Assembly (NCBI GenBank): GCA_963718515.1
Contig: OY970354.1
Span: 758,808-822,807 of the forward strand
DNA from: an uncultured bacterium
GTDB lineage: Bacteria > Patescibacteriota > Minisyncoccia > UBA6257 > 2-01-FULL-56-20
Direction: 5' to 3'
DNA length: 64,000 nt
The notes under the pieces are model-generated. The model saw nothing but the letters and a program-made list of their open reading frames with translations. It searched no databases and was not told the origin of the DNA. The position numbers and the translations under genes were made by a program. Below are positions 1 through 64,000 of the stretch, piece by piece. Position 1 is the stretch's first letter, and each line of letters starts with the position of its first letter.

Positions 1-392
1 CTGACCGGACGCACGCGCTTGCCGGCGTTCTTTACACCGGCCGTTGCCGCCGGCTCCACGAATATCAGATTCTTGATGCGCTGTTGGGTGAGGAAATTGC
101 GCGGAAGCATCTTGCGCACCGCGTGGCGAAGGGCGAAGCGCGGATCATGCGCCATGTGCTGTTCGAACGTCTTCTCCTTAAGATGGCCTACGTAGCCGGT
201 GTGCTTGTAATAGATCTTGTCCGTGGCCTTCTTGCCCGTCACCACGATCCCATCGTAGTTCGACACATAGACCTTATCCGCGCTCACGCGGTTGCGCTCA
301 AACGCCGCCGATTTCTTGCCCTGCAAAATGAGGGAGATGTCGGTCGCCAGGCGGCCCAATACTTTATTTTTTGCGTCAATGTGATATTCCAT
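1..392 (-). CDS. rplM: 50S ribosomal protein L13, C-terminal end cut by window edge
   Basis: Manual reverse translation from the ATG at complement 390-392 gives MEYHIDAKNKVLGRLATDISLILQGKK...KIYYKHTGYVGHLKEKTF, which is L13-like. It is absent from the ORF track because it runs off the window. It sits downstream of rplQ, as in many bacteria. Confidence 0.8.
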   Translation of the reverse strand, partial: MEYHIDAKNKVLGRLATDISLILQGKKSAAFERNRVSADKVYVSNYDGIVVTGKKATDKIYYKHTGYVGHLKEKTFEQHMAHDPRFALRHAVRKMLPRNFLTQQRIKNLIFVEPAATAGVKNAGKRVRPV

Positions 393-419
393 GGTGTGGG
401 TAGTAGTATACTCTATATA

Positions 420-777
420 TTAAACAAATTCAATCCGCGCCATGCGGGTACCGTCGCGCTTGCGGGACTGCGGCCAGTTTTGTGATGCGCAAGTAGCCTC
501 CCTTTCGTTCGGCGTACTTCGGTCCGTACTCGCTAAAAAGTTTTGTGACGATCTTGTCGTTGCCCACGCGGCTCGAAACAAGGCGGCGGTTCGCGACGCT
601 CGCGGTCTTCGCAAACGTGACGAGGCGCTCCACGCGCGGGCGGATCGCCTTTGCGCGCGTTTCGGTCGTCTCGATCTTGCCCGCGCGGATCAGGTCGTTG
701 CCCAAATTGCGCATGAACGAGATGCGCGCGCCGCGAAGCCTGCCGAATTTTGTATTGTCTTTTTTGCCGTGGGTCAT
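420..777 (-). pseudogene. rplQ: 50S ribosomal protein L17, one apparent +1 nt frameshift near 465
   Basis: ORF 430..777 reads MTHGKKDNTKFGRLRGARISFMRNL...ERKGGYLRITKL, which is L17. The conserved C-terminus (SRKRDGTRMARIEFV*) lies in the frame of ORF 420..614. One extra base around 'gcc gca G tcc cgc' explains the shift. Confidence 0.8.
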
Positions 778-787
778 TGCCGTGTAT

Positions 788-1568
788 CAAACAATATTAT
801 TTCTCTTTCTTTTTCGCCGGGCTTTTTTCTTGGCCTCGCTCGCGCTCGCTTTCGGCGCGTCGAATTCCTTTACTTCAACGACGCCCACCTTCTCGAAGTG
901 GTCCTTCAAGATGATCGGATGCTTTGTGCACTGCCGATGACGGGCTGATCGTGCCGTTCGTCGTCACTTCCAGGCGCAAGCGGTTGTAGTCCGTGCGGTC
1001 GCCAACGCGCATGTCTTCTATGGTGTAGTTGACTTTAATGACCGGGGTAAAGATGGAATCGATCGCGATCGTGCCGATCGGAAGACGTCCCTCCGACTTG
1101 CGCGCATCCACCGGAACGTATCCCAATCCCCGCTCCACTTTGACCTCAATGTCGATCTCTGCATCCTTTGCGGTGAGGTGACCCAGCACCACTATCCGGG
1201 TTCATGATCTCGACGTCCGAGTTGAGCTCGATGTCGCCGGCCGTGATCTCCCGCTCGCCCTTCAACTTGAGCGCGAGCACCTGCGGCTCGTCCGTGTGCG
1301 AGCGGAAATATAATTTTTTAAAGTTGAGCGCGAGCTCCACGATATCCTCTTTTAATCCCGGCAAGGTCGAAAACTCGTGCGGAACGTTCTTTATTTTTAT
1401 CTCAGTGACCGCGGCACCCGGCAAGGATGACAAAAGGGCGCGGCGGAGTGCGGTGCCCACCGTCAATCCGTATCCGGCATACAATCCCTCGATCTCAAAA
1501 ACACCATCCTTCGCGTCCTCGGAGATGGTCTTTATGGAAACATTTGAGCTTACGTATGCAAATTCCAT
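788..1568 (-). pseudogene. rpoA: RNA polymerase alpha subunit, N-terminal domain only, two apparent 1-nt frameshifts (about 1197 and 925)
   Basis: ORFs 1146..1568 and 875..1192 plus a third frame ending at the TGA at 788-790 together read MEFAYVSS...NSDVEIMNPD/VVLGHLTAKDAEIDIEVKVERGLGYVP...TNGTISPSSAVHKAS/IILKDHFEKVGVVEVKEFDAPKASASEAKKKARRKRKRNNIV*. There is no alpha-CTD (HhH) segment. Confidence 0.85.
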
Positions 1569-1605
1569 GTGATTGATAATTAAATAAGATTAATAAAATT
1601 TTTAT

Positions 1606-2223
1606 TTATTTAGAGAATGAATCGACCAAAAGGTTAATTTCGAAGGGAGGGTTGATGTCCGTCGGCACCGAGAGCATTTCGCCTTCGAGTTTGTCCGGAT
1701 CCATCCGGAGCCAGAATGGCGCTTCATATCGCTTGATCACCTCTGCGCGCGCAACGAGCGTCTTGTTCGCCTTCGACGCATCGCGCACTGCGACGACGTC
1801 GCCCTTGCGCAGGTAATATCCCGGCGACACCACTTTCTTTTTATTCACCGTGATGTGGCCCTGCACGACGAGCTGGCGCGCCGTCGCGCGCGATACCGCC
1901 CAGCCGAGCAAAAATACCACGCTGTCCAATCGCGATTCCAAAAGCTCGAGCACCTTAGCGCCGGACGCGCCTTTGGCCGCCGTCGCCATCGTGAACAGCC
2001 GCTTCATGTTATTTTCGTTCACGCCGTACGCGATCTTGAACTTGTTCTTCTCGCGCAACTGGAGGCCGAACTCGGAAAGCGCCTTCGGGCGCCCGTGCGG
2101 ACCGTGCACGCCAGGCTTATAAGGCTTGCGGGTCATGGAAGATTTTGGCGACATCGCACGGTCGCCTTTCAATCCAAGGCGCACGCCCAATGCCCGCTCT
2201 TTTTTTTCTTGTGGACCTCTCAT
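1606..2223 (-). CDS. rpsD: 30S ribosomal protein S4
   Basis: The 205-aa ORF has an S4 N-terminal region and an S4 RNA-binding domain (LESRLDSVVFLLGWAVSRATARQLVVQGHITVNKKKV). It lies in conserved rpsM-rpsK-rpsD-rpoA order. Confidence 0.95.
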   Translation of the reverse strand: MRGPQEKKERALGVRLGLKGDRAMSPKSSMTRKPYKPGVHGPHGRPKALSEFGLQLREKNKFKIAYGVNENNMKRLFTMATAAKGASGAKVLELLESRLDSVVFLLGWAVSRATARQLVVQGHITVNKKKVVSPGYYLRKGDVVAVRDASKANKTLVARAEVIKRYEAPFWLRMDPDKLEGEMLSVPTDINPPFEINLLVDSFSK

Positions 2224-2289
2224 GGGATGGTGGTTAAAGTAGTAATATAGTAACAGTTTTTGCCAATTTAATCAAATGCGCGGGGCCCG

Positions 2290-2775
2290 TTACACGCGCC
2301 GCGTCTTAGCGGGCCGCGGGCCGTTGTGCGGGATCGGCGTCGCATCTTTTATGGAGAGAATGTTGAAGCCGTTGTTGATGAGCGATCGGATGGCGGAATC
2401 GCGGCCGGAGCCGATGCCTTTTACGATCACTGAGATATCCTTCGGGCCGCTCGCCTGGATCTTTTCCGTGATCGCGGCGATCACTTTGGATGACGCGAAT
2501 GGCGTCGCCTTCTTTGGCCCGGAAAAACCGAGCGATCCGGCGGACGCCCACGCGAGCACATTGCCCGTGGTGTCCGTGACGGTGACGACGGTGTTGTTAT
2601 ACGTGGCATTCACGTAGACCTTGCCTTCCTGCACGCGCTTGGCCTTCCTCTGCGCCGCGCCGGCCTTGGCCACCGCCGGATTATTTGCGGCGGTCTCCTT
2701 GGCACCGGCCGCCTTCTTGTCGGCGCTGGCCACCTGCGGTTTTTCGTCCTGAGTTTTTACGGTTTTCTTTCCCAT
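2290..2775 (-). CDS. rpsK: 30S ribosomal protein S11 with an Ala/Lys-rich N-terminal extension
   Basis: The C-terminal ~115 aa (KVYVNATYNNTVVTVTDTTGNVLAWASAGSLGFSGPKKATPFA...IKDATPIPHNGPRPAKTRRV) are canonical S11. Confidence 0.95.
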   Translation of the reverse strand: MGKKTVKTQDEKPQVASADKKAAGAKETAANNPAVAKAGAAQRKAKRVQEGKVYVNATYNNTVVTVTDTTGNVLAWASAGSLGFSGPKKATPFASSKVIAAITEKIQASGPKDISVIVKGIGSGRDSAIRSLINNGFNILSIKDATPIPHNGPRPAKTRRV

Positions 2776-2792
2776 GGTGTTAATAGCGATGA

Positions 2793-3176
2793 TTACTTCA
2801 GATCAACTTTTCTCTTTCCGCTTCCGGCGGTCTTGCGGACGTTGCCGCGCACGGTGCGCGAGTTGGTGCGCGTGCGCTGACCGCGCGCCGGCAAGCGATG
2901 CATGTGACGGAGTCCGCGATATGTGCCGAGATCTTTTAAGCGGCCGATGTTGCGCTTGATCAACTGGCGAAATTCGCCTTCCACCGGATAGGTCGTTTCC
3001 AAAAAGTTCTGGATGCGGAGCACTTCGTCCGCGCTCAAGTCCTTCGCCTTCTTGCTCATCTCAACCTTCGCCGCCGTGAGCGCGCGCTTGCTGACCGCCG
3101 GCCCCACGCCGTACAGGTACGTGAGCGAGGTCTCGATCCTTTTGTTATCCGGGATGTTTACGCCGAAAATTCTCAT
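2793..3176 (-). CDS. rpsM: 30S ribosomal protein S13
   Basis: MRIFGVNIPDNKRIETSLTYLYGVGP...GTYRGLRHMHRLPARGQRTRTNSRT is canonical S13. Confidence 0.95.
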   Translation of the reverse strand: MRIFGVNIPDNKRIETSLTYLYGVGPAVSKRALTAAKVEMSKKAKDLSADEVLRIQNFLETTYPVEGEFRQLIKRNIGRLKDLGTYRGLRHMHRLPARGQRTRTNSRTVRGNVRKTAGSGKRKVDLK

Positions 3177-3184
3177 GATAATAA

Positions 3185-3298
3185 TTAGCCTTGGCGCTGT
3201 TTATGTTTTGGATTTTTGCACCGAACAAAAAGCTTGCCATTCCGTTTTACGATCTGGCAAGTGGCGCAAATTTTTTTAATTGAGCTTCGTACCTTCAT
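3185..3298 (-). CDS. rpmJ: 50S ribosomal protein L36 (37 aa, below the ORF-track cutoff)
   Basis: Manual translation gives [37 protein letters not shown]. It lies between infA and rpsM, as expected. Confidence 0.9.
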
Positions 3299-3324
3299 AT
3301 ATATAGTGAAAATATCCCGACCCC

Positions 3325-3534
3325 CTACAAACGCCGCACGATCCTCCCCTTCTCGCCATCGGGGCTCAATTCAACAAGCACCCGGTCGCCGGGCAAAACC
3401 CTGATATTGTGCATCTTCATTTTACCGGCAAGATGCGCAAGAATTTCGGTCTCCGAACCGTTGATCTTCACCCGAAACATCAAACCTGGCAGGGCTTCGT
3501 ATACCTTGCCCTCCTTCGCGGCCTCAGTTTCCAT
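3325..3534 (-). CDS. infA: Translation initiation factor IF-1
   Basis: The 69-aa S1-like fold reads [58 protein letters not shown]. Confidence 0.9.
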
Positions 3535-3618
3535 TACGTAAAATCAAGCTCAGGCTCATAAACCAATAGGACGATTATATACGAGGGGTGGCCGTATTGT
3601 CAAACCCTCATCCTTTGC

Positions 3619-5349
3619 CTAATTGACGCTCACGTGGATCTTATTGGGATCCGTGGGGATGTTCCACAGCCATGAAGGCCACACCGAGATCTCGCCGTCC
3701 GAGAGATTGGGCAATGCGGAGATGGTGCCGCGCGCCGCCGAGATGCTCTGGCCTTCGATGCTCGTCACGAAATCCGCAGTGGTGAATGCCGGTTCCAAAC
3801 TCGCCTGCGCGGAAAGAGCGAACGACACCTTCCCCGTCGTGAAGTTGGCGGTGACGGCGCTGTAGCTCAGCGTGATCGATTTGAATGTGGAACTTGCTTC
3901 CGTCGACTGCGCGAGCGTGAGCAGATAATCCTTGAGCGCCGACTCGTCGAACCCGATCGCGGTGAGCGTCGCCTGTCCGAAAACGGTGAAGTTGCCGTTC
4001 GCGTCGGTCGACGTGTTGACGGTAAGTTTGCTCACGCTCGTCGTCGCCGCGCCATCAAGGATCGTGAAATTATTTGGATAATTTCCGGAGAAGCCGCCCT
4101 GCAATGATGCGGCGAGGAGCGCGGTCGTCGACGCCTTTGCGGCGGCAATGTCCGCGGCGGTGGGCGTGGCGCGCTCGCCGATGAAGCCGCCGGTCGTGGA
4201 TGCATTGATCACGCCGTAGAATCCAGCCTCGCGCCCCGGGTCATTATCGAATCCCGGAATAGTGAGTTTTGAAACGGGTCCGATATTATAGTCCGGCCCC
4301 GCCTGGTCGGCGACGACCTGCGCGGTGATCGATGATGGAGTGAGCGCGCCGTTCACGCTCGTCTCCCCGGGCACGGTCACGTCGCTCACGATCCGGAAGA
4401 TCTGCCCGCCGGGGGTGAGGAAGCGGGTCGTCGCCACGAGCTCCTGCGACGCCGCGCTGTAGTCGTTATATATAGTGATGGTGCCCTGCGCTTTTTGCGA
4501 AACCTGTTGCACGAGCGACCCCGGGAATGATTCTGTGACGTTCTTACTTGATGTAAATACCTGCGCAGGGATCACGTTGCTCGCGGGATCGATCCCGACG
4601 GCAGTTTTTTCCGCGGCGAAGTTTTCCTGATAGCTCCACGGGGTCTGCGTGAAGTTGATCGTGATGTCGGCGTGATCAAAAAATGCGGTCACGACGTAGA
4701 GTCCGATTGCACCGATAATGACGACGCCTATGATCGCCCAGATGACCTTACCAAAAGATCCGCGTCCATCACTATCATCCCCTTCATCCACGTCCGGCGC
4801 GGCGTCAAAGAACCGGTCACGAATGGGCGCGGCCTTCTTTTCTTCGGGATCATTTTCTGCTTCTTCCTCAAACGCCGCTTCCTCGTCTTCTGCTTCCGCC
4901 GCACGCTCCGCTTTTTTATGGCGCTTGCCTGCGGTAGCGGATATCCCGGCTCCCGCTATGGTGACAGGAATTTTCTTGCCGCGGCGCGGCGCTTCTTCCG
5001 GTTCATCATCGGCATCGTGGTCTACGCTATGAGTATCGGCATCAGCCGCGGCATGACGCGGGACAATATCGGAAAAACCGCCGGTGCCGCGGACGCCTTT
5101 CCATAATGGATGGCTTGACTCGATGCCGCCCTCCTTGGCAAACGCAAGGATCGTGTCGTCCACGGACTCGACGACAATACTGCGCCCGGCGGAATCCGCT
5201 TCGCGCCTTAAGAGATGGAAATTGCTGACCGACCTGCCAAGGACGGATCCCTTCGGGATGACGATGGAGACCTCATGGTCCGGCTCGTTCAACATGCGGT
5301 CGATGACCTCCGCGATCCCCTCTGTCTTATCGACAATGATCTTTTTCAT
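3619..5349 (-). CDS. Hypothetical single-pass membrane protein with a large extracytoplasmic domain
   Basis: The 576-aa ORF is intact. It has a small cytoplasmic N-domain, an acidic/charged linker, one TM helix (VIWAIIGVVIIGAIGLYVVTAFF), and then about 350 aa rich in Thr/Ser/Ala. I do not recognise a family. Confidence 0.6.
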   Translation of the reverse strand: MKKIIVDKTEGIAEVIDRMLNEPDHEVSIVIPKGSVLGRSVSNFHLLRREADSAGRSIVVESVDDTILAFAKEGGIESSHPLWKGVRGTGGFSDIVPRHAAADADTHSVDHDADDEPEEAPRRGKKIPVTIAGAGISATAGKRHKKAERAAEAEDEEAAFEEEAENDPEEKKAAPIRDRFFDAAPDVDEGDDSDGRGSFGKVIWAIIGVVIIGAIGLYVVTAFFDHADITINFTQTPWSYQENFAAEKTAVGIDPASNVIPAQVFTSSKNVTESFPGSLVQQVSQKAQGTITIYNDYSAASQELVATTRFLTPGGQIFRIVSDVTVPGETSVNGALTPSSITAQVVADQAGPDYNIGPVSKLTIPGFDNDPGREAGFYGVINASTTGGFIGERATPTAADIAAAKASTTALLAASLQGGFSGNYPNNFTILDGAATTSVSKLTVNTSTDANGNFTVFGQATLTAIGFDESALKDYLLTLAQSTEASSTFKSITLSYSAVTANFTTGKVSFALSAQASLEPAFTTADFVTSIEGQSISAARGTISALPNLSDGEISVWPSWLWNIPTDPNKIHVSVN

Positions 5350-5412
5350 TCTTAAAAAATTATATCATATTCGTTTCCTATCCGCCGCTGACCAGCGACG
5401 CGATCGCCATCG

Positions 5413-6591
5413 TCAGTCGGCGAGCCAATGCAAACGCCGACGGAGTTTCTGGTTGATCTCGGAATTGCTCTTGTCAAAATACGCCTCGATGAACGGAAGA
5501 AGATGCCGCGCATCCGCGCCGCGCGGGCCGACGCCACCCTCCGGCGCGGCGAAGCTCAATTGCGCAAAGATCTCGGCAATAGGAAACGCCTCCAACGTGA
5601 CCCCGCCGCGGCGGTACGGGATGGCGAACGGCAGGTCATAGTGCGCATCCATATATACCATCCCTTTGATGCCATTTTTTTCGAGCTCTTTAAAAAGCGC
5701 ACCGATCACAGGATCGATGATCTTCTTGAAGGCCCGCGCGGCGCTGTCGGACATCGCGCCGTCCAGGTACGACTGATAGAGGTCGCGCGCGGCGCGGTCG
5801 CTGACGCCAAGCTCGGCGGCGATGTGTACAAAAAGCGCGCGGAAGCTCCACGACAATTTTTCGCGATATAACACCGGATAGTCATCTTTCGTTTTTTGGA
5901 ATACGAAGAGCGACGTCCCGAGCGTGTCACCGTCCACGACGAGGCTGAGCGGAAGCTTCCGGGCGCGCGCGAGGGCGGAGAGCCGCGCCTGCGCCGACTC
6001 GGCGAAAAAGAAATCTTCCGGCGCGTTGAAGAATTGCTTCAGCGATTCAAAGAGCGCGCGCCCGGTGAAGGTGAGTTCGAGCAAGAGCGATATTTTTTTA
6101 CCGGTGAAGCCGACCGGATTCACCACTTTGTGCCCGTCCACTTTGAAGCCGCGGGCCTTTGCGCCGACGAGGATGGTGTCGATCTCGTGAATGCCCAGGC
6201 GCTTGGCCGCTTCACTCCGGCACTGGTTGAAAATTTTCCCCATCGCCTGCGCGATCAGGTTCTCGAGTTCCGTCAATATGACCTCGCTTTTTTCCGTGCC
6301 CGCGTCGCGTGGCAGGACGAGCGGGATCGGGATCGTCGTCGCGAGCGCCGAATCCGCAGAAACGATCACCTTGCGGTGCGATTTAAAAAGATACTTCCCC
6401 TCCCATGCCTTTTGCGTAACGCTCCGCACCGGCGACCCAAAATATTTTTTAAGGCTGATGTCGCGGGAAAATTTTTCAAAAATAATGTTCCGCTCCTCGT
6501 CCACGCTCAGGAACAATCCGTTCGCACCCGAAGGCGCGATCTCAAGTATCAAAAACTTCTCACGTTGCTTGAAGAGATTTGGTTTCTTCAC
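5413..6591 (-). CDS. Hypothetical protein, possibly a divergent actin-like ATPase fold (FtsA/PilM-like)
   Basis: The 392-aa ORF is intact. The N-terminal strand-turn 'KFLILEIAPSGANGLFLSV' resembles the phosphate-1 region of FtsA/PilM proteins. The assignment is weak. Confidence 0.45.
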   Translation of the reverse strand: MKKPNLFKQREKFLILEIAPSGANGLFLSVDEERNIIFEKFSRDISLKKYFGSPVRSVTQKAWEGKYLFKSHRKVIVSADSALATTIPIPLVLPRDAGTEKSEVILTELENLIAQAMGKIFNQCRSEAAKRLGIHEIDTILVGAKARGFKVDGHKVVNPVGFTGKKISLLLELTFTGRALFESLKQFFNAPEDFFFAESAQARLSALARARKLPLSLVVDGDTLGTSLFVFQKTKDDYPVLYREKLSWSFRALFVHIAAELGVSDRAARDLYQSYLDGAMSDSAARAFKKIIDPVIGALFKELEKNGIKGMVYMDAHYDLPFAIPYRRGGVTLEAFPIAEIFAQLSFAAPEGGVGPRGADARHLLPFIEAYFDKSNSEINQKLRRRLHWLAD

Positions 6592-6643
6592 AAGATAAGT
6601 TTAGCACGAAACGCCGTGTAGAAATAAAAAAGCCCGCGAGAGA

Positions 6644-8563
6644 TCAGTCAATGATCCCGCGTATGCGGCGGATGCCCGCCGCCACGGCCTCTTCTTTTGC
6701 GATCGTAAAGTGCCCGATCTCGCCGGTACGCGAAACATGTGGGCCGCCGCAGAACTCTATAGAGAATGCCTGCGCGAATTGCGGGTCGGCCTGCGTCGCC
6801 GATTTTGGCCCGATCGAATACACAGACACCCGCTCCGGATATTTCTGCCCGAACTCATGCTCGGCACCAAGCTTCTCCGCCTCCCCGCGCGGCATCTCGC
6901 TCCGGATCACCGGCAGGTCTTCCGCGATCTTTTCGTTTACGATCTTCTCCACGGCCCCTTTTTGTTCGTCCGTCAACTTAGTATCGTGCAGATAGTCGAG
7001 ACGCAAACGCTCGCTCGTGATATTGCTCCCCCGCTGTTTGACCGTTGGCCCGAGCACCGTCTGCAGGGCGCGCAATAATAGATGGTGCGCGGTGTGCAAT
7101 CGCACCGTTTTTTCGGACGTGTCGGCAAGGCCGCCCTTGAACGTGCCTGCGGCCGCGGTGCGGGAAAGGTCGCGATGTTTTTTGAACTCCTCTTCGAACG
7201 CTGCTTTGTCTATCTTGATCCCTTTTTCTTCCGCCATCTCCTGGGTAAGCTCCCACGGGAATCCATAGCTTTGATAGAGATCAAACGCATCTTTGCCGGT
7301 GATCGTTCCGCTCGCCTCGCGCTTTTTAAATTCTTTTAATCCTTCATCCACTGCCGACATGAACTTCGCGAACTCTTCGGCGATGATCTTTATGATGCTA
7401 TCCGCCTCGAGAGCGATGTTCGGATAGTTGTCTTTATAGAGAGCTGCCAAAACACCGACCATCTTTGTTACCCATCCATACTCCGGCCTTATCGACATCG
7501 CAAAAAGCGCGGTACGACGGAGCAAGCGACGCAACACGTATCCCTGTCCTTTATTGGATGGGCTGACGCCGTCGCCGATCAAAAATACCGATGCGCGCAT
7601 GTGATCCAAAATGATGCGTATCGTGCGGATACCATCCTTCGTCTCCATAAACGCAGGGTCGATCGTAAATATCTCCGCCATTTTTTTGAATACATCGATA
7701 TGAAAAACATCTGAGTCGCCATTCGACGCCGCGGTGATGCGCTCTAACCCCCCCCCGAAGTCCACATTGCGCTGGGCGAGCTTTTCGAAAGTGCCGTCGG
7801 CGCGCTTTTTGTATTCCATAAAAACGGAATTGCCGATCTCGAGGAAGCGGCCGCAGTCGCAGTTGGGGTGGCACTGCGCGCCGAACTTGGCGTCATGCCG
7901 CGGGCGGCCGTGCTCGTCGCGCTCGCCAAAATCATAGAACACCTCCGAATCCGGGCCGCCCGGTTCGCCCGCAGGCATTTTGGAAGGCACGCCCGCGCGG
8001 CTCCACCAGTTCTTTTTTACATCGTACGAAAAGATGCGGCCGCCCTGCATACCGACGGCGCTGCCATTCTTTTCCGAACCGAGCGCAACATATTTTGCAT
8101 CAATATCCTTCGAGTGAAAAAGTTCCGTCCAGATCTTCACCGATTCGTCGTCGGCAGGAATTTCCATTTCCGCATCGCCGGCAAAGACCGTCACATATAG
8201 ATTGATCGGATCGAGGCCAACGCCCTTTTCCTTGTCCGTCAAAAATTCAAAAAACCATGGAAGTTGTTCTGCTTTGAAATAATCACCGAGCGACCAGTTG
8301 CCGAGCATCTCAAAGAACGTGGTGTGGCGGTTATCGCCCACCTCGTCGATGTCATCCGCGCGGAAACTCTTTTGCGAATTCGTAAGGCGCTTTCCCTCCG
8401 GATGCTTCTGGCCGAGCAGATACGGCACGAGCGGCTGCATGCCCGAACTCGTAAAGAGCGTTGTCGGATCGTTCTCCGGCACGAGCGACGCCGAAGGGAT
8501 CACCACATGCCCGCGTGCGGCGAAGAATGCAAGATAGCGCGAGCGTACTTCGGACAGGGTCAT
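6644..8563 (-). CDS. alaS: Alanine--tRNA ligase, short form (639 aa, no C-Ala/DHHA1 domain)
   Basis: The N-terminus MTLSEVRSRYLAFFAARGHVVIPSASLVPENDPTTLFTSSGMQPLVPY matches AlaRS. The editing-domain motifs HTAHHLL and CGGPHV are present. The protein ends shortly after the editing domain. Confidence 0.95.
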   Translation of the reverse strand: MTLSEVRSRYLAFFAARGHVVIPSASLVPENDPTTLFTSSGMQPLVPYLLGQKHPEGKRLTNSQKSFRADDIDEVGDNRHTTFFEMLGNWSLGDYFKAEQLPWFFEFLTDKEKGVGLDPINLYVTVFAGDAEMEIPADDESVKIWTELFHSKDIDAKYVALGSEKNGSAVGMQGGRIFSYDVKKNWWSRAGVPSKMPAGEPGGPDSEVFYDFGERDEHGRPRHDAKFGAQCHPNCDCGRFLEIGNSVFMEYKKRADGTFEKLAQRNVDFGGGLERITAASNGDSDVFHIDVFKKMAEIFTIDPAFMETKDGIRTIRIILDHMRASVFLIGDGVSPSNKGQGYVLRRLLRRTALFAMSIRPEYGWVTKMVGVLAALYKDNYPNIALEADSIIKIIAEEFAKFMSAVDEGLKEFKKREASGTITGKDAFDLYQSYGFPWELTQEMAEEKGIKIDKAAFEEEFKKHRDLSRTAAAGTFKGGLADTSEKTVRLHTAHHLLLRALQTVLGPTVKQRGSNITSERLRLDYLHDTKLTDEQKGAVEKIVNEKIAEDLPVIRSEMPRGEAEKLGAEHEFGQKYPERVSVYSIGPKSATQADPQFAQAFSIEFCGGPHVSRTGEIGHFTIAKEEAVAAGIRRIRGIID

Positions 8564-8573
8564 GAGACCTATA

Positions 8574-9869
<1,296 letters not shown>

Positions 9870-9927
9870 GAGAATATATATGCTATTATCCTCTATTTAT
9901 TACAGATTTGCAAGGAATGTTTGGCTC

Positions 9928-11692
9928 CTACCTCTCCCCTCCTGGCAATTTACTCAGTTCATCGAGTGCCGCCGCCAGCTCCACATCATTGCCCCCCGCC
10001 TCCGCGTTCTTTACTGCGAGCGTCAGAATGTGCCGTCGCTCTTTATAGTATTCCTTCGCAAGCCCATCTTTTATAGTGGCGACATCATCGTCCGTCATAT
10101 CGCTCACGGTGGTTGGGTCACGCAGAACGATAAGATTGATGAGTGCATCAAGCGTGGCGTCGTCACTCTTTCGCTTGCCGCTCTTTAATAGAGTAAATAT
10201 TTCCATTTGCGTGGGGGTAAAGAATGTCTGACAGTCCTCTATAGATACGAATTCGTTGCGTGCGAGTGCAAGCGCGAAGAGATCTTCGCAAAGCAGTTCT
10301 TGACGCGATACTTGGCGCTTGGGCGATTGCTGTTCGTCCTGCGCGACGACTGTATTTTGAGGTGCGCTCGTCGGGAATTTCTCCCCTTCTTCTTTAAGCG
10401 TCGTCTCACTCACACCAGTGCGCTTCGCAAGTTCCTTCATCCAAAAATCGCGCTCTACCGGGCTCGAGATGTTCCTTAACTTGAGCAACACCGTGCGCAG
10501 TTTGTTCAGTCCTTCGCGCGACTGCAAAGCGGCGGGGTCTGATGAATCGGCGCCCGCGCGCACCGGGGGCAAAAACTTCTCAAAATAAAATAGTGGTGCA
10601 GTGACCGCCGCCGCAACGGTGCGCGACACATTCATCGGATCCGCCTTCGCCGCCTCGGCCGCATCCTTGAAGCCACGGTACGTCGCCACCTTTACGGAAA
10701 AATCATTTGCCTCGGCAAGGTCGATCGCGCGCTCGGCGGCATCACAGCCCGCCACGTCCGAATCGAAACAAAGCACCACTTCGTCCGCCAGGCGATGCAC
10801 CGAGCGCAGGTGGTCGGCCGTGAGCGCCGTGCCAGACGACGCGATAACGTTCTTCACGCCCGCTCTGCTAGCTCATCAAAAAATCCATCTGGCCCTCTAC
10901 TAATACGGCGGACTTGGCTTCTCGAATGGCATCCTTACTCTTCCAAAACCCATAGAGCAATTTTGATTTTTGGAAAATCGGCGTCTCGGGGCTGTTCACA
11001 TATTTTGCGGTAACAAAACCCCCCGGCCCGGCCGTGGCGCTCGTGTCGAACTGCGGCAGGATGCGGCCGGTGAATCCGACCACTTTGCCAAGATGATTAT
11101 GGATCGGGAACATGACGCGGCCGCGGAACCGGTCGAGCATCAGTCCGCGCTCCGTCTTTATAGACAGCCCCGCCTGCAAAAGGTCCTGTGGTGCGGTGCC
11201 GCCATTTAATAGATGCATCGACAAGCCCTCCGGCTCGTTCGCCGCCCAGCCGAGCTCGAACTCCTCGATCGTCGCAGGCGCGAGCCCGCGCTCGGCCAAA
11301 TATTTTTTAACGACGGGCGCGGCGCCGAGTGCCCGCTTATAAAAATCCTTCGCCGCATCGTTCAGGTCATAGAGCAATCCGGTAAAGCGATACTCCGCCG
11401 GATTCTCGTGCCGCAATTCCACGCCCGCTTTTTCCGCGAGCATCCGGAGCGCTTCGTTGAACTCCATATTCTCGTACTTCATCACGAATCCGAAAATATC
11501 CCCGTCCAGGCCACACCCAAAACAATGCCACCGCTGGCGCTCCGGCGAAATACTAAACGACGGCGACTTCTCATGATGGAACGGGCAGAGAGCGCGGAAA
11601 TTTTTGCCTGCAGGCGTGACCGTCAGGTAGCCGCGCAAAAAATCCACGATGTCGAGCCTGCTCTTGATAAGTTCCGTGGTGGAAGATGGCAT
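9928..11692 (-). pseudogene. dnaG: DNA primase, split by one apparent 1-nt insertion near 10868
   Basis: ORF 10868..11692 has the zinc finger (CPFHHEKSPSFSISPERQRWHCFGCG) and the RNA-polymerase domain, ending ...AVLVEGQMDFLMS*. ORF 9928..10857 continues with the TOPRIM region (VKNVIASSGTALT...DSDVAGCDAAERA). The frame joins if one base after 'ttg atg' is removed. Confidence 0.85.
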
Positions 11693-11800
11693 GGATGTGT
11701 GCTTCGATTGTAATTCTAAAAAGGCGGCGGAGCAAACGACGCTCTATGGTATTTCCAGAGTTTTGCGCTAGAATAAATGTGGAACAAGGAGAGGTGCACG

Positions 11801-11983
11801 ATGTGCAATACGATAACGGAATCACTGAGAGAAACGGAACGGAAAGTGTTTCCCGGTAGCCACGAAGACGCCGGGGACGATGGACGGATGCGCAAACCTC
11901 AAGAACAGCATCCCCTTCCGATGCCAACGACGCTTGGCGAAGGCCGCGACTATCACCCGAATATGATGGCCGACGACCGGTAG
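11801..11983 (+). CDS. Candidate small acidic protein (60 aa) or a non-coding transcript
   Basis: A strong SD (AAGGAGAGG) lies 6 nt before the ATG at 11801. A plus-strand intrinsic terminator follows about 30 nt after the stop. This is the only plus-strand unit between two minus-strand genes. The protein is low-complexity, so coding status is uncertain. Confidence 0.35.
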   Translation: MCNTITESLRETERKVFPGSHEDAGDDGRMRKPQEQHPLPMPTTLGEGRDYHPNMMADDR

Positions 11984-12013
11984 TCAAACAACGCCGGGTG
12001 ATACTATGAAACC

Positions 12014-12047
12014 ACGGACGCCCCTACTGAGGGACGTCCGTTTTTTA
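12014..12047 (+). terminator. Rho-independent terminator
   Basis: The hairpin ACGGACGCCCC-tactga-GGGACGTCCGT (7 bp, one mismatch, then 3 bp) is followed by TTTTTT. Confidence 0.7.
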
Positions 12048-12069
12048 TTAAGGGGAAACTTTTTTATCC

Positions 12070-13161
12070 CTACAACACCACCGCGTGGAGGAACCCGATA
12101 TTCTGATTCAGCATCACGCACAATCCTGCCACAACGATCACGAGCACACCGCTCATGATAAGCCTCGGATATTGCACGCGGATGTTGATGAAAATATTCA
12201 ACACGAGCGCGAGCGCGAAGATCACCATCAATATAAGATAAAAATCATCGGTCACGGTTTTTGGATCGGAGAAGAGCGTTTGGATGGCATTGTTCTGCAC
12301 CGCGGGGGCGCCGGTATTGGCCGTGACGGGGATAGTGGTTTGCACGCTTGACGCCGGCGCGCTGGCTGGCGACGTCTGCCCTGCCTGCGTGCTCGCGCCT
12401 TTTACGGCAACGAAGGACTGCTGTGAACTTGTGGTTTGTGAATTCTGTATTGCGACGACCGTCGGCACGGTTGCCACGGGCGCGGGCTTTGCCGTGGTCG
12501 CCGGCTTCTTTATCGGTGCTGATGTAGGTGTAGGCGCTGGCACCGTGGCCGCACTCGCGGTATCCACGAACGCGACCGGCGCGATTGCCGGAGCGGGCGT
12601 GCCGAATTCCTCCACCACATACGTGGCAGGCTCGCCGTTATAGATCCCCTGCGCGGTGGCGATGCCGATCTGGGTAAAGTTCACGCTTAAAATATTCGCG
12701 CGATGTTCCGGCGAATTCATCCACGCATTCGTCACATCCTGCGAATCGGAAAAATTCACCGCAAGATTTTCTCCCGCATAATCAAAGCTGTATCCCACTT
12801 GCTCGAACCAATACCACGGCGTAAGCCCCTGCGGGCTCGTGTGCGCAAAATATCCTTTGGTCGCCATATCGTTCGCTTTTTCCTGCGCCGCCGTTTGGAG
12901 CAACGGGCTTACTTGCAGGTCCGGCAAACCGTTCGCCACCCGGTTCTGGTTGGTCTCATCGACGAGCGCGTTCGCCTCGATGATGCCGTAAAGCGTCGAT
13001 CGCGGCACAAGATATTTTGCGCCGAACACAAATGCCGACTCGGCAACGAGCACCACTGCGCAGATGAACGCGATGGCCTGCGGCCGCAATACATACGGCT
13101 TATTATCGTTCTCTTCCTGGGGGATGAAATAATTCTTAAAAGCGCGCTTGACCCTGCTCAT
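12070..13161 (-). CDS. CAP/SCP (PR-1-like) domain protein with N- and C-terminal TM segments
   Basis: The CAP-domain motifs are GYFAHTSPQG...WMNSPEHRANIL...IGIA. An N-terminal TM helix, a Pro/Thr/Ala-rich linker and a C-terminal TM helix flank the domain. Confidence 0.75.
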   Translation of the reverse strand: MSRVKRAFKNYFIPQEENDNKPYVLRPQAIAFICAVVLVAESAFVFGAKYLVPRSTLYGIIEANALVDETNQNRVANGLPDLQVSPLLQTAAQEKANDMATKGYFAHTSPQGLTPWYWFEQVGYSFDYAGENLAVNFSDSQDVTNAWMNSPEHRANILSVNFTQIGIATAQGIYNGEPATYVVEEFGTPAPAIAPVAFVDTASAATVPAPTPTSAPIKKPATTAKPAPVATVPTVVAIQNSQTTSSQQSFVAVKGASTQAGQTSPASAPASSVQTTIPVTANTGAPAVQNNAIQTLFSDPKTVTDDFYLILMVIFALALVLNIFINIRVQYPRLIMSGVLVIVVAGLCVMLNQNIGFLHAVVL

Positions 13162-13200
13162 GTGTTATGGGTATATTATATCATAATTCCCCCGATAACA

Positions 13201-13233
13201 CAACACCCCGCACCATTATGGTGCGGGGTGTTG
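13201..13233 (-). terminator. Strong hairpin downstream of the DUF11 gene (no clear U-tract)
   Basis: CAACACCCCGCACCA-tta-TGGTGCGGGGTGTTG forms a 15-bp perfect stem about 40 nt after the stop at 13272. Confidence 0.35.
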
Positions 13234-13271
13234 CATATTCGAGAGAAGATCACTGCCGAAAGCGAAGCCTT

Positions 13272-16200
13272 CTACTCACCACTCGTGTCCACGTGAAGCG
13301 CCGGCATCGGGATGTTGAGCGGCGGGCACATAATGAGGTTGATCCACCGCTGTGTCGTTTGATAGACATAGCCGGTAGGAGTGAACTGCGTCGGGAGTCC
13401 CAATGGGACCCACGGCGCGAGCACCTCAATATGGTACTTCACCTGGAACTGGTCGACTGCGGCGATCGTCGCTGAATCGTAATCCCCCGTGATCGGCAAG
13501 CTGAGTCCAAGATTCTGGTTAAGGAATATTTGGAGCTTCTTTACCTCTGTGGGGTCATTAAGATTTTGGCGAATCGGATGGATGTATTGGTTGAGGTAAA
13601 GTCCACAGCTTGCGCCGAGAACCTGGCCTCCGCCATTGCCACCTCCGCCGCCGTTGCCGCCGCCTGAGGCTACGCCAACGGTTCCGCCACCGCCACCTCC
13701 GCCACCATTGCCGCCGCCACCGCTGGTTCCACCGACATCGATTGTCGCGCTCGAGGTATTATTGCCCGAGAGCGGATCAATGACGGTCGGCGATTCCGAA
13801 ACGGTGCTTGTGTTCGTAATGATGGTTCCGTCCGGCGCGTTTACGGTTGCTGTGATGACAAGCACTGCCTGATCGCTGGCGGCGAGTTGGCCGATCGTCC
13901 AGACCCCCGTCGAGCTCACGTAGGAGCCTTCCGACGAAGTTGCTGAAACGAACGTTACCCCCGCTGGCAACAGGTCATGCGCCACCACACCAAACGATGC
14001 CGAAGGGCCGGTTGCGCTCACGGTCAGAGTGTAGTGAATGGTCGCGCCCGATGCCGGGTCTGCGTTATCCACCGTCTTCACGATGCCGATCTCGGCGCTC
14101 GGGGTGTTTCCACCACCTCCGCCGCCGCAGTTGCTCGTGCAACCACCGGCCCCCCCATTCGATTGCACTGCAATCGAAACGGATGAAGAGTTGTTGCCAA
14201 GGTTCGGATCAACGATCGAACTCAACTGCGAAACCGTCGCGGTGTTCGTGATCGTCTGGCCGGCATAGGCCCCGCTCACCGCCGCGCTATAGCTAAGCGT
14301 TGCGGTCGAGCTCGGGCTGACCGTTCCGACATTCCACACGCCGGTGCCCATGTTATAGGATCCTTGCGTGGTGGTCGCGGCGATCATCGCGAGGCCGATC
14401 GGCAACTGGTCATGCGCCACGACCATCGTCGATGTCGCAGGGCCGTTGTCGGTCACGGTCACCGTGAAGTTGATGGTCGCTCCCCCTTGCGGGTTCGCGT
14501 TATCAACTGTCTTCGCGATCGCGATGTCGGCAGTGGTTGTATTGCCACTTCCGCCGCCACAGTTGCTCGTGCAACTGGCTGGCCGAATGTGGACCGAGAC
14601 GCTTGAACTGTTGTTCGCAAGATCAAGGTCGGTCGTGCTTGCTGACGCCATTACGGTCGCGACATTGGTAATCGTGGTACTTGCGGTACCGGTCGCGTTC
14701 ACGAGCGCGTCGATCGTAAGGGTTGCCGTCGAACTTGCCGAGAGCGCACCGATCGTCCAGGTTCCCGTCGAGCTCGCGTAGGAGCCTTCTGACGTGGTTG
14801 CTGAAACAAAGGTGAGTCCCGTTGGCAAGGTGTCGGTCGCCACGACGCCGGTTGACGTCGCAGGGCCGTTGTCGGTCACCGCAATCGTGTAATTGATCGC
14901 ACCGCCCGGCGTGGTCGATGTCACATCCGCGGTCTTCTTTATAGAGAGATCCGCATAAGGGATTGCCGGCGTGCAAAGCGGCGTCTTGGAGAATCCGCCC
15001 GCAATGACGAACGGAATGTTCGGATAGTGGTAAGGATCGGCGTCGCTCGCGAACGAGCTGAGCGCCATTCCGTACCAGAGATCCAGCTGCGTATCACAGG
15101 GAGCAATGTTGATCACAAACTCATGTGTCGCGCCCGGCGCGATCGTCGGCGTCGAAGTGACGTCAACGGGCGTCTGGGTGGTGAGCCATCCAACATTGTA
15201 CGGTTGGATGTACACCTTGTACGACGCAAAGGAGGTTGTCGCGATCGAACAGGAGGTCCCGTTCGTCAGCTCAACCCACGAGGTGCTCGTGGTCACTCCT
15301 ATCCCCCTGAGAGTGATCTGATGGCTATTGAACGCGGCTTCGAACTGAGCCGCGGTAAGCGTGCAGGGCCCGCCACCACCGCCGTTCGATTGGACGTTGA
15401 TTGAGGCGCTGGACGAATTATTCGCGAGGTTCGGATCGATCTCGGCTGAGGACTCGCTCGCGGTCGCGGTGTTCGTGATCGTCGTGCCGGCGGTGCCGGT
15501 CGCGTTCACAAGCGCGTCGATCGTGAGGGTTGCCGTTGAACTTGCGTTCAACGTGCCGATGGTCCACTTGCCGGTCGACGTCGCGTACGTGCCAACCGAG
15601 GCCGTTGCATTCTCGAACGTGAGTCCGGAAGGCAATGCATCGGTCGCAACGACGTCGGTTGACGTCGCAGGGCCATTATCGGTCACCGCGATCGTGTAAT
15701 TGACACTATCCCCCGTGCTCGGATTCGCGTTATCAACCGTCTTCGTGACCGAAAGGTCTGCCGAAGGGGTTGATGTCGGCGTCGAGGTGGTGACCACCGG
15801 TCCCAAAAATTGATTCAGGACGAGCAACTGCCGATTCGGCGTCGAGGTGGTGAGATAGATGTCGCCATCGCTATCCACGTTTCGCTGACCATCGTTCGAA
15901 GACGTAGCGTCGAACAACTGGCCGGAGTACGGGAAGAAGCTGGCGGTCGATGTTGCGATGCCGGTTATCTGGTCATCGTACATCGGTATTGCCCACGTGG
16001 TGGACGTCGCATTGATCTCTTCCTTGCCATAATAATAGTGGCCGAGGGTGAGATTGCTATACGTCAAACACTGGGCGGTATCCGTCGACGTGCTCATCGC
16101 TTTCGTGTCGAGCGCGAGCGGGGTGGTAAAGGTCGAGGTCGGCAGTACGCCGGCCGGCGATGCGGTCGAAGTCGGAACGGTGGCGATGCCGGCGACCGAA

Positions 16201-17360
16201 AAGGCCTGACCCGGAAACGCCGAACCGTCGACGATCGTGCCGCTCGCGTTCTCGATCAATTTGCACACCTGGATAGAGCCGAGGGTTGAGGTCGGCGTTA
16301 CCACTATTGGTTGCGAGACGAAGATCGAGACGCTCGAACTGTTATTCGCCGTGTTCGGATCGGTCGTGCTCGCCGATTCCTTTACGGTCGCGGTGTTCGT
16401 GATCGTCGTGCCGGCGGTGCCGGTCGCGTTCACAAGCGCGTCGATCGTGAGGGTTGCCGTTGAACTTGCGTTCAACGTGCCGATGGTCCACTTGCCGGTC
16501 GACGTCGCGTACGTGCCAACCGAGGCCGTTGCATTCTCGAACGTGAGTCCGGAAGGCAATGCATCGGTCGCAACGACGTCGGTTGACGTCGCAGGGCCAT
16601 TATCGGTCACCGCGATCGTGTAATTCACCGCGCCGCCCGGAATGGTCGACGTGACATCTGCGGTCTTTGCGATCGCAATGTCGGCGACCGCCGGAGTGGA
16701 GGTCGGGGTCACTACCGGTTGTGCAACCGCGAGCGACGCACCGGTCACCGCGGAAGTTTGCGTGCACGTGCTCTCCACGTAATCTACGTTTGGAGCGATC
16801 GTGATCGTCTTTCCTTCCGTCCCGGTATTTACCTTTGCGGTAACGTCGAGACTGACGAACGCGCCATCATTCAACGTGCCGACATTCCATATTCCCGTCG
16901 AGCTTGCGTACGTTCCGATCGAAGGACTCGCCGAAACGAACGTGAGCCGCGCCGGCACAACATCGGTGACCGTGAGGGTCGTCGTTGCTGTGAAGGAGTA
17001 GGCTGCCTGTAACTCGTAGGTGATGGTATCTCCGACATTCGGTGTCGCGTTGCTAAGAGAGTCAACGCTCATGCCGGTCGCGATCGCGCAATCGGTGCTT
17101 CCGGAATTTGTAGAACTGGAAGACGAAGATGTCGAAGTGGAATTCGAGCCGCTCGAACCCGAGCTCGAGCTAGAACTCGAACTGCTTGATGTCGAAGAAG
17201 ATGTGGTCGTGTCTGCGTGCGCTACATTCGCAGGATTGATCCCGGCCGTAATGACCGGGCCTGCAACGCCCGAAACGATCATGCCAAAGAGTGCCATAAC
17301 GACTAATCCCTTTGTCACGATCCGCTTGGACGTGAAAAACTGATTGAATGTTTTTGACAT
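13272..17360 (-). CDS. Giant surface protein with multiple DUF11-type repeat domains and a C-terminal peptidoglycan-binding-like domain
   Basis: The 1362-aa ORF is intact. It has an N-terminal signal/TM segment and a poly-Ser tract. At least 6 repeats follow the pattern 'ADLSVTKTVDNANP..G..VNYTI.VTDNGPATST.VVATD.LP.GLTF..AT.S.G.Y...TG.W.IG.L....ATLTI.A.V' (DUF11-like). Gly runs precede a C-terminal segment, LQIFLNQNLGLSLPITGDYDSATIAAVDQFQ, that is PG_binding_1-like. Confidence 0.85.
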   Translation of the reverse strand: MSKTFNQFFTSKRIVTKGLVVMALFGMIVSGVAGPVITAGINPANVAHADTTTSSSTSSSSSSSSSSGSSGSNSTSTSSSSSSTNSGSTDCAIATGMSVDSLSNATPNVGDTITYELQAAYSFTATTTLTVTDVVPARLTFVSASPSIGTYASSTGIWNVGTLNDGAFVSLDVTAKVNTGTEGKTITIAPNVDYVESTCTQTSAVTGASLAVAQPVVTPTSTPAVADIAIAKTADVTSTIPGGAVNYTIAVTDNGPATSTDVVATDALPSGLTFENATASVGTYATSTGKWTIGTLNASSTATLTIDALVNATGTAGTTITNTATVKESASTTDPNTANNSSSVSIFVSQPIVVTPTSTLGSIQVCKLIENASGTIVDGSAFPGQAFSVAGIATVPTSTASPAGVLPTSTFTTPLALDTKAMSTSTDTAQCLTYSNLTLGHYYYGKEEINATSTTWAIPMYDDQITGIATSTASFFPYSGQLFDATSSNDGQRNVDSDGDIYLTTSTPNRQLLVLNQFLGPVVTTSTPTSTPSADLSVTKTVDNANPSTGDSVNYTIAVTDNGPATSTDVVATDALPSGLTFENATASVGTYATSTGKWTIGTLNASSTATLTIDALVNATGTAGTTITNTATASESSAEIDPNLANNSSSASINVQSNGGGGGPCTLTAAQFEAAFNSHQITLRGIGVTTSTSWVELTNGTSCSIATTSFASYKVYIQPYNVGWLTTQTPVDVTSTPTIAPGATHEFVINIAPCDTQLDLWYGMALSSFASDADPYHYPNIPFVIAGGFSKTPLCTPAIPYADLSIKKTADVTSTTPGGAINYTIAVTDNGPATSTGVVATDTLPTGLTFVSATTSEGSYASSTGTWTIGALSASSTATLTIDALVNATGTASTTITNVATVMASASTTDLDLANNSSSVSVHIRPASCTSNCGGGSGNTTTADIAIAKTVDNANPQGGATINFTVTVTDNGPATSTMVVAHDQLPIGLAMIAATTTQGSYNMGTGVWNVGTVSPSSTATLSYSAAVSGAYAGQTITNTATVSQLSSIVDPNLGNNSSSVSIAVQSNGGAGGCTSNCGGGGGGNTPSAEIGIVKTVDNADPASGATIHYTLTVSATGPSASFGVVAHDLLPAGVTFVSATSSEGSYVSSTGVWTIGQLAASDQAVLVITATVNAPDGTIITNTSTVSESPTVIDPLSGNNTSSATIDVGGTSGGGGNGGGGGGGGTVGVASGGGNGGGGGNGGGQVLGASCGLYLNQYIHPIRQNLNDPTEVKKLQIFLNQNLGLSLPITGDYDSATIAAVDQFQVKYHIEVLAPWVPLGLPTQFTPTGYVYQTTQRWINLIMCPPLNIPMPALHVDTSGE
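15461..15701. repeat. 241-bp perfect direct repeat, copy 1 (inside the DUF11 gene)
   Basis: By eye this is base-for-base identical to 16385..16625 (cggtcgcggtgttcgtgatcgtcgtgccggcgg...atcgtgtaatt). Confidence 0.9.
16385..16625. repeat. 241-bp perfect direct repeat, copy 2 (inside the DUF11 gene)
   Basis: This copy is identical to 15461..15701, offset by 924 bp (in frame). It encodes the duplicated peptide DNGPATSTDVVATDALPSGLTFENATASVGTYATSTGKWTIGTLNASSTATLTIDALVNATGTAGTTITNTAT. Confidence 0.9.
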
Positions 17361-17506
17361 TCTTTTTTGTAATATATTTATTTTTTACGACTCTTTATGA
17401 AAAAATGTAAAAGAGCCGAAAAAATGTATTTGTTAAGGTACTATTCGCACAGAACTAACTGCACTGGTTATATCATAAAGATGCATAAAATGCAAGGCCT
17501 CGCGTA

Positions 17507-17536
17507 TTGACAGCCACTCCTTATGTATGGTATTAA
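17507..17536 (+). promoter_or_regulatory. Candidate sigma-70-type promoter of the plus-strand surface operon
   Basis: TTGACA (17507-17512), an 18-nt spacer, and TATTAA (17531-17536) lie about 60 nt upstream of the ATG at 17595. Confidence 0.4.
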
Positions 17537-17594
17537 TACGTCGGGTTGCAGATCCTTGACAACCTGTTTCAAAATCTAAGCAGAGGTAGATGAA

Positions 17595-18473
17595 ATGAAG
17601 ATGAAGAGTCGTTACGCGACGGCATTTGCCGTTATCGTGTTGTTTGCGCTCACCGCGCAGGCACAGACCCCAAGCACGCCAGCTCCCGTCACCCCTCCCG
17701 TGCAAGTGCAGACCGTCACTGGAAACGCCGGTGTCGGCTACTCTGGCACAAGCGGGGATACCACCACCGGCGGATTCGCTGCCGGAGTCGGTTCGAACAC
17801 CTACGGCGCGAGCGACCCATCGGCCGCGAGCGGCGCAGCAGGAGCAGCGGGCGTCGGCACGGGCACGACAACCACCAATCCCACTGGCGCTTCCGCAACC
17901 GACAAATCGGTCGTGAGCGGATTCTCCAACGCAACCGGGGCAAGCACAAACGTCGGCGTGAGCGGAACAGCTCAGTCGGGAGATTGGGCCGGCACCGGTG
18001 GAAAATCCACGACATACGGATACGGCGGAGGCACGCAGGAAGGAACCTATGCCGGCACCGATGCCGCAAGTGCTCCTCTTACGGGCAGTGGAGATGCCGA
18101 CGCGACGGGAACAACGACCGTCAACGCGGCCGGCGGCGGAACTGACCACGCGACCAGCAATGGCAGTGTGACCGGTACGGCGACGGGATCGAGTACTTTT
18201 CAAACCAACGATCCGTCCGCAACGCAAACCAACTCCGCAGGAGTCAGTGGCAATGCATCACTCGGCATTCAGGGCGTCGCAGGAGACCTAAAGGGAAGCT
18301 ATGCCGTAGGCAACGCCGGCGGAACTACAAACTTCGCTGGCACAAATCCTACGGGAGCAGCCGAATCAGGAAGCCAGACCATCTGCAGTAAAACCAACGC
18401 GACCGTCAACGGTAGCACTGTGTCAGCGTCGTCCAGCACTAACTCATCGGCATCGGTGAAACCCAGCAAGTAA
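17595..18473 (+). CDS. Secreted Gly/Thr/Ser/Ala-rich low-complexity protein
   Basis: The signal peptide is MKMKSRYATAFAVIVLFALTAQAQ. About 265 aa of G/T/S/A-rich sequence follow. An RBS (cagaGGTAGa) is present. The antisense ORF 17433..18227 is judged spurious. Confidence 0.7.
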   Translation: MKMKSRYATAFAVIVLFALTAQAQTPSTPAPVTPPVQVQTVTGNAGVGYSGTSGDTTTGGFAAGVGSNTYGASDPSAASGAAGAAGVGTGTTTTNPTGASATDKSVVSGFSNATGASTNVGVSGTAQSGDWAGTGGKSTTYGYGGGTQEGTYAGTDAASAPLTGSGDADATGTTTVNAAGGGTDHATSNGSVTGTATGSSTFQTNDPSATQTNSAGVSGNASLGIQGVAGDLKGSYAVGNAGGTTNFAGTNPTGAAESGSQTICSKTNATVNGSTVSASSSTNSSASVKPSK

Positions 18474-18538
18474 TTCTCCGTGGGAGCGGCGGCATAAAAA
18501 CCACCGCTCCCGCCACCTTCAATCCCAGGAGGAATTGA

Positions 18539-20017
18539 ATGAAAAAACGAATAATTATTTTGTTGTTGGCGCTCTCGTTCGCCGCTGCTCCCCTGGGACG
18601 CTCCCAGACGGAACCGGATCACGGAAATCCTCCCATCATGGGTGGAAATCCTCCCACGAACGATCCTGGCAACGGAAAGAACAATCCAACTCCAAAAGGC
18701 AATCCGCCCGGCGGAGGGACAAACCCCGGCACTGGCAACGGAGGCCCGGGCACCGGTACTGGTACTATGCCTGCAGGAAACGACCCATCCAAGTCGCCAC
18801 CCCAAACGGGCGGTAAAGATAAAGGTGGCGACAACGGCGCGAGTAGCACGAGCGGTTCAAACGCAGGAGCTGACGCGGTCATCAACATGAACAGTTCGAC
18901 AGGAAAATCGTTCATCGGAGCCACCCCTGGCTCAACAAATCCAGGGCCGTTCCCGGGATATAGCAGTGAGAATGGCGGCTGTCGCCCGCTACATCCAGCG
19001 GCCGAACAAACGCTTACTATGGAGGAAATTCGCTCCATGGCGAGTCACAGCAAACTTGCTAAGCACATGCGCGTCACCGTACTCGATGCCCATGCCATTC
19101 CGCAGAACGATGATCCCATCCAGTTCGTAGACTACAACGCGAAGGCGATCATCAATCCAGGCGATAAAATCCTGGCAAGTATCGTCGTCCCGAGCAAATT
19201 CCTGTACACCGAGGAAGAAGTTATAGGTGTAGCCCTCCTCAAAGCAAAAGAGGTTTCGAACACAAGAAGGGTCAGCGCAGCAGAATGCTGGCAAACCGAA
19301 AGCATCACCAAGGCACATTCGTTCGGCATTGGAATATCATCTGCGGGTTCGCCCGGAGACGGTAGTACCACGAGCGCCGGTGCACTTGGTTATGCGGCGG
19401 GCAAAAACGTTGCCACAAGGGAAGACCATGCAGTAGTGTACGTCTTTGCCATGAATGACAACGGCGGACTTGTTGAACCGCCCGATCAGACAAAAAAGGA
19501 TACGCCGCCGGCGCAGGCAGAAACGCCTCCGCCTCCACCTCAACAACAAGCACCACCTCCGCCGGAGAATCTCCGAGGCGTGGTGGTAAGACGTGAAGAA
19601 CCAGCACCGCCAGCGCCTTCACCGGCACCGGATATCGGGCCTCCGCCAGTCGCAACGAACGAATGCGATCTTCCGAAATTCACGGTTTACTTCCACTTCG
19701 ACTACCCGAAGACGGATCACCTGGAAGTGGATCCTCCATACCAGGAGGGTATCAAGGTGGTCGCACAATGGGTGATCAATCATCCCGAGTGCGAGATTCA
19801 GATCCAAGGGCACACCGATAAGGTGGCGTCCGAGAATTACAACTGGGCGCTCGGCGGCCGGCGTGCGACAGCGGTATACAACCTGCTGATCGCCGACGGC
19901 GCTCCGAAAGAAAAATTGCAAAAGGCTTCACTCGGCAAGGATCTTCCCAAGGGGGATTACGACAAAGAGAACCGCAGGGTCATCCTGCGCGTACTCACGT
20001 CGGCTTCCGGGAAGTAA
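18539..20017 (+). CDS. Secreted Pro/Gly-rich protein with a C-terminal OmpA_C-like (peptidoglycan-binding) domain
   Basis: The signal peptide is MKKRIIILLLALSFAAAPLGRSQ and the RBS is AGGAGGA. The C-terminus, IQIQGHTDKVASENYNWALGGRRATAVYNLLIADGAPKEKL...RRVILRV, is OmpA-family. Confidence 0.8.
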   Translation: MKKRIIILLLALSFAAAPLGRSQTEPDHGNPPIMGGNPPTNDPGNGKNNPTPKGNPPGGGTNPGTGNGGPGTGTGTMPAGNDPSKSPPQTGGKDKGGDNGASSTSGSNAGADAVINMNSSTGKSFIGATPGSTNPGPFPGYSSENGGCRPLHPAAEQTLTMEEIRSMASHSKLAKHMRVTVLDAHAIPQNDDPIQFVDYNAKAIINPGDKILASIVVPSKFLYTEEEVIGVALLKAKEVSNTRRVSAAECWQTESITKAHSFGIGISSAGSPGDGSTTSAGALGYAAGKNVATREDHAVVYVFAMNDNGGLVEPPDQTKKDTPPAQAETPPPPPQQQAPPPPENLRGVVVRREEPAPPAPSPAPDIGPPPVATNECDLPKFTVYFHFDYPKTDHLEVDPPYQEGIKVVAQWVINHPECEIQIQGHTDKVASENYNWALGGRRATAVYNLLIADGAPKEKLQKASLGKDLPKGDYDKENRRVILRVLTSASGK

Positions 20018-20093
20018 GCTGTTAAGCCGGCGGGGGCTGGTTCGCAAGAATCAGCTCCCGCTACAACCTTCACCGCACGACCCACATCATCCG

Positions 20094-20125
20094 GACATTT
20101 GTCTGGAAGAACTGTCCATTTGGAC
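20094..20125 (+). promoter_or_regulatory. Two short hairpins with a conserved C-ATTT-G loop, upstream of gene 3 of the operon
   Basis: The hairpins are GAC-ATTT-GTC (20094-20103) and GTCC-ATTT-GGAC (20114-20125), just before the RBS of the 20137 gene. Confidence 0.4.
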
Positions 20126-20136
20126 GGAGGGATACG

Positions 20137-20955
20137 ATGAAACACTTACTGACATTATCCTTTGCACTGATGCTTTGCATCGGCGCAACCGCGCAAACCA
20201 CAGTCACCGTTACTGGATATGATAAGGACGGTGATTATGAATTGACATCTGCCATGGAGCAGAAACTTACCACCAACGCAGTTGGTCCGATCAAGTTGGC
20301 GCTGTCGCATATGACGGACGGGAAAGTGATCATCGCAATCGATGGTTACGCATCCCGGACCGGCACGCACGGGATCAACGAGAATATGGGCGAGAAGCGC
20401 GCGGAGCAAGTGGAAAGCTTCTTTAAGCGGTCATTTCCAAACGCGATCTTCTCTCCCCTCACCAAGGGCGACCGGGCAGATTCGCGAATGGTGATCGTTT
20501 CATGGAAAGTGATCGGCACAGCTAACCCAGCTCCGCCGGCACCTCCAAAGAACGAAGATCTTCGCAATGCGCTGTTGATCGGAAGTGTACCCGCAAGCGG
20601 TACCATCATCATTCTCGTCGCATGGTTTATCACCTCAAGACGGAAACCCGAGCTCCAACCCATCGCGCAGGCAGAAGCAGTGGTGCCAGCCATTGAAGCC
20701 CCAGCAGCACCCGCACCAGAAATAAAGTTTGTGGATGTCGAGTCCGGAGGATACCGCTACACGGTTCCCGTCACGATTCAAAACGGAAATCGGTATCTGC
20801 CATTCCCGACGCAGGAAAATCCGAACGAGCTACTTCGGCGCATTGATGCAAAGGCCGCAAGGAACTGCATCAAAAAATGCATCGAAAATCCTTTCTACCA
20901 ACCGACGATCGAGCGATTGATCGCCGAAGAAACAATCAAAAAGGAGAAGTCGTGA
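20137..20955 (+). CDS. Signal peptide, divergent OmpA-like domain, TM helix and cytoplasmic tail protein
   Basis: The signal peptide is MKHLLTLSFALMLCIGATAQ. IIAIDGYASRTGTHGINENMGEKRAEQVESFF resembles the OmpA_C core. The TM helix is LLIGSVPASGTIIILVAWFI. The RBS is GGAGGGA. Confidence 0.65.
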   Translation: MKHLLTLSFALMLCIGATAQTTVTVTGYDKDGDYELTSAMEQKLTTNAVGPIKLALSHMTDGKVIIAIDGYASRTGTHGINENMGEKRAEQVESFFKRSFPNAIFSPLTKGDRADSRMVIVSWKVIGTANPAPPAPPKNEDLRNALLIGSVPASGTIIILVAWFITSRRKPELQPIAQAEAVVPAIEAPAAPAPEIKFVDVESGGYRYTVPVTIQNGNRYLPFPTQENPNELLRRIDAKAARNCIKKCIENPFYQPTIERLIAEETIKKEKS

Positions 20956-21590
20956 CAGGAGCCATAAACTTTCCCAGCCTTCGGAAAAGGCCGGTCAGCA
21001 TCCCCGCCACCATCATCGTTTCGGCGTTGCTGATCGGAGGGGTCATCTACGACCTCTACCATTCCCGGCCGCAGGCAACAACGCACATCATGGAACCGTT
21101 GATCGCCGTGCCGCAAGCATCTCCCGCAAAGCCCGTCGTCGACCTGGCCATCAGCATGGGCAGGCGCGCCGAAGGACGTGAACACGTGTTCATCCGGGAG
21201 CTCATCGCAAACCCAAGCATCGCCGACTTCACCGGCAACCCGAAAGATAAGTTCACGGGAAACCTGGCCGACAAGGCGGCGGTCAAAACATGGGCAGGAC
21301 GTGAAGCGCACATCCTGGCCATCAAAGCCGGCTACATTGGACGGAATTTCCACGAGGAGATCCGAACCAGACACCCCAACAAGATGGCTTACGTCATCGA
21401 GAAGAATCCGGCCGGCGGACTCAGGGTTGTCGAATATCTCGTTTCCAAGAACGCGGCTGGCGTATCCAGCCTCACGCAAGTAGCGGTGCACAGCGTTGCC
21501 AAAACTTTGGCGTCGTCGCACTTCATCGGCCCGCAGGACGGAACCACCGACCTGCACTCGCCGTATGACTACATGTTCGTACCGAGTTAG
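20952..21590 (+). CDS. Hypothetical N-terminally anchored membrane protein (GTG start overlapping the upstream stop)
   Basis: AAGGAGAAG lies 2 nt before the GTG at 20952, and GTGA overlaps the stop of the previous gene. The TM helix is PATIIVSALLIGGVIYDLY. The ORF-track start at 20877 is judged too far upstream. Confidence 0.6.
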   Translation: MTGAINFPSLRKRPVSIPATIIVSALLIGGVIYDLYHSRPQATTHIMEPLIAVPQASPAKPVVDLAISMGRRAEGREHVFIRELIANPSIADFTGNPKDKFTGNLADKAAVKTWAGREAHILAIKAGYIGRNFHEEIRTRHPNKMAYVIEKNPAGGLRVVEYLVSKNAAGVSSLTQVAVHSVAKTLASSHFIGPQDGTTDLHSPYDYMFVPS

Positions 21591-21657
21591 AAGACGAGTG
21601 CCCGCGCACTCGTAACCAGCACCTTTTAGCACCTTGAGATCCTTCTCTTCGACAGAT

Positions 21658-21740
21658 GTTCATTTGAGCCTCTGACAAAAGAAGACCATTTGGTCTTTTG
21701 TTCTATCGTCCATTTGGATGATGAACCGCTCATTTGAGCG
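21658..21740 (+). promoter_or_regulatory. Four hairpins with a conserved C-ATTT-G loop downstream of the operon
   Basis: The hairpins are GTTC-ATTT-GAGC (21658-21669), AAGACC-ATTT-GGTCTT (21682-21697), ATCGTCC-ATTT-GGATGAT (21705-21722) and CGCTC-ATTT-GAGCG (21727-21740). Confidence 0.4.
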
Positions 21741-21769
21741 TCTAAGAAGATAAGCATCTAACGCATCCA

Positions 21770-21806
21770 AGGACGAGCCCCACGGCCCGTCCTTTTTTAT
21801 TTTTTT
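21770..21806 (+). terminator. Rho-independent terminator of the plus-strand operon
   Basis: AGGACGAGCC-ccac-GGCCCGTCCT (one mismatch) is followed by TTTTTTATTTTTTTTT. It abuts the stop of the convergent histidine kinase gene. Confidence 0.7.
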
Positions 21807-23690
21807 TTAATGCGCCGCCTCTGGAGGAGCGATTTTCAATCCAAAGCTGAACGTGCTCCCCTTCCCCTCTTCGGACGCGACGGCGATCACGCCACCCATC
21901 TTCTCTATTATTTCCTTGACGATAAAAAGGCCGAGTCCGGTGCCGACGATGTCCTTTGTTTTATCCGTCTGCACGCGATAGAATTTTTGGAATAATTTTT
22001 GTTGCGCCTCGGCCGACATGCCAAGGCCGGTGTCCGTGATGTGCGTGACGAGAAGATCGCCTTGCACGTCGTGCGTGATCGTGATCGTTCCCGCGCCACC
22101 CATATATTTGATGGCGTTGCCGACGAGGTTGACCATTACTTCTTTTATGCGATCGGCGTCGGCAAGCACTTGCGGCAACGGCGCCGATGCACCGCCTGCC
22201 ACGCCGCCCAGTTCCGCGCTGGCGAGCGACGGTTCGTAATGCATCGCGACCGACCTCTCGTCCGCAAGTGCGCGAAGTTCGTCGAGCGTTGCCTCGATCG
22301 GCGGTGCGATGGCGATCGGCGCCACTTTTATCGTGAGCTTGCCCGCCTGCGATCGCGCCACTTCAAGCAGGTCGTTCACCAATTGAATAAGTCTCTGATT
22401 CGACGCAAGCACTTTTTGGACGAACCCTCGCGTCTGATCCGAAATCGCGCCGGTCGTGCCGTCCAATATCAGTGTTAAATATCCCTTCATTGCGCTGACC
22501 GGCGTGCGCAGTTCGTGCGCGGCGATAAAGACAAAATCGTCCTTCAACTGCTCAAGCTCCTTCAGGTCCATCTCCATGTCATTGAAGGATTCGCCGAGCT
22601 CCTGGAGTTCGTCGCCGGTCGTGATGTTCACGCCTTCGGTGAACTTCCCCTGCGCCACACGCGCAGTGGCCTCTTCTAATTCTTTGATCGGCCTCACGAT
22701 GATGAGCGCGAGTATAACAGAGAGTAAGATAATAAGACCAAGCACGATGATCAGAATGATCGCGTCGCGCAAGAGGAGCGCGCTCACCACGGCGTCCGCC
22801 TCCGACGTGGGCCACTCGGCGACGAGGCCCCAATTCTGTCCGCTTTCTTGCATGGTCTTCCCTGCAGCCACAACATTTTTGCCGAACACGTTCGCGTAGC
22901 GCATCTGCGCTTGGGATGTGAGCGCATCGCTTCCGCCGATCACTTCTTGCACGATAGGCGTCTTGGCCACGATGGATTGGCCGACTTCATTCGCAAAGCT
23001 TCCCCCCGCCGCAGTGGTGCTACTGGCATTCGCCGGGCCACCGGCGATCACGTCGCCGTTCTGATCCACTAAATATAAATAGCCGGTATCGCCGATCGCA
23101 CCCGCGCCGACGATGTTCTCTAGCGCGCCGAGCGATGCGGTACCGGTGATCACGCCGATGATCGCATCGTTGTTATCTTTGACGGGCGTCGCAAACGTGA
23201 TGATCGGCGCGCCGTTCGAGTACGAAACCGGGCCGACATAATCACTTCCTGATTTTGCGGTGGCGAACGCGGGTGATGCGCTTATGTTCGTGAGCGATGA
23301 CGACGCGTTACCAAAAAGATCCGCCTGGTCCGCAGCACTCGTCTCCTGTCCGTCAAGATTCACGTATGCTTCCGACTGGAGGAACGGCAGGGCGGCAAGC
23401 GTCTGGCTCAGCACGTACTGCTGTGCCGGAATCGACGACGTGGAAAAAATATTTGCGCCGCCGTACGGGATCTCCACGCTCGTCGGTGTCAGGATATCGT
23501 TTTGGAGAAATGCCTGAACCTCGCTCGCCTTCTCGGTGATCACCGCCGCCTCGAGCTTGGCCACGTCGTCGCGGTGCGAACTCGTCACTACATAGTCGGT
23601 GACGATCGCCGCGACCACAAGCGGCACAATCCCGACCAGTGCCATAAAGAGGAATATCTTGTTCCGCAGCTTCCCGTGATGACTTTTCAT
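21807..23690 (-). CDS. Sensor histidine kinase (extracytoplasmic sensor domain, HAMP, HisKA, HATPase_c)
   Basis: Two TM helices flank a periplasmic-type domain of about 270 aa. The HAMP region is RPIKELEEATARVAQGKFTEG. The H-box is FIAAHELRTPVSAMKGYL. The N/G boxes are NLVGNAIKY, DTGLGM and GTGLGLFIVKEII. No response regulator is adjacent. Confidence 0.9.
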   Translation of the reverse strand: MKSHHGKLRNKIFLFMALVGIVPLVVAAIVTDYVVTSSHRDDVAKLEAAVITEKASEVQAFLQNDILTPTSVEIPYGGANIFSTSSIPAQQYVLSQTLAALPFLQSEAYVNLDGQETSAADQADLFGNASSSLTNISASPAFATAKSGSDYVGPVSYSNGAPIITFATPVKDNNDAIIGVITGTASLGALENIVGAGAIGDTGYLYLVDQNGDVIAGGPANASSTTAAGGSFANEVGQSIVAKTPIVQEVIGGSDALTSQAQMRYANVFGKNVVAAGKTMQESGQNWGLVAEWPTSEADAVVSALLLRDAIILIIVLGLIILLSVILALIIVRPIKELEEATARVAQGKFTEGVNITTGDELQELGESFNDMEMDLKELEQLKDDFVFIAAHELRTPVSAMKGYLTLILDGTTGAISDQTRGFVQKVLASNQRLIQLVNDLLEVARSQAGKLTIKVAPIAIAPPIEATLDELRALADERSVAMHYEPSLASAELGGVAGGASAPLPQVLADADRIKEVMVNLVGNAIKYMGGAGTITITHDVQGDLLVTHITDTGLGMSAEAQQKLFQKFYRVQTDKTKDIVGTGLGLFIVKEIIEKMGGVIAVASEEGKGSTFSFGLKIAPPEAAH

Positions 23691-23733
23691 CGTTACCCTA
23701 ATTGTAATATACTTCTACTGTTCGCGGGCGTAG

Positions 23734-23804
23734 GCGGGATTAGTATAGTGGTAGTACGCGACCTTCCCAAGGTTGAGGCGCCAGTCCGATTCTGGTATCC
23801 CGCT
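23734..23804 (+). tRNA. tRNA-Gly (anticodon CCC)
   Basis: A manual cloverleaf fits. The acceptor stem is GCGGGAT/ATCCCGC and the D-arm is GTAT-AGTGGTA-GTAC. The anticodon stem CGACC/GGTTG carries the loop TT-CCC-AA. The T-arm is GCCAG-TCCGATT-CTGGT, with discriminator T. CCA is not encoded. Confidence 0.85.
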
Positions 23805-23825
23805 CAGAATATAAAAATAAAGTCT

Positions 23826-24212
23826 TTAGAACGCCTCTATCTTATCGGCGAGCCGCTTGCCTGCTGCGGCGATAGCGGTTCTGTCCGCGGACTTTTCGAC
23901 GTCCTGCGCCCACTCGACAATCATCATGCTCATCGCTTTTTCCGCTTCCGCATCGGTGGCGAGTGAACTGAATATTGTCCAATCTTTGCCATTCATATTC
24001 AGCACATTCGCCAGCGCTTCCTTGTCCGCCGTTTTATTATTATCGAGACGGTTGATCGTATCGGAAAGACGAAACCGCTGTTCCGCCCCCAACTTTACCA
24101 TCGCGTCTTCAAGCGTTTCGTCGAAATAAGATTTTGTTTCCTGATCGATGCTCGGGCGCACTGTTTCGATCTCATCAAATTTTTCTTGGGGCATTCCCGC
24201 AAAATTATCCAT
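23826..24212 (-). CDS. Hypothetical protein (128 aa, acidic, helical)
   Basis: The ORF is intact and its codon usage resembles its neighbours. I do not recognise a family. Confidence 0.5.
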   Translation of the reverse strand: MDNFAGMPQEKFDEIETVRPSIDQETKSYFDETLEDAMVKLGAEQRFRLSDTINRLDNNKTADKEALANVLNMNGKDWTIFSSLATDAEAEKAMSMMIVEWAQDVEKSADRTAIAAAGKRLADKIEAF

Positions 24213-24235
24213 TGTCTTTATGATGCATTTTTTCG

Positions 24236-24526
24236 TTACTCCGTCGAGCTCGCCGTGCTCGATGCCGCCGGCACAATGATCACCATTGTTTCTCCCGGTT
24301 TTTTATAATTGAAGCGCTCACGGATCTCTTTTTCCAGATTGATAGGGTTCGAGAGATACTGGCTTTCTTCCTGCAGGCTCGTCTCTTCCGTCTGAGCCTT
24401 CGTCAGATTTGCCTGGACGTCGGCCAGCTGACCGCCCAGCTGGCCTTCCTGCGCGACGAACGAATACACCTGCACACCTATGAAAATGAGGACGAGAGAG
24501 AGCCCAATGATGGCGGCGATCTTCAT
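24236..24526 (-). CDS. Septum formation initiator (FtsB/DivIC-like)
   Basis: It has an N-terminal TM helix, a coiled coil, and the C-terminal motif EKEIRERFNYKKPGETMVIIV typical of the DivIC/FtsB family. Confidence 0.7.
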   Translation of the reverse strand: MKIAAIIGLSLVLIFIGVQVYSFVAQEGQLGGQLADVQANLTKAQTEETSLQEESQYLSNPINLEKEIRERFNYKKPGETMVIIVPAASSTASSTE

Positions 24527-24538
24527 GCCTTTAGTGTA

Positions 24539-26351
24539 CTACTTTTTCAAAATTTCCCGGAAGACCTCCGGCGAAATATCCACGCGAGCGCCGGCCTGCA
24601 GGCGCTCTTTGCCTTTCTCCTGCTTCTTCCACAGCTTCATCTTGCGCGTGCGGTCGCCGCCATTCTTACCAAAGTTGCCAAGCTCTTTCTTCATGGCGGG
24701 GATCGTCTCGCGGGCAATGATCCGCCCGAGCGACTTTGCCTGTATCGCCTGCGAGAACTGTTCCTTCGGCAACAGCTCTTTCAATCGCTCCACCGTCTGG
24801 CGCCCTTCGCGCTCCAGATCTTTCTTTGGCACGATGCGCGTGAGCGCAGGCACCACTTCATTCACTACTATGATCTCCAACTTCTCCACTTCCGATTCGC
24901 GCTCCCCCGCCAGCTCGTAGGTGAACGACGCATAGCCCTGCGATACGGACTTCATCCGATCATCAAAATCGCGGATCAGTTCGCGAAGCGGCATGATGGC
25001 CTGGATGAGCAGATTGTCGCCGATATTTTTTACTTCGTTGATCTCTATATCAAAAATCGTTTGCATATTGAGCACCGCGCTCAAATAATTCTGCGGCGTG
25101 AGGATCTCCAAGTTGACGAGCGGCTCCCACACTTTTTCCGGATGGTCGGGAAAATCCTGCGGCTGTTTGATGACGAAAATTCTGCCCTTTGTCCTGCACG
25201 CGATACGCGATAGACGGAAAGCTCGTGAGGAACTGTCAGATTATATTCGCGCTCGAGCCGGCTCGACGTGATCTCAAAATGGAGCTGTCCGAGGAATCCA
25301 ACTTTGAATCCGCGGCCAAGCGCTTCGTTCGAATCCGGCTCAAAGCTGAGCGCCGCGTCGTTCAAGCGCAGTTTTTCGAACGCGCGCTTGAGGTCGTCAA
25401 ACTTTGTTTCGCCATCCGGATAGAACGAGATGAAGACGACCGGCGCCGGCTCGCGATAACCGGCAAGCGCCATTTCATTGGCGCGCCCGCGCCGGGACCA
25501 CCCGCGCCGGTGGAATCGCGGTTCGCAAGCATCGTGTCGCCGATCTTCACGAGCGCGGGCTCTTTCAAGCCCGTTGCGATGTAGCCGATCTCGCCCGTTT
25601 TTATTTTTGCGGATGCGCGCATATCCGGAGAAAAATATCCCACCTCCTTTGCCTTGAAACTATTTGCGCTCGCCACGAGATGCATATCTTCCGCGGCGAA
25701 CTCTCCGCCGAACACGCGCACGTTCGCGATGATGCCTTTGTGGTCGTCGTACAGCGAATCGAAAATGAGCGCTTTTGCGATGTTATCTTTTCGGACGGCA
25801 TCGGGCGGCGGCACAAGTTTGATCACCGCCTCAAGCAATTCCTTTACACCCGCGCCGGTCTTGGCCGAAACGCGGAACACTTCTTCCGGCGCGACGCCCA
25901 AAAGTTCCGCGGTCGCTTCCACCACTTTTTCGATCTGCGGAAGCGCGAGATCGATCTTATTCACCGCAGGAATGATCCGAAGTCCCGCCTTCTGCGCGCC
26001 GCGCAAATTGGAAAGCGTCTGCGCCTGGATTCCCTTCGTTCCGTCTATTAATAGGATGCCGCCCTCAACGGCGTTCAGCGCGCGCGAAACTTCGTACGCA
26101 AAATCAGAATGTCCCGGCGTGTCGATCAGGTTCATAACGTAGTGCGTGCCGTCGCCGCATTCATATTCCATGCGCACCGGCGCCATCTTTATCGTGATCC
26201 CCCGCTCGCGCTCGAGCGGCATCCGGTCCAGGTATTGCGCCTGCATCGAGCGCATCGGCACGGTGCCGGTCATCTCGAGAAGCCGGTCGGCGAGCGTGGA
26301 TTTGCCACTATCAATATGCGCAATGATGACGAAGTTGCGGATGTGTTCCAT
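24539..26351 (-). pseudogene. lepA: Elongation factor 4 (LepA), split by about 3 apparent 1-nt insertions (about 25478, 25228, 25170)
   Basis: ORF 25362..26351 has the GTPase domain (NFVIIAHIDSGKSTLADRLL, DTPGHSDF, NKIDL). ORF 25081..25473 reads ...LGRGFKVGFLGQLHFEITSSRLEREYNLTV. A manual frame-join gives LTSFPSIAYRVQDKGQNF/VIKQPQDFPDHPEKVWEPLVNLEILTP, which continues into ORF 24539..25132 (LepA C-terminal domain). Confidence 0.85.
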
Positions 26352-26417
26352 TGCGCCAAGTGTACCAAAAAATCACGAGTAATCACAAGGAATACACTAT
26401 TCGCACGCCACGGAACA

Positions 26418-26768
26418 TTATGGTTTAACAATTTTCTCAAGCGCTAAAATGCGCCTATCGTGATTTTTGAGCTCGATAGCAATATCACCAATGGCGCTTA
26501 AAATCCGCGCCTCCATGCGAAAGAGATCTTGTTTCGTGGCCATGTTTTCTTCGATTTTGATAATTCGTGCTTCCAACCTGCCTTCCATCTCTTTCATCTC
26601 CCCGCGCACCGCAACAAATTCCTGCTGGGTGGATAGTGCTAATGCATCTATCTTGGTATCAAATCTTTTTTCCAGGCTCGTCTCCAATCGGCTCATGCCA
26701 TCCAGAAACATCTTCTTTGTAACCAATTCATGTTGGTCTTTCATAGCACTAAGCATAAGCTTGCGCAA
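26418..26768 (-). CDS. Hypothetical coiled-coil protein (116 aa)
   Basis: The ORF is intact and the sequence is heptad-rich (LETSLEKRFDTKIDALALSTQQEFVAVRGEMKEMEGRLEARIIKIEENM). Confidence 0.5.
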   Translation of the reverse strand: MRKLMLSAMKDQHELVTKKMFLDGMSRLETSLEKRFDTKIDALALSTQQEFVAVRGEMKEMEGRLEARIIKIEENMATKQDLFRMEARILSAIGDIAIELKNHDRRILALEKIVKP

Positions 26769-26797
26769 AACAAAGTCAAAAACTTTTTAATGATTTT

Positions 26798-27079
26798 TTA
26801 ATGGATCTTCACTGCCAGCGCGATGAAATAAATAATGAGTCCAATTAAGCTCACGATAACCCCGGCGCTCACGAGAAGTCTGTTTAGAATATCTTCGGTG
26901 CTCTTGGAATTTTTCGGCGCGATCCTATTTATGCCGAAAGCGGCCATGACAATGACAAGTACACTCACGACAATAGAATAAATATAGAACGCCGCGAAGG
27001 CACTGAAAAATAATACGATGCAGGCGATGGGCAATAGAAGGGCTATCCAGCTTATTGCGCGGGCGAATGGCTTCCTCAT
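26798..27079 (-). CDS. Hypothetical small membrane protein (93 aa, 3 TM)
   Basis: Three hydrophobic helices are present and the ORF is intact. Confidence 0.5.
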   Translation of the reverse strand: MRKPFARAISWIALLLPIACIVLFFSAFAAFYIYSIVVSVLVIVMAAFGINRIAPKNSKSTEDILNRLLVSAGVIVSLIGLIIYFIALAVKIH

Positions 27080-27145
27080 ACGTTAAGTGTAGCAGAATCC
27101 GCTGTGAGCGGTGCGAGGCGAAGTTCAAATAGGTATAATGGATGC

Positions 27146-27724
27146 ATGATGCAGATCAATACATCAAAGACCGTTCGTGATTCTCATTTTCTGAATAACC
27201 GAGGGAGTGAGGAGGTCAAAAAGATCGAGCCCTACCTCAAGAAAACAGATCGCATCTTGGACATCGGAACCGGAGGCGCGCACGTCGCAAAAGCGTTGAA
27301 AGACGCGGGATATGCCATAACACCGCTCGACATAAAAAATAAAAGCTATTTTGAGGATGTCCAGCCTATTCTCTATGATGGCAAGATCATGCCCTTCCAA
27401 GATGATTCATTTGATGTCTCGTTGCTCCTCACCGTGCTCCACCACACAAAAGATCCCGTCGCCATCCTGACAGAAGCGAAAAGAGTGTCCAAAAGAATAA
27501 TAGTCATGGAAGATATTCATAGCGGTCTGATCCAAAAATATCTCACGTTCGCCATGGATAGCGCGCTCAATAGGGAATTCTTTGGGCATCCCCATTCAAA
27601 CAAAACCGAGGCGGAATGGGAAGCCGTCTTTTATGATTTAGGGCTCAAAATTCTGGATTATAAAAGCCATGACTTTTGGAGATTCTTTACAAGTGGGACG
27701 TTCTATCTTGAAAGAGAGAATTGA
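27146..27724 (+). CDS. Class I SAM-dependent methyltransferase
   Basis: Motif I is ILDIGTGGAHVAKALKDAGY. The acidic loop is PLDI. The post-I region is FDVSLLLTVLHH. The start was moved to M15 (27146) of the track ORF. Confidence 0.75.
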   Translation: MMQINTSKTVRDSHFLNNRGSEEVKKIEPYLKKTDRILDIGTGGAHVAKALKDAGYAITPLDIKNKSYFEDVQPILYDGKIMPFQDDSFDVSLLLTVLHHTKDPVAILTEAKRVSKRIIVMEDIHSGLIQKYLTFAMDSALNREFFGHPHSNKTEAEWEAVFYDLGLKILDYKSHDFWRFFTSGTFYLEREN

Positions 27725-27733
27725 TTAACAAAC

Positions 27734-29896
27734 CTACTCATTTGCGAGCGTCAAATTAACTATCATCCGGCCCGGCGTACTGCTCGATTCGTACGTGAAG
27801 GTCGCGAGACCATTTTCCCCGAACACGTAGCCGAGGGGCGCGTCGATCTCGATCTGATAATCGCCCGTCGCGCCGCTCGGGCGCTCGAAGACGAACTGGT
27901 ACTGTACGCCCGCGGCGGGCATCGTAAAGAGCGGATGCGAATAATCGAAGACCACCTGCGTGGATGTGCCCGCGTAGACGCGCGACCATATGCCGAACAC
28001 TTCCTTATCCAGATCCTCCTCCGTCGTCACTTTTGGATAGATGAAACTCTGCTGTGTGTCCGATGCGATCGCGAGCACGAGCGGGTCGGTGCTGTATCCG
28101 TCACGCGCATAATTGATCGGCGCGGGCACGCTCTTTGTGATACCGCCGCTTTCATTATCGAGCGACGTGCCGCCCGGCACAAAGATCTGCATGTAATCCT
28201 GATTGGTCGTCTTATACCACCAATACGAACTTTCGTTGCCGTTGTGCTGGCGGGTGATGGCGAGATGGTCGGTCAGCGTGCCATCGGCGTTGATCGTCGC
28301 ATCATAACTGATCGTCTGCGCAACGTAACGCTCCGATTTGTCGCTATTGATATCCGCGTTTGCGATCGCAAGATAATCGCCGTTGAAATTGCTCGGCAAT
28401 TGGTATTGGTCGCCCGTCGCGCCGTAGCTCTCGGCAAATGATTGGAAGTCGGGATCGGAGGCATAGACCATCACATCTTTATTGGCGATCCAGTTTTGCG
28501 CATCAGCGATGATCTGCGCCTTCTCGTCGATCGTGGACGAGGCGATCTGCTGGAACATCGCGCCATAGAGTTGGGCGATGACGGCCTTGGGATAGGTGGG
28601 ATTCCCAGATGATGTCTTCGTGTTCTGGGCGTTCTGCGCCTGGCCCGCCTGCACGATCTTTTGGATCTGCTCTACTAATGTACTCGAAGCGAACGTGGTG
28701 GACGCCGCTTGCGCGCCGTTTTTTAATGTCGCGCCCGGCAATGTGATCGGCCCCGTCACCGAGAGCAGATCGCTCAACACCTGCGGCGTCACCGCGACCA
28801 CGGCGTCGAATGTGGGCGTCGTGCCGGATGCACTGCTTGCCGCATTCGCGGCATACAATCCCGACTCGTTAAAAAGCGCGAGCGTCTCCGATGCGGACGT
28901 CGGGAAGTCAAAGAACCAATTCCCATCGGCGGGGCGGAATCCGGCCTCTTCCAATTGCAAAGGCACGGGCGGCACGATCTTTGGCGCAAAGGTCGCATCC
29001 ACATCCGCGACGTCGTGGACGGAAACATTTGTGATCGCGCCGCCGGATATCGAAACGTCCGCATAGCTTCCGATAAATCCCCCGCCCGGGCGCATTTCGG
29101 AGGGATTTTCTAATAACACCAAAATATGGTGGGTAGTGGAAGCATCGGAGAACCACGGCACGAACGCATCGAGGAAATGTTCCGCATTTTCCACTTGCGT
29201 CTTCAACGCCAAGTATCCTTCACCGCCGACCGGCGATGACGCGCCGCCCAAATATGACGCGACGCCGGAAAGCTGATTGCTGTCTGCATCGATCGCGGCA
29301 AGTGTCGTCCGGAGATTGTTGAGATCGCTGGCAAAAGCGCCCGTTGATGTCGATGTCGCCGTGCCCATGCCTCCCGCGATAGTGCCAAAGACGTCGTTCT
29401 CCGCGCTCGCAAAATCTTCTGAAAGTAGTGATAGCTGGCTTGATAGGTCCGCAAACGAGCGCACTGCGCCACCCCCTCCCTGAAATAGTGATAGCAACGT
29501 TCCGAATGCGCCAAGCGACGATGACGTGCCGGAGAGCGACGAAAATTCCTGCTGCGCCGACTGCGGATCAAGGTTCTGAAGGTCCGCGACGCCGGCCTGC
29601 AAGGTTCCGGCGCGCGCCGCGAGCGATGCCGCAATATCTTTTTTTGCGATGACGAACGACACCGCAAAACCGACTACGAAGATAATAATCAATCCCGCGA
29701 TCCCCCATTTGATACCGCGCGGCATCGTGGGATGTTCTTTTCCCTTGAGCCGCCAATAATTAGTGTTAGTGACCGGAATATCGCGCAGATGATCGTGATT
29801 CTTTTTTACCTCGATCTGCGTCGCCTTGACCAGTGCGTCCGCGCGGATGTCGTCTGCAGCATGCTCCGATTGCAATTTTTTCTTGTGGCCCGCCAT
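27734..29896 (-). CDS. DUF4012-like membrane-anchored envelope protein (720 aa)
   Basis: It has an N-terminal TM helix. The motif HILVLLENPSEMRPGGGFIGSYADVSISGG matches my recollection of the DUF4012 core (qN.aElR.tGG.iGsy). The family call comes from memory only. Confidence 0.6.
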   Translation of the reverse strand: MAGHKKKLQSEHAADDIRADALVKATQIEVKKNHDHLRDIPVTNTNYWRLKGKEHPTMPRGIKWGIAGLIIIFVVGFAVSFVIAKKDIAASLAARAGTLQAGVADLQNLDPQSAQQEFSSLSGTSSSLGAFGTLLSLFQGGGGAVRSFADLSSQLSLLSEDFASAENDVFGTIAGGMGTATSTSTGAFASDLNNLRTTLAAIDADSNQLSGVASYLGGASSPVGGEGYLALKTQVENAEHFLDAFVPWFSDASTTHHILVLLENPSEMRPGGGFIGSYADVSISGGAITNVSVHDVADVDATFAPKIVPPVPLQLEEAGFRPADGNWFFDFPTSASETLALFNESGLYAANAASSASGTTPTFDAVVAVTPQVLSDLLSVTGPITLPGATLKNGAQAASTTFASSTLVEQIQKIVQAGQAQNAQNTKTSSGNPTYPKAVIAQLYGAMFQQIASSTIDEKAQIIADAQNWIANKDVMVYASDPDFQSFAESYGATGDQYQLPSNFNGDYLAIANADINSDKSERYVAQTISYDATINADGTLTDHLAITRQHNGNESSYWWYKTTNQDYMQIFVPGGTSLDNESGGITKSVPAPINYARDGYSTDPLVLAIASDTQQSFIYPKVTTEEDLDKEVFGIWSRVYAGTSTQVVFDYSHPLFTMPAAGVQYQFVFERPSGATGDYQIEIDAPLGYVFGENGLATFTYESSSTPGRMIVNLTLANE

Positions 29897-29966
29897 AAGG
29901 GTATTTTAGCATGACCTCGCGAGCGGCGCGCCCAAGTGCGCGCAATCTTTTGTATAATAGAAGGAC

Positions 29967-31982
29967 ATGCTAAAGAAACTGACTTCCTATTGGGCAATCA
30001 CCGCGCTCGTGCTCATCTGCATCACTTCGTTCGGCTTGATGTTTTGGGCGTCACGCGGCGATTCCGCAATCGACGACGAGCTTGCGCACATTCCCGCCGG
30101 CTACGGGTACGTGCACAATCTGAGCTATAACCTGAACCCCGAACATCCGCCGCTCATTAAAGCGCTCGCGATGCTGCCGGTGCTGATATTCGTTCAACCA
30201 ACATTCCCTACGAACATTCCGGCGTGGACGTCGGAGATAAACGGCGAATGGGATATGGGCACGGCGTTCCTGTACCACGCGGGTAATAACGCGAACGAGA
30301 TCATCCAGACTGCGCGGGTGATGCCGATACTCATCACGATCCTTACCATATTGCTCATCTATTTTTTGGCCCGACGGCTGATGGGAAAGCTCTGGGCGCT
30401 CGTGCCCACGTTCCTTTTTGCGCTCGATCCCACCGTGCTCGCGCAAGGGCATTATGTGACGACGGACGTCGGCGCCGCGTTCGGCGTGATCTTCGCCACC
30501 TACTTTTTTTTGAAGTATGCGGAATCGCCCACCACAAAACATCTATGGTATGCGGGGCTCTCGTTCGGCGTGGCACAACTCACTAAGTTCTCGACGCCAC
30601 TCCTTGTGCCGCTCTTTATATTTCTCGTGTTCGTGCTCTGGCTCCGCGACACGGCCTCGCAATGGAGCACGACGGATGCATCGCGCCGCGTGCGGACATT
30701 TTTCTTCCGCCTGTGCCGCAAAGCATGGAAACTCATCCTTATATTCGCGATCGGCTACGCGCTCGTCGTTTATCCGGTCTATGCACTGTTCACGGCCGGC
30801 TATCCCATCCAAAAACAGATCTCCGACACGACGACGACCCTCACCTCATTTGCGAGCGGCCCCACGCCCGCGGGACAGCTTTGCACCGGCATGCGCTGTT
30901 TCGCTGACGCGGATATTTGGATGTCGCATCACTACCTCACGCGGCCGGTCGCGGAATATTTGCTCGGCATCCTTATGGCGCTCCAGCGCGTGGACGGCGG
31001 CAACACTATTTATTTCCTCGGCCAGGTGCGCGGAAGCGGCGGATGGATCTATTTCCCGGCGCTCTTTTTATTGAAGGAACCAATCCCGACGCTTATTATC
31101 GTTCTTTTGGCACTCTGCCTCGCCATATGGTGGATGATTAAAAAAACATTAAACGGGCGCGGCGGCGAAAGTGGCACCGCCATGATCAAACAGCGCATCC
31201 TTGATTACCTGACGCTCAACTTCGCCGAATTTTCCATGGCCTCGTTCGTCGTTCTGTACTGGGGCTACAGCATGCACAGCCCGCTGAACATCGGCTTCCG
31301 GCATCTTATGCCCACACTCCCCTTCATCTTTATTCTCGCCGCCGGCGTGTGGAAAAAATGGATCATGAAACTGAATGTCGGCGGACTATCCCTCCAAACA
31401 TTTACGATGAACAACGTCATGAATTCCATCGCGGCATTCTTTCGCTCGATCTTCGCCTCTGCAATAAAATATATTGTTCTCATCCTGCTTCTCTTCTGGC
31501 TCCTCATCGAGACATTTTCCGCGGCGCCGTACTTCCTTTCATACTTCAACGAATTCGGCGGTGGCATCTCCGGCGGCTATCACTTTGTGACGGATTCCAA
31601 TTATGATTGGGGCCAGGATCTTTTGCGCCTGCAATCGTGGGTGAATGCCAACCCGCAAGTAGGTGCCATTGCCGTCGATTATTTCGGCGGCGGTGATCCA
31701 AAATATTATTTGGGCGACAAAGAAGTGGACTGGTCATCGTCGATGGGAAATCCCGCCGACCACGGCATCCACTGGCTCGCCGTTTCCGTGAACACGCTCG
31801 AGGGCGCCATCCAACCGCTCGCGCCCGGGCAAACGCGCGACGCCTCCGACACCTACGCATGGCTCACCGCGCTCCGGCCGCCTGCAGACGCGAGCGGCAC
31901 CTGGCTCGGCGGCACCATGGGCAATGTGCCCGCGCCGGATTATCGCGCAGGCACGTCCATCTTTATTTACCATTTGCAATAA
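29967..31982 (+). CDS. GT-C fold glycosyltransferase (family 39 / ArnT-PMT-like)
   Basis: It is a polytopic membrane protein. The N-terminal loop motif DDELAHIPAGYGY...PEHPPLIKAL is typical of PMT_2/ArnT-type enzymes that use a polyprenyl-phosphate sugar. Confidence 0.8.
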   Translation: MLKKLTSYWAITALVLICITSFGLMFWASRGDSAIDDELAHIPAGYGYVHNLSYNLNPEHPPLIKALAMLPVLIFVQPTFPTNIPAWTSEINGEWDMGTAFLYHAGNNANEIIQTARVMPILITILTILLIYFLARRLMGKLWALVPTFLFALDPTVLAQGHYVTTDVGAAFGVIFATYFFLKYAESPTTKHLWYAGLSFGVAQLTKFSTPLLVPLFIFLVFVLWLRDTASQWSTTDASRRVRTFFFRLCRKAWKLILIFAIGYALVVYPVYALFTAGYPIQKQISDTTTTLTSFASGPTPAGQLCTGMRCFADADIWMSHHYLTRPVAEYLLGILMALQRVDGGNTIYFLGQVRGSGGWIYFPALFLLKEPIPTLIIVLLALCLAIWWMIKKTLNGRGGESGTAMIKQRILDYLTLNFAEFSMASFVVLYWGYSMHSPLNIGFRHLMPTLPFIFILAAGVWKKWIMKLNVGGLSLQTFTMNNVMNSIAAFFRSIFASAIKYIVLILLLFWLLIETFSAAPYFLSYFNEFGGGISGGYHFVTDSNYDWGQDLLRLQSWVNANPQVGAIAVDYFGGGDPKYYLGDKEVDWSSSMGNPADHGIHWLAVSVNTLEGAIQPLAPGQTRDASDTYAWLTALRPPADASGTWLGGTMGNVPAPDYRAGTSIFIYHLQ

Positions 31983-32011
31983 AGAGAATAAAAAAGAGCG
32001 CGGGTAAAAAT

Positions 32012-32716
32012 TTACCTGCGCCCGCTTACCGGACGGCCTCTTTTTTTAGGCCATGCGTTCTCGTATCTCCACCAATGAAGGAGCGCCCGTTTGTCTCTGC
32101 GATCCCGCTCGAGGGGAATGAATAGCGCGAGGAGCTCACCTTTTTGATGGCCGTACTTCTCAAGAATGACGCGCGATGGGACGATGAATATCCTATCCGG
32201 ATATCCCTCGACATTCAAGAAAAAAATCACTCCGGCCATTTGCTCAAGACCATTCCTCGAGATATTGATCCTGCATTTCTTGCGACGTCTCCGGATAAAG
32301 ATATTCCGGCTACAATGAGCTTGGTAATACAGCCCATTGAGGAGAATTATCTTGGAGGCCGAAGCAGAAAGCCCATGAGGAAGTGCGATTGGCTCTCCCA
32401 CTCTGGAACCGGCCGCTGCGGCAATCCCTGCGATCTTTTTCAAGGTTGCACTGCCGGAAAAAGCTTTATGAGACTGTCCGTGATTTTCTGGCAGCGCCAT
32501 CTTGAAATCTTCGTGATAGACCTTCCTCATGTAGGATGCGCAAACGCCAGCCATCTTTGCTACCTCTTCGATGCGCACTCCGTCGACGAGGTGCCCAAGA
32601 ATGTCTTCGAAGCCAAGTTTGATCTTGTTGCCAGGATATCGCGACGTCCTCAGGGTAAACCACGCTTGGGCTCCAGCGACCCGAGCATCATCAAGTACGA
32701 TTCCATTGCTCTCCAC
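32012..32716 (-). CDS. Hypothetical protein with a possible N-terminal HTH, in a locally AT-richer patch
   Basis: The 234-aa ORF is intact. IEEVAKMAGVCASYMRKVY looks like an HTH recognition helix. The C-terminal half is unassigned. Confidence 0.45.
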   Translation of the reverse strand: MESNGIVLDDARVAGAQAWFTLRTSRYPGNKIKLGFEDILGHLVDGVRIEEVAKMAGVCASYMRKVYHEDFKMALPENHGQSHKAFSGSATLKKIAGIAAAAGSRVGEPIALPHGLSASASKIILLNGLYYQAHCSRNIFIRRRRKKCRINISRNGLEQMAGVIFFLNVEGYPDRIFIVPSRVILEKYGHQKGELLALFIPLERDRRDKRALLHWWRYENAWPKKRGRPVSGRR

Positions 32717-32809
32717 GGACTGCTCCTTTCCTTCAAGTCAACAAACCGTTCGGATTATACGATATATTCAAAAAAATTCATAGTGCACGGCGGCGCCGGA
32801 AACGATATG

Positions 32810-33652
32810 CTACTTATAATACATCCGATTTTGCGTCGTGCAGTCGATGTATTGCAAACTATCGAAACTCGGCCCGAGCATGAGTTTTTGGATGACGGGC
32901 AGATATTCGTCCGCAGGGAAGCGCAGGCTGAAATAGATCGTGGGACCGTTCGCGATCAAAACGTCAACTTGCTCAAGCGAAAGATCGCTCAATTCGATGC
33001 TCGTGACCGCGAGGCCGCTCTCGTGCAGGACATTCATGATCGAAAGAAAATTCGGCAAAAATTCATCCGATAACACTTTTTGGTTCAACCCGCGCGGCGC
33101 TTGCGCGGTGTCGTTCACGACGAAGATCAGATTTCCTTGCGTATCGAAAGATTTTTCGAATATCGTGCCGGTGTTATCGAACCAATAACATGGGGCGTTA
33201 GAGGTGACGCCGGAGGTCGGGACCGAGCCCGGCTGTCCGGAAAAACACCAGATGCCAAACGGCGCGCGCTCGTCGGCCGTGATCGTCACGGTGTGCGAGA
33301 AATAATTCTTTGAGACGGTCACGCGAGCGAGCTGGGGAATGAGTGGCAATTCGCTTGACGCAACCCGATCCGGCCACAGGAGCATATTATCGAAGCCGAA
33401 GAGCGCGGGAAAGGTCTCATGCTTCGGGATGGCGGTCGCCTCCACGAGGGCCACAACGTCAGAGCTCGCGACAGAACTATTCCCGACGACCACGACACTA
33501 TTGACGCGAAAAATCGGCGAGTGAAAAATGAACCACTGGACGATGAAGAATAAGAGATAGGCCGCGATGAGCGCCACCGCCGTAAAAAAATACGCGCGCC
33601 GGCGCTTGCGCTTCTTATGCCGGTCGGAAACGTACGAATTCAGCTGCATCAT
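32810..33652 (-). CDS. Cell division protein FtsQ-like (TM plus POTRA)
   Basis: It has a basic N-terminus and one TM helix. The POTRA-like start is FRVNSVVVVGNSSVASSDVVALV. The size and architecture fit FtsQ/DivIB. Confidence 0.65.
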   Translation of the reverse strand: MMQLNSYVSDRHKKRKRRRAYFFTAVALIAAYLLFFIVQWFIFHSPIFRVNSVVVVGNSSVASSDVVALVEATAIPKHETFPALFGFDNMLLWPDRVASSELPLIPQLARVTVSKNYFSHTVTITADERAPFGIWCFSGQPGSVPTSGVTSNAPCYWFDNTGTIFEKSFDTQGNLIFVVNDTAQAPRGLNQKVLSDEFLPNFLSIMNVLHESGLAVTSIELSDLSLEQVDVLIANGPTIYFSLRFPADEYLPVIQKLMLGPSFDSLQYIDCTTQNRMYYK

Positions 33653-33694
33653 TCAATAATACCACTCCCGCCTGCCGGCGCGGAGCGCGTGCTC

Positions 33695-34963
33695 TTATCC
33701 GATCACTTTTTTGCCCACGTACTTCTGCAAGACCTCCGGCACTTCTATCTTCCCATCTTTTGTCTGGTAATTTTCGAGGATCGCGATGAAGACGCGCGGA
33801 CTCGGGAGCGCGGTGTTGTTCAACATATAGACATATTTTTTCTCGCCGGTCTTTGCATCCACATATTTTACGTTCAGACGCCGCGACTGCCAGTCGAGGA
33901 AATTGCTCGCCGATCCGGTCTCTGCCCAACGGTTCATGCCAGGCAGCCACGCCTCGGTGTCATACTGTTTGTATTTGCCCGCGCCGAGGTCGCCGGTGCA
34001 AATAAGCAGGCGTCGGTACGGCAAACCAAGCTCTTCGTGCATCTCGCCGGAGATCGCCACCATCTCGTCCTGGAGTTTATTCGCCGCCTCAATATCCGCT
34101 TCCGCAAGCACCACTTGTTCCACCTTCATAAACTCATGCACGCGATACATGCCCTTCACATCTTTGCCATAACTGCCGATCTCACTACGATAGCACTGGC
34201 TGTATCCGGCATTTTTTATGGGAAGATCTTCGGACACCAAAAGCTCATCAGAATAATACGCAAGGAGCGACGGTTCCGAAGTGCCGACGAGAAATTTTTT
34301 CTCGCCACCCACAGCGCCGTCATCGCTTGTCGCGATCTGGTATATCTCATCCACTGCCGGATCGTATTCCGCGCCTTTAAAATATCCCGTGCCGAAGAGC
34401 GCAAATTCTTTGACGAGCGTTGGCGGGATCATCGGCTTGAATCCCTTTTCCACCATTTTATTCACCGCATACATCATGATGCCCATCACGAGCAGAACGC
34501 CTTCGTTCTTTACGTAGTAACCACGAAAACCGCCCACCTTCGTGCCCTTTTCAAAATCGAGGATATCGAGATCGGTACCGAGAGCCATATGATCTTTCGG
34601 CGCGAAATCGAACTCCTTTGGCTTGCCCCAATGGAACACTTCTTTATTCTCGCTCTCATCCTTGCCCACCGGCGTGTCCGGCGAGATGATGTTCGGCACC
34701 CGCGCCATAAGCTCGCCGAACTGTTTCTCGAGCGGTTTCAATTTTTCTTCCTGCTCTTTGAATTGTTCCTTTAGTTTTGCGCCCGCTTCGCGATCCTGCG
34801 TCTTCTTCTGCTCCGCGCGGAGCGTCTCCGATGTCGTCATCAATTCGCGACGCTTTTCGTCAACCTCCAAAAGCTCATCAATAAGGCCCTGGTCCAGGTT
34901 CTTTTTTACCGCTGCGTCCTTTATTTCCGAGGCGTTCTCGCGGATAAACTTGATATCGAGCAT
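33695..34963 (-). CDS. serS: Serine--tRNA ligase
   Basis: MLDIKFIRENASEIKDAAVKK... begins an N-terminal coiled coil, followed by class II motifs (GTSEPSLLAYY, RSEIGSYGKDVKGMYRVHEF, GSASNFLDWQSRRL). The start was set at the canonical MLDIK; an upstream in-frame ATG exists at 34981. Confidence 0.9.
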   Translation of the reverse strand: MLDIKFIRENASEIKDAAVKKNLDQGLIDELLEVDEKRRELMTTSETLRAEQKKTQDREAGAKLKEQFKEQEEKLKPLEKQFGELMARVPNIISPDTPVGKDESENKEVFHWGKPKEFDFAPKDHMALGTDLDILDFEKGTKVGGFRGYYVKNEGVLLVMGIMMYAVNKMVEKGFKPMIPPTLVKEFALFGTGYFKGAEYDPAVDEIYQIATSDDGAVGGEKKFLVGTSEPSLLAYYSDELLVSEDLPIKNAGYSQCYRSEIGSYGKDVKGMYRVHEFMKVEQVVLAEADIEAANKLQDEMVAISGEMHEELGLPYRRLLICTGDLGAGKYKQYDTEAWLPGMNRWAETGSASNFLDWQSRRLNVKYVDAKTGEKKYVYMLNNTALPSPRVFIAILENYQTKDGKIEVPEVLQKYVGKKVIG

Positions 34964-35081
34964 AAGGCTATGATAGCGCATGGGCGGATGGTCTTACAAG
35001 GGCGCTCTACACATTTTTATCAATCTAAGCTACAATGGGATGGTTCAGTTCTTATACCACTGAACAGAGGAGGTTTACAGT

Positions 35082-35399
35082 TTGACGAAACTGCCCGATG
35101 TGACCCGCTTGCGCTTAGTGATCGTCCTCGCGACGGTCATGGCGCTCTCGTCAATGTTTGTGGGTTTCCGCACAACGCGCGCTCCGCTATCCGGTTGGCT
35201 CATATGGCTGGTCCTATTGGGTCCAGCACCTCTCGTCCTCATTTTAACGTGGCTCTTCGTTAATAAAGGATGGGTGAAGGCAATCGACATCTGGATGAAT
35301 CCTCCGAAGACCCCGCCCATCCTTGATAGAGTCTATCCGGAACTCAGCCACAAAGAATGGATGAGACGCGGCAGTACTCAGCGAACACAAACGTTCTGA
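35082..35399 (+). CDS. Hypothetical small membrane protein (TTG start, 2 TM)
   Basis: GAGGAGG lies 7 nt upstream of the TTG. Two hydrophobic helices are present and a terminator follows. Confidence 0.5.
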   Translation: MTKLPDVTRLRLVIVLATVMALSSMFVGFRTTRAPLSGWLIWLVLLGPAPLVLILTWLFVNKGWVKAIDIWMNPPKTPPILDRVYPELSHKEWMRRGSTQRTQTF

Positions 35400-35435
35400 C
35401 GGCAAAAACGCCCAAACCAACCCCCTCAACCCCGC

Positions 35436-35467
35436 GCGTGGAGCAGACAGCTCCACGCCATTTTTTA
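35436..35467 (+). terminator. Rho-independent terminator
   Basis: GCGTGGAGC-agaca-GCTCCACGC forms a 9-bp perfect stem, followed by caTTTTTTATTT. Confidence 0.75.
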
Positions 35468-35519
35468 TTTATGATCAGCCCTTCAAAAATCCCCCGCTTT
35501 GGCATAGAATGACTACATT

Positions 35520-37256
35520 ATGGAAATCGACCAGATCCGCCACTCACTCGCACACCTTTTGGCCGCCGCAGTGCTGAAAGAATTTCCCGACGCAAAGCTC
35601 GGTATCGGCCCCACCACGGAGAACGGCTTTTATTACGATTTCCTCCTCCCCCGCCCGATCACGCCAGACGACCTGAAGACGCTGGAGAAATCCATGCGCA
35701 CGTTTGTCAATAAAAAACTCCCGTTCACCGGCCGTGAGGTCTCGGTCGCGGAAGCAAAAAAACTTTTTGCGCAACAGCCTTTTAAGCTGGATTTAATAAA
35801 TGAGTTTGCGGCAGAAGACAAAAAACTGACCGTCTATGAAACGGGCGACGTTTTTATGGATCTCTGCCGCGGTGGCCACGTGGAAAATACTTCCGAGATT
35901 CCGGCCGACGGATTCACGCTCGACAAGATCGCGGGTGCTTACTGGCGCGGCGATGAGAAAAACCAGCAGCTCCAGCGCATCTACGGACTCGCATTCGAGA
36001 GCAAGCAGGCATTAAAAGAATATGAAATGATGCTTGAGGAAGCCAAGAAGCGCGACCACAAAAAACTTGGCCCGCAACTTGACCTGTTCACTTTTTCGGA
36101 GCTTGTCGGCCCGGGCCTCCCGCTCTGGACGCCCAAGGGGACAACGATGCGAAATATTCTCGACGATTTTGTGTGGGAGCTCCGCAAAAAGCGCGGCTAC
36201 GAACAAGTAGATATTCCGCACATCACCAAAAAAGATCTTTACGAAAAGAGCGGCCATTGGGAAAAATTCAAAGATCAATTGTTCAAAATCGAAACCCGCG
36301 AAGGCCACCTCTATGCAATGAAGCCAATGAACTGCCCTCACCACACGCAGATCTATGCACGCCGGCAATGGAGCTACCGCGAACTCCCCCAGCGCTATGC
36401 GTCGACCACCAAAGTCTACCGCGACGAACAATCCGGAGAGCTCGCCGGACTTTCGCGCGTGCTCTCGATCACCCAGGATGATGCCCACGTGTTCTGCCGC
36501 CAATCGCAGATAAAAGAGGAAATTTTCAAAGTCTGGGACATCATCACGGAATTTTATAGCGTATTCGGGTTCGAGCTCTCCGTCCGGCTCTCCCTGCACG
36601 ATCCCGCACATCCGGAAAAATATCTGGGCACTCCGGAGTTGTGGCATGAATCGGAAAATCATTTGCGCGCACTCGTCAAAGACCGCGGCATGACGGCGGT
36701 GGAAACGCCCGGCGAAGCGGCGCTCTACGGACCAAAGATCGACTTTATGGGGAAGGATGCGATCGGCCGCTCGGTGCAAGTGGCGACTATCCAGCTCGAC
36801 ATGAACCAGCCCGAGCGCTTCGATCTCGTATGCATCAACGAGAACGGCGAACGCGAACGGATCGTCATGATCCATGCGGCGATCATGGGATCGATCGAAC
36901 GGTTCCTCTCCGTGATCATCGAGCACTTCGCCGGGAAATTCCCCGTGTGGCTCGCGCCGGTGCAGGCAACGATCCTTCCCGTCGGCGAAAAATTCTCAGA
37001 GTACGGCCAAAAAATATATAACGATCTCGCTGCGGCGGGCATCCGCGTGGAACTTTCCGCGGCGGACGAATCGCTCGGCAAACGCATCCGCGATGCGGAG
37101 CTGATGAAGGTTCCCTTTATACTCGTCGTCGGAGAAAAAGAATCCGCGGCCGGCACGGTGAACGTGCGCAGTCGTGGCGGAGACGAGAAAGAGATGCCTA
37201 TTGCGGATTTTTTAAATGCCATCGCGAAACAGATAAAAGAAAAGGGCCTCGACTAG
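35520..37256 (+). CDS. thrS: Threonine--tRNA ligase lacking the N-terminal TGS domain
   Basis: It begins directly in the N2 editing domain (IRHSLAHLLAAAV). It has the class II core (MKPMNCPHHTQIY, RVLSITQDDAHVFC) and an anticodon-binding domain. Confidence 0.95.
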   Translation: MEIDQIRHSLAHLLAAAVLKEFPDAKLGIGPTTENGFYYDFLLPRPITPDDLKTLEKSMRTFVNKKLPFTGREVSVAEAKKLFAQQPFKLDLINEFAAEDKKLTVYETGDVFMDLCRGGHVENTSEIPADGFTLDKIAGAYWRGDEKNQQLQRIYGLAFESKQALKEYEMMLEEAKKRDHKKLGPQLDLFTFSELVGPGLPLWTPKGTTMRNILDDFVWELRKKRGYEQVDIPHITKKDLYEKSGHWEKFKDQLFKIETREGHLYAMKPMNCPHHTQIYARRQWSYRELPQRYASTTKVYRDEQSGELAGLSRVLSITQDDAHVFCRQSQIKEEIFKVWDIITEFYSVFGFELSVRLSLHDPAHPEKYLGTPELWHESENHLRALVKDRGMTAVETPGEAALYGPKIDFMGKDAIGRSVQVATIQLDMNQPERFDLVCINENGERERIVMIHAAIMGSIERFLSVIIEHFAGKFPVWLAPVQATILPVGEKFSEYGQKIYNDLAAAGIRVELSAADESLGKRIRDAELMKVPFILVVGEKESAAGTVNVRSRGGDEKEMPIADFLNAIAKQIKEKGLD

Positions 37257-37283
37257 ACGTCGAGACCCGGGTTGGAGAGAATG

Positions 37284-37454
37284 TCACCGCACGCTGTACC
37301 GGGGAAGGGTCAGCCTGGGGGTTGCTCCGGCAGAAGCCTTCTCCTCGAAAGGAGACGGTGCCGAACCATTGCTCAGCCGACAGAATTTCCCTGCACAAAT
37401 GGCAAGGCCGAGCATGGCAAACGTTGCGACCACACACCAAACGATTGTTTGCAT
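37284..37454 (-). CDS. Candidate small membrane protein (56 aa, below the track cutoff)
   Basis: Manual translation gives MQTIVWCVVATFAMLGLAICAGKFCRLSNGSAPSPFEEKASAGATPRLTLPRYSVR*. A strong SD (GAGGAGGA) lies 4 nt upstream of the ATG. The ORF sits in the thrS-miaA spacer. Confidence 0.4.
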   Translation of the reverse strand: MQTIVWCVVATFAMLGLAICAGKFCRLSNGSAPSPFEEKASAGATPRLTLPRYSVR

Positions 37455-37545
37455 ACCGTCCTCCTCTGAGTTCTTGATTTCTACCGCCTTCCCGAATTAT
37501 ACCACTCTATCGCATAATGTCAATTATATACATATTTTTGCCAAA

Positions 37546-38451
37546 ATGGTCAAGAACCCCAAAATCATCAGTATTATAGGCCCTACCGCAAGCGGGAAGA
37601 CCGGACTTGCCATGACCCTTGCGCGGGAACTTGACAGCGAGATCGTCTCTGCGGATTCCCGCCAGGTCTATCGCGGGATGGATATCGGCACGGCGAAGCC
37701 TACGCGGGCGGAGCGGGAGGCGATTCCCCATCATCTCATCGATATTAAAAACCCCGACGAGGATTATACCGTGGCGGAATATAAGCATGATGCGGGGAAT
37801 GCCATCCAAAATATCCTCGCGCGTGGAAAAGTACCATTACTCGTCGGCGGCACCGGACTTTATATAAAGGCGGTGCTTGAAAATCTGGACATCCCAAAAA
37901 CGCACGCGGACCCCACGCTTCGCGCAGAGCTCGAGGCCGAGATCGCGCGGGATGGCCTTCCCGCGGTGTTCCAAAAACTGGTGGCGCGCGACCCCGAAGC
38001 CGCGTACGTTGTGGACCCCCAGAATCCGCGCCGCGTGGTACGCGCACTCGAGGTCGCGATCACGACGGGAGAGCCGTTCACCGCCCAGCGCAAAAAGAAC
38101 AAGCCACTTTTCGATGCGCTCATCCTCGGGCTCAATCCCCCGCCGGAAGTGTTGCGCGAACGCATCGATCAACGCGTGGATGCGATGACGCGGGACGGTC
38201 TTGTTGACGAAGTCGCCGCGCTTATAAAAAAATACGGCCGGGCAACCGCCGTATTAGACGCGATCGGCTATCGCGAAATCGATCATTATCTGAACGGCGC
38301 CTGCTCACTCGAAGATGCTATCAAAGAAATAAAGCTGAACACGTGGCACTATGCAAAGCGCCAGATGACGTGGTTCAAAAAAACACCCGGCGTAGATTGG
38401 GTGAATGACGAAGCAGAAGCGCTCGCGCGTGCCAAAAAATTTTTATCCTAA
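37546..38451 (+). CDS. miaA: tRNA dimethylallyltransferase
   Basis: The start MVKNPKIISIIGPTASGKTGLA contains the P-loop. Further motifs are SADSRQVYRGMDIGTAKP and YAKRQMTWF. The start was moved from the track's 37369 to the ATG at 37546. Confidence 0.9.
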   Translation: MVKNPKIISIIGPTASGKTGLAMTLARELDSEIVSADSRQVYRGMDIGTAKPTRAEREAIPHHLIDIKNPDEDYTVAEYKHDAGNAIQNILARGKVPLLVGGTGLYIKAVLENLDIPKTHADPTLRAELEAEIARDGLPAVFQKLVARDPEAAYVVDPQNPRRVVRALEVAITTGEPFTAQRKKNKPLFDALILGLNPPPEVLRERIDQRVDAMTRDGLVDEVAALIKKYGRATAVLDAIGYREIDHYLNGACSLEDAIKEIKLNTWHYAKRQMTWFKKTPGVDWVNDEAEALARAKKFLS

Positions 38452-39843
38452 ATTTTTTTCAAAGATCTCTTTCAGCATATCCGGCCGGGCGCGGCCTTTG
38501 AGCCGTGCCATTGCCTGCCCGATAAGAAACTGCAAGCTCACCGTCTTCCCCTTTTTATAGTCCGCAACCGCCGCGTGATGTTCGGCGATGACGGCAAGTA
38601 CGACCACTTCTACTTCATCTATGTCGGATATGCCGATATTCTCGCTCTTCATGATCTCTTCCGGATCGGCGCCGTTCTCGAACATTTTAGCGAGCATATC
38701 CTTCGCCTGGCGACTTGTGATCTTTTTGCGTTCGATCAACATGGCGAGATGCGCGAGATGCTCCGGATCAACTTTGACGTCGACAAACGTAACGCCCGAC
38801 TGGTTCATCAGGCCACGCAGATCACTCGTCAAATAGTGATAGAGCGTGGCGATGTTCCCCTCCGAAATCTCCGCTCGAAATTCAGAGACCGCTTCTTCGA
38901 AATAATTTGCCGTAGCCGGTTCACCCACGAGCGCGTCCGCCTGCTTTTCATCCAGGCCATATTCGGCGGCGAAGCGCATGCGCTTTTGCGCGGGAAGTTC
39001 CGGAATGGAATCACGCAACGCTCCGAGCCCGAACACGGCCGTTTCGAACGGCGGGATGTCCGGCTCCGGGAAATAGCGGTAGTCATGCGCCTGTTCTTTT
39101 GAGCGCTGAGATACCGTTTTTTGTTTTACCTCATCCCAGCCACGCGTCTCTTGCGTGATCTTTTCGCCCGCGCGGATCGCTTCTTCCTGACGCGCGAGTT
39201 CGTACTTGACGGCATCGTGCACCGCCTTGAACGAGTTGATGTTCTTGAGCTCGGTCTTTGTCCCCATATTGAGGCTCACGTTCGCCTCGATGCGCATCTG
39301 CCCTTTCTCCATGTTGGCATCCGATACGCCGAGGTAGCGCAGGATCAATTGCAATTCGCGCGCGAAGTCCGCGACCTGCGCGGCGCTCGTAAAATCCGGC
39401 TCGGTCACGAGCTCCATAAGCGGCACTCCCGCACGGTTGTAATCGACGAGCGATGCGCCGTCCGCATGGCCGAGCGTTCCCGTATCCTCTTCTAAATGCA
39501 CCCGCGTGATGCGGATGCCTTTCAAAACCCCGCCCGTGACGAGCGGCTTGTCGTACTGGGAAATTTGATACGCCTTCGGAAGATCGGGATAGAAATAATT
39601 CTTGCGGTCGAATTTGGTGGTCTCGTTGATATTCCCGCCGAGCGCGAGGCCGACTTTGATGACGTGCTCGATCGCTTGCCGGTTGGGAACGGGCAAGGTC
39701 CCCGGGTGGCCCATGCAGACCGGGCAGATGTTGACGTTCGGATGCGCCTCTTCCGGATCGTTCAGCGAATCGCAGAACATTTTCGTGCGCGTCGCAAGCT
39801 CCGCGTGGATCTCGAGGCCGATGGTAGGATTATATTCACCCAT
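38443..39843 (-). CDS. gatB: Asp-tRNA(Asn)/Glu-tRNA(Gln) amidotransferase subunit B
   Basis: MGEYNPTIGLEIHAELATRTKMFC...CPVCMGHPGTLP...NRAGVPLMELVTEPD matches GatB. A C-terminal YqeY-like domain is present. The ATG at 39843 is preferred over the TTG at 39897. Confidence 0.9.
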   Translation of the reverse strand: MGEYNPTIGLEIHAELATRTKMFCDSLNDPEEAHPNVNICPVCMGHPGTLPVPNRQAIEHVIKVGLALGGNINETTKFDRKNYFYPDLPKAYQISQYDKPLVTGGVLKGIRITRVHLEEDTGTLGHADGASLVDYNRAGVPLMELVTEPDFTSAAQVADFARELQLILRYLGVSDANMEKGQMRIEANVSLNMGTKTELKNINSFKAVHDAVKYELARQEEAIRAGEKITQETRGWDEVKQKTVSQRSKEQAHDYRYFPEPDIPPFETAVFGLGALRDSIPELPAQKRMRFAAEYGLDEKQADALVGEPATANYFEEAVSEFRAEISEGNIATLYHYLTSDLRGLMNQSGVTFVDVKVDPEHLAHLAMLIERKKITSRQAKDMLAKMFENGADPEEIMKSENIGISDIDEVEVVVLAVIAEHHAAVADYKKGKTVSLQFLIGQAMARLKGRARPDMLKEIFEKNLG

Positions 39844-39933
39844 AATAGCAGTGGCTGTGTTTCCTATGATAGTAGCGGAAAACGCGGGTTTTCTCAACTT
39901 TTGCCGCGGGTTTAATTATGTTTTAATGTAGCT

Positions 39934-40482
39934 ATGATAGTCACGATCGGAGGAAATGTTGGCGCGGGGAAAACGACGCTTGCAACGCGCCTCGCACCGG
40001 CGCTGAATTATGAACAATTGTATGTGGGCGGCATCTTCCGCGAGATGGCGGCCAAGAAAAATCTTTCGATCGAACAATTTTATGCCCGGCTAAAAGACGA
40101 TCCCGCGCTTGAGCAGGCGGTGGATCAGCGCCAGGCGACGATGATGCGCAAACGCGACAACCTCATCGTGCAAGGACGCATCGCATGGTATTTTGCCAAA
40201 GGCAGCCCTTTTAAAGTATTCAATATCTTTCTCACCGTCAGTCCGGAAATGGGCGCGCGCCGTTCCGGCGAGCAAAAGGAAAACATCGGAAGGTCCACCG
40301 ACGAGATGGCGAGCGCCACCGCGGAGCGGGAAAAAATGGAGTGCGAACGATACAAAATGCTCTATGGGATCGAAAACCATCTTGATCCGGCGCATTACGA
40401 TCTCGTTCTCAATACCACTGCACTTTCCGAGCAAGAAGTTTTTGAAAAGGTGCTGGCGGCGATCAAAGAACATTCAAAATAA
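39934..40482 (+). CDS. Cytidylate kinase-like P-loop NMP kinase
   Basis: MIVTIGGNVGAGKTTLATRLA contains the P-loop. Its 182-aa size and layout resemble short (archaeal-type) CMP kinases or AAA_18 kinases. Confidence 0.6.
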   Translation: MIVTIGGNVGAGKTTLATRLAPALNYEQLYVGGIFREMAAKKNLSIEQFYARLKDDPALEQAVDQRQATMMRKRDNLIVQGRIAWYFAKGSPFKVFNIFLTVSPEMGARRSGEQKENIGRSTDEMASATAEREKMECERYKMLYGIENHLDPAHYDLVLNTTALSEQEVFEKVLAAIKEHSK

Positions 40483-40521
40483 AACCCGCGCGACGCCGTA
40501 GGCGTACGCGTAGAAGTATTG

Positions 40522-41205
40522 CTACAGCCCCAACGCTTTTTGCGCGATAGCCCAGACCTTCTCGTGCACCTCTTCGATCGAGAGCAAGCGTCCGCTCTCC
40601 ATGCATTCCACTACGGTAAAATCTTTCGGGAATAATTCCGCGATCTGCAAATATACCTTTTCCGTCTTTTCAAGATAAGCGATATCCGCCTCGTGGATAT
40701 CCTTTTTTTGTGGCGCGGTTTCCTGTGCCGCTCTCTTTTTACGCAACTCCAACGCTATCGCCGCGGGCACGTGGAGAATGATATTGAGATCGGGCTTTGG
40801 GATCTTTAGCATTCCGTATTCAATATCGTAAAGCCATTTAAAAAATTTCATACGCTCGGCTTCGTCATCTATCTTTGATCCTTGATGCCCCATATTGGAT
40901 CCGACGAAGCGATCCAGAATCACCGTGTCTCCCGCTTCCAGCCATTTCGAAAGGCGCTTTACGCTTGCATCAAACCTGTCCATCGCATAAAAAAGTGATG
41001 CCTCATAGGGGCCGATATCCGCCAGCGTGCCATAATTTCCCGCAAGGTATTCCCGCACAAAATACGACGACGGTTCTTCGTATTGGGGAAAATGCGTGGT
41101 CTGCAACACCATCCCGCTTGGGATCCTTGCGATCAACCGCTTGAACTGCTCGCTCTTGCCGGAACCATCCGGCCCTTCGATGACGATGAATGTGCCTCTG
41201 TTCAT
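40522..41205 (-). CDS. tmk: Thymidylate (dTMP) kinase
   Basis: FIVIEGPDGSGKSEQFKRL contains the P-loop. A DRF motif (ILDRFVGSNMGHQ) and a lid region are present. Confidence 0.85.
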   Translation of the reverse strand: MNRGTFIVIEGPDGSGKSEQFKRLIARIPSGMVLQTTHFPQYEEPSSYFVREYLAGNYGTLADIGPYEASLFYAMDRFDASVKRLSKWLEAGDTVILDRFVGSNMGHQGSKIDDEAERMKFFKWLYDIEYGMLKIPKPDLNIILHVPAAIALELRKKRAAQETAPQKKDIHEADIAYLEKTEKVYLQIAELFPKDFTVVECMESGRLLSIEEVHEKVWAIAQKALGL

Positions 41206-41237
41206 TCCCTTTATTATATATGAAGGTTTTGATAATC

Positions 41238-41268
41238 AAAAAAACCGGCGTGCGCCGGTCTTTTCTTT
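41238..41268. terminator. Bidirectional intrinsic terminator between the accessory element and tmk
   Basis: The sequence is AAAAAAA-CCGGC-gtgc-GCCGG-TCTTTTCTTTTT. An A-tract and a T-tract flank a GC hairpin. Confidence 0.6.
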
Positions 41269-41445
41269 TTATCCCACCACCTCGATTCCCATAGTTCTCA
41301 CCGGGGCTCTTATAATTTTTTAAAAAATTAAACAAACCAAGAATATATAAATGTTTTAAGTTACCATTTGAGTATAGCACAGCCCTCCTGGCGTACTAAA
41401 CGTCGGTTGTGTATAAATCCCCTGCTATGACATGCTTGAAAATAA

Positions 41446-42390
41446 CTATTCCCCTCGTAAACTGCGGTAGGCATCTTCCCTGTCTTTTCCGAAAAGCATC
41501 GTATACGGATACGAGCTCTCCACGCGGGCGTGTCCCATCATGCTCGAAATGACAAAATTGTTTGCCTTCTTTTTCGCCAGATCACGCCCGAAGAGATGCC
41601 GGAATGAATGGGCGTTGATGATCGGTAGCTTCGCCCTATTCGAGTATTTGCGGAATAATTCCGCAACATAGCTGACTTGCAATCTTCTTCCCTTAGCGGA
41701 ATGATATGAAGCGTTGCATCCAGCCTTGATCCCAAAAAATAAAGTTTTTGGTTCTTCGAGTTCCGTCGTTGCGATAAACTTCTCTCGACAGGCAACCCAT
41801 TTTTTCAACTGCTCATTCGTTGCATTGCTCCAAAAGATTTCCCGATAAGGCACGACTCCGCGCGATTTTTCCGTTTTGATCCGCGCTGACTTCTTTTCCA
41901 AGTTGAGATCATCCATGTCGAGAGAAATAATTTCGCCGTTTCTCGCTCCCGTGTCATGGATGAGCATGAGGATCGCTTTGTCCCGGACTGCGTAGGTAAT
42001 TTCGCCACACTTCCCCTCATCCTTTACCGCTGCAAGAAGCTGCTCATACTGTTCTTCGGTGGCAACACGCGGAAACTTGAACACCTTACGCGGAACCGGA
42101 ATAAGATCGGGATCGAAGCCGACTTGGATGCGACGCTTGAACATATGTTCGAAAAAGATTTTGATCGCTATCGCTTTCTTTTGCCGAGTGTTGTCGTCGT
42201 ATCCCAACCTCTTCACCAGCGCCAACCAACTCTCACATTCTTCAAGGGTTATTGATTCTACCTCTCGTGCGAGATCCCTTATGTAGAACATGAAATCCGA
42301 AAGATGGACGAAATCCTGTGTAACCGTTTTTGCTTTCCGATTCTGATGGCGAGAACCCAAATACAGGTCTATTGCATCGTTTAGTTTCAT
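41446..42390 (-). CDS. Tyrosine recombinase / phage-type integrase
   Basis: It has an N-terminal SAM-like core-binding domain. The catalytic region includes IHDTGARNGEI, HSFRHLFGRDLA and MMGHARVESSYPY (R..HxxR..Y signature). Confidence 0.85.
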   Translation of the reverse strand: MKLNDAIDLYLGSRHQNRKAKTVTQDFVHLSDFMFYIRDLAREVESITLEECESWLALVKRLGYDDNTRQKKAIAIKIFFEHMFKRRIQVGFDPDLIPVPRKVFKFPRVATEEQYEQLLAAVKDEGKCGEITYAVRDKAILMLIHDTGARNGEIISLDMDDLNLEKKSARIKTEKSRGVVPYREIFWSNATNEQLKKWVACREKFIATTELEEPKTLFFGIKAGCNASYHSAKGRRLQVSYVAELFRKYSNRAKLPIINAHSFRHLFGRDLAKKKANNFVISSMMGHARVESSYPYTMLFGKDREDAYRSLRGE

Positions 42391-42594
42391 TATTTATTTT
42401 ATTTTTTTAACGCAAAAGCCCACCGATGCAACTCAAGTGGGCCTTTAACGGGAGACAATCTTTCGATTGCTCCAGGGCGTAATTTTACTCGAAAAAGAGT
42501 AAAAATACGAGACCCCATTGGTTGCATCACGTCTTTCGACTGATCCCCTTCGGGACAATGGGTTTTATGCTGTTTTGTTCGACCTCGCCGGACT

Positions 42595-42622
42595 ATACGG
42601 CGGTTCGTTTCCGCCGTCCAGT
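42595..42622. repeat. 28-bp direct repeat, copy 1 (contains a 7-bp-stem hairpin)
   Basis: ATACGGCGGTTCGTTTCCGCCGTCCAGT matches 45470..45497 at 27 of 28 positions. Confidence 0.8.
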
Positions 42623-42764
42623 CATGCCATAGCTAAATTGTTTTGAGGTAGGTTTTATAAATGTTTTTTGGGGTTATCAACACATAGGACTTGGATTGCA
42701 CTTGACGCGCCACCTTATACTAAGGGCGTGGAACCGTCCAACGGTTGGACGCCACCAAAAATAC

Positions 42765-43040
42765 ATGACTAACGCGACGACGACATGCAGTTATTCTAAC
42801 CCGATGGTTCTTAATGAAGGGTTATTAAATCTCGCTACTTCGACGGATAGCGGAGCGTTTGAATTTGGTAGCTCAACATGCCTTACCCTTTACGGGCAAA
42901 GCACCTCGACCGATAGTAGTTATTATAATGGCTTCACTTACGGAGAAATCGTGATTTCTGCATTTCTTGTGATTATCCTGTTAATAACGATCCATGCTTT
43001 TTTCTGGTTCAGCGTGAAGGGAATAAAAATCCGGCAATAA
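42765..43040 (+). CDS. Hypothetical small protein with a C-terminal TM helix (91 aa)
   Basis: The ATG at 42765 is preceded by the perfect palindrome GTCCAAC-g-GTTGGAC (42735-42749). The TM helix is IVISAFLVIILLITIHAFFWF. The start is uncertain. Confidence 0.4.
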   Translation: MTNATTTCSYSNPMVLNEGLLNLATSTDSGAFEFGSSTCLTLYGQSTSTDSSYYNGFTYGEIVISAFLVIILLITIHAFFWFSVKGIKIRQ

Positions 43041-43044
43041 AAAT

Positions 43045-43245
43045 TTAATATATTCTTCCGCTCCCCTGCTCTTTAGGAATATTTCCATGATGCTTTTTTC
43101 TATATCCCTTTACACAATCCGCCGAACAAAATCTGCTAGTAATCTGATAACTATTTTTTCTAGGATGATATTCTTTCCTACAATTGTCGCAAATTTTGAT
43201 TATGCTGAGGTCTCGAAATTTAAGGTCATCTTTTTTATTCATCAT
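43045..43245 (-). CDS. Small zinc-ribbon protein (66 aa), translationally coupled to the restriction gene
   Basis: MMNKKDDLKFRDLSIIKICDNCRKEYHPRKNSYQITSRFCSADCVKGY has a CxxC...CxxxC pattern. Its ATG overlaps the REase stop (ATGATGAATAA). Confidence 0.5.
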   Translation of the reverse strand: MMNKKDDLKFRDLSIIKICDNCRKEYHPRKNSYQITSRFCSADCVKGYRKKHHGNIPKEQGSGRIY

Positions 43246-44407
43246 CTTGATCTTGCAACGCCGCTTCCGCATCGGCTTTTTCCCCGTTTTCCAGTAAGAA
43301 TTTTTCGTATGATCCAATTCTCGTAAAATCAATATCATAATGCTCGCTATCAACCTTATAAACAACAGCTGTATCCAGCCCAATGGCCTGTAGCTTCTCA
43401 TAAGTGAGAAGCTCCCCTTCCTTCAAATTCAAAACATCGCGCAAGAGCCATTTGCCTAAAGCCGAATTCGGATTGCTCATGAGGGCTTTTGATCCATCTT
43501 GGCAAACCTTCGCATTTAAAATTTTTCTATCCGGCAGAAGAAGCTCGAAAGGAGCGTCGCGCTTTGGGAAAAACTTTGGAAATTTGTTGTGAATCCACGC
43601 CGGTATCGGAATGTATATTTCGTTCGGAGTGCGCGCGCGACCGCCAGCGTTCCATTGGTTAAGACCGCTTTTTTCTGGAACGTGCTTGAAGCCTCCACGA
43701 AGCGAATACAACGGAAGAAATACGTGAGGGCGAACCTCCTTGATCGGGGCAAATATGAGCTTGTCTTCTCCGATAAGCTTTTCTATCTCGCTAAAAGGAT
43801 CGTCAAGAATTCTAACAGGGACGTCGAGCAAGATTTTTTCCGTTACAAAGCGCTTATAAAGCGTGCTTTTAGTAACGTTGAAAGAATACTCCGCCGAAGG
43901 ATCGGAAAATTGGATCGTGTTGCCATTAACTTTTATGCTCTTAATGGCGTCGATTTTTATTAATGGCGCTGGAGTCTCGTACACGATAACCTTGCCAACT
44001 CGTCGGGTTACGCAGTGGTAGATCATTTCCTCAAGGCCGAATATCCTCTTAGTGGTTTCTATCCGTTCATTTCTAAGCTCGGCAATTTTCTGTATTTTCT
44101 CTTCCGGCGCGAGAGCGCGAAACAAGGCATGATCGCCGTTGAATTCAGCCACTTTTTGCATACTTTTGCCATTTCCTTCGAGGAAGGTCTTTATACCAAA
44201 GCCGATCTTGTCCTTTGAGGCATCGGCCGAAGCATCCGAACGTGAAAGGTTTTCAGCCTCGAAAGCCTTACAAAAAAGATTTTCTGTTGCCCGATATGCT
44301 AGGTAGGGTTCGGGCGCTTCCGAAAAAAGTTTCGACAACGAACCGACCGCCTTAAGCAGTCGTTCGTAATAAAGTACCTGCTCTTTGGGTTGATTCTCTA
44401 TGAACAT
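43235..44407 (-). CDS. Putative type II restriction endonuclease (family not determined)
   Basis: The 390-aa ORF overlaps the 3' end of the upstream m5C MTase gene by 56 nt on the same strand. I saw no other recognisable enzymatic motif. The context implies the R subunit. Confidence 0.6.
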   Translation of the reverse strand: MFIENQPKEQVLYYERLLKAVGSLSKLFSEAPEPYLAYRATENLFCKAFEAENLSRSDASADASKDKIGFGIKTFLEGNGKSMQKVAEFNGDHALFRALAPEEKIQKIAELRNERIETTKRIFGLEEMIYHCVTRRVGKVIVYETPAPLIKIDAIKSIKVNGNTIQFSDPSAEYSFNVTKSTLYKRFVTEKILLDVPVRILDDPFSEIEKLIGEDKLIFAPIKEVRPHVFLPLYSLRGGFKHVPEKSGLNQWNAGGRARTPNEIYIPIPAWIHNKFPKFFPKRDAPFELLLPDRKILNAKVCQDGSKALMSNPNSALGKWLLRDVLNLKEGELLTYEKLQAIGLDTAVVYKVDSEHYDIDFTRIGSYEKFLLENGEKADAEAALQDQDDE

Positions 44408-45362
44408 CTGGTTTCGTCTCTAGAGCTTTTTTTATCTGACGAGCTACGCGCTCGATAACCGCAACCGTTACAGAGTTCCCAAACTGCTTATACAGCTTTG
44501 TATCTGGGAGGTCCTTTGGTAGTTTATAGCTTTCGGGGAATCCCTGCAATCGCGCGCACTCCCTCGGAGTTAATTTTCTGATCCCATTCTTGTCCAAGAT
44601 GAGAGGGACGTTATGTCCGCCCGTCCCCATGTTTGCGGTGAGCGTGGGGCATACTCCGCTCTTGTTCGCCCGAACATATACGCGACGCCACTGATAAACC
44701 GTGTCATAGGATTTTATTGTCTTCTTCAATTCCTTATAAAGCGGTGAATTGGTGTAATAATATTTTTCGTCCACCTTTTTTTCCAACATGTCGGCGACGG
44801 TTTTGGTAAGAGGGATTGGATCGGGGAATTTGAAGGCGTTATAAGCCGTAAGCGATTTAAAACCGACAATATAAATCCTCTCTCTGTTTTGTGGGACGTT
44901 TCCATATTCGGCGCTGTTAAGCACTTGAGCCTTCACGTGATAACCGAGATCTTCCAAAGCTTCCGAGATTATGCCAAAGGTCCGGCCGTGGTCGTGGGTC
45001 TTTAAATTTTTTACGTTCTCCAAGAAAACAGCCTCTGGTTTTTTATCTTTTAAAATTCTGATGATCTCATAAAATAAATCTCCCCGGCCAGTATCAAGAA
45101 AACCGCGACGGTATCCAGCGATCGAAAATGGTTGGCACGGAAAACCACCTAGGAGGAGATTGAAGCTTGGCAAAGAAGAACTCTTTACCTTCGCAACATC
45201 GGCGATTGTCAAAGGGGTGGAATTAAAATTAAGATCGTACGTTGGCTTGCAGTAAGGATCAAAGTCGTTTGCGAAAACCGTCTCAAAGCCGGCGCGCTCA
45301 AAGCCGATCCTAATACCCCCTACTCCTGCGAATAAATCTATTGTTTTGAGATGGTCGTTCAT
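44352..45362 (-). CDS. DNA (cytosine-5)-methyltransferase (R-M partner)
   Basis: Motif I is DLFAGVGGIRIGF, motif IV is GGFPCQPFSIAG, motif VI is LENVKNL, motif VIII is QNRERIYIVG, and motif X is QFGNSVTVAVI. Confidence 0.95.
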   Translation of the reverse strand: MNDHLKTIDLFAGVGGIRIGFERAGFETVFANDFDPYCKPTYDLNFNSTPLTIADVAKVKSSSLPSFNLLLGGFPCQPFSIAGYRRGFLDTGRGDLFYEIIRILKDKKPEAVFLENVKNLKTHDHGRTFGIISEALEDLGYHVKAQVLNSAEYGNVPQNRERIYIVGFKSLTAYNAFKFPDPIPLTKTVADMLEKKVDEKYYYTNSPLYKELKKTIKSYDTVYQWRRVYVRANKSGVCPTLTANMGTGGHNVPLILDKNGIRKLTPRECARLQGFPESYKLPKDLPDTKLYKQFGNSVTVAVIERVARQIKKALETKPDVHRESTQRAGTLLRTTA

Positions 45363-45469
45363 ACCCTAATTGTACACCCTGATCGTTATATTTGCAGCCC
45401 CTTTTTTTGGGCATAACTTAGCCCATCATTTCGAGCCACGCGGTACAAGGCTTTTTCGATTACCACACC

Positions 45470-45497
45470 ATACGGCGGTTTGTTTCCGCCGTCCAGT
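45470..45497. repeat. 28-bp direct repeat, copy 2
   Basis: ATACGGCGGTTTGTTTCCGCCGTCCAGT lies upstream of the MTase gene. Together with copy 1 it brackets the R-M module. Confidence 0.8.
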
Positions 45498-45503
45498 AGT
45501 GGT

Positions 45504-45773
45504 CTATTTCCTCTCTTTTCGTCGGATGATTATGAAGTGATCTTGAAGATGAAGCAGATCGCCCGTAAGATTCTTTAAAATCTCCAGTTCGACCTCTTTG
45601 GTTGCGACCCCCTGTCTCAACATATCTAAAATTGTTGCCAACGTACCGAAATAATCCCCCTGCTCGATATGGAACTCTAACGATTTTATTCTTTTTTTCA
45701 TTCCCCTATCGTAGCATCTCAACATTAAAAAATTATTAAATGATTTTCCCATCTTGTCCGAAGGCGCCTGCAA
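45504..45773 (-). CDS. Hypothetical small protein (start uncertain; possibly M25 at 45701)
   Basis: The ORF is intact and helical (LEFHIEQGDYFGTLATILDMLRQGVATKEVELEILKNL). It is divergent from the 45812 ORF. Confidence 0.4.
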   Translation of the reverse strand: MQAPSDKMGKSFNNFLMLRCYDRGMKKRIKSLEFHIEQGDYFGTLATILDMLRQGVATKEVELEILKNLTGDLLHLQDHFIIIRRKERK

Positions 45774-45811
45774 AATTTGATTATCATTCCCTCAAGTTAT
45801 AAACTTCGCTT

Positions 45812-46135
45812 ATGCGCCTCCCTCAAAAAGATGAAGAAAAGGAACGTTTTAAGCGAATATTTGCCGACGAGCTTTTGGAATACCATTTTGAGCGGGTAGT
45901 CGGAAAAAACGAGAACAACGAAAAGCAATGGCGAGTGCTTTTGGATGAAAGAGTGGAACCGCACGCTCAAATTTTATGCGATATTTCACAATGGCTTCTT
46001 GATCGAGGGTGGAGCAAGGAAGTTGTAGAAGAATTATTTTTTGTTGCCGTCCAAGAAGATGACAGGCCAAAAAATTCCGACAAGGGCAAAAAGTCGGGCA
46101 AGCTCCGATCACTTTTCCGATCCCTTAAACCATAG
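45812..46135 (+). CDS. Hypothetical protein (107 aa)
   Basis: The ORF is intact and is one of only two plus-strand ORFs in the element. It has a Lys-rich C-terminus. Its 3' end overlaps the convergent MTase gene by 11 nt. Confidence 0.4.
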   Translation: MRLPQKDEEKERFKRIFADELLEYHFERVVGKNENNEKQWRVLLDERVEPHAQILCDISQWLLDRGWSKEVVEELFFVAVQEDDRPKNSDKGKKSGKLRSLFRSLKP

Positions 46136-47114
46136 TTCTTTTTATTGCTCTCAAGACTTCCGTCGCAACCTGCGGGACAATGGCATTGCCAAGTGATTTA
46201 AGACGTTCTATCCGATGTTGCTTCGCGGTAAGCTCACGTCCGTCCAACCTTCCGGGAAGCCCATCATCCACTCGACAAAGCTCGGTTGCAACCTCAAGCC
46301 AGTCGTACCCTGCACCACTTCCCCAAAATTGGACTTTCCCCGATCCGTAAGTCCAGCCCTGCTGTCCTGCGCCTTCGGAGTGGGCAGAATTTCGTATATA
46401 CGAGGTATTATCTGCCCAAGACGTGCTCCGTGTCGCACTCCCGTCTTCTTCGACTGTCGGTAAAAGAATCCGTTTTGATAATTCACCGTCTTTGTGTATT
46501 CCCCTCCGACTGCCTCGCTTGCCACGGGTGTCGGCGCCAGCATGGGCGACAATCCAAACCCGATCTCGTCTATGCGGGGCTTGGACACTTGCAGCTGGTA
46601 TAACAAAAACTTGGAAGGTGTAATTTTCTCTTTCCAGGTCAAGTAGCACTTGGTCGAGCGCCAGGTTGATGATTCCAGCAACGTTCTCACCAACAATCCA
46701 ACGGGGTCGCGTTTCTCGTATGATTCTAAGCATTTCTGGCCAGAGGTAACGGTCATCTTGATTGCCTCGTCGCTTCCCGGCAAAACTGAAAGGTTGGCAC
46801 GGGAAACCGCCCGTGAGGAGATCGAGTTGATAGCTTTGGGCAAGTTCATACTGTGCTTGCTTCCCTTCTTCTGCTGAGAGCTTTTGAGATTGGGCGTAAA
46901 GGTGTCCGCTGCGGTCGGCGTCGGCAATAAGTCGTTCGATTGATAGCTCCCTGATGTCGTTATAGATTTTTGCATTTTTAAAGTTTTTTTTAATTACTTG
47001 TTGGCAGAATTCATTGTTATCGCAAAAGCCCACGTTCTCGTACTCCTCGCCCCATACCCATTGCGCCGCGAGTGAGAATCCGCCGATGCCTGAAAATAAG
47101 TCTAGATGTTTCAT
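46125..47114 (-). CDS. Orphan phage-type DNA (cytosine-5)-methyltransferase
   Basis: Motif I is DLFSGIGGFSLAA, motif IV is GGFPCQPFSFAGKRRG, motif VI is GENVAG, motif VIII is APHRRDRVWIVAH, and the C-terminus reads RVDDGLPGRLD...RLKSLGNAIVPQVA. No adjacent nuclease gene is present. Confidence 0.9.
   Translation of the reverse strand: MKHLDLFSGIGGFSLAAQWVWGEEYENVGFCDNNEFCQQVIKKNFKNAKIYNDIRELSIERLIADADRSGHLYAQSQKLSAEEGKQAQYELAQSYQLDLLTGGFPCQPFSFAGKRRGNQDDRYLWPEMLRIIRETRPRWIVGENVAGIINLALDQVLLDLERENYTFQVFVIPAASVQAPHRRDRVWIVAHAGADTRGKRGSRRGIHKDGELSKRILLPTVEEDGSATRSTSWADNTSYIRNSAHSEGAGQQGWTYGSGKVQFWGSGAGYDWLEVATELCRVDDGLPGRLDGRELTAKQHRIERLKSLGNAIVPQVATEVLRAIKRTMV
46208..46975 (-). other. Nested 255-codon ORF in the +1 frame of the orphan MTase gene, itself carrying MTase-TRD-like motifs
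   Basis: The track ORF reads MQKSITTSGSYQSNDLLPTPTAAD...MTVTSGQKC...CYLTWKEKITPSKFLLYQL...ILPTPKAQDSRAG...PSFVEWMMGFPEGWTD. It has no stop for 255 codons and lies fully inside 46125..47114. Confidence 0.35.
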
Positions 47115-47115
47115 A

Positions 47116-47421
47116 TTATTGGAGGTAAAAATAATCTTCTTCGTCGTTGGTAATATTCGTGGGAAGAAACTGCTCTTTGAATATTTGTTTATTCATTCGT
47201 TTTTCTTCCATCCTGTCGAGTATGAATTCAATGGAATTGACCTCTGCCCGTATCAGTATTGGTTGAAATCTATGCTTTATCGGTAGGCAAAAATGCTCCT
47301 CATGCTCTTGCGCGATCGCCGGTTCGACATCAACCTCTTCTGGCACCGGCTTTATATCCTCGGCACTTTCTTGAACCTGCTTTTTTCTGAATAATCTTTT
47401 TAAGAAATCAAAGAAGCGCAT
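47116..47421 (-). CDS. Hypothetical soluble protein (101 aa)
   Basis: The ORF is intact. Its stop lies 1 nt before the MTase ATG, so the genes are operonic. Confidence 0.5.
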   Translation of the reverse strand: MRFFDFLKRLFRKKQVQESAEDIKPVPEEVDVEPAIAQEHEEHFCLPIKHRFQPILIRAEVNSIEFILDRMEEKRMNKQIFKEQFLPTNITNDEEDYFYLQ

Positions 47422-47429
47422 GGTATTGA

Positions 47430-47693
47430 TTAATTGATCCCCGGTATCTTGTTATAAATCCACCGTGCGGCCTTGTAAGTGAAGTATCCCGCTTCGATCG
47501 AGACAATGATGCCAAAGACGATAAAAAGTTCTGGTATGGGTAAAAATAGGTCAAAGAGGGCGAGATAATTACCCGCCTGCGTAAGCGTTCCCGTGAGATT
47601 GACGGATAATGAAGCGACAGGCAAAAGCAAAAGCGGTGCCGTAATGAGCTCCAAGAGATAAATGAAAATCTTAAGTAGCCAGTATACGATCAT
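47430..47693 (-). CDS. Hypothetical polytopic small membrane protein (87 aa, about 3 TM)
   Basis: Three hydrophobic helices are present. The start overlaps the upstream stop by 4 nt (ATGA). Confidence 0.55.
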   Translation of the reverse strand: MIVYWLLKIFIYLLELITAPLLLLPVASLSVNLTGTLTQAGNYLALFDLFLPIPELFIVFGIIVSIEAGYFTYKAARWIYNKIPGIN

Positions 47694-49015
47694 AGGTCTA
47701 TATGTTGAATAAAATAAAATATCCAGAATCCAAGCATAAGAATTAAAAGAAATGAAATACCCGCCTTCAAAGGATCAAGTACCGATGAGAAGGCGGCGTA
47801 GGTTGTTGTCGTGATAAGCGTGCTCGTGTTTGTCCCCTCTTGGAAGTTGGTAAAGGCAGTTGTAATAATCGAAGCGTAACCGAATGGCACGCGTGTCGAG
47901 AGGTTGTCCCATGTGCCATGAAAAGAATCATAAAGATCGTTCTGCTCTGATGAGTTAGGAATAAACATATTGCATCCTGCTTCTTCTATGTTTCCGACCG
48001 GATCGTCTAAGAAGCTCGAAGTGGTATATTGGCAGTCCGCCGCGGTAGATGATGTTTCGCCACCGCCGAAATTAAACATGCCATTGGGGAACGGCGCGAA
48101 CGCGGGCGCGTTGTTGCTCACCGTAAACGTAATAACTGATCCCGTGATATCAAAACCCGTGGAGCTATTCGCCACTTCGATGTCGGCGTACCATACGCTC
48201 GAGCTCGGCCCTTGCGGGGTTGAGAATTGATAGGTTTGAGGGATGGTAAGTTCGGTATCGGTGCCTGCTGGAAGTCCCGAATAGGTCGTTGATGCGGTAA
48301 GACTAAGATTGCCTGGTCCCGTACCAAAGTGAACGGTTACGATGCCATCCTGCGTACTCGTGGAATTGTTTGATAAATAAAAATCCCATTTGGGAAATTG
48401 CCCGATAACCGCACCGTCGAACGGCTGGAGAAATTCGGGTTGCACGGGTTCTTCAACGGAATTAACGTAGAAGGTTTGTGAGTAGTCAGTACTATTCGGC
48501 AATGATTCACTCACGCCACAGGTGTATCCGTTGTAATAAAAAAGCGTGAGGTAGATTGGCGTCGCTTCCGTGATGCCTACCGTGCTTACGAATGAATTGC
48601 TATTAGCGTCCCAGACGGTACTAATGGGGCCGTAGGTATTGCCATATGTCCCTTCGCTTGCTCCGCTGTAAGCGCTACCAAATCCAGGCGCACACGGTCC
48701 TCCTGTGCCTACACCACCATGCGTGAGCACATGGCCACCAGCCGACCATCCGGCGTAGGGGCCGTTATAGCTAAGTTCCGGATCAGTGCTCGTGCCGTTG
48801 ATCGAAACCATGATCCCACCCGGCAAATCATAGCCAAATAACCCAAGTTGGATTTTATGCCACTGAATTTCTAGGTTTCCATTCTGATCGAGAAAGATCG
48901 TGTCGGGCTGAACATATGACGCGGGTGTAGTGATGCTAAACGCGAGCGCATTATGAGATGAGAACGCGAGCGTCCCCATGACCGCAAGAAACCCGATGAG
49001 AATATATTTTTTCAT
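47690..49015 (-). CDS. Secreted protein (441 aa) with a C-terminal TM anchor
   Basis: The signal peptide is MKKYILIGFLAVMGTLAFSSHNALA. A large Ser/Thr/Gly/Asn-rich ectodomain follows. The C-terminus is AAFSSVLDPLKAGISFLLILMLGFWIFYFIQH. Confidence 0.65.
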   Translation of the reverse strand: MKKYILIGFLAVMGTLAFSSHNALAFSITTPASYVQPDTIFLDQNGNLEIQWHKIQLGLFGYDLPGGIMVSINGTSTDPELSYNGPYAGWSAGGHVLTHGGVGTGGPCAPGFGSAYSGASEGTYGNTYGPISTVWDANSNSFVSTVGITEATPIYLTLFYYNGYTCGVSESLPNSTDYSQTFYVNSVEEPVQPEFLQPFDGAVIGQFPKWDFYLSNNSTSTQDGIVTVHFGTGPGNLSLTASTTYSGLPAGTDTELTIPQTYQFSTPQGPSSSVWYADIEVANSSTGFDITGSVITFTVSNNAPAFAPFPNGMFNFGGGETSSTAADCQYTTSSFLDDPVGNIEEAGCNMFIPNSSEQNDLYDSFHGTWDNLSTRVPFGYASIITTAFTNFQEGTNTSTLITTTTYAAFSSVLDPLKAGISFLLILMLGFWIFYFIQHIDL

Positions 49016-49021
49016 GATAGA

Positions 49022-49255
49022 TCATTGTCCGCGATGCCGTATCGCGCCAATTACAAATTCCACGACCACAAGCGCGAGGAGAACGCCGATGATAAGGGTC
49101 GTGTAATTACTTAAGCTACCGAGCAATGCGGTTGCTTGCGTTAAAATATCCGCCGTGAAATTAGTAGGAAGCTCAATCGTGCCGGTAGCCACCTGCGCGA
49201 ATGCAAAGGCGGGAAGAAAAACGATGAATGGAATTGTATATAATATTTTCTTCAT
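49022..49255 (-). CDS. Small secreted coat/pilin-like protein (77 aa) with a hydrophobic C-terminal helix and basic end
   Basis: The sequence is MKKILYTIPFIVFLPAFAFA|QVATGTIELPTNFTADILTQATALLGSLSNYTTLIIGVLLALVVVEFVIGAIRHRGQ. The ATG overlaps the upstream stop (ATGA). The track start at 49297 is rejected. Confidence 0.6.
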   Translation of the reverse strand: MKKILYTIPFIVFLPAFAFAQVATGTIELPTNFTADILTQATALLGSLSNYTTLIIGVLLALVVVEFVIGAIRHRGQ

Positions 49256-49857
49256 TTCTTTTTGTGTTTGTTGAGTGCAACCAATTCTTTTGTCCACCAG
49301 AAAAATAATGGGATCGCCATTGCAACGATAAGGATCGAGAGAAGACCCAAGCCAGCCATAATATTTGAAATGCTCGCAAGAAGATCCACGGTGGTTGAGG
49401 ATGGCAATGCCAAAGCGCCCGGCTCGGCCGCAACGATAGGCGGAGGGGCAAAAAGATTAAACGTGCTTTCGTTGTAATAGCCAGTCCCTTGCCCGATCAT
49501 GTGCAAGCAACTCACGATAGTGCTTCCCGTCAAGCAACTGCCTTGTCCGTTTTCCGCCTGGTTTGTACTGATGATCGTGTAAGTTCCAATACCTGCCGAA
49601 ATAAAACCGAGTTGCGAAGGCGAATAAGTGCCGTCCGCGGAAGGATACGGATAGCCGTGGATTGAATCCGTATCCCCTACAATCATTCCGGCATAATCCA
49701 CCAAGACGACGCGACGGTTATCGTTACTCGTAACTGTAATTTGAAGATCGCTGAAATTTATCGAACTCGCTGGAGAAGTTGAAAGCGCGGCAAAAGCGGG
49801 CAACGCTGAAAGTGCCAAAGGGAAAATTAATGAAATTGTGATAAATAGTTTTTTCAT
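49252..49857 (-). CDS. Secreted protein (201 aa) with a C-terminal anchor paralogous to the coat/pilin-like proteins
   Basis: The signal peptide is MKKLFITISLIFPLALSALPAFA. The C-terminus is LPSSTTVDLLASISNIMAGLGLLSILIVAMAIPLFFWWTKELVALNKHKKK. Confidence 0.65.
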   Translation of the reverse strand: MKKLFITISLIFPLALSALPAFAALSTSPASSINFSDLQITVTSNDNRRVVLVDYAGMIVGDTDSIHGYPYPSADGTYSPSQLGFISAGIGTYTIISTNQAENGQGSCLTGSTIVSCLHMIGQGTGYYNESTFNLFAPPPIVAAEPGALALPSSTTVDLLASISNIMAGLGLLSILIVAMAIPLFFWWTKELVALNKHKKK

Positions 49858-49915
49858 ATCACGGGTGAAGGGACGTTCTCACGACATCCCCTCGCCCGTG
49901 AGATGGGGTGAGAAC

Positions 49916-50185
49916 CTAGCGAGCTGCCCGAGACTTCGGCAAAAGGCCGATGACCTGCTTCGCAAAGTAAAATACCAGCGGAACAGCAGCGGCGATGATG
50001 ACAAGTCCCAAGATGCCCGGATCGGTAAAGATGTTCGATACCGATGCCAAGAGATCGGATACTGTGGACGACGGCACGGTAAGCGAGCCAGCCGGAACAG
50101 TCTGCGCGTGAGCCGCGACCGTCAAAGCCATGCCAACAATCGCGGCGCCTGCGCCAGATACCCACATGGAAATCTTTTTAATCAT
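49916..50185 (-). CDS. Small secreted coat/pilin-like protein (89 aa)
   Basis: The sequence is MIKKISMWVSGAGAAIVGMALTVAAHA|QTVPAGSLTVPSSTVSDLLASVSNIFTDPGILGLVIIAAAVPLVFYFAKQVIGLLPKSRAAR. It has a signal peptide, an amphipathic segment, a hydrophobic core and a basic tail. Confidence 0.65.
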   Translation of the reverse strand: MIKKISMWVSGAGAAIVGMALTVAAHAQTVPAGSLTVPSSTVSDLLASVSNIFTDPGILGLVIIAAAVPLVFYFAKQVIGLLPKSRAAR

Positions 50186-50245
50186 TTTCGTATGAATTGA
50201 GTTATATTTATTCGACCTTTATTTTCCGGAAATTAATTTATATTT

Positions 50246-50371
50246 TTAAAGCCAATTATCTATGAACGTGAATAGGAAGGTGTGAAGGGTTGTGAGACCG
50301 AACAACAGTAAAATCCATGAGGGATTTATCACCTGCGACCATGCTAAAAATATTTGATCGAGTGGTTGCAT
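50246..50371 (-). CDS. Tiny hydrophobic ORF 3 of 3 (41 aa)
   Basis: Manual translation gives MQPLDQIFLAWSQVINPSWILLLFGLTTLHTFLFTFIDNWL*. Its ATG shares one base with the upstream stop (TGATG). Confidence 0.45.
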   Translation of the reverse strand: MQPLDQIFLAWSQVINPSWILLLFGLTTLHTFLFTFIDNWL

Positions 50372-50526
50372 CAGTAATTGAATCCATCATTTTTTATCAC
50401 GACCTTGAGGAACTTATCGCCATTCGGACGATAGAACAGACCAAATATTCCATCGAACATTACCGTGATGCAGAAGTTGAGCATGAGGGTAAAAATGATT
50501 GCGCCGAGAAAATATTGGAATGTCAT
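50371..50526 (-). CDS. Tiny hydrophobic ORF 2 of 3 (51 aa)
   Basis: Manual translation gives MTFQYFLGAIIFTLMLNFCITVMFDGIFGLFYRPNGDKFLKVVIKNDGFNY*. Its ATG overlaps the upstream stop (ATGA). Confidence 0.45.
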   Translation of the reverse strand: MTFQYFLGAIIFTLMLNFCITVMFDGIFGLFYRPNGDKFLKVVIKNDGFNY

Positions 50527-50642
50527 GCTGGTTTGATATGGTTGTTATCGTCTTCATCAGGAACAAATTTGACGATCATAATTTCAACGAAGATCAGCGA
50601 GATCACCCCAGCCCAAAACCCTTGAAAAAAATCCCAGTTCAT
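50523..50642 (-). CDS. Tiny hydrophobic ORF 1 of 3 (39 aa)
   Basis: Manual translation gives MNWDFFQGFWAGVISLIFVEIMIVKFVPDEDDNNHIKPA*. It is the first of three overlapping-coupled ORFs on the element's coding strand. Confidence 0.45.
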   Translation of the reverse strand: MNWDFFQGFWAGVISLIFVEIMIVKFVPDEDDNNHIKPA

Positions 50643-50711
50643 TTTTGTTTGTTAAAAAATTTATCGAGCCAGCTTTTTTTTGGCGGTTGGAATCCGAATG
50701 GGCGCGGACGC

Positions 50712-50933
50712 TTAATCGAAGCCAGGCGCTTTGCAATCCAGTAAAGGATTATGAAACCGAGAATGGTAAGGATGGGTGTCATGGTTAATCTTCTTCGTAT
50801 TCGTTATCATCGTCCTCATCTTCGAGCTCGTCCTCAAAATCAACTTCGTGGCAACGACAATCACAAGTATCGCCGCCGTCGCACCAGTCGCTATGAGAAC
50901 AAATGGAACAAATGACCATGCTTCTATTTTCAT
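50712..50933 (-). CDS. Hypothetical small membrane protein (73 aa); a Cys-rich 44-aa alternative frame exists
   Basis: The TM helix is FVPFVLIATGATAAILVIVVATKLIL. A competing ORF at 50785..50919 reads MVICSICSHSDWCDGGDTCDCRCHEVDFEDELEDEDDDNEYEED*. I cannot tell which frame is used. Confidence 0.35.
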   Translation of the reverse strand: MKIEAWSFVPFVLIATGATAAILVIVVATKLILRTSSKMRTMITNTKKINHDTHPYHSRFHNPLLDCKAPGFD

Positions 50934-50955
50934 GCGACGAGTAAAATGTTTCCTG

Positions 50956-51132
50956 TTCCTATGTGTGCATAACTTGCCGGTGGCGACTTATCCACACATA
51001 GGAATTTGAACCGAAAAGAAAAAGGGGCAAATATACATATAAGCTAAACAGAAAAGAAGACAGAGGAATTACACCAAAACAAGACGGAGGGCAAATCTTA
51101 ATTAATTAAGAAATTAATTATATATTTGCCCC
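50956..51132. promoter_or_regulatory. Non-coding AT-rich region with nested inverted repeats and GGGCAAAT motifs (candidate origin/operator)
   Basis: One 12-bp inverted repeat is TTCCTATGTGTG (50956-50967) / CACACATAGGAA (50993-51004). A second 12-bp inverted repeat is GGGGCAAATATA (51024-51035) / TATATTTGCCCC (51121-51132). A third GGGCAAAT lies at 51089-51096. The palindrome TTAATTAATTAA lies at 51099-51110. Confidence 0.45.
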
Positions 51133-51140
51133 TATCCGAT

Positions 51141-51178
51141 AAAAAAAGAAAATCCGCCGGGCTTGTGAACCGGCGGAT
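51141..51178 (-). terminator. Rho-independent terminator after the 51194..51496 gene
   Basis: ATCCGCCGG-9 nt-CCGGCGGAT forms a 9-bp stem. The preceding AAAAAAAGAAAA on the plus strand gives a U-tract on the minus strand. Confidence 0.65.
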
Positions 51179-51193
51179 CATCCTACGATCGAA

Positions 51194-51496
51194 CTAAAAC
51201 TTAATCCGATAGTACGTTGCTTTTCGGAACAATCCATCTTTATCTCTAAAGGTGGTTGTCCATTGTTCCAAAAATCCTTTTTTCACGAGGGCATTTTTTG
51301 CCGTTCGGATAGCTTTGTAACTTATCCGAAGACGCCATGCCATTTTTTGCATTTCAACTAATTTCGGGACTTTGACGTTCCCAACTTCTTCCATGAAGCA
51401 TTGCAATACTCTCGTTTGACGATCGGTGAGTCGCCTAAGCTCGACGGATCGCGTAGCGTTGCTCGACACTTCGGCGAGAGGGGTAAATCCTTGCAT
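51194..51496 (-). CDS. Putative HTH/winged-helix DNA-binding protein (100 aa)
   Basis: LTDRQTRVLQCFMEE and ISYKAIRTAKNALVKKGFLE resemble an HTH with a following wing. It is the first gene pair at the right end of the element. Confidence 0.5.
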   Translation of the reverse strand: MQGFTPLAEVSSNATRSVELRRLTDRQTRVLQCFMEEVGNVKVPKLVEMQKMAWRLRISYKAIRTAKNALVKKGFLEQWTTTFRDKDGLFRKATYYRIKF

Positions 51497-51644
51497 ATTC
51501 TTTTTGTCTTAATTCCCTCGTGCATTTTTTGCATAGGATCGTTACGAGCTCACTTTCCCGTCCGGGAACCACGCGCTTGCGACAATACTTTTCGCACCGC
51601 ATACAGGTTTCCCAGCGATAGTAGAATTTTGTGTTTCCTTGCAT
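51435..51644 (-). CDS. Small zinc-ribbon protein (69 aa from M17; start uncertain)
   Basis: WETCMRCEKYC...ILCKKCTREL carries two CxxC pairs. The track start at 51692 falls inside the rplK terminator U-tract, so an internal ATG is preferred. The ORF overlaps the next ORF by 62 nt in another frame. Confidence 0.4.
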   Translation of the reverse strand: MQGNTKFYYRWETCMRCEKYCRKRVVPGRESELVTILCKKCTRELRQKEYARIYPSRRSVEQRYAIRRA

Positions 51645-51683
51645 GTCATAAGGGCAGTTATTTTGCCGACCTTTGGATGCAAC

Positions 51684-51709
51684 AAAAAACAACCATTCCT
51701 GGTTGTTTT
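51684..51709. terminator. Bidirectional terminator downstream of rplK
   Basis: The sequence is AAAAAACAACC-attcct-GGTTGTTTT. A- and T-tracts lie on either side. Confidence 0.6.
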
Positions 51710-51771
51710 AGTCGGAGTACCCAATGATAATTTTTGGGAAAACCCCGATTTTCTTAACTTTTTAGATTACG

Positions 51772-52197
51772 TTAGCCCTCAACAGTGATTCCCATATTCT
51801 TTGCGGTGCCCATGATGATGCGTTCGGCGGCTTCCAGGTTGTCAGTGTTGAGGTCGGGAAGTTTGCGCTCTGCGATCTTGCGAATGTCCGCGCGAGTGAC
51901 CTTGCCCACCTTGCCCGTCAGCGGATTGGCGGCGCCCTTCTCGATGCCGGCTGCCTGCTTGAGCAATGCCGACGCCGGAGGCGTCTTCAGGACGAAGCTA
52001 AAGGTACGATCATCGTAGATCGTGATCTTCGCGGGGACGATATCACCCTTCATATCCTTCGTGGCTTCATTGAACTGCTTGCAGAAGTCCTGGATGTTGA
52101 TCTGTTGAGGGCCCAAAGCCGTGCCTACCGGCGGCGCAGGATTAGCCCCGCCCGCGGGAAGTTGAAGCTTCAATACTGTTTTTACTTTCTTTGCCAT
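51772..52197 (-). CDS. rplK: 50S ribosomal protein L11
   Basis: [43 protein letters not shown]... is canonical L11. Confidence 0.95.
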
Positions 52198-52281
52198 AGG
52201 AGAAATAGTACAAGATATTCCTTTTTAAATCAAGACTGCCTGGGGCACAGTGAATTCGCTCTGTCCCAGGCAAATCTTTAG

Positions 52282-52770
52282 TTAAAAAGGGATCTCCTCT
52301 GGCTTGATCTCGTCCTCTTCAAGATTTATCACTGGGATTTCGTCGAGTGATGGGGCACCGTCGGCGCTACCGCCGTGAGGGGCACTTGAATCGCTGGGTG
52401 ATCCAAAATTCCTGCCACCGCCTTGACCTCCGCCACCACCTTGGGGACGAGGCCCAAGTTGCATGCGCTCAGCCATAACCTCCGTCGTTTTGCGTTGCTG
52501 GCCCTGCTTGTCCGTCCAACTACGGGTCTGGAGCCGGCCTTCAATGAGCACCATTGCGCCCTTCGTAAGATATTGTCCCGCAATCTCCGCGGTCCTGCCC
52601 CAGAGAACGACGTTGTGAAACTCGGTCTGCTCCTGCTTCTGCCCGGCTTTATCCGTCCACGTGCGGTTGGTTGCAACGCCAATCGTCGTGACCGACTGCC
52701 CGCCCGGCGTTGTGCGCACTTGCGGATCTGCCGTCACCCGCCCCACCAAAATCACTTTATTTAAATCCAT
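52282..52770 (-). CDS. ssb: Single-stranded DNA-binding protein
   Basis: It has an OB fold (MDLNKVILVGRVTADPQVRTT...FHNVVLWGRTAEIAGQYLTKGAMVLIEGRLQTRSW), a Gly-rich linker and an acidic tip (EEDEIKPEEIPF). Confidence 0.95.
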   Translation of the reverse strand: MDLNKVILVGRVTADPQVRTTPGGQSVTTIGVATNRTWTDKAGQKQEQTEFHNVVLWGRTAEIAGQYLTKGAMVLIEGRLQTRSWTDKQGQQRKTTEVMAERMQLGPRPQGGGGGQGGGRNFGSPSDSSAPHGGSADGAPSLDEIPVINLEEDEIKPEEIPF

Positions 52771-52846
52771 GTTATTATGGTATTAGTTTATTTATCAAAA
52801 TTCTAGCACATCCCCCATTAAAACTCTCTAAAAGGAAATAGTGAGG

Positions 52847-52972
52847 CTGCAATAACCGAACACCCCTGCTTTTGAGGGACAGCCGGAGCCGCGAAGGCGG
52901 CGAGGCCAGAGGTGCGTGGCCAGTAGGCCACGACACCGTACCCGAAAAAGCAGGGGTGTTCGGTTATTGCAG
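52847..52972. repeat. 126-bp element: 27-bp perfect inverted repeat closing a 72-nt spacer with two internal hairpins
   Basis: The arms are CTGCAATAACCGAACACCCCTGCTTTT (52847-52873) and AAAAGCAGGGGTGTTCGGTTATTGCAG (52946-52972). The inner hairpins are GCCGC-gaag-GCGGC and CGTGGCC-agta-GGCCACG. The right arm contains the last codons and the stop of rpsF. Confidence 0.85.
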
Positions 52973-53416
52973 AATTTCCTCGATTTTCTTTTCGAGAGCC
53001 TCGTTGCTAAGCGGCCGAGAAGGTGCTGGTCTTGGAGCTTCCGGTGATGGCACCGAAGGAGTATAAGCGGCGGCGCGAGGGCGGCGCTCTTCGCGTTGCG
53101 GCATGAGCGAGGCCGAAGGGCGCTCGGCCGGAGCCGGCGAAGCGATCACCATAAAACGCAAGACATCGGCGCGGGCATTGAGGTCATGCTCGAGCGCTTT
53201 GATATCATCGCCAAACACCTTGAATGTAAAGTAAACAAAGACTGCCTCGTTATACTTTTTTATCTCATACGCAAGCTGGAGCCGTTTGGCGCGAGGTTCG
53301 GAAAGACCCTCGCCATTGTGCTGTGCAACCAAAGCCAACACGCCGGCGAGATTGTCTTCGCTCTTCAAAAGAAGCGCGAGTTCGTATTCCTTTTTATCTT
53401 TTTCTTCGTTGGTCAT
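52964..53416 (-). CDS. rpsF: 30S ribosomal protein S6 with a Pro/Ala-rich C-terminal extension
   Basis: The N-terminal ~95 aa are S6-like (YELALLLKSE...GEGLSEPRAKRLQLAYEIKKYNEAVFVYFTF...VLRFMVI). It lies upstream of ssb, as in rpsF-ssb operons. Confidence 0.85.
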   Translation of the reverse strand: MTNEEKDKKEYELALLLKSEDNLAGVLALVAQHNGEGLSEPRAKRLQLAYEIKKYNEAVFVYFTFKVFGDDIKALEHDLNARADVLRFMVIASPAPAERPSASLMPQREERRPRAAAYTPSVPSPEAPRPAPSRPLSNEALEKKIEEILQ

Positions 53417-53435
53417 AGTTCCCTATTATACCCGA

Positions 53436-57030
<3,595 letters not shown>

Positions 57031-60000
57031 CGCCTTCGTTCTCATAGAGCAGCTGGATGTTGAATCCGAGCGACTTCAATTCGTTCACGAGCACGTTGAA
57101 TGATGCCGGAACGTTCGGCTCTTTGATCGTCTCGCCGCGGATGATCGATTCGTATGCCGCGGCGCGGCCAACGACGTCGTCGGATTTGATCGTGAGCATT
57201 TCCTGGAGCGTGTGGCGTGCGCCATAGCCTTCCAGTGCCCAGACTTCCATTTCTCCGAAGCGCTGTCCGCCGAACTGCGCCTTGCCGCCGAGCGGCTGCT
57301 GGGTGATCAAAGAGTACGGACCGATCGAGCGCATGTGCGCCTTGTCTTCCACCAAGTGGTTGAGCTTCAACATGTAGATCTGCCCAACCGTCGCGCGGTT
57401 CTGGAACGCCTCGCCCGTGCGGCCGTCGAACAGCTTCATCTTTCCGTCTTCCGGCAAGACCGGCCTTCTTCAAGCTCGCCGCGAATCTCGGCTTCCGTCG
57501 CGGAATCCAATCCCGGCGTGATGGCGCGATAGCCAAGCTTCTGACGCGGCACAGCCAAGATGCGTTTCCAAAATCTGTCCGAGGTTCATACGGGAAACGA
57601 CGCCCAACGGATTCAAAATGATATCCACCGGCGTTCCATCTTCCAAGTACGGCATGTCTTCTACGGCGCGCACCTGTGAGATAACACCTTTGTTTCCGTG
57701 GCGGCCTGCGAGCTTGTCGCCCGCCTGCACTTTGCGCAGCTCCGCGATCTCAACCTGAATGCGGCGGATGATTCCCGGCTCCAGCTTGTCGCCACGTTCG
57801 CGGTCGAAGATCTTTACGTTCACCACGCGGCCGATCTTTCCGTGCGGAAGCGTGAGCGAAGTATCTTTCACGTCGCGTGCTTTGTCGCCGAAGATGGCGC
57901 GGAGCAAGCGCTCTTCTGAGGTGAGTTCCGATTCGCCTTTCGGAGAGATCTTTCCGACCAAAATATCGCCGGCTTTTACTTCGGCGCCGATGCGGACGAT
58001 TCCCTCTTCATCGAGGTTCTTTAATTTATCTTCCGAAACATTCGGAATGTCGTAGGTGGTAACTTCCGGACCAAGCTTGGTGTCGCGCACATCGCAGGAA
58101 TATTCATCGATATGGATGGAGGTGAAGCGATCCTGCTGAACGACGCGCTCCGAAAGGATGATGGCGTCTTCAAAGTTTGCGCCTTCCCATGAAACGAATG
58201 AGACGAGCAAGTTCTGGCCAAGCGCCAAAATGCCGTTCTCGATGGAAGGACCATCCACGAGGATCTGTCCTTTCTTGACCATCTGGCCGCGCGTAACGAG
58301 CGGCTTCTGGGAGATACAGGTGAACTGGTTCGAGCGCTTGAACTTTTCAAGCGTATAATTCTTGATCGCCTTCGGATATTTAACTTTAAGGTGTGCGCCG
58401 TCCACTTCGATGATCTCGCCGTTATCTTCGGCGACGATCACATAGCCCGAATCGAGCGCCACTTTTTCTTCCTGGCCCGTCGAAACATACGGTGCATCGG
58501 GCGTACGGAAACCACCGCCTGGCGTTGCATGTTCGAACCCATGAATGCGCGGTTCGCATCGTCGTGCTGGAGGAACGGAATAAGCGACGTCGCGACGGAA
58601 ATGAACTCGTGCGGTGCGACGTCGATAAGGTCAACTTCTTCCGGCGTGACCGTTCCCGGCTCGCCTTTGATGCGCGCTTCAAGCGTGGGGCCGATGAGCT
58701 TGCCATTCTCATCCTTCGGACTGCCGGCGTGCGTGATCTTATATTTCTCTTCTTCCGAAGCGTCGAACCAAACGAATTTCTTTCGTAACGACGCCGTTCG
58801 TCACTTTTGCGTACGGCGCCTCTAAGAAACCGAAATCATTGATGCGGGTATAGCTTGCGAGATAGTTGATAAGACCGATGTTCGAACCTTCCGGGGTTTG
58901 AATCGGACAGATGCGGCCGTAGTGCGAACGATGCACGTCGCGCACTTCAAAGCTCGCGCGCTCGCGCGTGAGACCGCCGGGACCGAGCGCGGAAATGCGG
59001 CGCTTGTGCTCCAGCTCCGCCAGCGGATTCACCTGATCCATGAACTGCGAAAGCTGGGATGATGCGAAAAATTCTTTGATGACCGCCGCGATCGGGCGGA
59101 AGTTCACGAGCTGTGCCGGCATCAAGTTGTCTTTGTCTTCCGTGGACATCCTGTCCTGGATGATACGGCGCAAGCGCGCGAGACCGATGCGCAAACGGCC
59201 CTGCAACAATTCGCCCACCGCTTTCAAGCGGCGGTTGCCCAAGTGGTCGATATCATCCGGCTCTGCTTCCGGATCGTTGTTGAGCTTGATGATCTCTTTG
59301 ACGATCGCGATCAAGATCCTCCGCATCAAGCAGCTTGTGTCGTCTTCTTTTGATCAAGCTCGAGGCGCTGGTTCATCTTGTAGCGGCCCACTTCGGAAAG
59401 GTCATAGCGGTCGGGGCGCTCGAACATTGCGGCGATAAGATTCTTTGCGGTATCGGCGCTGGCCGGATCGCCCGGGCGCAGGCGCTTGTAGATCTCAACA
59501 TATGATTCTGCCGCATCCTTCGCAACATCTTTTTTTAATGTCGCTTCTATATATTTGATAAGGCCGTTGTCGTCCTTCTCGAACGTCTTCTTGATCGTCT
59601 CCGTATCCATGCCGAAAATGCGGAGCAGGTCGGTGACCGGCACTTTGCGGTGACGGTCGATCTTGACGCTGATCATCGCCGTCGATGTCGGTCTCAAATT
59701 CAAGCCATGCGCCGCGGTTCGGAATGATCTTTGCGCCAAAAAGCTGGCGGCCGCGGTACGGCACGGACGTAAAGTACACGCCGGCCGAGCGGACGAGCTG
59801 TGACAACAACGACGCGCTCCACGCCGTTCACGATGAACGTGCCGCGGGTGGTCATGATCGGGAAATCGCCAAAATACACTTCCTGCTTGTGTTCGTTGCC
59901 GGTACGGTTATTTACCAAGCGCAGGGTACAGCGCAACGGCGCTTCATAGGTGGCTTCTTTATAGCGAGCGGTCGTCTCGTCATATTTCGGTTCGTCAAAG

Positions 60001-60191
60001 CGATAATCAGAAAAATAAAGTTCGAATTCTTTTCCGGTATGGTCGCGGATCGGCGAGATCTCTTCAAGAAGTTCGTTCAAACCTTTTTCGAGGAACCACT
60101 GATACGACTTCAATTGCGCCTCGTTGAGGTTGTAGGGAGAGATGAGCGGTTTTGATTTTGAAAAGTCTTTGGTTGAAGTAAATTTTGCCAT
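57031..60191 (-). pseudogene. rpoB: RNA polymerase beta portion of a fused rpoB-rpoC gene, with about 8 apparent frameshifts
   Basis: The fragments 59700..60191, 59495..59809, 59326..59739, 58739..59329, an unlisted frame at about 58465-58790, 57470..58462 and 56540..57457 carry colinear RpoB motifs. These are [98 protein letters not shown] and [24 protein letters not shown]. The boundary with rpoC is approximate. Confidence 0.85.
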
Positions 60192-60437
60192 GGTGTTTTA
60201 AAAAATTTTTGTTATCGGCTCCGATGAGCAAAACGCGCGCGCGAGGATTACCTTCGCGGCGGCTCTATAAAGAAGTCGATGAAATAAAATGTGGTGGTCA
60301 TTTTTTTTGTTCGGCCTTTAAAAATCCAACCCGCCCCGCTTGACTCGCCCTCTCTTTCCCCAACACGCAAAAAACGGCTCCGCCCTTCCTTTATTTCGAG
60401 GGATACCGTTGCTTAGTTGCTTTCTAAGTATTTAACT

Positions 60438-61442
60438 CTATTTTGGGTTCTGTTCGTCAAGGGTCTTGGCGAATATTGTTTTTCCCGTCGCGGGGTCGCT
60501 TAAATAATAAAGATAGGGGGAACTTTGGGGATGGAGCGCGGCGGTGATGGCTGATATGCCCGGATTTCCGATAGGGCCTGGGGGCAAACCCTTGTACAAG
60601 TAGGTATTATAGGGCGAATCGATTTTAAAGTCAAGCGCCGAGAGCGAACAAGCTCTGCGCCGGTAGACGTAGCCGCTTCTAAAAGTTTGGCATAACAGAC
60701 GGTGGAATCGATATCGAGCGGAATTCCCTCCGCCAGGCGCTTAAGGATGATCCCTGCCACAATTTCCTGGTCAGCCTCGTCCGGCACCTCTTTCTCCAAG
60801 ATCGAGGCGATGATGAGATTCTGTTCGGCATGCGCCGGGTCGGCCGCAAGCAGAGGCGTCGCCTTAGGATTGAAGTCATTTGTCATTTCTTGAACCACAT
60901 CTAGACACATCGGCGTTCGTATGGAACTGATAGGTGTCGGGAAATAGATGTCCCTCTAGGGTGCTTGTAGTGCTGGCGCCCGTGGCGGTAGCCGTCTTCG
61001 CAAATGCAATGAGCGCGCCGGGCTGGATCACAAGCGCGTTGCTCAAGATCCGGTCAATATCATAAATGTTCGATCCCTCCGGGATCGTAACCGTCGTTTC
61101 CCCCGCATCGCCGTCGGATATCGCCGCGATGATCTGGGGCGTGCCCATGGATGGATCCAACCGATACAGCCCCGGCTTCAGCTCGAACGCCCGGCCGTCA
61201 AGTAAAGAAAACAGTTCGAAGGAGAGTGATGAACGGATCAGGTGGTCGGAAAAGAGCGCCTGCGCGATCGCCCGGGATCCCTCGCCCTGATTTATTTGAA
61301 AAACCACGGAGGGCGCGGCGCTGTCATTCTTGACTGCGCTAACGGGATCAAGGCTGAAAAAAAATGTGCCGAAGATGACGATGATAACCATGACAAACGC
61401 CCCGCCGACTATATTTTTTTTCGTGATGACCGTATCCATCAT
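60438..61442 (-). pseudogene. mltG: Endolytic murein transglycosylase MltG/YceG-like, with about 3 apparent frameshifts
   Basis: ORF 60876..61442 has an N-terminal TM helix and ...TIPEGSNIYDIDRIL...LEGHLFPDTYQF. ORF 60500..60910 reads IIASILEKE. A manual frame-join gives DSPYNTYL/YKGLPPGPIGNPGISAITAALHPQSSPYLYYLSDPATGKTIFAKTLDEQNPK*, with the stop at 60438-60440. Confidence 0.75.
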
Positions 61443-61444
61443 GC

Positions 61445-62497
61445 CTATGCCACCGATGACTTCCGGATGGAATTTACGACCGACAGGATGAAAAAATTCG
61501 CGATCATGCTCGATCCTCCATAACTTAAGAAGGGAAAAGTTACGCCGACGACCGGCGTCAGCCCCGTTGCGGAACCGGTGTTCAAAAGGAATTGCACGCC
61601 GAACATCATCGCGGCGCCGAGGCAGATAAATTTCTCGAAATTCTCATCGGCAAGCGCGCCAATGCGGAGTATTCGGAAAATAAGGAAGAGAAATGCCGCG
61701 ACGATCACAAGGCCGCCGACGATCCCCCACTCCTCAATGAACGCCGCGAAGATAAAGTCTTCCGACGGCTCAGAAAGGAATCCCAGCTGGGTCTCCGTCC
61801 CCTGGCCATATCCTTTTCCCCACAAGCCCGCGGAGCCGATCGCGATCTTTGACTGCGTTACGCTGTAGTTGATGCCAAGCGCGTTCTGGTTGGGATATAA
61901 AAATCCGAGGATGCGTGCGCGGTGGTAATCCTTGAGGACGTATGTCCAGATAAGGCCGGCGGTAAGCGCGATGACCGCGATCGCGACGACCGTGCGGCGC
62001 CACGGCAATCCGAGGAGTAAAAGAAAGCCAAACCAGATACCAAAAAAGATGAGCGCCGAGCCGAGGTCGGGAAGCTTTACCGATATCGCCGCGGGCACGA
62101 TAAAAAATATGAACGAGGTAAAGATATTTTTCCATCGCGCGATCGCAAGGTGCCGCCGGCTGAAATAATTCGCGTAGAGCAAAATGAGCGCGACCTTCAT
62201 GAGCTCCACCGGCTGAAGGCTGAACGGCCCGAGCACCAGCCAATTGTGCGTATTGCGGATGACGGGCGCCGCAAGGAGCGCGATCACCATCAGTGCGAGC
62301 GCCGCCGCGTACAATCCCCACACTAGCCACCGCGCATTGAAGATCGCGCGAACATCCACGAAGAGCGACGCAACCACGAGTCCGGCGCCGAGCACTACCC
62401 AGATGATCTGGAAGGCAAAAAAGTGGAGTGAGATCGCCGAAAGGATAAGGAGGCTTGCAGCGATCAAAATTCCGACGGGGATGAATAGTGCAAACAT
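61445..62497 (-). CDS. SEDS-family peptidoglycan glycosyltransferase (FtsW/RodA)
   Basis: The 350-aa polytopic ORF is intact. Its motifs are LQPVELMKVALILLYANYF, PDLGSALIFF, FLSEPSEDFIFAAFIEEWG and TFPFLSYGGSSM. Confidence 0.9.
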   Translation of the reverse strand: MFALFIPVGILIAASLLILSAISLHFFAFQIIWVVLGAGLVVASLFVDVRAIFNARWLVWGLYAAALALMVIALLAAPVIRNTHNWLVLGPFSLQPVELMKVALILLYANYFSRRHLAIARWKNIFTSFIFFIVPAAISVKLPDLGSALIFFGIWFGFLLLLGLPWRRTVVAIAVIALTAGLIWTYVLKDYHRARILGFLYPNQNALGINYSVTQSKIAIGSAGLWGKGYGQGTETQLGFLSEPSEDFIFAAFIEEWGIVGGLVIVAAFLFLIFRILRIGALADENFEKFICLGAAMMFGVQFLLNTGSATGLTPVVGVTFPFLSYGGSSMIANFFILSVVNSIRKSSVA

Positions 62498-62498
62498 G

Positions 62499-63236
62499 CT
62501 AACGGATCGCGTACACGATGGGTTGATTCACCGCCGGATTTATATTTGGTTCCATCGGATAAATGACGGAGAAATTCGCGGTCTCACCCGCAGTCACATT
62601 ATCTAGCTCCGTTTGCGAAGCGCCGATGATATCCCCGTTCACGTCCTTGAAAAGCACGACAACGAATACCTGACTGTAGGAAGCGATGCTTGTATTTGTA
62701 AGTTCTCCGCCGACAGAAACTGTCGTGGACGCCGCGCTTGCGTCTAGATTCTCAAGCGCGAACTGGCCGCCCGCCACCGTGGGATCCGAGCCCATCGTTC
62801 CGCTCGCGATCCACACCGCGCTCACAATATTCAGGGCCGAATGATCGAATGGCACGGAAACAGACTGGTTCGGAATGATCACATATTTGTTCTGGTTAGG
62901 ATATATGAACGATTGTCCCGGGATCGACTGGAGGATGGTGTTTGAAGCATCATAAAAATCCACTTCATAATTGACCAGTTGCGCACCGTAACCTGGATCG
63001 CTGTTCACGATCTGCCCCACGAATGTATCGTGCTGGGGGCTCGTGACCAACGTGGCAACGAGCGACGCGCTGAGCGGCGCAGTGCTCGTGGGTGCGCAGG
63101 TGCTCGGCGTGCATGCCGCGACCGGCGCGCTCATGAATGGGTGGATGAACACGAGATAGATGCCCCCGATGATGACTATCCAGAACAGCGCGTAGAGTGT
63201 GCCGTAGATCAACTGCTTGGCGGTGCGGGTAGACAT
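62499..63236 (-). CDS. Hypothetical N-terminally anchored extracytoplasmic protein (245 aa)
   Basis: It has one TM helix (LIYGTLYALFWIVIIGGIYLVFI). The ectodomain is beta-rich. The stop abuts the ftsW/rodA start. Confidence 0.55.
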   Translation of the reverse strand: MSTRTAKQLIYGTLYALFWIVIIGGIYLVFIHPFMSAPVAACTPSTCAPTSTAPLSASLVATLVTSPQHDTFVGQIVNSDPGYGAQLVNYEVDFYDASNTILQSIPGQSFIYPNQNKYVIIPNQSVSVPFDHSALNIVSAVWIASGTMGSDPTVAGGQFALENLDASAASTTVSVGGELTNTSIASYSQVFVVVLFKDVNGDIIGASQTELDNVTAGETANFSVIYPMEPNINPAVNQPIVYAIR

Positions 63237-63271
63237 GCACTCATTATAGATGATAATGAATATGCGTCTAT

Positions 63272-63820
63272 ATGATTATTCTTTCCATCGTCATTGAGGT
63301 GGTCGCGCTTATTCTCATCCTGCTTGCCCTGGCGTTTGCTGTGGTCCTTTCCGTTTCGGCATATCGTGCCCGCGAGAGCGCGGCGCCGTTCTTCCCCACG
63401 CCCGCGAGCGCCATCCGCCGCGCGCTCCGTGAAGCGTCGCTTGCCCCGGGCGAAACATTCTATGACCTCGGCGCCGGCAACGGCAAGGCGCTCCTCATCG
63501 CCGAAAAAGAATTCGGCGCCCGGGCGGCCGGATTCGAAATATCGATATTATTTTATTGGATCGCAAAAATAAATTTACTATTACACCGCTCTCGCGCGAC
63601 CATTCTCGCGCAAAACTTTTTTTCCGCCGATCTCCGCGGCGGCGACGTCGTCTTCTGCTTCCTCGCGATCCGCACCATGCAAAAGATGGAAGATAAAATA
63701 AAAGCCCAATTCAAGCCCGGCGTGCGTGTGATCGTCTACGCATTCCCCCTGCCAACCATGAAGCCAACAAAAATAATCACCGTCCACGGCGAGTGGAAGA
63801 TGTTTCTCTATAAAATATAA
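63272..63820 (+). CDS. Membrane-anchored class I SAM-dependent methyltransferase
   Basis: It has an N-terminal TM helix. Motif I is FYDLGAGNGKALLIAEKEFGARAAGFEIS. Confidence 0.7.
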   Translation: MIILSIVIEVVALILILLALAFAVVLSVSAYRARESAAPFFPTPASAIRRALREASLAPGETFYDLGAGNGKALLIAEKEFGARAAGFEISILFYWIAKINLLLHRSRATILAQNFFSADLRGGDVVFCFLAIRTMQKMEDKIKAQFKPGVRVIVYAFPLPTMKPTKIITVHGEWKMFLYKI

Positions 63821-63829
63821 ACGGCACTT

Positions 63830-63951
63830 TGATGTCGGCACATCCTACTTTCCCCACCGCAAGCGGTAAGTATCATGGGATTGGGACGCTTTCACTTCTC
63901 TGTTCGGAATGGGAAGAGGTGGGACACGCCCGAATGAAGCACCGACATCAA
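63830..63951 (-). rRNA. rrf: 5S ribosomal RNA
   Basis: The reverse complement reads TTGATGTCGGTGCTTCATTCGGGCGTGTCCCACCTCTTCCCATTCCGAACAGAGAAGTGAAAGCGTCCCAATCCCATGATACTTACCGCTTGCGGTGGGGAAAGTAGGATGTGCCGACATCAA. It contains the universal CCCAC...CCGAAC...GAAGTGAAA core and helix I pairing GATGTCGG/CCGACATC. The ends are accurate to about 3 nt. Confidence 0.85.
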
Positions 63952-64000
63952 AAAGCCCTTTGGGACGTTACTCATATTTTTATATTTCTCAGGGACGGCG

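Follow-up and report, generated by a model that had tools for sequence, protein, structure and literature searches.

In the window, the whole 64,000-nucleotide stretch of DNA that we analysed, a 10,503 bp integrative element lies between tmk and rplK; it passes from one species to another and can form tandem arrays. On balance, we consider it an active, temperate, site-specific element without a Rep or pI of its own, from a lineage not described before whose relatives are filamentous phages of the inovirus/plectrovirus type. Its core has three invariant parts: the orphan C5 methyltransferase, a membrane-protein operon with its genes in one orientation, and a block in which genes for a Zn-ribbon and a wHTH protein accompany a structured, palindromic non-coding region. 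In the order of its genes and the design of their products, the element parallels the inovirus series VII/IX-VIII-III-VI. The host is a CPR bacterium (Paceibacteria/Minisyncoccia MAGs), which the first-pass annotation had put only as a condition.

The Element Is Inserted in the 3′ End of rplK

The element sits in the 3′ end of rplK, the gene for ribosomal protein L11, and is delimited by direct repeats of the crossover core TATGGGAATC. The first-pass annotation had proposed an integrative element at 41276-51712; att sites, empty sites and near-identity between species bear out the element itself, but its ends are corrected to 41284-51796. The relevant features are:

51787-51796, minus strand: attL crossover core TATGGGAATC, within the last rplK codons, near the jump in identity to L082
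51772-51786: element-supplied sequence downstream of the attL core, ACTGTTGAGGGCTAA (TVEG*)
41294-41330, minus strand: integrase-side arm of attP, which imitates the rplK 3′ end in degenerate form (KIIRAPVRT), with the predicted junction in L092 and L093
41284-41293, minus strand: attR crossover core TATGGGAATC; homology with the L082 element ends exactly at 41284
41269-41283, minus strand: displaced original rplK 3′ end, GAGGTGGTGGGATAA (EVVG*)
41244-41259: left terminator, the old rplK terminator

Insertion has swapped the last five rplK codons for the element's own copy by a crossover within TATGGGAATC, and L11 therefore stays intact. The new gene end, …MGITVEG*, comes from the element, and the displaced …MGIEVVG* adjoins tmk; relatives with an empty site end rplK in …MGIEVIG* (L006) or …MGIEVVG* (L042). 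Identity to L082 climbs from ~0.81 to 0.98-1.0 at ~51770, and the predicted attP junction is present in both L092 and L093 (55/60 nt). GC content is 0.39-0.50 (mostly ~0.45) at 41.0-51.5 kb versus 0.52-0.60 on both sides, in keeping with the sharp compositional shift described earlier; of the terminators then placed on both flanks, the left one stands and the right one is only a weak consensus match. As in other elements that target gene 3′ ends (classically tRNA/tmRNA islands and prophages), whose target remains intact because attP carries a copy of its 3′ end, the integrase gene is beside an att site, here attR, and the displaced end is found on the far side. Unlike in the classical cases, the target is a ribosomal protein gene, and we found no paper reporting rplK as an integration target.

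Comparison with related genomes, as the first-pass annotation had suggested, defined the att sites as the TATGGGAATC core repeats and revealed empty tmk-rplK sites. The site is empty in the seven closest relatives (L002-L006, L012, and L025), which favors mobility. Related elements occupy it in L007, L009, and L011, element-type sequence directly follows the rplK stop codon in L008 and L010, and further rplK-site elements occur in L082-L091, L092, L111, L112, and L119. Relatives thus share these genes at this locus only patchily; general sharing would have spoken for resident host genes. In L082, the element is 97-100% identical whereas the host flanks are only 60-87% identical, and homology stops at the att cores. 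L092 contains a tandem array of two elements with the predicted attP-type junction, and L112 a perfect 25-nt direct repeat. The core ORFs are all intact in ~10 divergent elements.

An Integrase and a Variable Cargo Slot

The left part of the element contains the following features:

41446-42390, minus strand: Xer-like tyrosine integrase, 314 aa (PF00589 6e-23; phrog_1)
42696-43040, plus strand: tm114, small, its transmembrane helix at the C-terminus; belongs to the core of the whole family and is present even in the 2.9-kb circles
43045-45362, minus strand: type II restriction-modification (R-M) module, cargo, composed of the next three genes
43045-43401, minus strand: Zn-ribbon/HNH-like small ORF
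43235-44407, minus strand: NgoFVII-like restriction enzyme (NgoFVII C-terminal domain 5.7e-13)
44352-45362, minus strand: C5 methyltransferase of the R-M module (1.7e-93)
45504-45773, minus strand: p89a, small cargo ORF whose homologue adjoins another R-M system in L092
45812-46135, plus strand: p107, small cargo ORF
46125-47114, minus strand: MT2, the core orphan C5 DNA methyltransferase (PF00145 1e-38; phrog_363 1.7e-66; TIGR00675)
46208-46975: conserved +1-frame ORF inside MT2 (phrog_1008 4e-36; codon-position test)
47116-47421, minus strand: p101, a small acidic soluble protein kept in close relatives

The tyrosine integrase had been recognised at the left end, and PF00589 agrees; against NCBIfam it matches XerA/XerC/XerD at ~1e-27, below the cut-offs. 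The integrases of L082, L092 (which has two), L112, and L119 share 84-99% identity with it. Between the methyltransferase and the tm114-integrase pair lies a variable slot whose content changes from element to element: the near-identical element of L082 is without this R-M module and has other cargo instead. Across the family, cargo includes R-M systems, an SMC_N/AAA_15-domain ATPase, an MNT/HepT toxin-antitoxin pair, Fic, and DGR-type reverse transcriptases.

The Membrane-Protein Operon

This operon consists of co-oriented small proteins with signal peptides or transmembrane helices, a 441-aa surface protein and an 87-aa membrane protein:

50785-50919, minus strand: cys44, 44 aa, Cys-rich and very acidic, the first gene of the operon; conserved in L011, L009, and L092
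50246-50782, minus strand: three very small transmembrane proteins, tm47 (50639-50782), tm51 (50371-50526), and tm41 (50246-50371), all on the minus strand
49916-50185, minus strand: tm89, signal peptide (AHA|QT) and 62-aa mature peptide; candidate major coat protein
49252-49857, minus strand: p201, signal peptide, ectodomain, and a C-terminal "LPSS..DLLAS..TM..basic" module as in tm89
49022-49297, minus strand: tm91, coat-like, with signal peptide, amphipathic segment, transmembrane helix, and short basic tail
47690-49015, minus strand: p441, signal peptide, variable beta-sandwich ectodomain, Gly/Ser linker, conserved helical C-terminal domain, and final transmembrane helix
47430-47693, minus strand: tm87, 87 aa, hydrophobic in two segments, with YK..KW.Y.KIPGIN as its conserved C-terminus; in the position of inovirus pVI

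The mature tm89 peptide is acidic in its N-terminal part, which is followed by a transmembrane helix and a tail that closes with KSRAAR. A 73-aa ORF at 50712-50933 is probably spurious, the conserved gene there being cys44. By the positive-inside rule, any type I membrane protein would combine signal peptide, transmembrane helix and basic tail in the same way.

By analogy with pIII, p441 is a candidate adsorption protein. Its family includes 577 cluster representatives at E<=1e-3 and has no Pfam domain; the structural model is of low confidence (pLDDT 57), and fold searches with it retrieved generic Ig/FN3 sandwiches only. We found no p441 relatives among GenBank phages, nor in IMG/VR with either p441 profile. 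In all, the element encodes ~9 small signal-peptide/transmembrane proteins besides the anchored 441-aa protein, none of which had a match in Pfam or PHROG profile searches, including the coat families of both databases for the small proteins.

No Rep, ATPase, capsid, or terminase gene was detectable in the element, and Walker A and HUH motifs are absent from every real reading frame. Profile and motif searches hence agree with the first-pass annotation, which recognised no such gene and saw no resemblance to a tailed prophage. Its inventory of the content (integrase, R-M module, orphan methyltransferase, small membrane proteins, Zn-ribbons, HTH protein, and inverted-repeat region) also stands.

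The Candidate Regulatory and Non-coding Region

Upstream of the operon are two small genes and a conserved structured region:

51435-51692, minus strand: zn85, a small Zn-ribbon protein; start codon uncertain, 69-74 aa conserved
51194-51496, minus strand: hth100, a winged-helix DNA-binding protein (weak LexA_DNA_bind 0.003; LrpA-type HTH 0.02)
50934-51193, no strand: conserved structured non-coding region, candidate origin and/or operator
51154-51176: hth100 terminator
51089-51133: invariant palindrome, ~45 nt
51024-51034: GGGGCAAATAT box
50956-51004: hairpin

This 260-nt stretch is rich in inverted repeats and more strongly conserved than the genes. Folded as ssDNA it gives z = -6.4, with 0/200 shuffles as good.

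Homologs in Circular Genomes and Probable Relationship to Filamentous Phages

Homologs of the operon proteins occur in circles that encode replication and assembly enzymes. L106/L138, a 7,279-bp circle and IMG/VR viral contig, carries a Rep (PF23343 REP_ORF2-G2P 5e-21; phrog_3419 2e-24) and a P-loop ATPase (Zot 6e-4, phrog_197 1e-4, phrog_20922 4e-8), the Zot match in L106 being just under the Pfam cut-off (19.7 vs 20.3 bits). It also has a homolog of p441 (hhalign E 4e-18) and, in L106, an 89-aa protein matching tm87 (hhalign probability 98.4, E 7e-15); the p441 homolog of L106 is a distant one, and L106 surfaced in IMG/VR via the tm87 profile only. A 6,880-bp circle, L137, contains the same ATPase, there with a generic P-loop match only, together with homologs of p441, tm87, and hth100 (the latter with 36% identity, 1e-12). 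Additionally, at least 10 different circles of 2.9-4.5 kb carry the membrane block alone. The pI gene is absent from these small circles, from the element, from the rplK-site elements followed over their whole length (those of L082, L092, and L112), and from whatever has been sequenced of the other rplK-site elements.

The element resembles filamentous phages (Tubulavirales: Inoviridae, Plectroviridae, and the metagenomic "cryptic inoviruses"; Roux et al., 2019, PMC6813254) in the small size of its genome, in having its core genes on one strand, and in its many 30-90-aa proteins with one transmembrane helix each. Further likenesses are a pIII-like protein (a signal peptide, then variable receptor domains, a Gly-rich linker, and a conserved C-terminal anchor) with a small polytopic protein directly after it, in the order III-VI, intergenic DNA rich in hairpins, a temperate lifestyle with tandem prophages, and the p441 and tm87 homologs in circles with a G2P-type Rep and a Zot-like ATPase. 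Conversely, the element and its close relatives lack a pI/Zot ATPase and an HUH Rep, it uses its own Xer-like integrase at the 3′ end of a protein gene instead of host XerCD at dif, and it carries an orphan methyltransferase and several kb of defence cargo. No protein of the element matched the catalogued inovirus families in sequence.

Inoviruses have already been reported in CPR by pI-based searches, and pI is the one marker common to all recognised inoviruses (PMC6813254). The earlier view that such an element would be poorly precedented in CPR consequently needs qualification: it applies to the form without pI and Rep and to the rplK target, for which, as far as we found, the literature has no precedent. 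Searches based on viral markers would miss the element because it lacks the replication and assembly enzymes that mark such phages.

An incomplete gene set is also seen in RS1 and TLC-phi of Vibrio cholerae, helper-dependent satellites of filamentous phages that rely on functions supplied in trans and form tandem arrays at one site. Like them, the element is integrated, would need trans functions, and forms tandem arrays at one site; they keep replication genes and are without structural genes, whereas the element has the reverse, a structural block with no Rep or ATPase.

A Model and Its Alternatives

We propose that the membrane operon forms a transmissible particle, with tm89, tm91, and p201 as coat subunits, p441 as a pIII-like receptor-binding and terminating protein, and tm87 as its pVI-like partner. 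Binding of hth100 to the palindromes may provide a switch and/or an origin, and the methyltransferase may protect the DNA in new hosts. Replication in the chromosome would be passive because the element has neither Rep nor pI/Zot ATPase; after excision, amplification and export of the genome would depend on enzyme-encoding helper relatives or on host functions. The slot carries defence cargo that can be exchanged, in this case the R-M system of NgoFVII type.

The missing ATPase, Rep, and capsid genes would also suit a pleomorphic, vesicle-type temperate element, similar to a plasmavirus, a pleolipovirus, or a vesicle plasmid, whose excised dsDNA circle would be enclosed by host membrane bearing p441 "spikes" and small membrane proteins and would bud off with no packaging ATPase. 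Acholeplasma phage L2 (Plasmaviridae) and Pleolipoviridae are likewise temperate, of ~10 kb, with an integrase, no capsid gene, an anchored spike-like protein, and small membrane proteins, and the element matches this in size, in its integrated dsDNA form with its own integrase, and in the layout of p441 (signal peptide, ectodomain, and C-terminal anchor). We nevertheless deem this quite unlikely: neither sequence nor fold searches link it to plasmavirus or pleolipovirus proteins, the sole relatives bearing recognisable enzymes are of filamentous-phage type, with G2P Rep and Zot-like ATPase, and hairpin-rich intergenic regions in ssDNA style suit rolling-circle replicons better. Of the two affinities suggested by the first-pass annotation, the inovirus-like one is consequently retained, through the homologs in Rep- and ATPase-bearing circles, and the plasmavirus/pleolipovirus-like one is not.

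It is also unlikely that the element is a non-viral genomic island, that is, a surface adhesin or envelope module of an episymbiotic host, spread by natural transformation or mobilised in trans, with the slot as a defence island. Defence genes do dominate the cargo, transfer and replication enzymes are lacking, and p441 has the look of an adhesin composed of Ig/FN3-type domains. However, the invariant part is the membrane block and not the cargo, this block occurs by itself on the small circular molecules as well as in Rep/ATPase-bearing circles, and every copy has the orphan methyltransferase and the origin-like region, unexpected for an adhesin island. Very improbable, and close to refuted, is the idea that the element is what remains of a prophage, immobile and in decay after losing its Rep and morphogenesis ATPase. 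Although these hallmark enzymes of the distant relatives L106 and L137 are missing here, both att sites and the core ORFs are intact, and the same layout without Rep and ATPase is intact in many elements and has recently moved between species, as the identity to L082 attests; the label "defective" is accordingly dropped. Tandem insertions and cargo exchange likewise indicate ongoing activity.

Insertion of the element at the 3′ end of rplK

Comparison with related genomes, as the first-pass annotation had proposed, defined the att sites and the empty sites of the element, and its placement of an insertion between tmk and rplK holds. An imperfect 25-nt direct repeat joins positions 41269–41293 to the last codons of rplK at 51772–51796. 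Its left copy, on the minus strand, encodes a second, displaced C-terminus (…KIIRAPVRTMGIEVVG*) of L11, the ribosomal protein encoded by rplK, and is followed by a terminator and then by tmk; the intact end of rplK reads …MGITVEG*. Common to both copies is only TATGGGAATC, a 10-nt core, and from the two ends of the element in the window we predicted attP as …GAGCCCCGGTGAGAAC-TATGGGAATC-ACTGTTGAGGGCTAACGTAATC… and reconstructed attB as …GCAAAGAA-TATGGGAATC-GAGGTGGTGGGATAAAAAG…. Direct repeats (attL/attR) likewise bound two further rplK-site elements, with 25 perfect nt in L112 and 32 nt in L082, longer than in the window because the L11 end of those hosts resembles the element's own copy. No tRNA was found near the element.

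Species-representative genomes were scanned with L11 and their 10-kb flanks compared, which identified the host as a Paceibacteria/Minisyncoccia (CPR) bacterium. The site is empty in its seven closest relatives (L002–L006, L012 and L025; L11 85–91% identical), where rpsF-ssb-rplK is followed by cmk-gatB within 0.1–0.7 kb, and in several relatives L11 ends in …IEV(I/V)G*, matching the reconstructed attB. A related gene block lies directly after rplK in three other species (L007, L009 and L011); in L008 and L010 the contig stops shortly past rplK, with element-type sequence after the stop codon. An insertion mechanism is well supported in which a Xer-like integrase would recombine an attP carrying a replacement rplK 3′ end with the attB inside rplK, so that rplK would stay intact and its original end would be moved to the far side. 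The att site at the 3′ end of rplK is also a simple landmark for finding further such elements.

We rejected tmk as a part of the insert, as rplK-tmk adjacency is common among more distant relatives. The gene (40522–41205) is kept between rplK and cmk in the window and in those distant relatives, and is lacking there in L002–L006, the closest ones with an empty site; therefore, the rplK-cmk interval itself is variable in the clade. An exact-protein look-up of rplK retrieved no record, and the only result for tmk, a 1.7-kb contig, was discarded as an empty site because it ends at 41313 and still holds element sequence. In genome L014, about 2.5 kb separate rplK and cmk (7596–10107) and open with the element-type sequence GCTAGCGTAATCTAAAAATCCAG past the rplK stop; no element proteins were detectable in this interval by tblastn, and it could be what is left of an element, or an element of another kind.

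Gene content

The GC content is 0.39–0.50 in the 41.0–51.5 kb region versus 0.52–0.60 in both flanks, and a tyrosine recombinase gene lies at one end of the element.

Main features of the element in the window
41284–41293 and 51787–51796, att cores
41446–42390, minus strand, tyrosine integrase (PF00589, 6e-23; Xer-like in NCBIfam, below cut-offs)
Type II restriction-modification (R-M) cargo, NgoFVII-type restriction enzyme (RE_NgoFVII_C, 5.7e-13) and C5 methyltransferase (DNA_methylase, 1.7e-93), ends overlapping
46125–47114, minus strand, MT2, second (orphan) C5 methyltransferase (phrog_363, 2e-66)
47430–47693, minus strand, tm87, 87-aa membrane protein with two hydrophobic segments
47690–49015, minus strand, p441, 441-aa surface protein with a signal peptide and a C-terminal anchor

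The predicted R-M cargo is a restriction endonuclease beside a cognate-type methyltransferase, the combination that classes it as type II. A row of small co-oriented proteins, each with a signal peptide and/or a single transmembrane (TM) helix, ends with p441, after which comes tm87; Zn-ribbon proteins and the 100-aa winged-helix protein hth100 are also encoded, and a 260-nt non-coding region is rich in inverted repeats (z = −6.4 when folded as ssDNA). This bears out the gene list of the first-pass annotation (integrase, R-M system, orphan methyltransferase, small membrane proteins, Zn-ribbons, HTH protein and inverted-repeat region). Its statement that no Rep or ATPase-type gene is recognisable also stands: there was no match within the element to a pI/Zot morphogenesis ATPase in Pfam, PHROGs or NCBIfam, or to any Rep family for an HUH gene-II-type Rep, and no Walker A or HUH motif occurs in any real frame of 41.2–51.8 kb. 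Profile and structure searches of the kind that it had suggested (here Pfam, PHROGs and NCBIfam, plus AlphaFold and Foldseek for p441) left every ORF of the membrane block without a match and returned only generic folds for p441. A conjugative or pilin reading was discarded, as the element encodes neither a relaxase nor VirB4 or VirD4, and its signal peptides belong to the signal-peptidase-I type (AxA), not prepilin.

Recent transfer and tandem copies

An identical 441-aa protein is encoded on several contigs, among them L082, where the same element is inserted between rplK and cmk of another host; L082–L091 derive from peat-bog samples. The host flanks of L082 are 60–87% identical to those of the window (rpoBC 87%, rpsF 74%, cmk-gatB 70%, rplK ca. 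81%); the core of the element is 97–100% identical, its integrase end 93.6%, and the high identity begins around 51770 and stops exactly at 41284. These sequences demonstrate recent transfer of the element from one species to another. In contig L092 (JGI Ga0558093_0000012, positions 1–19300), a tandem pair of related elements occupies the rplK site, each ending in an integrase, and the inter-element junction, at about 7735, agrees with the predicted attP in 55 of 60 nt. Contig L093 (int-attP-hth) shows this junction as well, and is explained equally by a tandem array or by an excised circle.

Conserved architecture and cargo slot

Elements of this family share a gene order that, starting from rplK, comprises zn85 (a Zn-ribbon protein), hth100, the structured non-coding region, a 44-aa Cys-rich acidic protein, tm47, tm51, tm41, tm89 (the candidate major coat protein), p201 (variable), tm91, p441 and tm87, and past tm87 a small acidic protein, MT2, a variable slot, tm114 (a C-terminal-TM protein on the opposite strand) and the integrase. 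The non-coding region is conserved above the neighboring genes; its features are a palindrome of about 45 nt that is invariant in the family (GGGGCAAAT…ATTTGCCCC), another ATTTGCCCC box and a hairpin of 23 nt.

Contents of the variable slot
Window, R-M system and two small ORFs
L082-type copies, PG_binding, DUF3592, PLDc_N and Fic proteins
L092 element 1, SMC_N/AAA_15-domain ATPase, N6/N4 methyltransferase and Tsp45I-type restriction enzyme
L092 element 2, trypsin-like protease, Zn-ribbon proteins and MNT/HepT toxin-antitoxin pair
L009, diversity-generating retroelement

Swappable defence cargo, together with transfer, provides a concrete route of gene flow among organisms with genomes of about 0.8 Mb. 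Parts of diversity-generating retroelements lie within or beside rplK-site elements in L009 (15869–19243) and L007 (12912–13934). That of L009 comprises a target with the FGE-sulfatase/C-type-lectin fold and a pilin-type N-terminal methylation motif, bAvd and a reverse transcriptase; in L007, a 340-aa reverse transcriptase is found between hth100 and the membrane block, and a sigma-70 region-4 protein after MT2.

A 31-nt direct repeat, D3, occurs at 42592–42622, between the integrase and tm114, and at 45467–45497, inside cargo specific to the window, a short way upstream of the R-M methyltransferase. The two copies are 94% identical and hold a CGGCGG…CCGCCG hairpin, and L082 has a single copy. 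We rejected them as att sites of an inner element, since a terminator-type hairpin beside the cargo slot is a simpler explanation; D3 could be a cassette carrying a terminator, or a hot spot at which cargo is exchanged. The half-site TTATC(A/C)ACACATAGGA forms an inverted pair ahead of the membrane-protein operon (50956–51004), with one further copy directly upstream of tm114 (42674–42695), the pattern expected of the operator of one regulator, possibly hth100.

The surface protein p441 and its relatives

The last 130 residues of p441 are highly conserved and its N-terminal part is divergent, being completely different in L007. Its C-terminal design, LP(S/T)..(D)LL…TM…basic, is common to tm89, tm91 and p201. 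An AlphaFold model built with 19 homologs, of low confidence (pLDDT 57), places an all-helical C-terminal domain, which ends in a transmembrane helix, after beta-sandwich domains; Foldseek against BFVD and PDB retrieved only generic Ig/FN3 sandwiches, with no fold-level link to pIII. A word-indexed search gave only 25 relatives of p441; searched exhaustively with a profile, the family grew to 577 cluster representatives, and it is therefore large but unannotated. There was no match by tblastn against GenBank phages. In IMG/VR, two p441 profiles retrieved no relative, the peptide patterns chosen for the scans being weak, and a tm87 profile retrieved only the distant circle L106.

Many distant members of the p441 family are found on small circular molecules. 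Three independent assemblies (L097–L099) are identical, circularly permuted and of 4,351 bp each after trimming terminal overlaps of 127, 64 and 30 nt, and L096 is a perfect 4,495-bp repeat; a metagenome scan added circles of 2,911, 3,233, 3,745, 3,894–3,902, 4,135, 4,488 and 5,570 bp.

Complete circles related to the element
L130, 2,911 bp (the smallest), tm114-, tm41-, tm89-, tm91-, p441- and tm87-like proteins, Zn-ribbon proteins and one more tiny ORF
L134/L135, 3,233 bp
L129, 3,745 bp
L121/L122/L124, ca. 3.9 kb
L137, 6,880 bp, ATPase homologous to that of L106/L138 and hth100 homolog (36% identity, 1e-12)
L106/L138, 7,279 bp, IMG/VR viral contig with an ORF2/G2P-family Rep (PF23343, 5e-21; phrog_3419, 2e-24)

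Apart from the p441-like protein, the circles of 2.9–3.9 kb have genes for only about eight small proteins, of the membrane or Zn-ribbon kind, and for no recognisable enzyme. If transmissible, they would be among the smallest DNA elements of such kind, and those of 2.9–4.5 kb raise the testable question of how few genes suffice for a transmissible DNA particle. Besides its Rep, of a type found only in this distant relative, L106/L138 encodes a P-loop ATPase of 161 aa whose Zot-type matches are weak but consistent (Pfam Zot, 6e-4, just below cut-off; phrog_197 'Zot-like', 1e-4; phrog_20922, 4e-8); tblastn with the L106 and L137 ATPases found nothing in the window. Homologs of p441 and tm87 adjoin in both enzyme-bearing circles, and hhalign relates those of L106 to the window proteins with a probability of 99% (E = 4e-18) for p441 and 98.4% (E = 7e-15) for tm87.

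The proteins of L096 and L097 are only about 35–40% identical, and the GC content is 0.41 in one circle versus 0.52 in the other. They have in common a non-coding region of about 420 nt with 95–97% identity (L097, 3850–4270; L096, 3851–4265, with a part again at 4480–4558). This region folds strongly (z = −6.7), is absent from the window, and has the appearance of an origin or 'common region' that can be exchanged; an Rfam search of the mini-circles, including this region, produced no match.

Relationship to filamentous phages

Inoviruses are recognized by a G2P-type Rep, a Zot-like ATPase, many short single-transmembrane proteins and a single coding strand, and pI (Zot domain, FtsK-HerA superfamily) is the only marker conserved across the group (PMC6813254). 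The window element contains an inovirus-type co-oriented cluster of 30–90 aa single-TM proteins with a pIII-like and pVI-like pair, that is, p441 and tm87, homologous to the equivalent pair in circles with Rep and Zot-like genes. Inovirus-type phages package circular ssDNA in a helical filament that is extruded without lysis, and the element has circular relatives of 2.9–7.3 kb. Its order of tiny TM, coat-like, large anchored and small polytopic proteins parallels the VII/IX-VIII-III-VI order of inoviruses; we regard this parallel as a functional analogy, supported by the homology to Rep/ATPase-bearing circles, and not as membership; the pI ATPase that defines the group was sought in the element together with a Rep, and both are absent. 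Our preferred reading is a temperate element related to filamentous phages. We infer that it would form particles, with ssDNA, in which the individual proteins would play the corresponding roles, and that hth100 would act as a switch or initiator.

The first-pass annotation had offered a defective inovirus-like element as one option, of which the inovirus likeness gains from the p441 and tm87 homologs. A dead remnant would account for the missing enzymes, but recent transfer between species, the intact att sites and the tandem arrays contradict it. Moreover, pI and Rep are also absent from the read-through rplK-site elements (L082, L092 and L112), the sequenced parts of others and the 2.9–4.5 kb circles, and we therefore do not regard the copy in the window as simply broken. 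The same annotation likened the element to plasmaviruses and pleolipoviruses, and a vesicle-type mechanism, possible though less likely, would suit the dominance of membrane proteins; nevertheless, it is without a positive link, as no membrane protein matched in PHROGs a pleolipovirus core protein (VP3-like, VP4-like spike or VP8-like NTPase) or an L2 protein, and the BFVD fold search gave only generic Ig/FN3 matches. The R-M cargo and the anchored surface protein could also suggest a non-viral adhesin or defence island, a reading contradicted by the existence of the membrane block alone on many small circles.

For the temperate relative of filamentous phages, forms with neither Rep nor ATPase would either depend on enzyme-bearing relatives, as helpers or as parts of a split genome, or use host functions. 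Both the region of about 420 nt shared by L096 and L097 and the invariant palindromic region of the window family fit replicons with an origin recognized in trans. A broader scenario, which we put forward tentatively and consider rather unlikely as a whole, is a CPR-infecting clade of filamentous-phage relatives, from 2.9-kb circles to rplK-integrating forms of 10–13 kb, whose particles would lack their own morphogenesis ATPase or Rep and would draw on the host's machinery or on a separate helper or genome segment, with the integrated forms serving as shuttles of defence systems between Paceibacteria species.

CPR/Patescibacteria represent a large share of bacterial diversity and very few of their mobile elements are understood. 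As catalogs of filamentous phages are built on the pI marker, a lineage with structural genes but without pI and Rep is invisible to them. The element had been annotated as poorly precedented in CPR; pI-bearing inoviruses are already reported there (PMC6813254), but no account of this family, of an inovirus-like lineage lacking pI or of integration into rplK turned up in the incomplete literature that we searched.

An overlapping frame in MT2

A 255-aa ORF in the +1 frame (46208–46975, minus strand) lies wholly within the MT2 gene. This frame is open for 229–263 codons in all 11 homologs examined, and the ORF matches phrog_1008 (4e-36; motifs LLPTPxxxD and FVEWMMGFPEGW), a methyltransferase family other than that matched by the main frame. 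Along MT2 residues 176–302, diversity at main-frame codon positions 1, 2 and 3 is 0.34, 0.15 and 0.16, and is thus highest at position 1, which is position 3 of the alternative frame, so that selection there follows the alternative frame. MT2 may be a dual-coding or a split methyltransferase.
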